A stretch of DNA of 55,877 bases. It comes from Octopus sinensis. Taxonomy: Eukaryota. Of this stretch, positions 1 through 55,877 are shown piece by piece; the first letter of the stretch is position 1, and every line of letters begins with the position of its first letter. The stretch covers positions 1 to 55,877 of the forward strand of contig NW_021832846.1 of assembly GCF_006345805.1 (NCBI RefSeq), read 5' to 3'. The notes below the pieces were generated by a model. That model was not told the DNA's origin, did no database searches, and saw nothing but the letters and a program-made list of their open reading frames with translations. A program made the translations under genes and the position numbers.

Positions 1-240
1 TTTAGAGAGTTACTTCCCTTATATATGTCAAAAATGTATTAAAAATGGGAAAAATTGATGGTAAATTTTTTTTTAAATCGTAGACTCATCGTAGACGCGC
101 GCTAATACCCAGACGGTCTCGATATGAATCACGACTATAAGATACCCGCTTTTAGTTAAACTGCACCGCAAAATGTGGGAGTAGTTAGGAATCTAAATCG
201 TAGGAGACAGACACACAACCTCACTTTTATATATAAAGAT
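1..240 (+). mobile_element. Non-autonomous Helitron-like (HINE/DINE-1/Lep1-type) element, 3' part cut by the window start
   Basis: Ends in ...GTAGTTAGGAATCTAAATCGTAGGAGACAGACACACAACCTCACTTTTATATATAAAGAT, the same as the full copies downstream. Confidence 0.6.
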
Positions 241-401
241 TTCCTCTATTTACTTAATATTGAGGTCTCTTTCTTTCTTTTGTTATCTTACTGTTTTTAC
301 CAATATACATATATATATATATATAAATATATATATAGTTACAGAGATGTACTTGCATAGCAAGTGACTTGATCTGAGATCGTGTGCTGGAACGAAAACA
401 G

Positions 402-660
402 TTGCAGCGTTGAAGGTGTTTATATGCCATTTAAGAAACACACAAAAAGCGTTAGATTCACTTCAACATTTAAATTTAATTTGTCAAAATATTTTCGTCA
501 GTTTGAGACCGCGACCTGTTAGGACGATATTTTTGTCAGTGAACAGGTCGCGGTCTGAAAGCGACGAAAATATTTTGGCAAATTAAATTTAAATGTTGAA
601 GTGAATGTAACGGTTTTTGTGTGTTTCTTAAATGGCTTACAAACACCTTCCACGCTGCAA
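402..660. mobile_element. 259-bp fold-back MITE-like palindrome, copy 1
   Basis: Arms of about 118 bp (TTGCAGCG...GAGACCGCGACCTGTT / AACAGGTCGCGGTCT...CGCTGCAA) around a ~21-nt loop. Confidence 0.8.
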
Positions 661-680
661 TATATATATATACACACATA

Positions 681-711
<31 letters not shown>

Positions 712-1154
712 GTGTATATGTGTATGCATGTATGTGTGTGTGTGCGTGTCTGTGCTTGTGATTGTCCTCCACCACTGCTTGACAACGAATGTTGTTTTGT
801 TTACACCCCTGTAACCTAGTGGTTTGACAAAGGAAACAGGAAGTGGGAGGCAGAGTGAAAGAATGACTCACTACAGTAAGTGAATTACTTTCGTTTTATT
901 CGTTGCCCACTGTGTGTGTGCGTTTGCGTGTGGTGTAAACCAGACTAAGAAAAGCATTTGACACACACACCAGAATGTGAGTTTTCTGTAAATTTTCCTT
1001 AACTGGAGTTTAAATTTTAAAAACTGGACCTGGCATGACGCGATGCATTGTACTCTTAAAACTGCTAGGTAAATTGTAATTGAAGAAATCCTATATTGTA
1101 GATTTGTATAACTCCCAAAGGGAGGCAGATAAAATCTGCCTTTTATAATAAGAG

Positions 1155-1187
<33 letters not shown>

Positions 1188-1190
<3 letters not shown>

Positions 1191-1373
1191 CGGGAAGGTT
1201 TACGAAAATAAACAAAAGACGAAGGCAGGTGGAGTACAAACAAACAATTGTATTAGTATGGCGCTCAGGAATAGAAATAAAACAAGTCCTTAATGTTTCG
1301 AGCCTACGTTCTTCAACAGAAAGATACACAGAAAAGAAACAAGGAGAGAAAAAAATGCGTGCAGATATATGTA
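1188..1373 (-). mobile_element. ~185-bp Penelope-like pLTR fragment flanked by (TA)n, with a degenerate minimal hammerhead motif
   Basis: A second copy is at 8077-8262 and a partial copy at about 32272-32335. The minus strand reads TCTTT-CTGTTGA-AGAACGTAGGCTC-GAAAC-ATT-AAGGA. Confidence 0.5.
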
Positions 1374-1402
1374 TGTATATATATATATATATATACATAT
1401 AT

Positions 1403-1919
1403 ACTAGCAGTATCACCCGGCGTTGCTCGGGTTTGTAAGGGAAATAACTATATATGCATTTTTAGAGAGTTACTTCCCTTATAGATGTCAATTCGGGCTT
1501 TCTTAGCCATTTCTGTTTTGGTGTCTTCAAGCCATGAAGTCGTTGTTCTAAAGGAATGCTGGTCTCCTTGACAACACTTTACGACGTTGATTTCCATACA
1601 CTCCCTTCCCCACAGCTTCACGAGGGAGGGAAGAACGGGGAGAAGCAAACAGGTGCAGGTGTGACCATGGACGCCAACTCCGCCGCCATCGACACACGAT
1701 GCATTTTATGCATTAAAATGGAATAAAAAATGATGTTAAATTATTTTTAAAATCGTAGACTCATCGTAGACGCGCACTAATAACCAGACGGACTCGATAT
1801 GAATCACGACTATAAGATACCCGAATTTGGTTAAACTGCACCGCAAAATGTGGGAGGAGTTAGGAATCTAAATCGAAGGGGACAGACACTCACACAACTA
1901 CAATTTTATATATATAGAT
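1403..1919 (+). mobile_element. HINE/Lep1-type non-autonomous Helitron-like element
   Basis: 5' ACTAGCAGTATCACCCGGCGTTGCTCGGG after (TA)n and 3' ...GACAGACACTCACACAACTACAATTTTATATATATAGAT; these termini resemble DINE-1/Lep1 elements. Confidence 0.65.
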
Positions 1920-2655
1920 ATATAAGGTTTATTGTTTCAATTCTGAGTGTATTGGACCATCTGAAACAAATCAGCAAGGCAAAAAAGCACCACCTTGGCT
2001 GGCTTCTGTGCCGGTGGCACATAAAAAGCACCAACCGATCGTGGCCATTGCCAGCCTCCTCTGGCACCTGTGCCAGTGGCATGTAAAAAGCACCCACTAC
2101 ACTCACGGAGTGGTTGGCGCTAGGAAGGGCATCCAGCTGTAGAAACTCCGCCAGATCAGACTGGTGTCTGGTGACTGGAACAAGTCCTTGAGAAAAAGTA
2201 AAAATAAAATCCCAACCACTGTGACTACTGGCTCCTATACCATACAATGCCACCACAACTACTACCACCACCACTACAGAGCAAAGACAAGCCGACAATT
2301 AACAATAACAACAAAACTGAGATAAGACCACACCCCGGAAAAAAAAGTCATTTCCTCACCATTCCACCCACCACGCCAACCTTTGAGTCACCCACCCACC
2401 TCAACGGCCGACCCTGCTGTTATCTACGTGTGTGGGGGGCAACGTCCACCACCTCCAACAACAACAGCAACAATAACAATAGCGCAAACACAAACACAAA
2501 CATAACAACAGCAAACAGTCTGGCTATTTTCCGCCAATCTACTCTTAGAGTATATTGACCTCTAATCTGTCAGTTTGCTTGCACTTGGATGTGTGTGGGT
2601 GTATATATATAAATATATACATATATGTAGATATATATATGTATATGTATATTTG

Positions 2656-2703
<48 letters not shown>

Positions 2704-2704
<1 letters not shown>

Positions 2705-3080
2705 CTAGCAGTATCGCCCGGCGTTGCTCGGGTTTGTAAGGGAAATAATTATATAAGCATTTTTAGAGATGTAAAGTATAATAGCCATCTCAATATGGCT
2801 AACCACAAAGGGGGAGGGGTGTTACTGTAGCTTTTTACGTTCTGAGATTTAATAATAAATTTTAGAGAGTTACTTCCCTTATATATGTCAAAAATTGATG
2901 GTAAATTTTTTTTTAAATCGTAGACTCATCGTAGACGCGCGCTAATACGCAGACGGTCTCGATATGAATCACGACTATAAGATACGCGCTTTTAGTTAAA
3001 CTGCACCGCAAAATGTGGGAGTAGTTAGGAATCTAAATCGTAGGAGACAGACACACAACCTCACTTTTATATATAAAGAT
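2704..3080 (+). mobile_element. HINE/Lep1-type element (different internal variant)
   Basis: Same termini as 1403-1919 with a different internal segment. Confidence 0.65.
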
Positions 3081-3245
3081 TTCCTCTATTTACTTAATAT
3101 TGAGGTCTCTTTCTTTCTTTTGTTATCTTACTGTTTTTAACAATATACATATATATATATATATATATAAATGTATAAATAGTTACAAAGATGTACTTGC
3201 ATAGCAAGTGACTTGATCTGAGATCGTGTGCTGGAACGAAAACAG

Positions 3246-3504
3246 TTGCAGCGTTGAAGGTGTTTATAAGCCATTTAAGAAACACACAAAAGCCGTTAGA
3301 TTCACTTCAACATTTAAATTTAATTTGTCAAAATATTTTCGTCACTTTGAGACCGCGACCTGTTAGGACGATATTTTTGTCAGTGAACAGGTCGCGGTCT
3401 GAAAGCGACGAAAATATTTTTGCAAATGAAATTTAAATGTTGAAGTGAATGTAACGGTTTTTGTGTGTTTCTTAAATGGCTTACAAACACCTTCCACGCC
3501 GCAA
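3246..3504. mobile_element. 259-bp fold-back MITE-like palindrome, copy 2
   Basis: Near-identical to 402-660. Confidence 0.8.
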
Positions 3505-3849
3505 TATATATATACACACATATATATATATGTATGTATGTATGCATGTATGTGTGTGTGTGTGCGTGTCTGTGCTTGTGATTGTCCTCCACCACTGCTT
3601 GACAACGAATGTTGGTTTGTTTACATCCCTGTCACCTAGTGGTTTGACAAAGGAAACAGATAGAATAAGTACAATGCTTACAAAAATAAAACTGGAGTTG
3701 ATTCATTAAACTACAATTCTTCAAGGAATTGCCCCAGCATGGCCACAGACCAATGGCTGGAAAAAGCAGAAGAATAAAAGAATACATTCTCTGCTTTGGT
3801 CTTATGTTCAAGGCATAAGAAAGCTTGAGTTTACATGAGAAGGCCTAAC

Positions 3850-4125
3850 AGACCTGGTAGAAACAGCAGCCAAATCTCCCTCAAATCACACCTTACTGTC
3901 TTATGTATGTATATATATATGAGCCAATGAGGGGGACCTCTACATGGTAGCTAGACCTGGTAGAAATAGCAGCCAAATTTCCCCCAAATCACACCTTACT
4001 GTCTTATCTATGTATATATGTATGTATGAGCCTATGAGGGAGACCCCTACATGGCAGCTAGACATGGTAGAAATGGCAGCCAAATCTCCCTCAAATCACA
4101 CCTTACTGTCTTATCTTTCTGCTAC
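3850..4125 (+). repeat. Three tandem ~105-bp copies of a dispersed repeat fragment
   Basis: AGAC(C/A)TGGTAGAAA...GCAGCCAAAT(C/T)TCCC(T/C)CAAATCACACCTTACTGTCTTAT occurs three times. Confidence 0.75.
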
Positions 4126-4615
4126 TTATATTCGTCGTAAAAAACTTTCCTGTCACACACTCACGCACACGCACACACACACACACACACACACGCGCAC
4201 CCTCACACACACACGCACGCACACACACACACACACACTCACACACACGCACGTTAGCTTACAATTTTATTTATATATTTGCGTGTCTGTGTGGAAAGAG
4301 GAAGTGGGAGGCAGAGTGAAAGAATCACTCACTACAGTAAGTCAATTACTTTCGTTTTATTCGTTGCCCACTGTGTGTGTGCGTTTGCGTGTGGTGTAAA
4401 CCAGACTAAGAAAAGCATTTGACACACACACCAGAATGTGAGTTTTCTGTAAATTTTGCTTAACTGGAGTTTAAATTTTAAAAACTGGACCTGGCATGAC
4501 GCGATGCATTGTACTCTTAAAACTGCTAGGTAAATTGTAATTGAAGAAATCCTATATTGTATATTTGTATAACTCCCAAAGGGAGGCAGATAAAATCTGC
4601 CTTTTATAATAAGAG

Positions 4616-5119
4616 ACTAGCAGTATCGCCCGGCGTTGCTCGGGTTTGTAAGGGAAATAACTATATAAGCATTTTTAGAGAGTTACTTCCCTTATAAATT
4701 CGGGCTTTCTTAGCCATTTTTGTTTTGGTGTCTTCAAGCCATGAAGTCGTTGTTCTAAAAGAACGCTGGTTTCCTTCACAACGCATTACGACGTTGATTT
4801 CTTTACACTCCCTTCCCCACAGCTTCACGAGGGAGGGAAGGGGGAGAAGCAAACAGGTGCAGCTGTGAGCGTGGATGCCAACTCCGCCGCCATCAACACA
4901 CGATGCATTTTATGCATTAAAATGGAATAAAAAATGATGTTAAATTTTTTTTTAAATCGTAGACTCATCGTAGACGCGCACTAATAAACAGACGGACTCG
5001 ATATGAATCACGACTATAAGATACCCGAATTTGGTTAAACTGCACCGCAAAATGTGGGAGTAGTTAGGAATCTAAATCGTAGGAGACAGACACACAACCT
5101 CACTTTTATATATAAAGAT
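4616..5119 (+). mobile_element. HINE/Lep1-type element
   Basis: Same 5' and 3' termini as the other copies. Confidence 0.65.
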
Positions 5120-5280
5120 TTCCTCTATTTACTTAATATTGAGGTCTCTTTCTTTCTTTTGTTATCTTACTGTTTTTACCAATATACATATATATATATA
5201 TATAAATATATATATAGTTACAGAGATGTACTTGCATAGCAAGTGACTTGATCTGAGATCGTGTGCTGGAACGAAAACAG

Positions 5281-5539
5281 TTGCAGCGTTGAAGGTGTTT
5301 ATATGCCATTTAAGAAACACACAAAAAGCGTTAGATTCACTTCAACATTTAAATTTAATTTGTCAAAATATTTTCGTCACTTTGAGACCGCGACCTGTTA
5401 GCACGATATTTTTGTCAGTGAACAGGTCGCGGTCTGAAAGCGACGAAAATATTTTGGCAAATTAAATTTAAATGTTGAAGTGAATGTAACGGTTTTTGTG
5501 TGTTTCTTAAATGGCTTACAAACACCTTCCACGCTGCAA
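5281..5539. mobile_element. 259-bp fold-back MITE-like palindrome, copy 3
   Basis: Near-identical to 402-660. Confidence 0.8.
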
Positions 5540-6289
5540 TATATATATACACACATATATATATATGTATGTATGTATGTATGTGTGTATATGTGTATGC
5601 ATGTATGTGTGTGTGTGCGTGTCTGTGCTTGTGATTGTCCTCCACCACTGCTTGACAACGAATGTTGGTTTGTTTACACCCCTGTCACCTAGTGGTTTGA
5701 CAAAGGAAACAGAAAGAATAAGCACAATGCTTACAAAAATAAAACTGGAGTTGATTCATTAAACTACAATTCTTCAAGGCATTGCCCCAGCATGGCCACA
5801 GACCAATGGCTGGAAAAAGCAGAAGAATAAAAGAATACATTCTCTGCTTTGGTCTTATGTTCACCCTCACACACACACACACGCGCACACACCACACACA
5901 CACTCACACACACGCACGTTAGCTTACAATTTTATTTATATATTTGCTTGTCTATGTGTTGAAAGAGGAAGTGGGAGGCAGAGTGAAAGAATCACTCACT
6001 ACAGTAAGTGAATTACTTTCATTTTATTCGTTGCCCACTGTGTGTGTGCGTTTGCGTGTGGTGTAAACCAGACTAAGAAAAGCATTTGACACACACACCA
6101 GAATGTGAGTTTTCTGTAAATTTTGCTTAACTGGAGTTTAAATTTTAAAAACTGGACCTGGCATGACGCGATGCATTGTACTCTTAAAACTGCTAGGTAA
6201 ATTGTAATTGAAGAAATCCTATATTGTAGATTTGTATAACTCCCAAAGGGAGGCAGATAAAATCTGCCTTTTATAAAAAGAGATATATG

Positions 6290-6324
<35 letters not shown>

Positions 6325-6449
6325 GTATATATATATGTATATATATATGTATATATATATTATATATATATATATGTATATATATATATGTATATATTTA
6401 TATGTATATATATGTATATATATACATGTATATATATACATGTATATAT

Positions 6450-6485
<36 letters not shown>

Positions 6486-6487
<2 letters not shown>

Positions 6488-6877
6488 TAGCAGTATCGCC
6501 CGGCGTTGCTCGGGTTTGTAAGGGAAATAATTATATAAGCATTTTTAGAGATGTAAAGTATAATAGCCATCTCAATATGGCTAACCACAAAGGGGGAGGG
6601 GTGTTACTGTAGCTTTTTACGTTCTGAGATTTAATAATAAATTTTAGAGAGTTACTTCCCTTATATATGTCAAAAATGGATTAAAAATGGGAAAAATTGA
6701 TGGTAAATTTTTTTTAAATCGTAGACTCATCGTAGACGCGCGCTAATACCCAGACGGTCTCGATATGAATCACGACTATAAGATACCCGCTTTTAGTTAA
6801 ACTGCACCGCAAAATGTGGGAGTAGTTAGGAATCTAAATTGTAGGAGACAGACACACAACCTCACTTTTATATATAA
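6486..6877 (+). mobile_element. HINE/Lep1-type element
   Basis: Same termini; internal variant like 2704-3080. Confidence 0.65.
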
Positions 6878-7038
6878 GTTTTCCTCTATTTACTAATATT
6901 GAGGTTTCTTTCTTTCTTTTGTTATCTTACTGTTTTTACCAATATACATATATATATATATAAATATATATATAGTTACAGAGATGTACTTGCATAGCAA
7001 GTGACTTGATCTGAGATCGTGTGCTGGAACGAAAACAG

Positions 7039-7297
7039 TTGCAGCGTTGAAGGTGTTTATATGCCATTTAAGAAACACACAAAAAGCGTTAGATTCACTT
7101 CAACATTTAAATTTAATTTGTCAAAATATTTTCATCACTTTGAGACCGCGACCTTTTAGCACGATATTTTTGTCAGTGAACAGGTCGCGGTCTGAAAGCG
7201 ACGAAAATATTTTGGCAAATTAAATTTAAATGTTGAAGTGAATGTAACGGTTTTTGTGTGTTTCTTAAATGGCTTACAAACACCTTCCACGCTGCAA
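7039..7297. mobile_element. 259-bp fold-back MITE-like palindrome, copy 4
   Basis: Near-identical to 402-660. Confidence 0.8.
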
Positions 7298-8076
7298 TAT
7301 ATATATACACACATATATATATATGTATGTATGTATGTATGTGTGTATATGTGTATGCATGTATGTGTGTGTGTGTGCATGTCTGTGCTTGTGATTGTCC
7401 TCCACCACTGCTTGACAACGAATGTTGGTTTGTTTACACCCCTGTCACCTAGTGGTTTGACAAAGGAAACAGATAGAATAAGCACAATGCTTACAAAAAT
7501 AAAACTGGAGTTGATTCATTAAACTACAATTCTTCAAGGCATTGCCCCAGCATGGCCACAGACCAATGGCTGGAAAAAGCAGAAGAATAAAAGAATACAT
7601 TCTCTGCTTTGGTCTTATGTTCCCCCTCACAAACACACACACGCGCACGCACACACACACACACACTCACACACACGCACGTTAGCTTACAATTTTATTT
7701 ATATATTTGCGTGTGTATGTGTTGGAAGAGGAAGTGGGAGGCAGAGTGAAAGAATCACTCACTACAGTAAGTCAATTACTTTCATTTTATTCGTTGCCCA
7801 CTGTGTGTGTGCGTTTGTGTGTGCTGTAAACCAGACTAAGAAAAGCATTTGACACACACACCAGAATGTGTGTTTTCTGTAAATTTTGCTTAACTGCAGT
7901 TTAAATTTTAAAAACTGGACCTGGCATGACGCGATGCATTGTACTCTTAAAAATGCAAGGTAAATTGTAATTGAAGAAATCCTATATTGTATATTTGTAT
8001 AAATCCCAAAGGGAGGCAGATAAAATCTGCCTTTTATAATAAGATATATATAGATATATATATATATATATATATA

Positions 8077-8260
8077 TAACGGGAAGGTTTACGAAAATAA
8101 ACAAAAGACGAAGGCAGGTGGAGTACAAACAAACAATTGTATTAGTATGGCGCTCAGGAATAGAAATAAAACAAGTCCTTAATGTTTCGAGCCTACGTTC
8201 TTCAACAGAAAGATACACAGAAAAGAAACAAGGAGAGAAAAAAATGCGTGCAGATATATG

Positions 8261-8262
<2 letters not shown>
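8077..8262 (-). mobile_element. ~185-bp Penelope-like pLTR fragment, copy 2
   Basis: Near-identical to 1188-1373 and flanked by (TA)n. Confidence 0.5.
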
Positions 8263-8297
<35 letters not shown>

Positions 8298-8299
<2 letters not shown>

Positions 8300-9140
8300 T
8301 AGCAGTATCACCCGGCGTTGCTCGGGTTTGTAAGGGAAATAACTATATAAGCATTTTTAGAGAGTTACTTCCCTTATAGATGTCAATTCGGGCTTTCTTA
8401 GCCATTTCTGTTTTGGTGTCTTCAAGCCATGAAGTCGTTGTTCTAAAGGAATGCTGGTCTCCTTGACAACACTTTACGACGTTGATTTCCATACACTCCC
8501 ATCCCCACAGCTTCACGAGGGAGGGAAGAAGGGGGAGAAGCAAACAGGTGCAGGTGTGACCAAGGACGCCAACTCCGCCGCCATCGACACATGAAAAATT
8601 ATGCATTAAAATGGAATAAAAAATGATGTTAAATTATTTTTAAAATCGTAGACTCATTGTAGACGTGCACTAATACCCAGACGGGCTCGATATGAATCAC
8701 GACTATAAGCTACCCGAATTTGGTTAAACTGTACCGCAAAATGTGGGAGTAGTTATGAATCTGAATCGAAAGGGACAGACACTCACACAACTACAGTTTT
8801 ATATATATACTAGCAGTATCGCCCGGCGTTGCTCGGGTTTGTAAGGGAAATAACTATATAAGCATTTTTAGAGAGTTACTTCCCTTATAAATTCAGGCTT
8901 TCTTAGCCATTTTTGTTTTGGTGTCTTCAAGCCATGAAGTCGTTGTTCTAAAAGAACGCTGGTCTCCTTCAAAACGCATTACGACGTTGATTTCTTTACA
9001 CTCCCTTCCCCACAGCTTCACAATATGAATCACGACTATAAGATACCCGGTTTTGGTTAAACTGCACCGCAAAATGTGGGAGTAGTTAGGAATCTAAATC
9101 GGAGGAGACAGACACTCACACAACTACAGTTTTATACATA
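8298..9140 (+). mobile_element. Two head-to-tail HINE/Lep1-type elements (8298-8808 and 8809-9140)
   Basis: ACTAGCAGTATC restarts at 8809, directly after the TATATATAT 3' end of the first copy. Confidence 0.65.
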
Positions 9141-9660
<520 letters not shown>

Positions 9661-9820
9661 AATTTCAACAATTGAGGGTAAAATTAATTAATTATTAATC
9701 AATTTCACCAAGTATTCAGTATGTAAAGGGACCATTTTAGGCGAATTCAAAATATTACATTATATATAAGGGCTTAGTAAAATAAATTACTTTGCCACAT
9801 ACTGAACTCATTAGAATAGC

Positions 9821-10158
9821 AGCTAAAGAAATTTCTTCAGCTATTTCTAATACTTAAAGAAGATCTCTCTCAGATAGTGCTTGCCTAGACCAACTCACAA
9901 AGGTATGGGGGAAAAAACATTAAAATGCAAACCTTTGCACTTGATTTTTTAATGTTTTTTCCCCCATACCTTGTGAGTTGGTCTAGGCAAGCACTATCTG
10001 AGAGAGATCTTCTTTAAGTATTAGAAATAGCTGAAGAAATTTCTTTAGCTTCTTCAGCTATTTCTAATACTTAAAGAAGATCTCTCTCAGATAGTGCTTG
10101 CCTAGACCAACTCACAAAGGTATGGGGGAAAAAACATTAAAATGCGAACCTTTGCACT
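9821..10158. repeat. ~105-bp triplication with an inverted middle copy (forward-inverted-forward)
   Basis: 9821-9925 (+), 9945-10050 (exact reverse complement apart from one A) and 10051-10158 (+). Confidence 0.9.
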
Positions 10159-10397
10159 AAATTTCAGTGAGGTTTGGCTGTTATTTCTAGCACAAAGAAG
10201 CCGGCTCAAGGGTTGGCCTCCTTTCACCTTTTCTACATAAAAACCTTCTACAAAATAGGCCTTTAAGTGGTCATGCAAAATGCTAGAAACGCCAGCTAAA
10301 TCTGCCCCATATTACACTCTATTTTCTTTAAAAATGGAAGGATACATTTTTTTTTTCTTTTATGGTGCGTGTGTGTACATACAAACACACACACATA

Positions 10398-10805
10398 GGC
10401 GCAGGAGTGGCTGTGTGGTAAGTAGCTTGCTAACCAACCACATGGTTCTGGGTTCAGTCCCACTGCATGGCACCTTGGGCAAGTGTCTTCTACTATAGCC
10501 TCAGGCTGACCAAAGCCTTGTGAGTGGATTTGGTAGATGGAAACTGAAAGAAGCCCGTCGTATGTATGTATATATATATATATATATATATGCGCGTGTA
10601 TGTGTGTCTGTGTTTGTCCCCCTAGCATTGCTTGACAACCGATGTTGGTGTGTTTATGTTCCCGTTACTTAGCGGTTCAGCAAAAGAGACCGATAGAATA
10701 AGTACTGGGCTTACAAAAGAATAAGTCCCGGGGTCGAGTTGCTCGATTAAAGGCAGTGCTCCAGCATGGCCACAGTCAAATGACTGAAACAAGTAAAAGA
10801 GTAAA
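10398..10805 (+). mobile_element. tRNA-derived SINE (octopus OK/OR-like family with a CORE-like CCTTGGGCAAGTG motif)
   Basis: A-box-like TGGCTGTGTGG, B-box-like GGTTCAGTCCC, central (TA)/(TG) microsatellite and tail ...GAAACAAGTAAAAGAGTAAA; more than ten copies in the window. Confidence 0.8.
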
Positions 10806-11304
10806 GGAGATACATTTTTTAATTCTTTTATGGTGTGTGCGTGTACATACACACACACACACACACACACATACACACACACACACACATATATGTCGCA
10901 AGCATGGCTGTGTGGTTAGAGGCTTGCTTCTTGACCACACAGTTCCTGGTTCAGTCCTACATGGCACTGTGGGCAGATGTCTTCAACTAAAGTTTCAGAC
11001 CAACCAAAGCCTTGTGAGAGGAATTGGTAGATGGAAACTGAAAAGAAGCCCGTCGTATATATGTGTGTGTGTATAAGCGTGCATATGTGTGTGTGTGTGC
11101 ATGCGTGTGTGTGTGTGTGTTTGTCACCATGCCATTGTTTGATAACTAATGTTGGTGTTTATGTCCGATAACTTAGCAGTTCAGCAAAAGAGACTGATAT
11201 AAGACCTGAGGTCAATTTCTGCAACTAAAACACTTGTTAAGGTGGTGCTCCAGCATGGCCATAAATAAATAACTGAAACAAGTAAAAAAATAAAAGAAAA
11301 CACA

Positions 11305-11680
11305 CTGTGTGTGGTAAGTAGCTTGCTTACCAACCACATGGTTCCGGGTTCAGTCCCACTGCATGGCACCTTGGGCAAGTGTCTTCTGCTATAGCCCCGG
11401 GCCGACCAATGCCTTGTGAGTGGATTTGGTAGATGGAAACTGAAAGAAGCCTGTCGTATATATATATATATGTGTGTGTGTAAGTGTTTGTGTATCTGTG
11501 TTTGTCCCCCTAGCATTGCTAGGTGTGTTTACGTCCCCGTCACTTAGCGGTTCGGCAAAAGAGACCGATAGAATAAGTACTGGGCTTACAAAGAATAAGT
11601 CGCAGGGTCGATTTGCTCAACTAAAGGCGGTGCTCCAGCATGGCCGCAGTCAAATGACTGAAACAAGTAAAAGACTGAAA
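11305..11680 (+). mobile_element. tRNA-derived SINE, same family
   Basis: Head, core and tail match 10398-10805. Confidence 0.8.
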
Positions 11681-11707
11681 GAATACACACACACACATAT
11701 ATATATG

Positions 11708-12195
11708 CAGGATGCGATGGGTAAATGTTTGCCATTTTATATCTTTAATTTCATGCATGTACATTGTTTGTTTTCGATTTTATCAACTACACAGTATAGT
11801 AGGGTCAGTTGGGCACAGTCTGTGAGAAAAACAGCACCATGACGCAATTCACTCGGCTGGAAATTTGGAAACGACATGCTGTACTGTTTGGCATTTGCAC
11901 CAGAAGCCCTAATACGAGTGTTTGGCTGTTAATCCGTGGACAGTGCAAAGGATTTGGAAAGAGTTGAATGAGTTTAATGGGGATTATGAAGGTATAGCAG
12001 CTCAGTAAACTCACTCTGGTTGTTCTGATAAGAAAAGAACTCCTAAATTTTTTGGTGAGATCCAGGCCGCAATTGACAATGATCCCTCCAAGTCAATCAG
12101 GTCCATTGCCAGGTACATGGGCGTGTCTGAGTTTCTTATCAGGCCGGTAGTGTATGAAGACATACAGTATTCCTTCCTCATACAAGATTAGAAAG
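11708..12195 (+). pseudogene. Tc1/mariner transposon remnant (left TIR plus the N-terminal HTH part of the transposase)
   Basis: After a frameshift it reads RTVQRIWKELNEFNGDYEG..DKKRTPKFFGEIQAAIDNDPSKSIRSIARYMGVSEFLIRPVVYEDI, a mariner-like DNA-binding region with a stop and a frameshift; it begins CAGG after a (TA)-rich run. Confidence 0.7.
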
Positions 12196-12590
12196 GCATC
12201 GAGAGTTACGCAAATGCCAGAACTGGGCGCCACTGCGTGGTGCCTAGGACTCCAAACCTGCCATCAGATGTAGGACAAGATTCTGTGATAGCCTGGGCTT
12301 CCGAGGCCCACAGCTCTTCAATATCCTCCCGAAGAACCTGAGAGACCTGCATGGGGTGGATACAGATGTCTTTAAAATGAAGCTGGATCTCTTCCTGTCA
12401 GGTGTCCCAGATGAACCAACTTCACGGCAGGAGGGGCAGATGAGGGCAGCTGCATCGAACTCTCTCATGCACCAAATAGCAGTTGCTAGAAAGCCCCCAT
12501 GAAGTGAAACCAAGTAGCAACACCAATGGTGGTGCCCCAGCATGGCCACAGCTCATAAGCTGAAACTAGAATCAATCAATCAATCAATCA
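12196..12590 (+). mobile_element. 5'-truncated CR1/L2-group LINE, C-terminus and 3' UTR with (ATCA)n tail
   Basis: Translates as GPQLFNILPKNLRDLHGVDTDVFKMKLDLFLSGVPDEP...AASNSLMHQ and ends in AATCAATCAATC. Confidence 0.75.
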
Positions 12591-12682
12591 TATGTACATA
12601 TATATATATATATATATATATGTACATATATATATATATATATATATACATATATAATATATGTACATATATATGTACATAT

Positions 12683-12724
<42 letters not shown>

Positions 12725-12728
12725 ATAA

Positions 12729-12765
<37 letters not shown>

Positions 12766-12810
12766 TATATATATATATATATAATATAATATAATATACA
12801 TATATATAAT
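12590..12810. repeat. (TA)n microsatellite
   Basis: Direct inspection. Confidence 0.95.
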
Positions 12811-12886
12811 AAATTCAGAGTGAATACTTGATAAATGTAAGCACCTGTATATGCCAGCTAGTAGCATAGGTGAGAGGATATATGTA

Positions 12887-13030
12887 TCAAATGAAATGAA
12901 ATAAAAAACAGGACACAAGGATGTTGCAGTACACATGTTTCGAGCTGTAAGAATAAGTTATTCTATAAAGCTTGAAACATATGTACTGCAACATCCTTTG
13001 TGTCCTGTTTTTCATTTTATTTCCTTTGAT
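12887..13030. repeat. Imperfect ~60-bp-arm hairpin flanked by TA runs
   Basis: TCAAATGAAATG...CATGTTTCGAGCT and AGCTTGAAACATATG...TTTCCTTTGA are reverse complements at roughly 85-90% identity. Confidence 0.85.
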
Positions 13031-13147
13031 ATATATATATATATATATATTTATATATTTATGTAGGTCCCGGGTTGAGTCGGGGTTAACCACAGTAAAT
13101 AAGGTACTCAATACATGGCAGAGTAAATTAATTTATTTTATAGAAGG

Positions 13148-13198
13148 AGCTTCTACAGGACTAGAACTGTTTCATTCAAATGAAATCATCAGGAAGCT
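13148..13198 (-). ncRNA. Type-I hammerhead ribozyme motif, mirror copy in the left palindrome arm
   Basis: Exact reverse complement of 13299-13349. Confidence 0.75.
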
Positions 13199-13298
13199 TG
13201 CTGTCAAAATAAGATCTGGCATTTATACATTAAATCTTTATACATTTATACATTAAATCTGCCTAAATGTATAAATGCCAGATCTTATTTTGACAGCA

Positions 13299-13349
13299 AG
13301 CTTCCTGATGATTTCATTTGAATGAAACAGTTCTAGTCCTGTAGAAGCT
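13299..13349 (+). ncRNA. Type-I hammerhead ribozyme motif
   Basis: AGCTTC (stem I) - CTGATGA (core) - T TTC ATTT GAA T (stem II) - GAAA CAG TTCTAGTC CTGT (stem III, ACAG/CTGT) - A (GUA cleavage triplet, cut after 13343) - GAAGCT (stem I'). Confidence 0.75.
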
Positions 13350-13371
13350 CCTTCTATAAAATAAATATATT

Positions 13372-13790
13372 TCATTTTCATTTCATCTGGGTTTGAGTCC
13401 ATGCTCAGGCCAAGTCGAAGACTCTACCCTCAGAGTCTGGTGTGGTTGCCAGGTTGTATTCTCTGCTTAATTTTGACATGTGTAGGAGCGAGTTTGAGTC
13501 AGTTTGTGCTCGTTGTGTATATCCTGGGAGATGGGGTTCATCTCTAATGGTGCTTAAGTATCTATCCAGCTGCAATTTGAATGATTCCACACTGCATCCT
13601 GATAGATTTCTGACATGTACCGGAATGGAGTTGAACAGTTGTGCTCCTCGAACCAACAGACTTGATTCTCGCAGGGTTTTTGCTGCCTGGCCAGCCTTTT
13701 TGTTGATTGGTGGCAGCTGGCAGCATCTTCCGTGGCGCAGTGATTGGTAGGTTTTGATACCAAAGTTTGGCACCTTCTGCTCTATCATTT
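13372..13790 (-). mobile_element. 5'-truncated CR1/L2-group LINE, C-terminus and 3' UTR
   Basis: ORF 13405-13788 reads RGAQLFNSIPVHVRNLSGCSVESFKLQLDRYLSTIRDEP, homologous to the fragment at 12196-12590; short (GAAAT)-like tail. Confidence 0.75.
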
Positions 13791-14758
13791 TCCAAATGTA
13801 TATAATTCGGTATCGCTCAATATATATATATATATTTCGTTATTATTATCATTATCATTATTAAGGCAACAAGCTGGACAAAATGATGGACAAAATACTT
13901 AGTGGTATTTTATCCTGATGTTCTGAGTTCAAATTCTGCCAAGGTCAGCTTTGTTTTTTATCCTTTCTATAAGAACATGGAATGAAATGTATTTATTTAT
14001 AAACTTCAAACTGAACTTCAATTGTTTTATAAACCTAAATAAACCCAATCTGTTTCTTAAATGAGGGACATATTCATACGGCACAGAATGTTTTTTTTTT
14101 ACCTCAATAGACGTCAGTGATTGGTTGAAATTGCAGAAATTGACGTCAGTGGTACGTAAATAAACGGCGTAAATTAACGAAGGTATAAACCTGACGTAAA
14201 TACACGAAGTTGACGTACTTTCACTTCTGACAGCTAATACCATGACAGTGCCTTTTTGCCATTAAGGGCGATCTTTCGGTAAAGGTACCGGAAGTCCCAG
14301 GTGGCTTTGTTTACATTTCTGAAGACAACAGAAACCCTTTTCTGCCTCCCCCTCATATATATATAAAAAAAACACTTCCTTGAAATGTATCAGGTACTTC
14401 CAGTACCTATACCGAAGTTACACCCTATTAAGTTTACGAAGGCGCAACAAAATAATGGCAGTAATAAAGGAACTCAGACGCACACACATAAACATTATAT
14501 ATATAAACGACGGGCTTCTTTCAGTTTCCATCTACCAAATCCACTCAGAAGGCTTTGGTCGGCCCAAGGCTATAGTAGAAGAAACTTGCCCATGGTGCTA
14601 CGCAGTGGGACTGAACCCGGAACCATGTAATTGGGAAGTAAGCTTCTTACCATACAGCCACGCCTGCGCTTATGATATATATAAAAGACGGGCTTCTTTC
14701 GGTTTCCATCTACCAAATCCACTTAGAAGATGTTGGTCCGGGGCTTAGTGGAAGATTT

Positions 14759-15161
14759 GGATGTTTACGGTTTGAACGGCAGTTTTTTAATATAATTTCC
14801 ACATAACTAAACACTTTTAAACTTCGTATACTGGTAGAATGTGTTTATAAAACATCTTTTTCTCTTGGCTTTATTGAGAAAATTCTATAGTTTCTAAGAT
14901 ATTTGTTGTGTTTTTTTCCTTCAATTTCTGCAATTTCAACCAATCACTGACGTCTATTGAGGTAAAAAAAAACATTCTGTGCCGTATGAATATGTCCCTC
15001 GTTTAAGAAACAGATTGGGTTTATTTACATTTCTGAAGAAAAAAAGATACCCTTCCCCCTGACCCTAAAACAGATTGAAATGCAATACTAGGGTCATAAT
15101 TATGGGTGACAATTTCATATGACACTGCTAGAAAAAACTGCCATTCAAACCGAAAAGATCT
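14759..15161. mobile_element. MULE/Foldback-type MITE inserted into a SINE
   Basis: Imperfect TIRs (GGATGTTTACGGTTTGAACGGCAGTTTTTT / AAAAAACTGCCATTCAAACCGAAAAGATCT), GAAGATTT duplicated at 14751-14758 and 15162-15169, and the host SINE resumes after it. Confidence 0.65.
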
Positions 15162-15306
15162 GAAGATTTTTCCCCAAGGTTCCCTGCAGAGGGATTAACC
15201 TGTAATGGTGTTTAGGAAGCAAGCGTCTTAACTACACATACGACAGTACTGGAATTTAGTTCTTCCAACATGGAATTGTAAACATGTCTGGTGGAAATTG
15301 ACTTTA

Positions 15307-15695
15307 AGCATCTCTCTCTATATAAACGGCAGTTTGTCTGTGTGTGTTTCTGTGTGTCTGTTTGGTTGTACCCTCACCCTGACCACGGCTTTCAACCGAT
15401 TCTGATGAAACTTGACACACACATAGCCCAATGTCATAATTCAAAACTAACGCAGCGAAAATTTTGAAAAGTTCCCCCAGTTCTGAAAAAGATCGATAAA
15501 TTCGACATGGGGTCGACAATCAGAAACACAAACCACAGATGGTCTAGGGACGCAACTCGACCTTTTTAACTATCAAAAAAAATTTACCATCATTTTTTTC
15601 CCCATTTTTTTGCTATTTTTTGGCTATAACTCTCTAAAAATGCTTTATAGTTATTTCCCTTACAAACCCGAGCAACGCCGGGCGATACTGCTAGT
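15307..15695 (-). mobile_element. HINE/Lep1-type element, reverse orientation
   Basis: Ends in CCCGAGCAACGCCGGGCGATACTGCTAGT, the reverse complement of the HINE 5' end. Confidence 0.6.
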
Positions 15696-16705
15696 CCCAT
15701 ATAATCTTTCATAACTTATTTTATTTCTTAGAATTTTCAGAAAATTTTTACGCATAGGCTTATGAGTGGCTGTGTGGTAAGTAGCTTGCTTACCCACCAC
15801 ATGGTTCTGGGTTCAGTCCCACTGTGTGGCACCTTGGGCAAGTGTCTTCTACTATAGCCTCGGGCCGACCAAAGCCTTGTGAGTGGATTTAATCCTTTAG
15901 TGTTCGCATTATTCTGCCAAAATTAATGCATTTTTATCCACATTGTTTTGAACTAATCATGCATTATCTTGTAGCGATGAGATTTTGATGAGGTACTCTC
16001 TTTACTCTTTTACTTGTTTCAGTCATGTGACTGTGGCCATGCTGGAGCACTGCCTTTAGTCGAGCAAATCGATCCCAGGACTTATTCTTTGTAAGCCTAG
16101 TATTTACAAAGCCTTGTGAGTGGATTTGGTAGACGAAAACTGAAAGAAGCTCGTCGTATATATGTATATGTTTGTGTGTCTGTGTTTGTCTCCCTAGCAT
16201 TGCTTGACAACCGATGCTGGTGTGTTGATGTCCCCGTTACTTAGCGGTTCGGCAAAAGAGACTGATAGAATAAGTACTGGGCTTACAAAGAATAAGTCCT
16301 GGGGTCAATTTGCTCAACTAAAGGCGGTGCTCCAGCATGGCCCCAGTCAAATGACTGAAACAAGTAAAAGAGTAAAGAGTATTTGTCTTCTTCACACAAT
16401 AATTCATGCAAAAGAAACGAAAAAAGTTTCATTTTTTAAAACTTTTGGATCTGTTCAATCTCACAAACAGATTTTTTAATTAATTTTTTAAAAATAAACA
16501 CTTTGAAACTTCGGATACTGGTTGAATGTGTCATGGAGAACACAGTTTACTCTTAGCATTTTTGACAAAATTTTGTATTTTAGAAGTTATTTCGTGTTGA
16601 AGTTGTCATATTTGGGTAATTTTAACCAATCAATGACATGTATTCAGCTGAAGAAAGTTAAATCTCTCACCATTGCTTTTCTTTCTCTCTCTCTCTCCCC
16701 CCTAG

Positions 16706-16883
16706 AATCCTGCGAGTGGACAAAGTATTAGAACTTCACCGCCAACGAATGTACTACGAGAAACCATTTCAAAAGAGGCGCCGGCTTAGCTATGAGAGGT
16801 GTAAGAGGATCTACGACAACAGTATGAACCAGAAAATTGAGTTTCTAATGAGAAAGAACCGACCTGACCCTTGGCTTCGATAA
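16706..16883 (+). CDS. MRPS21: Mitochondrial small ribosomal subunit protein S21 (bS21m), terminal coding exon
   Basis: Polypyrimidine tract and TAG acceptor at 16705. Phase-2 start, then ILRVDKVLELHRQRMYYEKPFQKRRRLSYERCKRIYDNSMNQKIEFLMRKNRPDPWLR*, matching the metazoan MRPS21 pattern YYEKP...SYERC.RIY..M..KI.FLMRKNR.DPW. Confidence 0.93.
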
Positions 16884-16959
16884 TCAAGAATATGCTTCTG
16901 TGTGAGCCTGAGGGCCCTGCCCCCACAGGCAGAGAAGCTGGACTTTTGTGTGTCTATGT

Positions 16960-17290
16960 GTTTGTTGTTTTTTAGCCCCGAGTCAGCCCTGGACTCAGCA
17001 GAACTTACAATCAAGATTGGTCCAGGAGGTTCCATCAATGACCATCCCATCTATTTGTGTTTGTTGATACAGTTGTTGTTTTTGTTTCTTTTTAGCCCCA
17101 GGTCAGCCCTAAACCCAACAGAACTTATGATCAGAAGTGGTCCAGGAGGTTCCATCGATGACCATCCTGTCTATGACTGTATAGATGATTGTGTTGTTGT
17201 TTAGCCCTAGGCCAGCCTTGATCAAACAAGAAGGCAATTCAGGGGCTTCCAACCACGACCATCCCATTTCTCCTTGAATTTTTATACCAG
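16960..17290 (-). repeat. Three tandem ~110-120-bp copies of a dispersed repeat in or near the MRPS21 3' UTR
   Basis: TTTAGCCCC(G/A)..GTCAGCCCT...GGAGGTTCCATC.ATGACCATCC is repeated; it is the reverse complement of the unit in the 37870-38712 array. Confidence 0.7.
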
Positions 17291-17404
17291 TAACTATACA
17301 GTTCAATACTGACTTGAAATAGAAGGATGTAATTTGAAGGACATCTGGCTGCTATTTCTAGCAAGTTGAGTCATTTCCCTTATTGTCTCTACCATATCAG
17401 CTGG

Positions 17405-17443
<39 letters not shown>

Positions 17444-17634
17444 TAGTTTCAAGTCATTTCAAACAAAAACAACAAAAAGAACAAATAAAGAAATTACAAA
17501 CAAAAGAGGTAACTTGGTGTTTTTTAATTAATGAGCCCCTTGGGGGCAGAGTGGCAGAGTTCCTTTCGAGGGTTAGGCTTCACAGGGGCAATGGCCAAGA
17601 CCTTTGGCATTACGTCATGCTTGAGAAGAAGACC

Positions 17635-18118
17635 CATCATCATCATCGTTTAACGTCCGTTCTCCATGCTAGCATGGGTTGGACGGTTTGACCGGGGATC
17701 TGGGAAGCCAGGAGGCTGCACCAGGCTCCAGTCTGATCTGGCAGTGTTTCTACAGCTGGATGCCTTTCCTAACACCAACCACTCCATGAGTGTAGTGGGT
17801 GCTTTTAAAGTGCCACCGGCACAGGTGCCAGGGGAGGCTGGCATCGGCCACGATTCAGATGGTGCATTTTACGTGCCACCGGCACGGAAGCCGACCAATA
17901 TCGCAATCGCAACAGATACCAGTGCCATGCAAATGGCCCCAGGCAGGTGGCACGTAAAAGCACCCTTGGAGTGGTTGGCATTTGGAAGGGCATCCAGCCA
18001 TAGAAAACCATGCCAGATCAGACTGGATCCTGGCTCAGCCTTCCAGCATGCCAATCCAGTCAAACTGTCCAACCCATGCCAGCATGGACAATGGATGTTA
18101 AATGATGATGATGATGAG
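17635..18118. mobile_element. Inverted pair of RTE-LINE 3'-UTR fragments
   Basis: Starts with (CAT)n-CGTTTAACGTCCG on the left (minus copy) and ends with GGATGTTAAAT-(GAT)n on the right (plus copy). Confidence 0.7.
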
Positions 18119-18867
18119 CATGGCTGTGTGAGATGATTGCTTCCAAACCACATGGTTCCAAGTTCAATCCCACTACATGGCAACATGGGCAAGTGTCTTC
18201 TTTAGCCTCTGGTCAACCAAAGACTTGTGAGTGGATTTGGTGAAGCATCATCATCATCATCATTTAACGTCCATGCTAGCATGGGTTGGACGGTTCAACC
18301 GGGGTCTGGGAAGCCAGGAGGCTGCACCAGGCTCCAGTCTGATCTGGCAGTGTTTCTACAGTTGGATGCCCTTCCTAACGCCAACCACTCCAAGAGTGTA
18401 GTGGGTGCTTTTTATGTGCCACCAGCACAGGTGCCAAGTGAGGCTGGCAACGGCCACGATTGGTTGGCACTTTTTACATGCCACCGGCACAGAAGCCAGT
18501 CAAGGCGGCACTGGCATCAGCCACGTTCGGATGGATCTTTTTACGTGGCACTGGTATCACAACTACAATTTCTATTGATTTTTGAGCGATTTTGAATGTA
18601 AATTGAAAATGAAAGCATGTAGCTTAGTGGTTAGGGTATTTTGCTTATAGCCATAAGGTCACAAGTTCAATATCTGGCAACCCATCATCCTTGAGCAAGT
18701 CACTTTATTTTATATTGCTCCAGTCCACTCAGCTTGTAAAAGTGAAGTGTACCTGTGGTTCAAAGGGCCAGCTTAGTCACATTGTGTCATGCTGAAATTT
18801 TTTGAAAATTTTGAAACCATATTACAAATAGACACAGGCATGGCTGTGTGGTAAGAAGCTTGTTTCC

Positions 18868-20165
18868 AGTATAGCGTTTGCTGGTTGAGCTGTTGGTTTT
18901 GTTTGGAACACACATGTTTTTTGGTTGTCTTGGCGGTGTGATGTTTTCCCTCTTGTTTAATGTTGTGCCGTCTGAGGAAGAAGTGGTGGCGTATTTGAGG
19001 AGAACTGACGAGGGAAGGGAGTGAGGATGTGGGCAAGTTCAGGGAAGGGAAATGAAGTGAGGGTGTGTGTCCCCAAGAGGTATTAAAGGAGGGGAATGGG
19101 AGAACCATAATTTGCAGAACATGCTTGGTAGCAGCCAGGAAGATTGTAGTCATGTCAACGGCTGAAGTGGAAAAAGCACTTAAACCAATCTAGCTGTAGA
19201 AACACAATGGTAGAAAATTTGGAATGGTGGAGGTGGGGTTTCGGGAGGTAGCTGCAGACAGCAACACTATTGAGAACTGATGAAGTGGTGCTTCTATCAG
19301 TTTACCTTGGAAGGCATGCTTCCAGGATTAGGGTAGAAAACATACCCCCAGAAGTGGACATAGCCTGGCTGGTAGCTGCCATACTGCTAGGCATGGAGGA
19401 GAAGGTGGTGTCCTCCAGGACACCAGAACACCCCATAGGAACTGGCAAGGACAAAGCCTCAATACGGTGCTACAAGTTTCCGTGGAAGATATCGAAAGTA
19501 TAGTAGAGACAATTATGGTCAGAGACACAACACTGAAAATCAGAGTGGAAGAGAGGATTCCGTGTTGCTATAAATGTGGCCTAGAGGGTCACATTAGAGC
19601 GGATTGTCCTTCACCACCTGTGAAGGCTAAGGAGAGATATGAGAGTGAGAAAGTGGCTGGTGCTCCACTACCCATGGAGGTTGAGGAAAAGGAGAGTGAA
19701 GCGGTAACACAGATAAAGACCAGTACCAGCATTGAAGAAGAGGAGGTGGACAATGAAAAGGAAACAGCTAGGGAAAAGAGAAGAAAGAGAAAAACAAAAA
19801 CACACGCTGTAAAGGACGATCCCCATCCCACACCCACTCTACCCCAACCACTCCCTACACACACCTGCCCTCTCCATGTCCTACCTGACATAAGCACAAA
19901 CACACTGGAGCCCCAAATTTCCCCAGCCTCACCCTTGAAAAAATATGTTATAATGTACAGTGGAGACAATGAAGAAGTGTATACCAAAATAGACTTGTGG
20001 GGCAGTGTTATAAAAGTGGAGGAATCAAGAGTGAAAGGGATGCCCCGAGTACCTTTGTTGAGTTGTGGCAGACCCAGAATATATATCAAGATTAAAGGGC
20101 TTTGAAGAAAATCATAACTATGAGTGCTGGGTCAAGAAATTGGACTCCAGCTCAATGCCTAAGCA
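18868..20165 (+). pseudogene. Degraded gag-like ORF1 of a non-LTR retrotransposon (L1/Tx1-like), zinc knuckle
   Basis: ORF 19467-20105 contains CYKCGLEGHIRADC (CCHC knuckle); the upstream ORF 19270-19503 has RIRVENIPPEVDIAWL (RRM-like); frameshifted, with no ORF2 seen. Confidence 0.6.
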
Positions 20166-20507
20166 AGTAAGTGTTTATGATATTTTAAAGAAGCATAATG
20201 TAAACATCCTTCGGGGGAATGATAATTAGCTGTCGTTAATAATTGTGTTATAAAATTAGTATTTAAAAAAAATACATTGTATTAACAGGTTCAATTAAGT
20301 CACTCGAAGGTGGGGCAAAACGGTTTCACTTCATCTCTCACGTTTAATTCATCCTTTCCATTCGTTTCTTCTTTTTTGTCCCCTCTATATATGGCTTTCA
20401 TAGCCAATATCATGAAATAAAGGAGCTTGCTTCCAAACTACATAGTTCTAGGTTCAGTCCCACTGTGTGGCACTTTGGGCAAATGTCTTCTAATATAGCC
20501 TTGAGTC

Positions 20508-20744
20508 TGTTATAATCATCACAACAAACATGAACAATCAACGTCGCCCATTGTCTCCCTTGATAAAAGGACTTTCACTTTGTTTCCCGCCAAAACAATT
20601 AACTTGTACAACAACGGCAGTCGAATAAAGTATCTTGTATCGTTAACACGTTGCTTTCAGTCTCTCTCATTTTCTTAATCTTTCATACTAAGTACTCACT
20701 ACTTCCTTTAATACTCAATACATTATATATATATAACAACAACA
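20508..20744 (+). repeat. 5' LTR (237 bp)
   Basis: TGTTATAATC...AACAACA; differs from the 3' LTR by 3 substitutions and one 2-bp indel. Confidence 0.95.
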
Positions 20745-20755
20745 TGGTGTCAGAA
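20745..20755 (+). promoter_or_regulatory. Primer binding site of the Gypsy element
   Basis: TGGTGTCAGAA immediately after the 5' LTR (TGG complementary to tRNA 3' CCA). Confidence 0.8.
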
Positions 20756-20822
20756 TACTAAAAGAACCCAAAATACAGAAACCAAAGGAAAAAAGAAGTT
20801 GAAATCATACTTCAAAGACGAA

Positions 20823-22025
20823 ATGGAAAATTTACCACATCCAAAAGACCTAGACTTTAATCAGGAAAATCTAGCCGCAGCATGGAAAAAGTGGAAAAAA
20901 GAATTCAATCTCTTTTTGATCGCAACAGAAAGTGACATGAAGCCAGACAAAGTAAAAACTTCAATGTTTTTAACTTGCATCGGTTCTAAAGGCCGAGATA
21001 TCCATTCCACACTGGATTTCGATTCACCCGACGAAGAAATGAACCTTCAGACAGTAATCGAAAAATTCGATGCATATTGTGAACCCAGGAAAAACAACTT
21101 TCCTAAGACACAAATTCTTCACATGTGGACAAGCGGAACATCAAAAATTCGATGAGTACGTAGTAGAGTTGCGCCAAAAGGCACAACAGTGCGAATTCGG
21201 CAACCTCACAGACAGTCTCACCAAGATATTCTGATATGTGGAATCAGAGACATGAGATTAAGAGAAAGATTATTGAGAGAACCAATTTAGACCTACAAAA
21301 ACAATTCAAGCAGGTCAGAGTGCAGAGCAAACACGACTCCAATCAAGGATGCTAAATGCCACATCCGAAACAAAAGATAACGAAATCTCGAGGGTATATA
21401 GTCAACACGACAGAAAAGGCGCCAAAACCCAAAAACCCGCCATATGCAATCCAGACATCAAAACGAACAAGGCGGAAGTGACAGAAAGCCCGCGAAGTTT
21501 CAAGCGCCAAGTCAACACTATGTCACTAACTGTCACTATTGTGGTTATAATCACAAAAGAAATAAATGCCCAGCATTTCACAAGACATGTGAAAAATGCA
21601 AGAAACAAGGACACTATGCAAAAATGTGCAAATCAAGAAAATTTGTACATAAAGTAGAGATACATACCGACGATGAATCAGATAACGATACACATGCACT
21701 CGAAATGATCACTGCAAATAATTCCCGCGTGCACAAAATCGAAAAGTTCAAGACTCCAAAAGACATTTGGACGGTCGAACTAAAAGTGAACAACTCGAAT
21801 GTAACATTCAAAATAGATACAGGAGCAGACGTAACCGTACTGCCATTCAGAGAATATAGAAATATAATTCCAAAACCACAACTGCAAAAAACTTCAACTC
21901 GATTATCAGCTTATAATAACACAGCTATAAAAGTGCTAGGAAAATGCACAGCAGTCATTAAATACAAAGAATTATCAAAGCAAATAAAATTCATTGTTGC
22001 AAAAACAACTCGCACGCAGTTATAG
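20823..22025 (+). pseudogene. Gypsy gag and aspartic protease, frameshifted
   Basis: MENLPHPKDLDF...WKKWKKEF; twin knuckles CHYCGYNHKRNKC and CEKCKKQGHYAKMC; protease FKIDTGADVTV. Confidence 0.88.
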
Positions 22026-24617
22026 ATGCAAAGACAGCTAAAGATCTGAACCTGATTCAGAGAATTTCAAAAATAAATTCGTCGAACACAAACGACATAT
22101 TAGAAAAATATGAAGACTGTTTCGGAGAAATCGGCACTTTGTCAATAACACATCATATCACAGTGGATCCACAAATAACTCCTGTAATTCATCCACCAAG
22201 ATCGGTTCCTTTTTCTATAAAAGAAAAACTCAACAAAAAATTAAAAAGAATGACAGAATTAGATATCATAAAACCTGTTAGTGAACCTACAGACTGGGTA
22301 AATTCCCTAGTCATCGTTGAAAAAGCCAACGGAAAACTCCGACTCTGTTTAGACCCCAAGAATCTAAACAAAGCCATAAAAAGGCAACATTTCAAACTCC
22401 CTACAGCGGAGGACATTTTTGCACAAATGCATAACCCTAAATATTTTTCAAAACTCGATGCATCTAATGGATACTGGCAAATTCCAGTTGACGAAGAAAG
22501 CTCCCATCTTTTAACGTTCAACACACCTTTTGGAAGGTATCGCTTCACACGACTACCCTTTGGAATTCACAGCGCCAGTGAAGTTTTCCAAAAAGAAATT
22601 TCAAAAATAATAGAGGGCATAGAAGGAGCAAGAAATTCACAGGATGACATCATAATCTGGTCCAACACTTTAGAAGAACACACAAAGACTACAACAAGTT
22701 TTCGATCGAATCCGAAAGCACGGATTAAAGTTAAATAAATCAAAGTGTATCTTCTATGAATCACAAATCAAGTACCTTGGGCATATGTTAACCAGCGAAG
22801 GGATAAAACAAGATCCAACCAAGGTACAAGCAATCATTCACATGCCACTGCCAACAAGTAAAAAAGAATTACAAAGATTCCTAGGTATGACAAATTACCT
22901 ATGTAAATTTTTATCTAATTACTCCGAAGTCACAGCACCATTGCGCCAGCTTCTACAGAGTGACACGTTATGGTCATTCGACAAACCACAAATCGAAGCA
23001 ATAAAAAAGCTAAAAGAAATGATTACCAGAAAACCAGTGCTACAATTTTATGATCCAGATCTACCAATAAAAATAACTACAGATGCTAGTAAGCATGGGC
23101 TCGGAGCGATACTTGAGCAGAAACACAACGAAAGATGGCTACCTGTTTCGTTTGCATCTCGTGCAACAACTCAAGCGGAACAAAACTACTGTCCGATAGA
23201 GAGCGAAGCTCTCAGTATAGTTTTCGCATGCAAGAAATTTCATCAGTTTATATACGGAACTCATTTCAGAATCGAAAATGACCATAAACCGTTGAAGCAA
23301 ATATTCAAAAAATCGATCACTAAATGCCCCCCCCAGAATCCAAAGATTTCTACTAACATTACAAAGATATGATTTTGACCTAAACCACATACCTGGTAAA
23401 GAATCAATTGTTGCAGATACCCTATCACGTGCATACCTTGAGCAAAATACTCCAGAAGTATCAGACGAAGATATGAAATCACATTCATGCAGTAATAAAA
23501 AATTACCCCATAACCGACACGAAGTTAAAAGAGTATAAAGAAGCCACTGCAGACGACCCGTCTCTACAGACACTCGTCACATATACAAGAACAGAATGGC
23601 CCCCAAAAGACAAAATACCAATAAACATCAAACCATTCGTATCTGTTCGTGATGAAATATCAATCGTCAATGGTCTTGTTCTAAAGGTTCAAGAATAATT
23701 GTACCTAAGTCATTACGTAGAGAAGCTCTACAGGAATACATACCGGACACATGGGTATCGAAAAATGCATAGAGAGAGCCAAGGAATGTATATACTGGCC
23801 CGGCATTAACGCTCAAATCAAAGACATGATTAACACATGCTCATACTGCATTGACTACAAAAATCAACAAGCAGCCGAACCACTAATAAATCATGAAATA
23901 CCTACTACACCATGGACCAAAGTGGGTACAGACGTATTTCATCTGTCTGGAAATTCGTATGTCACAATTATTGACTATACAACAAGATTTTTTGATCTAC
24001 ATGAAATAAAAGATTGCCAGTCAAAAACCGTAATCAAAAAATTAAAAGAAACTTTTGCTAAATTCGGAATTCCGCAAACAGTTGTAAGTGACAACGGTCC
24101 AGAATTCAATTTGGCTGAATTCAAAAAATTTGCAAAAAATTGGCATTTTCATCACACGAAGACAAGCCCGCATTATCATCAAGAATGGCATGGTTGAGAG
24201 AAATATACAGACAATAAAAAGACGCTAAAAAAGGCATTCAAAAGTGGCGAAGAACCTCAGTTAGCGCTCTTAGCATTACGCACGACTAAATTACAAAATG
24301 GTGCACCATCCCCTGCAAATCAAATAATGAATAGAACATTGCGAACAAATCTCCCAAACATACTACACGACAAAATTGGTATCAGGCCTCACGAAAAGAA
24401 GAAATCAAACATTACAACAGAACTCCCAGAGTTAAAACCACACGACACGGTTAGAATTAAGTTTAACAACAATTGGTTTAGAAGGGGCAAAATAATTAAA
24501 AAACTAGAGCAACCTCGTTCATACTTAGTAATAACAGAGGAAGGAAATACAGTCAAACGAAATAGACAACATATTCTTAAAACAAACAAACACGTTCGCA
24601 TAACAGAAGAATTAGAT
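22026..24617 (+). pseudogene. Gypsy pol (RT, RNase H, integrase), split by several frameshifts
   Basis: RLCLDPKNLNKAI, FSKLDASNGYWQI, SQDDIII (RT); TTDASKHGLGAILEQ (RNase H); HTGHMGIEKC...CSYC, GTDVF, SDNGPEF, NGMVER (integrase). Confidence 0.9.
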
Positions 24618-25753
24618 TCATCATCATCATCATCGTCGTTTAACGTCCGTTCTCCATGCTAGCATGGGTTGGACGGTTCGACCGGGGTTCTGGGAAGCCA
24701 GAAGGCTGCACCAGGCTCCAGTCTAATTTGGCAATGTTTCTACAGCTGGATGCCCTTCCTAACGCCAACCACTCCGTGAGTGTAGTGGGTGCTTTTACGT
24801 GCCACCTGCACAGGTGCCAGGTGGGGCTGGCAACAGCCACGGTCAGATTGGTGTATTTTATGTGCCACCGGCACGGAAGCCAGACGGGCGGTGCTGGCAT
24901 CGGCCACGAGTTGGATAGTGCTTTTTACGTACCACCAGACCAGGGATCTGGCTGGTTCAATTCGATTTCGATTTCGCTTGCCCCAACATGTCTTCACAAG
25001 CAAAGGGGGTTGGCAAGGGTGCCTGTCGTACGGTCGCATTGGAGTATTTTACGTGCCACGGCCACGAGTCGGATAGTGCTTTTTACGTACCCCCAGACCA
25101 GGGATCCTGGCTGGTTCAATTCGATTTCGATTTCGATTTCGCTTGCCCCAACATGTCTTCACAAGCAAAGGAGGTTGGCATGGGTGCCTGTCGTACGGTC
25201 GCATTGGAGTATTTACGTGCCACGGCCATGAGTCGGATAGTGCTTTTTACGTACCACCAGGCCAGGGATCCTGGCTGGTTCAATTCGGTTTCGATTTCGA
25301 TTTCGCTTGCCCCAACATGTCTTCGCAAGCATGGGGGGTTGGCATGGGTGTCTGTCGTCGGATGAGGTTCTATATCGACTTCACTTGCCTCAGCCGGTCT
25401 TTGTGTCCAAGGGAGGAAAGGCATTCATAAGTGGGCTGGGCTCACTTGTCCTGCCTGGTCTTCTCACGTACAGAATATTTCCAAAGGTCTCGGTCTCTGG
25501 TCATTTCCTCAGTGAGGCCTAAAGTTCGAAGGTCGTGCTTCACCACCTCGTCCCAGGTTTTCCTGGGTCTACCTCTCCCACGGGTTCCCTCAACTGCTAG
25601 GGATTGGCACTTTCTCACACACCTATCTTCATCCATTCTCGCCACATGGCCATACCAGCGCAATCGTCTCTCTTGCACACCACAACTGATGCTTCTTAGG
25701 TACAACATTTCTCTCAAGGTGCTAACGCTCTGTCGAGTATGTACACTGACATT
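24618..25753 (-). mobile_element. 5'-truncated RTE LINE nested inside the Gypsy element
   Basis: ORF end LRSISCGVQERRLRWYGHVARMDEDRCVRK...GRGRPRKTWDEVVKHDL* (stop at 25442), a long 3' UTR with internal ~140-bp triplication, and a (GAT)n tail at 24618. Confidence 0.85.
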
Positions 25754-25889
25754 AAACACGCATGAAAAAACAAAAACAGCACAACTACAGAATTCAACTC
25801 TACAAAATAATAAAACCACAAAAAGTGGACGACGAATAATTATTCCCTGTAGATACAGATGATATAAAAAAAAAGAAAAAAAAGGAAGA

Positions 25890-26128
25890 TGTTATGTAAT
25901 CATCACAACAAACATGAACAATCAACGTCGCCCATTGTCTCCCTTGATAAAAGGACTTTCACTTTGTTTCCCGCCAAAACAATTAACTTGTACAACAACG
26001 TCAGTCGAATAAAGTATCTCGTATCGTTAACACGTTGTTTTCAGTCTCTCTCATTTTCTTAATCTTTCATACTAAGTACTCACTACTTCCTTTAATACTC
26101 AATACATTATATATATATAACAACAACA
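25890..26128 (+). repeat. 3' LTR (239 bp)
   Basis: Preceded by the polypurine tract AAAAAAAAGAAAAAAAAGGAAGA and followed by the TSD GAGTC. Confidence 0.95.
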
Positions 26129-26544
26129 GAGTCAACCAAAATTTTGCTAGTGGATTTGGTAAATGGAAACTGAATGAAGACCATCTTATAAATATATATG
26201 TGTCTGTATCCCACCATCACCCTTTACAATTGCTTTTGGTGTGTATACATCCCTGTTACTTAGTGGTTCAGCAACAGAGACTGATAGAATAAGTACCAGG
26301 CTCAAAGAATAAAACAAGTACTAGGATCCATCCATTTGACTAAAAGTTCTTCAAAGCAGTGCTCTAGCATGGTCATAGCCTAATGAATGGAACAAGTAAA
26401 AGATAATGTTTGAAGGAAACGGTCCCCTGATTCCTTGCCATTTTCCTTCTCCATGATGTAAAGATAGCTATTCTGAAAGTCTGTAATAATTTATTGGTGC
26501 ATTAATTGTAATAATAATTTATTGTAATGTAATAATTTATTGTG

Positions 26545-26760
26545 GAGGCACGTGGCTCAGTGGTTAGGATGTCAGCACCATGATCATAAGATTGTAATTT
26601 TGATTCCTGGACCGGGCGACGCATTTTGTCCTTGAGCAAAACACTTCATTTCACATTGCTCCAGTCCACTCAGCTGGCAAAAATGAGTAACACTGCGATG
26701 GACTGGCGTCCTGTCCAGCTGGGGAACACATATGCCATAGAAACCGAGAAACTGAGAAAA
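26545..26760 (+). mobile_element. tRNA-derived SINE with a V/Meta-like central domain
   Basis: TGGCTCAGTGGTTAGG head, GTCCTTGAGCAAAACACTT and GCGATGGACTGGCGTCCTGTCCAG; a reverse copy is at about 34290-34575. Confidence 0.65.
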
Positions 26761-27029
26761 CTAGGCTTTAAAAGGGCGCATTTATTTATTATTTTAATAA
26801 TTTATTGGTGATATTTTGGTCTAAGTATGACAATGGTTAAAATTTTACCGGCTGATTTCCCTAGATTCTTGGCAGTTAACGGAATTTCTTTTTCTTCTTC
26901 GTCTGCTGTTGATTGCCAAACATGCATGTCATTCATCTGCTTGAAATTGCCAGACACTCACACATATATCCTTACTCAGTGCGTGTTGGGCATAGAATGA
27001 GGACATGGATCGCTTCTACTCAACCATAA

Positions 27030-30000
27030 CCCTTTTGATACCAACCTGGTTGAAACCTGCTCTGGCTCTGAGTACAAATGTCTTGTTTTCATAAGTTCTG
27101 AATTAAAATCTTCCACCAAATCTTAGTCACAACTTATGTTCCTAACACTAGCTTAATGATAACCAGTTATTTTACTAAATTCTTTGTTATATTTTACTCT
27201 TTTGATACCAACCTGGTTGAAACCACCTCTGGCTCTGTAATACAAATGTCTTGTTTTCATAAGTTCTGAATTAAAATCTTCCACCAAATCTTAGTCACAA
27301 CTTATGTTCCTAACACTAGCTTAATGATAACCAAGTTATTTTACTAAATTCTTTGTTATATTTTACTCTTTTGATACCAGCCTGGCTGAAACCACCTCTG
27401 GCTCTGTAATACAAATGTCTTGTTTTCATAAGTTCTGAATTAAAATCTTCCACCAAATCTTAGTCACAACTTATGTTCCTAACACTAGCTTAATGATAAC
27501 CAAGTTATTTTACTAAATTCTTTGTTATATTTTACTCTTTTGATACCAGCCTGGCTGAAACCACCTCTGGCTCTGTAATACAAATGTCTTGTTTTCATAA
27601 GTTCTGAATTAAAATCTTCCACCAAATCTTAGTCACAACTTATGTTCCTAACACTAGCTTAATGATAACCAAGTTATTTTACTAAATTCTTCGTTATATT
27701 TTACTCTTTTGATACCACCTGGCTGAAACCACCTCTGGCTCTGTAATACAAATGTCTTGTTTTCATAAGTTCTGAATTAATATCTTCCACCAAACCTTAG
27801 TCACAACTTATGTTCCTAACACTAGCTTAATGATAACCAAGTTATTTTACTAAATTCTTTGTTATATTTTACTCTTTTGATACCAACCTGGTTGAAACCA
27901 CCTCTGGCTCTGTAATACAAATGTCTTGTTTTCATAAGTTCTGAATTAAAATCTTCCACCAAATCTTAGTCACAACTTATGTTCCTAACACTAGCTTAAT
28001 GATAACCAAGTTATTTTACTAAATTCTTTGTTATATTTTACTCTTTTGATACCAGCCTGGCTGAAACCACCTCTGGCTCTGTAATACAAATGTCTTGTTT
28101 TCATAAGTTCTGAATTAAAATCTTCCACCAAATCTTAGTCACAACTTATGTTCCTAACACTAGCTTAATGATAACCAAGTTATTTTACTAAATTCTTTGT
28201 TATATTTTACTCTTTTGATACCAGCCTGGCTGAAACCACCTCTGGCTCTGTAATACAAATGTCTTGTTTTCATAAGTTCTGAATTAAAATCTTCCACCAA
28301 ACCTAGTCACAACTTATGTTCCTAACACTAGCTTAATGATAACCAAGTTATTTTACTAAATTCTTTGTTATATTTTACTCTTTTGATACCAACCTGGCTG
28401 AAACCACCTCTGGCTCTGTAATACAAATGTCTTGTTTTCATAAGTTCTGAATTAAAATCTTCCACCAAATCTTAGTCACAACTTATGTTCCTAACACTAG
28501 CTTAATGATAACCAAGTTATTTTACTAAATTCTTTGTTATATTTTACTCTTTTGATACCAACCTGGCTGAAACCACCTCTGGCTCTGTAATACAAATGTC
28601 TTATTTTCAAAAGTTCTGAATTAAAATCTTCCACCAAACCTTAGTCACAATTTATGTTCCTAACACCAGCTTAATGATAAATAAGTTATTTTACTAAATT
28701 CTTTGTTATATTTTACTCTTTTGATACCAACCTGGCTGAAACCACCTCTGGCTCTGTAATACAAATGTCTTATTTTCAAAAGTTTTGAATTAAAATCTTC
28801 CACCAAACCTTAGTCACAATTTATGTTCCTAACACTAGCTTAATGATAACCAAGTTATTTTACTAAATTCTTTGTTATATTTTACTCTTTTGATACCAAC
28901 CTGGCTGAAACCACCTCTGGCTCTGTAATACAAATGTCTTGTTTTCATAAGTTCTGAATTAAAATCTTCCACCAAACCTTAGTCACAACTTATGTTCCTA
29001 ACACTAGCTTAATGATAACCAAGTTATTTTACTAAATTCTTTGTTATATTTTACTCTTTTGATACCAACCTGGCTGAAACCACCTCTGGCTCTGTAATAC
29101 AAATGTCTTGTTTTCATAAGTTCTGAATTAAAATCTTCCACCAAATCTTAGTCACAACTTATGTTCCTAACACTAGCTTAATGATAACCAAGTTATTTTA
29201 CTAAATTCTTTGTTATATTTTACTCTTTTGATACCAGCCTGGCTGAAACCACCTCTGACTCTGTAATACAAATGTCTTGTTTTCATAAGTTCTGAATTAA
29301 AATCTTCCACCAAACCTTAGTCACAATTTATGTTCCTAACACTAGCTTAATGATAACCAAGTTATTTTACTAAATTCTTTGTTATATTTTACTCTTTTGA
29401 TACCAACCTGGCTGAAACCACCTCTGGCTCTGTAATACAAATGTCTTGTTTTCATAAGTTCTGAATTAAAATCTTCCACCAAACCTTAGTCACAACTTAT
29501 GTTCCTAACACTAGCTTAATGATAACCAAGTTATTTTACTAAATTCTTTGTTATATTTTACTCTTTTGATACCAACCTGGCTGAAACCACCTCTGGCTCT
29601 GTAATACAAATGTCTTGTTTTCATAAGTTCTGAATTAAAATCTTCCACCAAACCTTAGTCACAACTTATGTTCCTAACACTAGCTTATGATAACCAAGTT
29701 ATTTTACTAAATTCTTTGTTATATTTTACTCTTTTGATACCAACCTGGCTGAAACCACCTCTGGCTCTGTAATACAAATGTCTTGTTTTCATAAGTTCTG
29801 AATTAAAATCTTCCACCAAACCTTAGTCACAACTTATGTTCCTAACACTAGCTTAATGATAACCAAGTTATTTTACTAAATTCTTTGTTATATTTTACTC
29901 TTTTGATACCAACCTGGCTGAAACCACCTCTGGCTCTGTAATACAAATGTCTTGTTTTCATAAGTTCTGAATTAAAATCTTCCACCAAACTTAGTCACAA

Positions 30001-31412
30001 CTTATGTTCCTAACACTAGCTTAATGATAACCAAGTTATTTTACTAAATTCTTTGTTATATTTTACTCTTTTGATACCAACCTGGCTGAAACCACCTCTG
30101 GCTCTGTAATACAAATGTCTTGTTTTCATAAGTTCTGAATTAAAATCTTCCACCAAATCTTAGTCACAACTTATGTTCCTAACACTAGCTTAATGATAAC
30201 CAAGTTATTTTACTAAATTCTTTGTTATATTTTACTCTTTTGATACCAGCCTGGCTGGCTGAAACCACCTCTGACTCTGTAATACAAATGTTGTTTTCAT
30301 AAGTTCTGAATTAAAATCTTCCACCAAACCTTAGTCACAATTTATGTTCCTAACACTAGCTTAATGATAACCAAGTTATTTTACTAAATTCTTTGTTATA
30401 TTTTACTCTTTTGATACCAACCTGGCTGAAACCACCTCTGGCTCTGTAATACAAATGTCTTGTTTTCATAAGTTCTGAATTAAAATCTTCCACCAAACCT
30501 TAGTCACAACTTATGTTCCTAACACTAGCTTAATGATAACCAAGTTATTTTACTAAATTCTTTGTTATATTTTACTCTTTTGATACCAACCTGGCTAAAA
30601 CCACCTCTGGCTCTGTAATACAAATGTCTTGTTTTCATAAGTTCTGAATTAAAATCTTCCACCAAACCTTAGTCACAACTTATGTTCCTAACACTAGCTT
30701 AATGATAACCAAGTATTTTACTAAATTCTTTGTTTATTTTACTCTTTTGATACCAACCTGGCTGAAACCACCTCTGGCTCTGTAATACAAATGTCTTGTT
30801 TTCATAAGTTCTGAATTAAAATCTTCCACCAAACCTTAGTCACAACTTATGTTCCTAACACTAGCTTAATGATAACCAAGTTATTTTACTAAATTCTTCA
30901 TTATATTTTACTCTTTTGATACCACCTGGCTGAAACCACCTCTGGCTCTGTAATACAAATGTCTTGTTTTCATAAGTTCTGAATTAAAATCTTCCACCAA
31001 ACCTTAGTCACAACTTATGTTCCTAACACTAGCTTAATGATAACCAAGTTATTTTACTAAATTCTTTGTTATATTTTACTCTTTTGATACCAACCTGGCT
31101 GAAACCACCTCTGACTCTGTAATACAAATGTCTTGTTTTCATAAGTTCTGAATTAAAATCTTCCACCAAACCTTAGTCACAACTATGTTCCTAACACTAG
31201 CTTAATGATAACCAAGTTATTTTACTAAATTCTTTGTTATATTTTACTCTTTTGATACCAACCTGGCTGAAACCACCTCTGGCTCTGTAATACAAATGTC
31301 TTGTTTTCATAAGTTCTGAATTAAAATCTTCCACCAAACCTTAGTCACAACTTATGTTCCTAACACTAGCTTAATGATAACCAAGTTATTTTACTAAATT
31401 CTTTGTTATATT
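27030..31412 (+). repeat. Satellite, about 26 tandem copies of a 169-bp unit
   Basis: GATACC recurs at 27037, 27204, 27373, 27542, 27711, 27879, 28048 and onward (period 167-169), with only a few differences between units. Confidence 0.97.
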
Positions 31413-31564
31413 TAAAGTAATTGAAAGAAACACAGAGCATCTCGACAGAAATATGGTAAAGAAACGGTTAAGGGAGGACTGAGCAAGAAGGAAGCAGGCC
31501 AGCAAGATAATGAGGAGCAATAAACCATGGTTTATGTCACCACAATTCCTACAGGCATATTCAG

Positions 31565-31760
31565 TCAGCAATTCACGCGCGCACGCACACACACATTGTC
31601 CCGCGCGCGAACGTTCTTACTATGTATAACTTATGTGAGCCTTCGCGCGCGCGCATTTGTTTTCCAAGCGAGATAACTCCGTTGTCCTTTGCCATTTCGG
31701 CTCTCCTCATTTCGGAGACGACAACAGCCTCGTTGTTTCTGCTTGGTTACAAAATGGCGT
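31565..31760 (+). promoter_or_regulatory. CpG-rich promoter and 5' UTR of AATF
   Basis: Cluster of CGCG runs (CACGCGCGCACG, CCCGCGCGCG, TTCGCGCGCGCGC) in otherwise CpG-poor DNA; YY1-like CAAAATGGCG overlapping the ATG. Confidence 0.65.
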
Positions 31761-31832
31761 TGAGCGATCTTTTGGATTCTCTCGCCAAACCGAATCCCAC
31801 CTTTCCCGACGGAGACGAGGACTTTGGGGACA
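31754..31832 (+). CDS. AATF: Protein AATF/Che-1/Bfr2, coding exon 1
   Basis: MALSDLLDSLAKPNPTFPDGDEDFGD + A|GTAAGT donor (phase 1); resembles the AATF N-terminus (L..LL.P.P). Confidence 0.85.
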
Positions 31833-31936
31833 GTAAGTATTATACCTTTACAAACCACCACCTCTCTCTCTCTATATATATATATATACGTTTATAAACC
31901 ACTATCTCTCTCTATATATACATATATATATACATA

Positions 31937-32270
31937 CAGCCGGAATTCTGCCTTAAGCACGCCATATAACCCCTTCATAACTTTCTTATTCTTGGGAGTA
32001 TTCAGAGAATTTTCGAAAAATAAGAAGAAAAAAATGTTTTCTTTGATAATCGTGTGAATTTGAGTCTGCAAGACATAAATATGCAAAAGCTTCCTGAAAA
32101 TACCGAAAACATAAAAGATACAAACGTGATGAGGGGTTTTAGGGCGTGCTTAGAGCACAATTCCGTCGTTTTATGAATTCCCTTTTGTAGAACAGAAACA
32201 CGGGAAAAGTTCGCTGAAAATGCCCACAAAATACAAAATTTATGGCGAGCTGAAAGCAGAATTCCACCTA
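31937..32270. mobile_element. TA-flanked MITE (Tc1/mariner-type)
   Basis: Imperfect TIRs GGAATTCTGCCTTAAGCACGCCATA / TATGGCGAGCTGAAAGCAGAATTCC. Confidence 0.55.
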
Positions 32271-32329
32271 TAGTTGTTTGTTTGTACTCCACCTGCCTTC
32301 GTCTTTTGTTTATTTTCATAAAGCTTCCG

Positions 32330-32377
<48 letters not shown>

Positions 32378-33277
32378 TTGTGTGAATTTTTTGCGTAATA
32401 AGATAAAAAAAACCAAGGGTGTGTAGATTTTAGAACATTTATTGATAGAAGGTCTTACAGCTGTTTCTAGGATATTTATTAATTATATCCCTTCGTGGGA
32501 AACGGTGAGAGAGGATGGTTAAGTAATAGTTAATTTAGATAGGATACAAAATAGAGAGTGAGGTGGAGGAAAGAAAAATAGATGTAAGATATGTTTGGTT
32601 TTATATATATACACACACACACACATGCAGTTTTTTTTAACAAACGAAAGCACATGTAAAGTGAATATTGTTATCAAAATTAGTGGATGTCCCGAAATCT
32701 TTATTCGCTTAATATCATCAGCTGGTTTGACCCGGGTATAAAAACCAAAAAAAAAAACAGTGTAATAGGTGTAACACAACATGCTCTAAACGAATATGAT
32801 GAAAAAAATGCGTGATCGCGAAAGAGGGTGGGGGAGAGGACTCGGAAAATTCACATCGTGAATGTTCCGAAAGCGTTTGACAATGCCTGCATGGATTAGA
32901 TTGAATTTGTTGAGACAGATTATTTACACCTGGATGCCCTTCATGTCACCAATTTGCATGGCTGAGAGTTTTGCTTTCCAGCCATGTAGTCTTGGGTTCC
33001 TTAGATGAGTGTGTTCTACAAAAGCACCAAGCCAGTCAAATATTTATAAACATTAATAAAAGAAAATGGAGATTGGAAGGTTAATGAGTGTTTATTATTA
33101 ACAGCAAATTAATCAAGGGTATATTTTTTCCATCTGAAGATATGCTCAGGTCATATAAATTTAATAATTACTCAATATTTACCGAGTATTAATTTAAGTG
33201 AAGATAATTAATTTGCTGTTAATAATAACGGTTATTAAATTCCCATCTCCATTTTCTTTTTCTTCTTTTATATGAAT

Positions 33278-33524
33278 ACTTGCAGTATTGCCCGGCATTG
33301 CTCAGGTTTGTTTTGGCCCTTTAGGATTTTGAAAAGCAAAAATTTTGCATTATGTAGCTTGTTATTCTCTTTAAGTGAACATTTTTCTGGTTGAAATACA
33401 CCGATAAATGACGACACAGCAATAAAAGAAAATCGTAAAAAATAGAGATTTTCATAGAAAAAAAAGCACCTTTTTGATGTAAATAATTTTTGGTGTTAAC
33501 ATGGTCCGATTTGAATATTTTCTT
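33278..33524 (+). mobile_element. Diverged HINE-type 5' fragment
   Basis: ACTTGCAGTATTGCCCGGCATTGCTCAGGTTTG is a variant of the HINE 5' end. Confidence 0.45.
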
Positions 33525-34107
33525 ATAATAATAATAATAATAATAATTGTGTACAGTGCTCAGGTGCACTACAACTCTTATAAAGTGTATATATAATCAG
33601 GTGTAGTTTCGACGGATTTCGGGAAGCATGAGGGCCTTAAAGGATGCAGTGTCATGGCAGTCAACAACTGATGCAGGCAGTTTATTCCACGCTTCAGCAA
33701 CCCTGAGCGTGAAAAAATGTTTCCGAAAGTCATGGGAGCTGTGCTGTTTTCTGACTTTGTAGGCATGTCCACGTGGTTAGACACATGGAGATCGAAAAGG
33801 TGTTCAGTGTTGTTGTGGTGAGGTGGTTGATAACCTTGTGGGTGTTTACCAAGTCCGTCGCTAGACGCCGGAGCTTCAGTGAATCCATGCCCAGGGAAAC
33901 AAGGCGCTCAGAATATGGTAGGTGTCTGATGGAGGGTATGCGTTTGGTTGCACGTCTCTGGATAGATTCCAGGAGGTCAATGTTCTGAGCAAGATAGGGA
34001 TTCCAAACTGATGATGCGAATTCCAAGTGTGGTCGTACCATAGCTGTATACAGTTTTAAATAGATGGCTGGAGAGCGGCTAACAAAAGTCTTGCTGAGTG
34101 ATGCCAA
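33525..34107 (-). mobile_element. 5'-truncated CR1-clade LINE (RT C-terminus, 3' UTR, (ATT)n tail)
   Basis: LYTAMVRPHLEFASSVWNPYLAQNIDLLESIQRRATKRIP...YSERLVSLGMDSLKLRR. Confidence 0.85.
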
Positions 34108-34705
34108 GACACCCTATGGAATGAAGAGCAAGCCTTCTTCTATCATACTCTCAATTTGGTCAACTTGCGCCGCAGGGTCTCAGAGGAGATAGTGTTAGTT
34201 GAAGCCTACCAAACCTCCCATACACAGACAACTTCGGCTTTATATATATTATTATTTATGCACCCTTTTCAAGCTTAGCCAGGTTCAGGGGCCCGGTTTC
34301 TGTGGTGTATGTGTCCCCCCCCCCCCCCCCAGCTGGACAGGACGCCAGTCCATTGCAGTGTTACTCAAGAAACAGGAAGAAAGAGTGAAAGAAAGTTGGG
34401 GCGAAAGCGTACAGAGGTGGCCACCCCCACCCACCACCCATGCCAGAGCTTCGTGGAGCTTTAGGTGTTTTCGCTCAATAAACACACACAATGCCCCACC
34501 TGGGAATTGAAACTGCGATCCTCTGACTGCAAGTCCGCTGCCCTAACCACTGGGCCATTGCACCTCCACACACACACCTATTATTTTAAGGAAATTAATT
34601 CCCCAAAATACTAGTTGTTGAACCAGTATTTCTTCGGATGAAACCATCCCTTCATGAGGTTAACACAACCTCTAATGGAATATGTATATATATATATACA
34701 TACAT

Positions 34706-35312
34706 GAATGGCTGTGTGGTAAGAACCTTGCTTCCCAACCACATAGTTCCGGGTTCAGTCCCACTGCATGTCACCTTGGGCAAGTGTCTTCTATAGCCTC
34801 AGGCTAACCAAAGCCTTGAGAGTGTATTTGGTAGATGGGAAACTGAAAGAAGCCCATATGTGTGTGTTTTTGTCCCCCCACCATTGCTTGACAACCGATG
34901 GTGGTGTGTTTACATCCCTGTAACTTAGCAGTTCAGCAAAAGAGACTGATAGAATTAGTACCAGTACTTTAAAAGGAGAGTACTGGGTTCAATTTGTCTA
35001 AAATTCTTCAAGGCAGTGCCCAAGCATGGCCATAGTCTAATGACTGAAAAAGTAAAAGGTAAGATATATATATTATATACATGTATAATATATATACATT
35101 TACATACATAATATATATACTCTTTTACCTGTTTCAGTCATTTGACTGTGGCCATGCTGGAGCATCGCCTTTAGTCGAGCAAATCGACCTCATGACTTAT
35201 TCTTTGTAAGCCTAATACTTATTCTATCAGTCTTTTACTGAACTGCTAAGTTATGGGGACGTAAACACATCAACATCGGTTGTCAAGCAATATTGGGGGG
35301 ACAAACACATAA

Positions 35313-35360
<48 letters not shown>

Positions 35361-35555
35361 TATATATACAAAGACACACACACACATATATACTACGGGC
35401 TTCTTTCAGTTTCTGTCTACCAAATCCACTCAGAAGGCTTTGGTCGGCCCAAGGCTATAATAGGAGACACTTGCCCAAGGTGCCACGCAGTGGGACTGAA
35501 CCAGGAACCATGTGGTTGGTAAGCAAGCTACTTACCACACAGCCACTCCTGCACC
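34706..35555. mobile_element. Two adjacent tRNA-SINE copies in opposite orientation (34706-35060 +, 35120-35555 -)
   Basis: Head-core-tail order is forward, then reversed. Confidence 0.75.
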
Positions 35556-35808
35556 TATATATATATACACATACATAAACACACACACGCACACGATGGA
35601 CTTCAGTTTTTCCCTATCAAATCCACTTACATGACTATAATAAAAGACACTTGCCTAAGATGCTGGGCAGTGGGATTGAACTTAAGACTACATATTTGTG
35701 AAGTGAGCCTCTTAACCACACCTATGTCTACTCCTATAGCTATTCACCTATATTTTCTTGTTTAGCCTTTTAGCTAATTTCTCTCTCGTTTGGCCTCGAC
35801 TCTTGCAG

Positions 35809-35982
35809 ATACGACAGCGCAGCTCAGCGTCCACGGAACAGAAGATGATGCGAAAGATGGCGATCAGATACAGAAGTCAACAAAGCTGAAGAGACAAGCT
35901 GCTTCACTGTTATCCGACACAGATACAAGGTATGCTGGGCGGAAGACTACGAGGAAAGACCTGATGCAGGATTCTGGAAAAG
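35809..35982 (+). CDS. AATF: AATF coding exon 2
   Basis: CAG acceptor and G|GTAAGT donor; (N)TTAQLSVHG...KLKRQAASLLSDTDTRYAGRKTTRKDL matches AATF RKLASASLLDTDKRYCGKTTSRK. Confidence 0.92.
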
Positions 35983-36197
35983 GTAAGTAGGCTGTGTGTT
36001 TGTGAGTGTATCTGTACTGTTCCAGGTGTGTTTTACTCGGGAAGGAAAAAATTGTGGATTTCATTTGGAAATAATTATTCAGTATTAATTGAAGTGAAGA
36101 TAATAATTTGCTGTTAATAATAAACAGTTATTAAATTCTCAATCTCCATTTTCTTTTTCTTCTTTTATATGAATATAACTATATATATATATATATC

Positions 36198-36527
36198 AGC
36201 CAGGATCCCTGGTCTGGTGGTACGTAAAAAGCACTATCCGACTCGTGGCCGATGCCAGCGCCGCCTCGACTGGCTTCCGTGCCGGTGGCACGTAAAATAC
36301 ACCAATCCGACCGTGGCCGTTGCCAGCCTCGCCTGGCACCTGTGCAGGTGGCACGTAAAAAGCACCCACTACACTCGCGGAGTGGTTGGCGTTAGGAAGG
36401 GCATCCAGCTGTAGAAACATTGCCAGATAAGACTGGAGCCTGGTGCAGCCTTCTGGCTTCCCAGATCCCCGGTCGAACCGTCCAACCCATGCTAGCATGG
36501 AGAACGGACATTAAACGATGATGATGA

Positions 36528-36530
<3 letters not shown>
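36198..36530 (+). mobile_element. RTE-LINE 3'-UTR fragment with (GAT)n tail
   Basis: Matches the reverse complement of 24618-24960. Confidence 0.8.
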
Positions 36531-36584
<54 letters not shown>

Positions 36585-36587
36585 ATA

Positions 36588-37091
36588 CCGTAAATCCTCG
36601 AGTATAATCCTCATTTTTTCCCCAAAATCCCTAGTGCGTACTATATATGAGGTTACAAATGAAAATTAATTCCTAATCAATGTCCGAGTCCCTATTTGTT
36701 GTCCGGCAATGTTTATTCAGACGCATTTTGTGATGTCAATCGAGAAAATACCTTAAGCTAAGCCTGAAAGCAATGAAGTCATAAAAGAATCATCCATAAC
36801 TTGCAGTAAGCAACATTTATTAAACGTTATTACTGTTATTTCTTTATTTTCTACAAACAAAATGCACAAAAAAGCTACACGTTTGCATTATGTTATATAT
36901 ACAATAATAATAATAATAAAGGGCGTTGCAGTATACAGTTTTACAAACCAAGGACGTTATATAGACCTCCTTGACTCAAGTTAGAGAAGGGGTGCGTATT
37001 ATTCACAAGGTTTAGGTTTTTCAAAGGTACAGCCCCCTAAAAATCCCCTGTGTATTATACTCAAGGGCGGACTATACTCGAGGATTTACGG
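36588..37091. mobile_element. 504-bp TA-flanked MITE (pogo/Tc-like)
   Basis: Perfect 19-bp TIRs CCGTAAATCCTCGAGTATA / TATACTCGAGGATTTACGG with TA on both sides. Confidence 0.85.
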
Positions 37092-37281
37092 TATTCCTCT
37101 CTCAGATTCACACACTTCTTACAGCGGTCCTTCAGTTTTACTAAGCCCTGTAAAAGAACTCAGAAGGTTGGGTCTCTAACCAGACCTTTCGTGATACCCT
37201 TAAAGCCAGGGACTTTTCGGCAACTCCTTGTAAGATGAATAGCTCTAGCTCGAGCAAGTTCATTAACTGCCAACGTGTTAA

Positions 37282-37498
37282 CCCTTTTGTTACCATATTT
37301 CTGTTGAGATGCTCTGTGTTTCTTTCAATTACTTTAAATATAACAAAGAATTTAGTAAAATAACTTAGTTATCATTAAGCTAGTGTTAGGAACAAATTGT
37401 GACTAAGGTTTAGTGGAAGATTTTAATTCAGAACTTATGAAAACAGGACATTTGTACTCAGAGCCAGAGGTGGTTTCAGCCAGGTTGGTATCAAAGGG
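37282..37498 (-). mobile_element. 217-bp piggyBac-like MITE; monomeric form of the 169-bp satellite
   Basis: TTAA-CCCTTTTGTTACC ... GGTATCAAAGGG-GTAA; the internal sequence is the reverse complement of the satellite unit plus its 3' flank. Confidence 0.7.
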
Positions 37499-37581
37499 GT
37501 AAATAATGATGACGATGATGATGATGATAACATAAAAAACACACACTCACGTTTTTATATCTGTAATGTGTTGTTGTATAG

Positions 37582-37750
37582 GTGACAGTGAAGATGGCGT
37601 GTCGTCACATGACAATGATGATGATGATGAAGATGGTGAAGAAGATGATGATGATGCTGAAGATGGTGAAGAAGATGATGATGATAGTAATGATGGTGAT
37701 GAAGATATTGCAGGCTTCCGTCAACTCCTACAGAAGAAATCTCTCGGAAG
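37582..37750 (+). CDS. AATF: AATF coding exon 3 (acidic region)
   Basis: TAG acceptor and AG|GTAAGG donor; phases 1 to 2 fit; DSEDGVSSHDNDDDDEDGEE...LLQKKSLG. Confidence 0.85.
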
Positions 37751-37869
37751 GTAAGGACTGATTGTTGGTGATGATGATGATGGTGGTGGTGTTGGTGGTG
37801 TGGATGATAGCAGTGGTGTGGTAGTGGTAGTGGTGGGGGTTCTTGGTGAGAGTATTGATGCTATACTGA

Positions 37870-38712
37870 ACATTAGACAGTGTAGTCCAAGATACATATA
37901 GTTTCAATAAAAGACAAAATGATCACAGTTGGAACATCTTTGACTATAGGTCTCTCTCTGCTGGATCAGGACTGACCTGGGGCTAAATAACAATAGCAGC
38001 TATGGTCACTAATAGTAGCTATTATCCATGAGATAATGTAGTCCTAGATATACTGTGTCTGAATAAAAGAAGGGATGGTCATAGGTGGAACAGCTTTGAT
38101 CATGTCTGCTGGATCAGGACTGACCTAGGGCTAAATAACAATAGCAGCTATGGTCACTAATAGTAGCTACTATACATGAGATGATGTAGTCCTAGATATA
38201 CACTGTCTCAATAAAAGAAGGGATGGTCACAGGTGGAACATCTTTGATCATGTCTGCTGGGTCAGGACTGACCTGGGGTTAAATAACAATAGCAGCTATG
38301 GTCACTAATAGTAACTACTAAACTACATGTTAAATAATGTAGTCCTAGATACACTGTCTCTGAATAAAAGAAGGGATGGTCACAGGAGGAATGTCTTTGA
38401 TCATAGTGTCTGCTGGACCACAGCTGACCCAGGGCTAAACAGCAACAACTATAGTCGCTGATACTAACTGCTAGATGTTAGATGATGTAGACCAAGATAT
38501 GCTATCTCTGAATAAAAGATGTGGTGGTCACATCTGGAACGTCTTTGATCATATGCCTGCTGGATCAGGATTGACCTGGGCTAAACAACAAATATAGCCA
38601 CTAACACCAACTACTATAATATACATTAACTGATGTAGTCCTAGATATACTAAGTATGAATATAAGATAGGATGGTCACTGCTGGAATGTCTTTGATTAT
38701 AGGCCTCGCTAG
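37870..38712 (+). repeat. About 5-6 diverged tandem copies of a ~148-bp unit
   Basis: GCTGG(A/G)(T/C)CA..(A/G)CTGACC at 37960, 38108, 38256, 38412 and 38559. Confidence 0.85.
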
Positions 38713-38754
38713 TGTATCGGGACTGGCCTCGAGCTAAACTCTTTCTCTCTCTTT

Positions 38755-39141
38755 ACCCTTTTACTTGTTTCAGTCATTTCGACTGTGGCCATGCTGGAGC
38801 ACCGCCTTTAGTCGAGCAAATCGACCCCCAGGACTTATTCTTTGTATGCCCAGTACTTATTCTATCGTTCTCTTTTTGCCGGACCACTAAGTTATGGGGA
38901 TGTAAACACAGCAGCATCGGCTGTCAAGCGATGTTGAGGGAAAAAACATACACACACAAACATATACACACACATACTACATATATATGATGGGCTTCTT
39001 TCAGTTTCCTTCTACCAAATCCACTCACAAGGCTTTGGTCGGCCCGAGGCTATAGTAGAAGACACTTGCCCAAGGTGCCATGCAGTGGGACCGAACCCGG
39101 AACCATGTGGTTGGTAAGCAAGCTACTTACCACACAGCCAC
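38755..39141 (-). mobile_element. tRNA-derived SINE ending about 30 bp before the AATF exon 4 acceptor
   Basis: Reverse complement of the 10398-10805 family. Confidence 0.8.
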
Positions 39142-39172
39142 TTTTACGAATTTATTTTTTTATTTTTCATAG

Positions 39173-39459
39173 CAATGACTTAAAACAGTCAAGTGAAATA
39201 GAAGATGATGATGATGATGATGCAATGGCAGAAGATATGGATGGCAATGATGGTGATGATGACGATGATGAAGGTGATGATGGCGACAGTGGCAGTGATG
39301 CCAGTGGTGATGGTGACTCTGACAAAGATGCTGAGTCAGAGGAACCTGCTGAGCAGAAAGAATCGATGGACATTGAAGACCCAGGGGTCAACATGATGAA
39401 ACAGCTCTCAAATATGTCCAGTGACAAACAGAAAGGTCTTGCTGTCCAAACACAACTTG
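39173..39459 (+). CDS. AATF: AATF coding exon 4
   Basis: TAG acceptor and G|GTGAGT donor; acidic tract followed by SSDKQKGLAVQTQL, matching AATF EEVEKGRAVKNQI. Confidence 0.9.
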
Positions 39460-39489
39460 GTGAGTAACACCTCTCTTATTATTATTATT

Positions 39490-42020
39490 CAGTAGTCTTA
39501 TTCTTATCACGTGCTTTCACTTCACTACCGAGCGCAGCTCTGTGTGCCTTGGGTATGTGCTGTGATTTGTTGTGATGCTCTGATGGTTATTGTATGGAAA
39601 GTGTTCTGCGTAGGATGTGTGAAGTGCCTAGTAGTGCAATTTTCTGTATGGTATATGTGTTTGTAAGTCCTGGTGTTTTTGTTATGTATTTGTCTGAATA
39701 TTTTTTATCATGCCTAATGCACCTACTATGATAGGAATTGTTTCTGTTTTCAGGTTCCACATTCTAGTTACCTCTATTTCCAGGTCTTTGTATTTTGAGA
39801 GTTTCTCCATTTCTTTTAGAGACACGTTGTCATCTGCCGGTATTGATACATCAATTAGAAAGCATTTTTTTTCTTCATGATTTCTGACAACTATATCTGG
39901 TCTGTTGGCCTTAATTTCTCTCTCAGTGTGTATCGGCAAATCCCAGAGTATGGTTGCTTTCTCGTTTTCTGTGACCTTTTCTGGTGTGTGCCTATACCAT
40001 CTTTTTTCTGTTGTTATTCCATAATGTTGGCATAGTTTCCAGTGTATGTAGGTTCCAACTCTGTCGTGTCTGTGAATATATTCCTTCTTAGCCAGGACTG
40101 GGCAGCTAGAGATAATATGATTTATTGTTTCTTGTCCATCTCCACATATTCTGCAGTTACTTGTAATATTTCTTTTCATTACATGTTTTTGGTAATTTCT
40201 GGTGGGGAGGCTTTGGTCTTGTGCTGCAATTAAAAATCCCTCTGTTTCTGCTTTGAGTCCTGAGCTTCTCAACCATTGCTGGGATTTTTCTTTGTCTATT
40301 TCTTTTGCGTTTAGTTTAGTCCAGTATTTACCATAAAGGGGCTTTTCTTGCCATCGTTTTATCATGGTTCGTTGCTGTTCTATTTTTAGTTTGGATTTCA
40401 TTTGTTTTATAGCTTTTGTTGTTTCTTCATCTTCTTCTTCATATTTGTTAGGTGGTATGATTTCTTGTTTGTATTTGTCAGCTTCCTTAAATACTGAGAA
40501 CAGTTTTTTGTTTTGCTCGTGTTTTGTCGCTATTTGTATCAGTTTTCCTTCCTTCTGAAGTAGATATTTTTGCAGTCTTATCGTGGTTATTTATAGTAGT
40601 TTTCCAGCTGTATAAGGCCTCTACCACCTTCTATACGTTGTATATATAGTCTTTCTATGTCAGATTTTGGGTGATTATTTTTCTTGTTTTCCTATCTATT
40701 TTGGTCAGTTCATTTAGTGTCCAGTTAAGGATATTGTAGCTGTAACTTATAACTGGGACAGCTAAAGTGTTAATACCTATTATCTTGGTTTTATCTAGTG
40801 TGATGTTGCTACTCTTAATTAGTTTTCCTCTTTTCAGGGTTACTTTGGCGCATTTTTCTAATCCAAATTTCATATCTATTTCTTTGGTAAATCCATGAAC
40901 TGTCTTTAATAGTTTTCCAGCTGTATAAGGCCTCTACCACCTTCTATACGTTGTATATATAGTCTTTCTATGTCAGATTTTGGGTGATTATTTTTCTTGT
41001 TTTCCTATCTATTTTGGTCAGTTCATTTAGTGTCCAGTTAAGGATATTGTAGCTGTAACTTATAACTGGGACAGCTAAAGTGTTAATACCTATTATCTTG
41101 GTTTTATCTAGTGTGATGTTGCTACTCTTAATTAGTTTTCCTCTTTTCAGGGTTACTTTGGCACATTTCTCTAATCCAAATTTCATATCTATTTCTTTGG
41201 TAAATCCATGAACTGTCTTTAATAGTGTTTCCAGCTGTTTGTCATTTGCAGCGTGTAGTTTTAGGTCATCCATATATAAAAGGTGGCTGATCGTTTTGCC
41301 GTAACATTTATATCCGCATCCAGTTCTGTTTAGCATATCCGATAGAGGTCACAGTGCCAAGCAGAAAAGGAGTGGAGAGAGCGTGTCTCCCTGGAATATT
41401 CCTCTTCTGATGGGGATGGCTTTGGTTTTCATGAGTCCTTCTTTTGTTTGGAGCTGTAGCACTGTTTGCCATTTATTCATAGAGTGCCCTATGTACTTTA
41501 TAATTGTTGATGCTACTTTGTTAATGGCTAATGTTTCGAGGATTCATGTGTGAGGGATGCTATCAAACGCCTTTTTGTAGTCGATCCAGGCCATACTGAG
41601 GCCTTTCTTCTTTCTGTGGCTGTCTTCAGTTATGGCTTTATTAATCATTAGTTGATCTTTACAGCCATATGAGCCTTTGCGGCATCTTTCTGCTCTTCTG
41701 GAAACAGGTTGTTTTCGTCCAGGTGCTTGTTCAATCTTTGCGATATCATTGCAGTAAATGCCTTGTACATAGTAGGGAGACAGGTATTGGTCTGTAGTTT
41801 TCTGGTTTTGCTGTCTCATTTGATTTGGGAATTAAGATGGTTTTCCCCTTCGTGAGCCATTCAGGCATTGTCTCTGGCTCTGCTAGTATGCTGTTAAAGT
41901 TTTCAGCCAGCTTTTTGTGCATTCCTGTTAGATATTTCAACCAGAAGTTGGGGATCTTGTCATGCCCAGGTGCCTTCCAGTTGCTTAGTCTTTGCAGTGC
42001 CTGGGGGTCCAAAGTTCCCC
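39490..42020 (-). mobile_element. R4/Dong-clade LINE (RT + CCHC + restriction-like endonuclease), rearranged, in (TAA)n
   Basis: KAPGHD, GSYGCKDQL, DYKKAFDSIPH, LLYMDDLKL (RT); CRICGDGQETINHIISSC (zinc knuckle); RPDIVV...LIDVSIP...EKLSKYKDL (RLE); flanked by TAA repeats on both sides. Confidence 0.88.
40600..41225. repeat. 313-bp tandem duplication inside the Dong-like element
   Basis: Identical peptide MKFGLEKCAKVTLKRG...TQNLT in ORFs 40655-40873 and 40968-41336, offset by 313 bp. Confidence 0.9.
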
Positions 42021-42128
42021 GCCTCATATTGTTATTATTATTATTGTTATTGTTATTATTATTATTGTTATTATTATCATTGTTATTATTTTTATTATAT
42101 CATTATTATTGTTATTATTATTATTATT

Positions 42129-42683
42129 GAGTGAGAGAGCAGTGCATGCCATCAAAGTGACACTGGGGTAAAATATACGAAGCCCAGTTTACCCATCATG
42201 ACCACCCGTCTGATAAGGGTACACCAGGTACATGCATCACAACCATATGTGCATGGCACGGTGATCTCATATCAAGATAAACAGTGCATGACTTTGGTGG
42301 TGGGGCCCAGTTAGAATTTTCTTCTGGTCGAGTAGCCCATCCTGCTCAAAAGGTCCCTGAATAAGGGTTGTTTAAGGATGTTGAATGAAACACCCATGTT
42401 TCCAGAGGTGAATTATTCAAGCCCCAAAGAATCCCTCTCGACACATGGCTCTGATGCTCCCCTACTACTTCTGCTCGTGATCAGAGATGCACATATCGTC
42501 AGCCACTAAGGGACATGCTCAACAGGTTAAGGTCAAACAACTGACAAGCAAATCTGTGGTATTGAGCAGAATATTTGCTGTAGCCCATCTTTTATACCAA
42601 GACAAAACAATGTACATGATAACACTTCCAATCAGTTAAGATCAGAAGCCATGAGAGCCACTGCCTGGTACTGCATCAGGGCA
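42129..42683 (-). mobile_element. ~555-bp non-coding element bounded by (TAA)n, copy 1
   Basis: GAGTGAGAGAGCAG...CTGGTACTGCATCAGGGCA; further copies at 46659-47148, 47634-48187 and 48717-49271. Strand is inferred from the adjacent Dong fragment. Confidence 0.7.
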
Positions 42684-42929
42684 TTTATTATTATTATTAT
42701 TATTATTATCACTAAGGCAAGCTAGCAGAGTTGTTAGCGCACTGTTAGCAGTTTTTCGCTCATCTCTACATTCTGAGTTCAAATTCTGCCAAGGTCAACT
42801 TAGTCTTTCGATCTTTCAAAGTCAATGAATTAAGTACTACTTACAAACTGGGGTTGATAGAACCAGATAGCACCCCACCCTCTTCCAATTTTAGGCCTTG
42901 TATCTCTAGTGGAAAGGATTATTATTATT

Positions 42930-43135
42930 ATGGCGACGAGCTGGCAGAATTGTTAGCACATTGGGCAAAATGCTTTGTGGCATTTCGTCTGTCTTTACGC
43001 TTTGAGTTCAAATTCTGCTGAAGTTGACTTTGCCTTTCATCCTTTCAGGGTCAATGAATTAAGTACCAGTTAATTACTTGGGTTGATGTAATCAACTATC
43101 CCCTTTACACAAATTTCAGGCCTTATGCCTCTAGT
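42930..43135 (+). mobile_element. tRNA-derived SINE with a Nin/Deu-like domain, preceded by (TTA)n
   Basis: GAGCTGGCAGAATTGTTAGCAC head and GCCTTTCATCCTTTCAGGGTCAATGAATTAAGTACC; other copies near 13863, 42715, 46190, 46430, 47430, 48510, 49567 and 49785. Confidence 0.65.
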
Positions 43136-43276
43136 ACAAAAGATTATTATTGTTGTTGTTGTTGACATCAGTACCTGTTGAGTGCTGGGGGTCAATGTAA
43201 ACAAATTATTCCCTCCCCCAAAATGCTAGCTTTGTGGCAAAATTTGTCAACTTTGATTTCAAAATCATTACCATGC

Positions 43277-43675
43277 AGGCGTAGGAGTGGCTGTGTGGTA
43301 AGTAGCCTGCTTATGAACCACATGGTTCCGGGTTCAGTCCCACTGCGTGGCACCTTGGGCAAGTGTCTTCTACTATAGCCTCGGGCCGGCCAAAGCCTTG
43401 TGCGTGGATTTGGTAGACAGAAACTGAAAAGAAGACGTCATATATATGTATATGCATATATATATGTGTGTGTTTGTGTTTGTCCCCCAACATCGCTTGA
43501 CAACTGATGCTGGTGTGTTTACGTCACCATCGCCTAGCGGTTCGGCAGAAGAGACCGATAGAATAAGTACTAGGCTTACAAGGAATAAGTCCTGGCGTCG
43601 ATTTCCTTGATTAAAGACGGTGCTCCAGCATGGCCACTGTCAAAATGACTGAAACAAGTAAAAGAGTAAAGAGTA
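43277..43675 (+). mobile_element. tRNA-derived SINE (10398-10805 family)
   Basis: Full head, core and tail. Confidence 0.8.
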
Positions 43676-43948
43676 TTCCATCTGTGACCATCACATCTTA
43701 TATTCTGGTGTAGTGTATCTAGGACTACATAAGCTAATGTTTAATACAGTAATTAACATTAGTGGCTATAATTATTCCTGTTTAATCCCTGGCCAGTCTT
43801 GATTCAGACAGACTTATAACCAAAGAGGTTCCAATTGTGACCATCTCACCTTTATTCAAATATAGTGTAGTAAAGTGTGACATGAGGGAGTTTTGGCTGC
43901 TATGGTCTGTCATTGATTTTGTCTTCTTTCTTTTTCTTTTCCTTAAAG

Positions 43949-44086
43949 GACTTTTGGATAATCTGTTGGAAGGTCGAATTAAATTACAGAGGGCAGTGTC
44001 GTTTGTTAACCAAATCCCTCAACCCTCTACCTGGCACCATTTCCAGGCCCTTGGCAAGGATAAGTATACCTCGGCTGTACATTCAG
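43949..44086 (+). CDS. AATF: AATF coding exon 5 (start of the AATF-Che1 domain)
   Basis: [25 protein letters not shown] matches AATF [25 protein letters not shown]; AAG acceptor and G|GTGAGT donor. Confidence 0.95.
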
Positions 44087-45961
44087 GTGAGTGAGGCATA
44101 GTTAACATTTTTCTTTTGCTTTTTTTTTGTATTCATAAAGCTCATCTCTCATCAGAATCCTCAACTGGACACAACATTGATATGACCTTATAATAATTGG
44201 GGGTCATCATCATTGTTTTAATGTCCACTTCTCCATGCATGTATGGGTCAGACAGAATTTGTTAAGGTAGATTATCTGCGGCCAGATGCCCTTCCTGTCA
44301 CCCACCCTCACCTCTTTCCAAGTATACACACACGATATATACATCTTAATGATACTAAAACCCGAGATGTTTGTTCCCGAAATATCTCAGAAAAAGTATA
44401 TTTTATCTTAATTTTTTTTAGATATATATTTTCATATTTAATGCAATGCAGTATGAGGTTTTGTGATATTTGGACCTCTACTAATGAAAACAATTAAACA
44501 CAATTTTTGTCTGTTATTGAACTCAAAATCAAGGCTAACTGGCTTCCGTGCCGGTGGCACGTAAAAGGGCACCATTCGAGCGTGTTCGTTACCAACGTTG
44601 CCTTACTGGCACCTGTGCCAGTGGCATGTGTAAAAAGATTTGAGCGAGTTCATTGCCAGTGGCACGTAAAAGGCACCCACTACACTCTCGGAGTGGTTGG
44701 CATTAGGAAGGGCATCCAGCTGTAGAAACTCTGCCAGATCAGATTGGAGCCTGGTGCAGCCATACAGAGTACAGACACATATAATGAATGTCATGGCATG
44801 TGATTCAACACAAACACACATATGCTATCTGTGACATATGCACACACATAGTCTTTGCTCTCTTTCTCTATCACTCTTTAAGAAAAAAATTCATCGACTT
44901 TTGACTTACACAATATTTAAAAAATCATTGAGAAATATTTTTTAGTGAATATGATTTCAAAAATGTAAGTTGCTTGTACAGTAAGTATTTATATTTTAGT
45001 TTTCTTTAAACAGACAATATTTTAATATTTTTAAAATTATTTTCATGAGAATACCATAATAAAATTTTGTTTTGGCATATCTAAAAAATATTTTAATGTG
45101 AAAATGACTTTAAAAATATGGTAAATATTTCATAAAAGACCCGTTTCTAACCTCAGTGTGAAATAATTTTTTCCCATGGGTTTTTTCAAGTGAATTCAAC
45201 GTATCTCAGCTCCAAAGATTTGGCTACTATTTCTAGCACACTCTGCTACCACATAACTATTTATGGTGAAGGACCCGAAACAGCTCTTATGTGGTAGCAG
45301 AGTGTACAAGAAATAGCAGCCAAATCTTTCCTTTTCCAGGGAAAAGACTGTTTACGTGTGATTTTGATGTCACATTCACTGACAGCTTGTGAAATAACCT
45401 GGAAAAGGGGTAAAAAAAACCCCCACAAAACAAAACTCTGTTGCTGGGAAGCTCAGACTTTCCAGGTAACCCAATGGGTCACGGCAAGTCTAGTCTTGTA
45501 TATATATGTATATATATATATATTCTTGTTTCAGTCATTTGACTGTGGCCATGTGAGAGCACTGCCTTAAAGTCAAAGAAATGAACCCAAGGACTTATTC
45601 TTTGTAAGCCTAGTACTTATTCTATCGATATCTTTTGCCACACTGCTAAGTTATGGGACATAAACACACCAGAATTGGCTGTCAAGTAATAGGGGAGGGC
45701 AAACAGGCACACGCAAATATATACATATATATACATATATATATATATTGAAACACTCTTGTCACAACCTGGGACCTAGTCCCTTAATATTTGATATTCA
45801 ATAAGACAATCAATACTTCATTTATACTATATATACTATTTATACTATATATTCTATATTCTACATTAATATTATAAAGAATATAAATAAAACTTAAAAA
45901 ACAGAGTTGGAATTCCTTTGAATAATATATCTCCCTCTATACACAATCATACAAACCCCTT

Positions 45962-46009
<48 letters not shown>

Positions 46010-46040
46010 GACAGGCTTCTTCTTATTGCTCTCATTTCAG

Positions 46041-46155
46041 TTCAAAACCAGTTGTGTCATCTTCTCAACACACTGATTCATCTACAGACGTCTCTCCTTC
46101 TGAAGGACACACAGACAAGGCATATTGTCACTGGGGAAGAGATGTCAAAAGACGG
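46041..46155 (+). CDS. AATF: AATF coding exon 6
   Basis: (V)QNQLCHLLNTLIHLQTSLLLKDTQTRHIVTGEEMSKD(G), matching LKALLRSLVGLQEELL.QYPDTRYLVDG; CAG acceptor and GG|GTAAG donor. Confidence 0.9.
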
Positions 46156-47149
46156 GTAAGACAGCAAAAATATTATTATTATTATTAAAGGCTGCAAGTT
46201 GGAAGACTCATTAACATGCTGGGCAAAATGCTAAAGACCATTTTGTCCATCTTTGCTTTCTGAGTTCAAATTCTGCTAAGGTTGACTTTGCTTTTTGTCC
46301 TTTTAGGGGTCAATAAAATAAGTACCATTTGATCTTTGGGGTCAATACAATCAACTTAGCCCCTCCCCCCCTAAAGAATTACTGCCCTTGTGCCAAGATT
46401 TGAAACCATTATTAGTAGTAGTAGTATCATGGTAGCAAGCTGGCAGACTCATTAGTATGCTGGGAAAAATGTTTAGTGGTATTTCTTCCAGATTTACATT
46501 CTGAGGTCAACTTTGCCTTTCATCTTTTTGGGCCCAATAAAATGAAGTACCAGTGAAGCAGTAGGGACAATATTAACAACTTACTCCTCCTTTCAAACTG
46601 CTGGCTTGAGCCTAAATTTGAAACCATTATTATTATTATTATTATTATCATTATTATTGAGTGAGAGAGCAGTGCATTCCATCAAAGTGACACTGGGGTA
46701 AAATATACGAAGCCCAATATACCCATCATGACTACCCGTCTGATAAGGGTACACCAGGCACATGCATTACAACCATATGTGTGCGACATGGTGATCTCAT
46801 ATCAAGATAAACAGTGCATGACCTTGCAGGTGGGGCCCAGTTAGAATTTTCTTCTGGTCGAGTAACCCATCCCACTCAAAAGGTCCCTGAATAAGGGTTG
46901 TTTAAGGATGTTGAATGAAACACCAATGTTTCCAGAGGCTATGATGCTCCCCCACTACTTCTGCTCATGATCAGAGATGCACGTATCGTCAGCCACTAAG
47001 GGACATGCTCAACTGGTTACGGTCAAACAACTGACAAGCAAATCTGTGGTATTGTGCAGAATATTTGTTGTAGCCCATCTTTTTATACCAAGACAAAACA
47101 ATGTACATGATAACACTTCCAATCGGTTAAGATCAGAAGCCATGAGAGT

Positions 47150-48399
47150 ATTATTATTATGATTATTATTATTATTATCATCATTATTATTATTATCATT
47201 ATTATATTATTATTATTATTATCATCATTATTATTATATTATTATCATTATTATTATTATCATTATTATTATTATCATTATTATATTATTATTATCATTA
47301 TTATTATTATTATCATTATTATTATTATTATTTTTATTTATTATTTTTATTATTATTATTATTATTATCATTATTATTATTATTATTATCATTATTATTA
47401 TCATTATTATTATTATTTATTATTATTGCAAGCTGATAGAATCGTTAGCACACCAGGTGAAATGCTTAGCAGTATTTCAGCTGCTGTTCCATCTGAGTTC
47501 AGATTCCGCTGAGGTCAGCTTTGCCTTTCATCTTTTCGTGGTCAATAAATTAAGTACCAGTGAAACACCAGAGTTGATGTAATCAACACATCCCTTCTGG
47601 CAAAAATTTGAAAACATCATTATTATTATTATTGAGTGAGAGAGCAGTTCATGCCATCAAAGTGACACTGGGGTAAAATATACGAAGCCCAGTATACCCA
47701 TCATGACTACCCGTCTGATAAAGGTACACCAGGCACATGCATCACAACCATATGTGCGCGACATGGTGATCTCATATCAAGATAAACAGCAGATGACCTT
47801 GCAGGTGGGGCCCAGTTAGAATTTTCTTCTAGTCGAGTAGCCCATACCGCTCAAAAGGTACCTGAATAAGGGTTGTTTAAGGATGTTGAACGAAACACCC
47901 ATGTTTCCAGAGGTGAATTATTCAAATCCCAAAGAATGCCTCTCAACACATGGCTATGATGCTCACCCACTACTTCCTGCATGGGATCAGAGATGCACAT
48001 ATCGTCAGCCACTAAGGGACATGGTCAACTGGTTAAGGTCAAACAACTGACAAGCAAATCTGTGGTATTGAGCAGAATATTTGCTGTAGCCCATCTTTAC
48101 ACCAAGACAAAACAATGTACATGATAACACTTCCAATCAGTTAAGATCAGAAGCCATGAGAGCCACTGCCTGGTACTGCATCAGGGCATCATTATTATTA
48201 TTATTATTATTATATTATTATTATTATCATTATTGTTATTATCATTATTATTATATTATTATTATGATTATTATTATTATCATTATTAATATTATTATTA
48301 TTATTATTATTATCATTATTATTATTATTATTATATTATCATTATTATTATTATCATTATTATTATATTATTATTATCATTATTATTATTATTATCATT

Positions 48400-48430
<31 letters not shown>

Positions 48431-49289
48431 TTATTTTTATTATTATTATCATTATTATTATTATTATTATCATTATTATTATCATTATTATTATTATTAT
48501 TATTATTATTGCAAGCTGATAGAATCGTTAGCACACCAGGTGAAATGCTTAGCAGTATTTCAGCTGCTGTTCCATCTGAGTTCAGATTCCGCTGAGGTCA
48601 GCTTTGCCTTTCATCTTTTCGTGGTCAATAAATTAAGTACCAGTGAAACACCAGAGTTGATGTAATCAACACATCCCTTCTGGCAAAAATTTGAAAACAT
48701 CATTATTATTATTATTGAGTGAGAGAGCAGTTCATGCCATCAAAGTGACACTGGGGTAAAATATACGAAGCCCAGTATACCCATCATGACTACCCGTCTG
48801 ATAAGGGTAAACTAGGCACATGCATCACAACCATGTGTGTGTGACATGGTGATCTCATATCAAGATAAACAGCAGATGACCTTGTAGGAGGGGTCCAGTT
48901 AGAATTTTCTTCTAGTCGAGTAGCCCATACCGCTCAAAAGGTACCTGAATAAGGGTTGTTTAAGGATGTTGAACGAAACACCCATGTTTCCAGAGGTGAA
49001 TTATTCAAATCCCAAAGAATGCCTCTCAACACATGGCTATGATGCTCACCCACTACTTCCTGCATGGGATCAGAGATGCACATATCGTCAGCCACTAAGG
49101 GACATGCTCAACTGGTTAAGGTCAAACAACTGACAAGCAAATCTGTGGTATTGAGCAGAATATTTGCTGTAGCCCATCTTTTATACCAAGACAAAACAAT
49201 GTACATGATAACACTTCCAATCAGTTAAGATCAGAAGCCATGAGAGCCACTGCCTGGTACTGCATCAGGCATCATTATTATTATTATTA

Positions 49290-49324
<35 letters not shown>

Positions 49325-49415
49325 GATGATTATTATTATTATCATTATTATATTATTATTATCATCATTATTATTATTATTATTTATTATTATTATTATT
49401 ATATTATTATCATTA

Positions 49416-49449
<34 letters not shown>

Positions 49450-49469
49450 GTTATTATCATTATTATTAT

Positions 49470-49510
<41 letters not shown>

Positions 49511-49760
49511 GTTATTATCATTATTAATATTATTATCATTATTATTATTATTATTATTATTATTGAGGCAGCAAGCTGACAGAGTTGTTAGCACACGGCA
49601 AAATGCTTAGTGGTATTTCATCTACCTTTATGTTCTGAGTTCAGATTCTGCTGAGGTCAGCTTTGCCTTTCATCATTTTCGCAGTCAATAAATTAAGTAC
49701 CAGTGAAACACTGGGATCAATATAATCAATACATCCCTTGTGGCAAAAATTTGAAACCAT
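47150..49760. repeat. 1083-bp tandem duplication of [(TTA)n - Nin-SINE - 555-bp element], plus a partial third unit
   Basis: Element starts at 47634 and 48717; the SINE copies near 47430 and 48510 are near-identical. Confidence 0.85.
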
Positions 49761-50251
49761 TATCATTATTATTATTATTATTCTGCGAGCTGGCAGAATC
49801 GTTAGCACGCCGGTCGAAATGCGTAGCCGTATTTCGTCTGCCGTTATGTTCTGAGTTCAAATTCCGCCGATGTCGACTTTGCCTTTCATCCTTTCGGGGT
49901 TGATTAAATAAGTACCAGTTACGCACTGGGGTCGATGTAATCAACTTAATCCATTTGTCTGTCCTTGTTTGTCCCCTCTATGTTTAGCCCCTTGTGGGTA
50001 GTAAAGAAATAGGTATTTCATTTGTCTTTACTTTCTGAGGTCAGCTTCGCCTGTCATCTTTTTGGGGTTAATAAATTAAGTACCAGTGAAATACTGGGGT
50101 CGATGTAATTAACACATGCCTTGTGGAAAAAATTTGAAAACATTATTATTATTATTATTCATGTAACGTTTGAAGCTGTCTGCCACTTGAGTCTGCAGTG
50201 AAGAATTAATGTTCCACTTTTCATTGGCAAGGAATTGCACAACCAGGCTTC

Positions 50252-50844
50252 AGATCTTTTCCTTTTGAACGGCAGATGTCAACACAATTTCTAGTTGACT
50301 AAACACTTTAAAACTTCGTATACTGGTAGAATGTGTTTATAAAAATCATTTTCTCTTGGTTTTATTGAGAAAATTCTATAGTTTGTAAGATATTTCGTCT
50401 GAAAATCCAAGCATTTCGGCAATTTTAACCAATCGATTACCTCCGTTCAACTAAAATCATTTGTTGCATCTAAAACTGAGACAACATCATGTAACTAACC
50501 TTAAGCCTTCCCCCTAACCCTAAATTTTTTTCTTAATTGTTAAATTAATTTAATTCCATTGCTTTAGTTTTTTTTTACACGCGTAACAATTAAGAAAAAA
50601 AAAAATTTAGGGTTAGTTACAGGATGTTGTCTTAGTTCTAGATGCAGCAAATGATTTTAGCTAAATAGAGGGCATAGGATTGGTTAAAATTCGAAAAATT
50701 AAACTACGTTAAACAAACAAATTACAATTTTCTCAAGAAAGCCAAGAGAAAAAAATGTTTTATTTTGACACATTCTACCAGTCTACGAAGTTTAAAAGTG
50801 TTTAGTTAACTAGAAATTGTCTGCCGTTCAAAAGGAAAAGATCC
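50252..50844. mobile_element. MULE/Foldback-type MITE with long TIRs and a 9-bp TSD
   Basis: GATCTTTTCCTTTTGAACGGCAG / CTGCCGTTCAAAAGGAAAAGATC; CCAGGCTTC at 50243-50251 and 50845-50853. Confidence 0.85.
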
Positions 50845-51040
50845 CCAGGCTTCCTCTCTCTTTCAGTTATGTCAGGAAGTGGTGTGGTCCACTTGTCTGA
50901 AAGGCTTAAAAGCAGGCATTTTCCTCCCTGGTCAAGCTTTCATCAGCTTCTTCGTGTACCCCTGAAAAGTGTAGCACTCGAAGAGTAGAGAGTATTGTAG
51001 CTGTTGTTTCATTTGATCTTCTTTCTCTCTGCTTCAAAAG

Positions 51041-51226
51041 GGACAGCAAGAATGACGACATTGAAGATGAAGATGATGAGGAAATTCCTAGCGATGACGA
51101 AGGGGAAGTTACAGTCAACCCACAATCCTCTGTTACAGTTGACTGCAAAGTGAAGAAAAGGAAGTTGTTGCCTCCACAAATCCGGGGATTCCTTGCTAAA
51201 AGGGCACGTAAATTTGAAACCTGTCG
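51041..51226 (+). CDS. AATF: AATF coding exon 7
   Basis: DSKNDDIEDEDDEEIPSDDE...KKRKLLPPQIRGFLAKRARKFETC(R), matching EEISSEDD...KRKL...FMAKRF..F..YR; phases 2 to 2. Confidence 0.9.
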
Positions 51227-51832
51227 GTAAGGGTTCCATTCATACTCTGTCCTTTTTTTCTTTAAAAGCTTTTATTTACCTCATTCTATCCTTAAATTTT
51301 CTTGCATTATGATGCAAACTCCTGTTTGTCAATCTTTTTATCCTGAAGAAGGAAGCCAGTATTATGGTTAATGCTTAGATACATCCTCTACTGGTTGCAT
51401 ATCCTCGACTTATTGCATACTCCATCTGCCATTTACAAACATTACAATTAGTACATAATTCCAAGCCTCCAGAAACAGCTGTCGGGCTTAAAATACCACG
51501 CCTTCTCCCATTAGTTTTCTGCATTTTTTATATTTCATGTAAATATATAAATATCTATATTTATATGCTTATACATGAGTATCCATCTTCTGAACATTTA
51601 TATATATATATATATTAGAGGGAAACCACTATAAGGGCAACCCTTATGCTAGAAGCAGATCCGCTATGGTCTTACCACTAAGAAATGCTCTCAAGAAAAG
51701 TTTTTTTGCTAAATTTTTCTTGAGAACATTTCTCAGTAGTAAGACCATAGCGGATCTACTTCTAGCATAAGGGTTGTCCACACAGTGGTCATCCTTCTCA
51801 TATGTATGTATGTGTGTGTGTGTGTGTATATA

Positions 51833-52132
51833 TCATCATCATCATTTAACGTCTGTTTTCCACGCTAGCACGGGTTGGACGGTTTCGACCGGGGTCTGGG
51901 GAGCCAGGGGCTGCCCCAGGCTCCAGTCTGGTCTGGCAGTGTTTCTACAGCTGGATGCCCTTCCTAACGCCAACCACTCCGCAAGTGTAGTGGGTGCTTT
52001 TTACGTGCCACCTGCACAGGTGCCAGAGGGGTCTGGCATCAGCCACGGTCAGTTGGTGCTTTTTATGTGCCACCTGCACAGAAGCCAGTCGGGGCGGTGC
52101 TGGCATCGGCCACGTTCGGATGGTGCTTTTTA
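51833..52132 (-). mobile_element. RTE-LINE 3'-UTR fragment
   Basis: (CAT)n-TTTAACGTC...CAGCTGGATGCCCTTCCTAACGCCAACC. Confidence 0.75.
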
Positions 52133-53281
52133 AGTGGGGGGAGGGTGCGGAAATATAGGGGAGCACCAGTGGGGAGGGGTGTTCGGAGAAACGATGACAG
52201 GTTCTAGACAAGTAGAACGTAGGATATCACGAGAGGGGTAATGCATGGTGAAATAGCGTATTGAAGAGGGGGGTTCGAAGAGTAGACACCTATAATGGTG
52301 GTGGGAGAAGCGACATCCGGTATAGATGGAGCAAAAATATAGAGATATCCGTTATTGGTGGTGGGGGTGGGCAAGGGCGGGTGCACCGGGAATATGCGAA
52401 GGTTGAACTTGATGGGCTGGCTTAAAAATGCTCTTAGCAATGGAAGGGGGGAAAAGAAGAGGGGGGGAGGGCATACAACGTAAAAGAGGGAGAGAGAGAG
52501 AAGGGAATAGTGGAACCCCGCGAAAATCGGCCGCCATTGAAAAAATCCTGTATGGAGAAACTCAAATATCTATTCTGTATTTAGCGAGACACGAGGCCGG
52601 AAACTGATGGTCAACAATAACTAATAAATTATACAGAATATGCAATACAAGGCGAAATAATAATACTAATAAACAAATTGTCGACTGGGGGTCAAAGGGA
52701 TAATACTAATAATAATAATAATAATAATAATAAACAGCTTAACCACTAGAGATCAGACAAATTTGCATGAGAATATTACTGGTACAGATTACGGGATGAA
52801 TTAGATTAGAAAGATTTTCTTATCTTGGGAACATTTCGTTTTTCGGCCTGACACGGTGATATGCGAAGGTACACACATATTGTGTAAATATATATGTATA
52901 TTTATTTATAAATATGTGTGTGTATATTTATATATATATAAAGTAAAAGACCCCCTACAGTCATGAATGACCATGGGATTGCATCTGGAAAGTTCCCTTC
53001 CAAAGCAAATGTCCAGGCAAGGTCATTTGTGGAAAAGAAGCAATCACCCATGCATACTAGCCACTCCTCCCCCTCACTTTACGCCACTGGTGTTATCCAA
53101 GGGAGAGACAGTGGCAGAAGCAGCTTGGTACCAGTGACACACACATACAGATGAGTGAGTGGCAAAACGAAAGAAAGTGACACTCAACACATTTCATTAC
53201 ATATATTTATGTCTGTGTGTCTTATCTCACACTCTTTCCCTCTGCCTCTTCTCTCATCCTTTCTCTTGTTCTTCCCCTCAG

Positions 53282-53390
53282 TAATGCTGTGATACAGAAA
53301 TGGGACACCAAGACCAGACTCGCCTCAGGGAAACTCAACAAAAAGTCTTTCAGTGCACTGGAGCAGTCTGCTTTAAAACAGATTGAACAG
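53282..53390 (+). CDS. AATF: AATF coding exon 8 (TRAUB domain start)
   Basis: NAVIQKWDTKTRLASGKLNKKSFSALEQSALKQIEQ, matching [35 protein letters not shown]. Confidence 0.95.
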
Positions 53391-53569
53391 GTAGGTTGAA
53401 GGTTCAATCCCAGTCTGGGTGTATTGGTGTGTGTGTGTGTGTGTGTGTAATTCTCCCTTGGAAATAGGGGTGCATAGGTATGTGAATAATAGTAGGGGAT
53501 GACTGCTGCTGCTAGATACAAGGTTTGTGATATCAGCATCACACACACACAGGCATATACACACACATC

Positions 53570-53882
53570 ATCATCATCATCATATATGCATACGTGTGTA
53601 TGTCATCATCATCACCATTTAATATCCGCTTTCCATGCTAGCATGGGTTGGATGATTTGACTGAGGACTGGTGAGCCAGATGGCTGCACCAGGCTCCAAT
53701 CTTGATCTGGCAGAGTTTCTACAGCTGGATGCCCTTCCTAACGCCAACCACTCTGAGAGTGTAGTGAGTGCTTTTTACATGCCACCAGCACGAGGGCCAG
53801 TCAGGCAGTACTGGCAACGACCTCGCTCGAATCTTTGTACACATGCCACCAGCACAGGTGCCAGTAAGGCGACGTTGGTGGT
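53570..53882 (-). mobile_element. RTE-LINE 3'-UTR fragment
   Basis: Same family as 24618-24960. Confidence 0.7.
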
Positions 53883-54002
53883 TAAATAAGTATATTTTGG
53901 GGTAATTGGTTCCTCAACCCCTGCTCTATTGGATCTCTCTATATATATCTGTATATAGGCATGTCTTGTTTATACCCCAGTTGTGTTTCTTTCTATTTCC
54001 AG

Positions 54003-54107
54003 GTTTTATATGACAGAGAACGGCTCATAAAACGCACCCAGATTCAGCGGTCATCATACAAGATCTATGGTCAGCCTGAGAAGGAAGAGTCCATCACAGA
54101 TGACAGG
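54003..54107 (+). CDS. AATF: AATF coding exon 9 (gene continues beyond the window)
   Basis: VLYDRERLIKRTQIQRSSYKIYGQPE, matching [26 protein letters not shown]; CAG acceptor and AGG|GTGAGT donor. Confidence 0.95.
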
Positions 54108-54178
54108 GTGAGTACTTAGTCTTAGTTCTTCTCACTTTAACCATTTCATCACGTGATGTTCCAGGGCTCAATATCAGA

Positions 54179-54840
54179 TTATCATCATCATCATCATCAT
54201 CCTTTAACGTCCGCTGGACAATTTGACTGTGGTCTGGCAAACCAGACTCCAATCTCATCTGGCAGAATTTCTACAGCTGGATGCCCTTCCTAACGCCAAC
54301 CACTCTGAGAGTATAGTTGAATGTTTTTTACATGCCACCGGCACGAGGGCCAGTTTGGTGGTACTGGCAACGGCCACGCCCAAATGGTGCTTTTTACGCG
54401 CCACCTGCACTCCAATCTGATCTGGCAGAGTTTCTACAGCTGGATGCCCTTCCTAACGCCAACCACTCCAAGAGTATAGTGGGTGCTAAGTACCACCAGT
54501 TTGGTGGTACTTAGCAACGGTCACGCTCAAATGGTGCTTTTTACATGCCACCTGCACAGGAGCCAGTCCAGCGGCACTGGCAATGAACTTGCTCGAATGT
54601 TTTTTCAGGTGCCATCAGCACAAGTGCTAGTAAGGTGACGCAGGTAACGATCATGCTCAAATGGTGCTTTTTATGTACCACTGGCACGAAGGCCAGCTTG
54701 TTGCTCTGGCAACGATCTCACTCATATGGTACTCTTAACGCTCCACTAGCAACGGATGCCAGTCACCAAGTTTGATTTCGACTTCACTTGCCTCAACTGG
54801 TCTTCGCAAGCAGAGTTTACTGTCCAATGAAGATAAAGCA
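54179..54840 (-). mobile_element. RTE-LINE 3'-UTR fragment with an internal duplication
   Basis: The block TCTGGCAGA.TTTCTACAGCTGGATGCCCTTCC appears twice; variable GTGCCACC subrepeats. Confidence 0.7.
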
Positions 54841-55189
54841 TGCATAGGTGATTAAGATATTAAAATCTATTGGGGGACATAAATGCTGGGTGTCAGGTGC
54901 TCCAACAGGTGTTTCTGTTTGTAGAAGGTATAGACTATTAATTCTACATTATCTCAGTTCACTTGTTGGTAAACACAATCATGTAGATTGTGTTTTATAC
55001 ATGCATGATATGTGTGTGTGTGTATATAGGCACAGGCATGGCTGTATGGTAAAATCTTTGCTTCCCAACCACATGGTTCCGGGTTCAGTCCCACTGCATA
55101 CCACTTAAGCCAAGTGTCTTCTTCTATGGCTTCAGGCTGACCAAAGCCTTGTGAGCAGATTTGGTAGACTGGAAACTGAAAGAAGCTCA

Positions 55190-55790
55190 TCATCATCATC
55201 GTCGTCATCTTTTAACGCCTGCTTTCCATGCTGGCACGGGCTGGATGGTTTGATTGAGGACTGGAAAGGTTTCTACAGCTGGATGCCCTTCCGAACGCCA
55301 ACCACTCTGAGAGTGTAGTGGGTGCTTTTTATGTGCCTCCGGCATGGGGGCCAGTCAAGCAGCACTGGCCCTAACCATGCTCAAATGGTACTTTTTACAT
55401 GCTACTGACACGGGAGCCAGTTAGGTGGCACTGGCAACGACCATGCTCGAATGGTGCTTTTTATGTGCCTCCGGTACGGGACCAGTCAGGCGGCACTGGC
55501 ATCAACCACACTTGTATGGTGCTTTTTATGTGCCACCAGCATGGGAGCCAATCTGGTGGGACAGGCATCGACCATGCTTGAATGGTGTTTTTTATGTGCC
55601 CGTGGCACAGGTGCCAGTCATGCTGTATTGACATCAGCAACGACAATGATTTCACTTGATTCAACAGGTTTTCTTAAGCACAGTATATTGCCCAATGATT
55701 GAAGGGTACTCTTAAATGGGGCCGGTTGTGTGACGCTGGCATCGGCCATGACTATGATCTCACTTGGCTTGCTGGGTTTTCTCAGTCATT
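55190..55790 (-). mobile_element. RTE-LINE 3'-UTR fragment with expanded ~60-bp subrepeats
   Basis: Repeated ATGGTGCTTTTTATGTGCC..GCCAGTC units after the (CAT)n tail. Confidence 0.65.
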
Positions 55791-55877
55791 TAACATCCTC
55801 TTTCCTTGCTGGCATGGGTTGGATGGTTTCACAGGAGCTGGCCAGGCAGAAGACCACACCAGACTTCTGTGTCTGTT

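What the first reader, a model, noticed from the sequence alone, without database searches (positions are those of the whole stretch)
27030..31467. 4.4-kb satellite born inside a 217-bp piggyBac-like MITE, next to the AATF promoter
Seen: the array starts with the MITE left end (CCCTTTTGATACC) and, after about 26 x 169-bp units, finishes with the unique right part and GG-TTAA. An unamplified monomer of the same element lies at 37282-37498 (minus). The element ends about 100 bp from the CpG-rich promoter and about 290 bp from the ATG. Known: MITEs can seed satellites. Inference: a satellite caught early, with progenitor and product in one locus, positioned where copy number or heterochromatin could affect an essential ribosome-biogenesis gene. 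The unit length is close to a nucleosome-plus-linker repeat.
Basis: partly seen in the sequence, partly recalled or inferred. Interest (0 to 1): 0.7.

Follow-up and report, generated by a model that had tools for sequence, protein, structure and literature searches.

The report
Transposon fragment amplified beside AATF promoter
One small non-coding DNA transposon inserted 283 bp upstream of the AATF start codon has had its first 169 bp copied head-to-tail 26 times; the structure is real and neatly bounded by transposon landmarks, but this kind of event is well known and nothing here shows it affects the gene.

Summary
Window 27030-31467 is one transposon-like element whose first 169 bp is repeated 26 times (97% match). 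It starts with the left inverted repeat CCCTTTTGATACC and ends with a 52-bp unique tail plus TTAA. A 217-bp unamplified sibling, 94.5% identical, lies at 37282-37498 (-) in AATF intron 2.

New here: the unit runs from the element's first base to an internal TTAA (element positions 166-169). The unit-to-unit junction has the length predicted for 'internal TTAA + left terminus' and matches it at 20 of 22 bases. Edge units keep ancestral states. There are 19 unit haplotypes and block duplications, which fits one founding dimer expanded by unequal exchange.

CCCT/AGGG termini, a 13-bp TIR and TTAA flanks fit piggyBac rather than Kolobok. Only two copies are visible, and both left-hand TTAAs are one base off.

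The gene is AATF (PDB 7mq8, E = 5e-32), and the stated distances are right.

The unit has no CpG and no 10-bp nucleosome-type periodicity. The host element is already decayed, so 'caught early', 'progenitor in the same locus' and any effect on AATF are unsupported. Transposon-derived tandem arrays are well documented, so this is a new member of a known kind, of low to moderate interest.

The parts
27026..27029 (+). Left flank ATAA, the presumed decayed copy of the TTAA target-site duplication
   Evidence: Sequence. It is one base off TTAA; 4-mers within one mismatch of TTAA occur at 8.1% of window positions.
27030..27042 (+). Left terminal inverted repeat CCCTTTTGATACC of the array-bearing element
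   Evidence: Matches the reverse complement of the solo copy's right end (CCCTTTTGTTACC) at 12/13; chance about 5e-7.
27030..27196 (+). Unit 1, the edge unit. It keeps ancestral states shared with the solo copy (CCC terminus, GAGTAC) and has private changes.
   Evidence: Alignment of all units with the solo copy; 8/169 differences from the array consensus.
27197..31246 (+). Units 2-25, 167-171 bp each, carrying the derived states CTC and GTAATAC. Each starts with a left-TIR copy and ends at the mutated junction TTTA.
   Evidence: Among all 26 units: 19 haplotypes; u2=u6, u3=u7, u9=u13=u19, u12=u15=u17=u21.
31247..31415 (+). Unit 26, which ends in the intact internal TTAA (31412-31415) and continues into the tail
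   Evidence: TTAA at element position 166 in both copies; sequence.
31416..31467 (+). Unique right part of the element, present once. It includes the degenerate right TIR GGTAAAGAAACGG (31455-31467).
   Evidence: Aligns with the right 52 bp of the solo copy with 4 mismatches.
31468..31471 (+). Right flank TTAA (target-site duplication)
   Evidence: Sequence. Exact TTAA occurs at 0.65% of window positions and is present at the right end of both copies.
31560..31760 (+). CpG-rich putative AATF core promoter and 5' UTR
   Evidence: GC 0.507, 21 CpG, o/e 1.66 against a window mean of 0.55.
31754..31832 (+). AATF exon 1 coding part (MALSDLLDSLAKPNPTFPDGDEDFGD), with donor GTAAGT at 31833
   Evidence: Sequence. 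The N-terminus aligns weakly with human AATF residues 11-105.
35809..35982 (+). AATF exon 2
   Evidence: Splice sites read. It carries the 'DTDTRYAGRKTTRK' motif, aligned to human AATF.
37282..37498 (-). Solo (unamplified) sibling element, 217 bp, in AATF intron 2, 83 bp upstream of the exon 3 acceptor. TTAA lies at 37278-37281; the other flank is TTAC or TTTA.
37582..37750 (+). AATF exon 3 (acidic tract)
   Evidence: Splice sites read.

Best explanation
One small non-autonomous DNA transposon, about 221 bp with piggyBac-type ends, inserted at a TTAA 283 bp upstream of the AATF start codon. Its left 169 bp was later duplicated in place. That segment runs from the first base of the left inverted repeat to an internal TTAA. 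The duplication gave a dimer with a single junction, 'internal TTAA joined to left terminus'.

The founding step could have occurred in three ways:
- a microhomology-mediated exchange or template switch between the flanking TTAA and the internal TTAA;
- a second insertion of the element followed by a TTAA-to-TTAA deletion;
- a transposase-made joint.

The dimer acquired a few substitutions (junction TTAA to TTTA, CCC to CTC, GAGTAC to GTAATAC). Unequal sister-chromatid exchange or replication slippage then expanded it to 26 units, including multi-unit block duplications.

Internal units carry only left ends, so a transposase cannot excise them as units. The array is most likely a neutral or nearly neutral structural feature tolerated just upstream of a compact CpG-island promoter. 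It is not a demonstrated regulator of AATF.

Shown: the structure, boundaries, junction, variant pattern, gene identity and distances. Inferred: the order of events, the founding mechanism and neutrality.
For: - Structure and boundaries.
- Independent definition of the ends: homology with the solo copy starts at CCC and stops after GGG(+TTAA), and the flanks are unrelated.
- The unit ends where the element has an internal TTAA (positions 166-169), which is conserved in the solo copy.
- 22 of 25 junctions read TGTTATATTTTACTCTTTTGAT. The prediction is TGTTATATTTAACCCTTTTGAT: same length, 20/22 identical.
- Unit 1 keeps the ancestral 5' states and unit 26 keeps the ancestral TTAA. That is what unequal exchange from a single dimer predicts.
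- Units differ from each other by 2.4% on average, but their consensus differs from the solo copy by 7% (12/169).
- Identical non-adjacent units and lag-4 blocks show multi-unit duplications.
- TSD-bearing junctions, loss of TIR sequence at junctions, expansion by unequal exchange and enrichment near transcription start sites are documented for DNA-transposon tandems (PMC5932611).
- Other in-situ tandem amplifications lie in the same window.
- No CpG in the unit, no 10-bp periodicity and no Rfam hit.
Against: - The junction reads TTTA-CTC, not TTAA-CCC. Two substitutions must be assumed, or the joint was imprecise from the start.
- Both copies have a one-off left TTAA (ATAA; TTTA or TTAC).
- Only two family members are visible, so mobility, copy number and the cognate transposase are untested.
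- The source genome and its relatives could not be reached. Presence or absence at the orthologous site, copy-number polymorphism and other arrays are therefore unknown.
- Neutrality is an assumption. No expression or chromatin data exist here.
- Some 1-bp length variants lie in short homopolymer runs and could be sequencing errors.
Confidence: 0.7

Rival explanations
1. The array belongs to a mobile, tandem-repeat-containing element family or to a genome-wide satellite. Families like DTC84/pearl, miDNA4 or Xmix/Xstir have variable internal repeat numbers. On this view the element arrived already carrying repeats, or the locus is one of many arrays.
For: Such families are common, especially in molluscs and Xenopus (PMC3879986; PMC12628747; PMC9659126). 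Two family members lie within 6 kb, which suggests the family may be abundant.
Against: In those families the repeats are central and sit between left and right modules. Here each unit includes the left terminus itself. Only one array and one single-unit copy are visible. Unit 1 and the tail keep ancestral states, as expected for local growth.
Confidence: 0.15
2. One reading: array copy number or array-nucleated heterochromatin modulates the adjacent AATF promoter, helped by a nucleosome-sized unit.
For: Proximity only. The element ends about 105 bp from the CpG island and 283 bp from the ATG. The unit length of 169 bp falls in the common satellite monomer range.
Against: The unit has 0 CpG and the whole array has 3 CpG in 4438 bp, so CpG methylation cannot mark it. 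There is no 10-bp WW periodicity, no structured-RNA match and no conservation or expression data. An essential housekeeping gene with an intact CpG island downstream of the insertion argues for tolerance rather than control.
Confidence: 0.07
3. The copy number is an assembly artefact: a short array of a few units was over-expanded by the assembler.
For: Long near-identical arrays are error-prone. Several 1-bp unit-length variants lie in homopolymer runs. No reads are available.
Against: There are 19 distinct unit haplotypes. Substitution variants are shared in ordered blocks: a left domain with T and a right domain with C at the AAAYCTT site, with u2-u3 equal to u6-u7. That is not what a looped collapse or expansion of identical units gives.
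Confidence: 0.08
4. Reverse direction: a pre-existing 169-bp satellite came first, and the 217-bp 'MITE' is a monomer plus adjacent sequence that was dispersed.
For: Satellite monomers with flanks can be dispersed by mobile elements (PMC5139131, listed).
Against: The unit's first 13 bases are the inverted complement of the end of the unique tail (12/13 in the solo copy). The tail occurs once, at the array edge. The unit ends at a TTAA. A transposon-first history explains all three observations, and a satellite-first history explains none.
Confidence: 0.03

Closest known systems
Xmix MITE / Xstir tandem repeats of Xenopus (Hikosaka & Kawahara 2000, 2004; summarised in PMC12628747 and PMC6004289)
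   Same: A TTAA-targeting MITE whose partial sequence is amplified in tandem. MITE, array and composite MITE+array forms coexist.
   Different: Xmix is a T2-MITE now assigned to Kolobok, with purine AGGRR termini. This element ends in CCCT...AGGG. Xstir is a genome-wide family, whereas here only one locus is seen. The proposed Xstir mechanism is stem-loop excision between neighbouring elements, not a terminus-to-internal-TTAA joint.
Coral CMITE tandem arrays, piggyBac-type MITEs (PMC2872659)
   Same: piggyBac hallmarks (13-14 bp TIR, CC[C/T]T terminus, TTAA), with the elements found in tandem arrays.
   Different: CMITE arrays consist of full-size elements, sometimes with spacers, and are attributed to replication slippage. 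Here the unit is a truncated element (1-169 of about 221 bp) lacking the right end.
Tandem dimers and arrays of DNA transposons by double insertion (P, hobo, Bari1; McGurk & Barbash 2018, PMC5932611)
   Same: Target-site sequence at the junction; deletions that remove TIR sequence at the junction; all junctions identical because they descend from one dimer; expansion by unequal exchange; bias toward promoters.
   Different: Those are full-length or nearly full-length autonomous elements in Drosophila. Here it is a MITE with 52 bp, including the right TIR, missing from every internal unit.
miDNA4 (Xenopus tropicalis Tc1/mariner MITE with internal satellite; Scalvenzi & Pollet 2014, via PMC12628747)
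   Same: A single-monomer form and expanded forms occur in one family, and short AT-rich microhomologies bound the repeat.
   Different: A different superfamily. The repeat is internal and does not include the TIR.
Bivalve tandem-repeat-containing MITEs (DTC84, pearl/CvA, BIV160; PMC3879986)
   Same: Short arrays of monomers of about 150-170 bp inside non-autonomous elements, with a link to satellites.
   Different: Modular L-repeat-R architecture with up to about 5 repeats, whereas here there are 26 units that begin with the terminus itself.

Membership tests
piggyBac/TTAA MITE | Terminal inverted repeats of 12-19 bp (PMC2872659) | tested here: met
   Left CCCTTTTGATACC against the solo copy's right end (reverse complement) CCCTTTTGTTACC: 12/13, chance about 5e-7. 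The array element's own right TIR is degraded (CCGTTTCTTTACC).
piggyBac/TTAA MITE | CC[C/T]T terminal motif (PMC2872659) | tested here: met
   CCCT at 27030 and CCCT at the solo copy's right end. The solo copy's left end is CCCC or CCCT depending on alignment. The array element's right end is CCGT, one change away.
piggyBac/TTAA MITE | TTAA target-site duplication on both sides | tested here: inconclusive
   The right flank is TTAA in both copies. The left flanks are ATAA and TTTA/TTAC, each one base off. Background: exact TTAA 0.65%, within one mismatch 8.1%.
piggyBac/TTAA MITE | Short, non-coding, many homogeneous copies; evidence of mobility (empty sites); cognate transposase with matching ends | not testable with these tools
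   The element is 217-221 bp with no meaningful ORF, but only two copies are in the window. The source genome could not be reached.
Kolobok / T2-MITE (the other TTAA-targeting superfamily) | Purine (RR, AGGRR) terminal sequence (PMC6004289) | tested here: not met
   The element begins with CCCT, not AG/RR.
Satellite DNA | Head-to-tail tandem monomers homogenised within the array | tested here: met
   26 units. Mean pairwise difference is 2.4% within the array, against 7% between the array consensus and the solo copy.
Satellite DNA | High genomic abundance, long arrays, multiple loci or heterochromatin | not testable with these tools
   Only one 4.4-kb array is visible, with no other copies in the 55.9-kb window and no genome access.
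TE tandem formed through a target-site-bearing junction (double-insertion class) | Target-site sequence preserved at every unit junction | tested here: inconclusive
   The junction carries TTTA where TTAA is predicted. Length is exact and 20/22 bases match; 22/25 junctions are identical.
AATF / Che-1 / Bfr2 gene | AATF-Che1 domain and full-length similarity to AATF | tested here: met
   PF13339, E = 1.7e-12. Human Protein AATF 7mq8_NN, E = 5e-32 in three collinear stretches; yeast Bfr2, E = 6.9e-10.

The most novel reading that the evidence does not exclude
The founding duplication was made by the transposase itself. Both breakpoints fall on the only two kinds of site a piggyBac transposase acts on: the element terminus and a TTAA. 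One possibility is a one-ended or sister-chromatid transposition. The other is self-insertion of the left end into the element's own internal TTAA. Either would directly create a dimer that lacks a right end at the joint, and so could not be excised. That would be a transposase-catalysed route to satellite birth, distinct from slippage or double insertion, and I found no description of it for piggyBac in the papers read.
Probability: 0.2. Interest if true: 0.5.

Novelty: new member of a known kind. Interest (0 to 1): 0.25.

Why it matters
The locus is a clean, fully readable example of how a tandem array starts from a transposon. Both original ends, the sibling element, the single founding junction and the ancestral edge units are all preserved, so the order of events can be read from one sequence.

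If a genome-wide census showed that independent arrays of this family all break at the terminus and at a TTAA, that would point to a transposase-made founding step. If the copy number varies between individuals, the site would be a natural test of how much spacer a compact housekeeping promoter tolerates.

As it stands, it adds an example and not a principle.

Tried and rejected
Attempts to reach more of the genome or orthologous loci all failed:
- A protein search with AATF exons found no candidates.
- Exact-product look-ups found nothing for the 46-aa ORF present in each unit, the ORF containing exon 1 and an intact 239-aa LINE ORF.
- A metagenome scan with a 29-mer identical in the units and the solo copy gave 0 hits.
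- The upstream gypsy RT found only relatives at 75% identity or less. One of them was a 1.2-kb Logan contig of no use.

No orthologous locus, further family copy or organism name could therefore be obtained.

Other negative results:
- Rfam: no family at gathering threshold anywhere in the window.
- A literature search for the literal TIR and SINE-like motif gave one irrelevant primer match.
- Nucleosome-phasing signal: absent.
- Hairpin potential of the solo element: the TIRs pair, but overall folding is no better than shuffles (z = -0.9).
- Higher-order repeat: TRF lists period 337 with the same score, but mean differences by lag show no consistent periodicity. I rejected a higher-order structure in favour of sporadic block duplications.
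- Nested self-insertion as the sole mechanism: it predicts two copies of the right tail separated by TTAA. Only one is present, so it would need an extra deletion.
- A second gene sharing the promoter: upstream lies only a degraded gypsy element and SINE-like clusters.
Full report
**1. Observation**

Tandem Repeats Finder reports one dominant array in the window: 27032-31413, period 169, 26.0 copies, 97% matches, no indels in the consensus alignment, score 8357. Anchoring on TTTGATACC gives 26 unit starts spaced 167-171 bp.

The array begins at 27030 with CCCTTTTGATACC, preceded by ...CAACCATAA. After unit 26 the sequence leaves the repeat at ...TTGTTATATTTAA|AGTAATTG and runs through a unique 52-bp tail ending ...GGTAAAGAAACGG at 31467, followed by TTAA.

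A 217-bp copy on the minus strand at 37282-37498 aligns end to end with 'unit 26 + tail' at 94.5% identity. Its flanks are unrelated to the array's flanks, so the two copies independently define the element's ends. BLASTN and a TIR scan find no further copy or fragment in the window.

**2. Anatomy of the element**

- Left end: CCCTTTTGATACC.
- Solo copy's right end, reverse-complemented: CCCTTTTGTTACC, a 12/13 match. The chance of that for two random 13-mers of this composition is about 5e-7.
- Array element's own right end: degraded to CCGTTTCTTTACC.
- Right flank: TTAA in both copies. Exact TTAA occupies 0.65% of window positions.
- Left flanks: ATAA for the array, and TTTA or TTAC for the solo copy depending on a 1-bp alignment choice. 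Each is one base from TTAA. The background for 'within one mismatch' is 8.1%.
- The element is non-coding. The 46-aa TTG-initiated ORF in each unit is a by-product of repetition.

**3. Which superfamily**

The literature gives the piggyBac hallmarks as 12-19 bp TIRs, a CC[C/T]T terminus and TTAA duplications (PMC2872659).

TTAA is also the target of Kolobok, whose Xenopus T2-MITEs end in purines (AGGRR) (PMC6004289). The CCCT...AGGG termini therefore favour piggyBac and fail the Kolobok criterion.

With only two copies, imperfect left TTAAs and no access to the genome or a transposase, I call it 'piggyBac-type by its ends'. I do not count it as a demonstrated family member.

**4. What was amplified, and the junction**

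The repeated unit starts at the element's first base. It ends exactly at one of the element's three internal TTAAs (element positions 166-169; the others are at 75 and 125), and this TTAA is conserved in the solo copy.

Twenty-two of 25 unit junctions read TGTTATATTTTACTCTTTTGAT. Joining the internal TTAA to the left terminus predicts TGTTATATTTAACCCTTTTGAT, which has the same length and is identical at 20 of 22 bases.

As rough, post hoc arithmetic, the chance that a random tandem duplication overlapping the element starts at the terminus and ends at a TTAA is about 1e-4. That comes from about 1/390 for the start multiplied by about 3/217 for the end. The boundaries are therefore very unlikely to be arbitrary.

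Three routes give this joint:
- (a) A microhomology-mediated exchange or template switch between the 5' flanking TTAA and the internal TTAA. This directly yields the observed structure with a single tail.
- (b) Double insertion at the same TTAA, followed by a TTAA-to-TTAA deletion that removes the upstream copy's tail. Junction deletions that remove TIR sequence are common in DNA-transposon dimers (PMC5932611).
- (c) A transposase-made joint, by one-ended or sister-chromatid transposition or by self-insertion.

A simple nested self-insertion predicts tail-TTAA-tail at the right edge. That is not seen, so it would need an additional deletion. The sequence cannot separate (a), (b) and (c).

**5. 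Growth of the array**

The alignment of all units with the solo copy gives these results:
- Unit 1 keeps the ancestral CCC terminus and GAGTAC, both shared with the solo copy.
- Units 2-26 all carry CTC and GTAATAC.
- Unit 26 keeps the ancestral TTAA.

A single dimer expanded by unequal exchange predicts exactly this. All junctions descend from one junction. The 5' part of the first unit and the 3' end of the last cannot be copied inward.

Other measures:
- Mean pairwise difference among units is 4.1 sites (2.4%).
- The unit consensus differs from the solo copy at 12/169 sites.
- Unit 1 differs from the consensus at 8/169 sites.
- There are 19 haplotypes among the 26 units.
- u2=u6, u3=u7, u9=u13=u19 and u12=u15=u17=u21 are identical sets, showing multi-unit block duplications.

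A left domain (units 1-9) is enriched for T at the AAAYCTT site, while the right domain has the ancestral C. This ordered variation argues against a trivial assembly loop. Several 1-bp length variants lie in short homopolymer runs and may be read errors, and the exact copy number cannot be verified without reads.

**6. Age**

The host element is not young:
- Its right TIR has three differences from the sibling's.
- Its left TSD is mutated.
- The junction and unit 2 accumulated at least four changes before expansion.

The expansion itself is more recent, as shown by four identical consensus units. 'Caught early' is therefore only relatively true. The solo copy is a separate, oppositely oriented insertion about 6% diverged. 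It is a sibling, not the progenitor.

**7. Genomic context**

Downstream ORFs encode AATF:
- Pfam AATF-Che1 (PF13339), E = 1.7e-12.
- Human 'Protein AATF' in PDB 7mq8, E = 5e-32, in three collinear stretches that include exon 1.
- Yeast Bfr2, E = 6.9e-10.

Exon coordinates read from the splice sites:
- exon 1 coding sequence 31754-31832;
- exon 2 35809-35982;
- exon 3 37582-37750.

The gene runs off the window. The solo element lies in intron 2, 83 bp upstream of exon 3.

Region 31560-31760 is the strongest CpG island in the window (o/e 1.66, against a window mean of 0.55). The element's TTAA ends 283 bp before the ATG and about 105 bp before the first CGCG. Upstream of the array there is only a degraded Ty3/gypsy element (19467-24662) and SINE-like clusters, with no second gene.

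The window contains several other in-situ tandem amplifications:
- units of about 1.8-2.9 kb in 1-8810;
- 148 bp x 5-6 in intron 3;
- units of about 1.05 kb in 46407-49776.

Local tandem duplication is therefore a general feature here.

**8. Function**

Nothing in the sequence supports a regulatory role:
- The unit has no CpG, and the array has 3 CpG in 4438 bp (o/e 0.03). CpG methylation therefore cannot mark it.
- There is no 10-bp WW periodicity: 3075 of 5000 shuffles reach the observed power. The 169-bp length is a coincidence within the usual satellite monomer range.
- No Rfam family matches.

I commit to a neutral or nearly neutral array tolerated just upstream of a compact housekeeping promoter. 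Internal units have left ends only, so they cannot be excised as units. That may favour persistence, as argued for TIR-deficient tandems in PMC5932611; applying it here is my inference.

**9. Comparison with what is known**

Transposon-to-satellite transitions are extensively reviewed (PMC12628747; PMC9659126). The closest cases are:
- Xmix/Xstir: a TTAA-targeting MITE with partial amplification, now classed as Kolobok.
- Coral piggyBac-type CMITEs: arrays of full-size elements.
- miDNA4.
- Bivalve DTC84 and pearl.
- Drosophila P, hobo and Bari1 tandems, with TSD-bearing or TIR-deleted junctions.

This case differs in detail. It is a piggyBac-type MITE whose unit includes the left terminus and ends at an internal TTAA, and every stage is visible at one locus. 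It is the same kind of event, so I rate it a new member of a known kind.

**10. Limits**

The organism was not identified. Family copy number, other arrays, empty sites, polymorphism and expression effects therefore remain untested.

Noticed in passing
window 1-8810: Four to five copies of a segment of about 1.8-2.9 kb at 92-97% identity (for example 4912-6315 against 6676-8078, 96.4%). Each carries (TATG)n, (AT)n and (CA)n microsatellites. This is a large tandem or segmental amplification.
   Followed up: partly
window 37871-38739: A second tandem array, 148 bp x 5-6 at 77-80% identity, in AATF intron 3. It starts about 120 bp after exon 3 and about 370 bp from the solo element. Its origin was not examined.
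   Followed up: partly
window 46407-49776: A unit of about 1.0-1.08 kb repeated three times (80-86% identity). Each copy carries an (ATT)n tract of about 100 repeats, and related pieces lie at 42098-42709.
   Followed up: no
window 19467-24662 (+): A degraded Ty3/gypsy retrotransposon, with gag zinc knuckle, protease, RT, RNase H and integrase ORFs broken by frameshifts. The closest public RT relatives are only 73-75% identical.
   Followed up: partly
window 24640-25430; also 36169-36563, 51800-52136, 53671-54700, 55321-55620: GC-rich clusters of a SINE-like motif of about 66 bp (GGTGCTTTTTATGTGCCACC...), locally tandem (164 bp x 2.8 at 24901-25358; 66 bp x 4.6 at 55321-55620). No Rfam family matched.
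   Followed up: no
window 39682-42027 (-): A LINE-like element with an intact 239-aa ORF (zf-RVT, PF13966) and a 313-bp internal duplication at 99% identity (40597-41238), inside an AATF intron.
   Followed up: no
window 9133-9661 and 12590-12808, 6283-6486: Very long (TA)n/(AT)n dinucleotide tracts, up to about 269 repeats.
   Followed up: no
window 37282-37498 vs 27030-31467: Two members of the same MITE family lie within 6 kb of each other in opposite orientation. Both are within 300 bp of an AATF exon (exon 1 and exon 3). It is unknown whether this reflects high family density, local hopping or chance.
   Followed up: no
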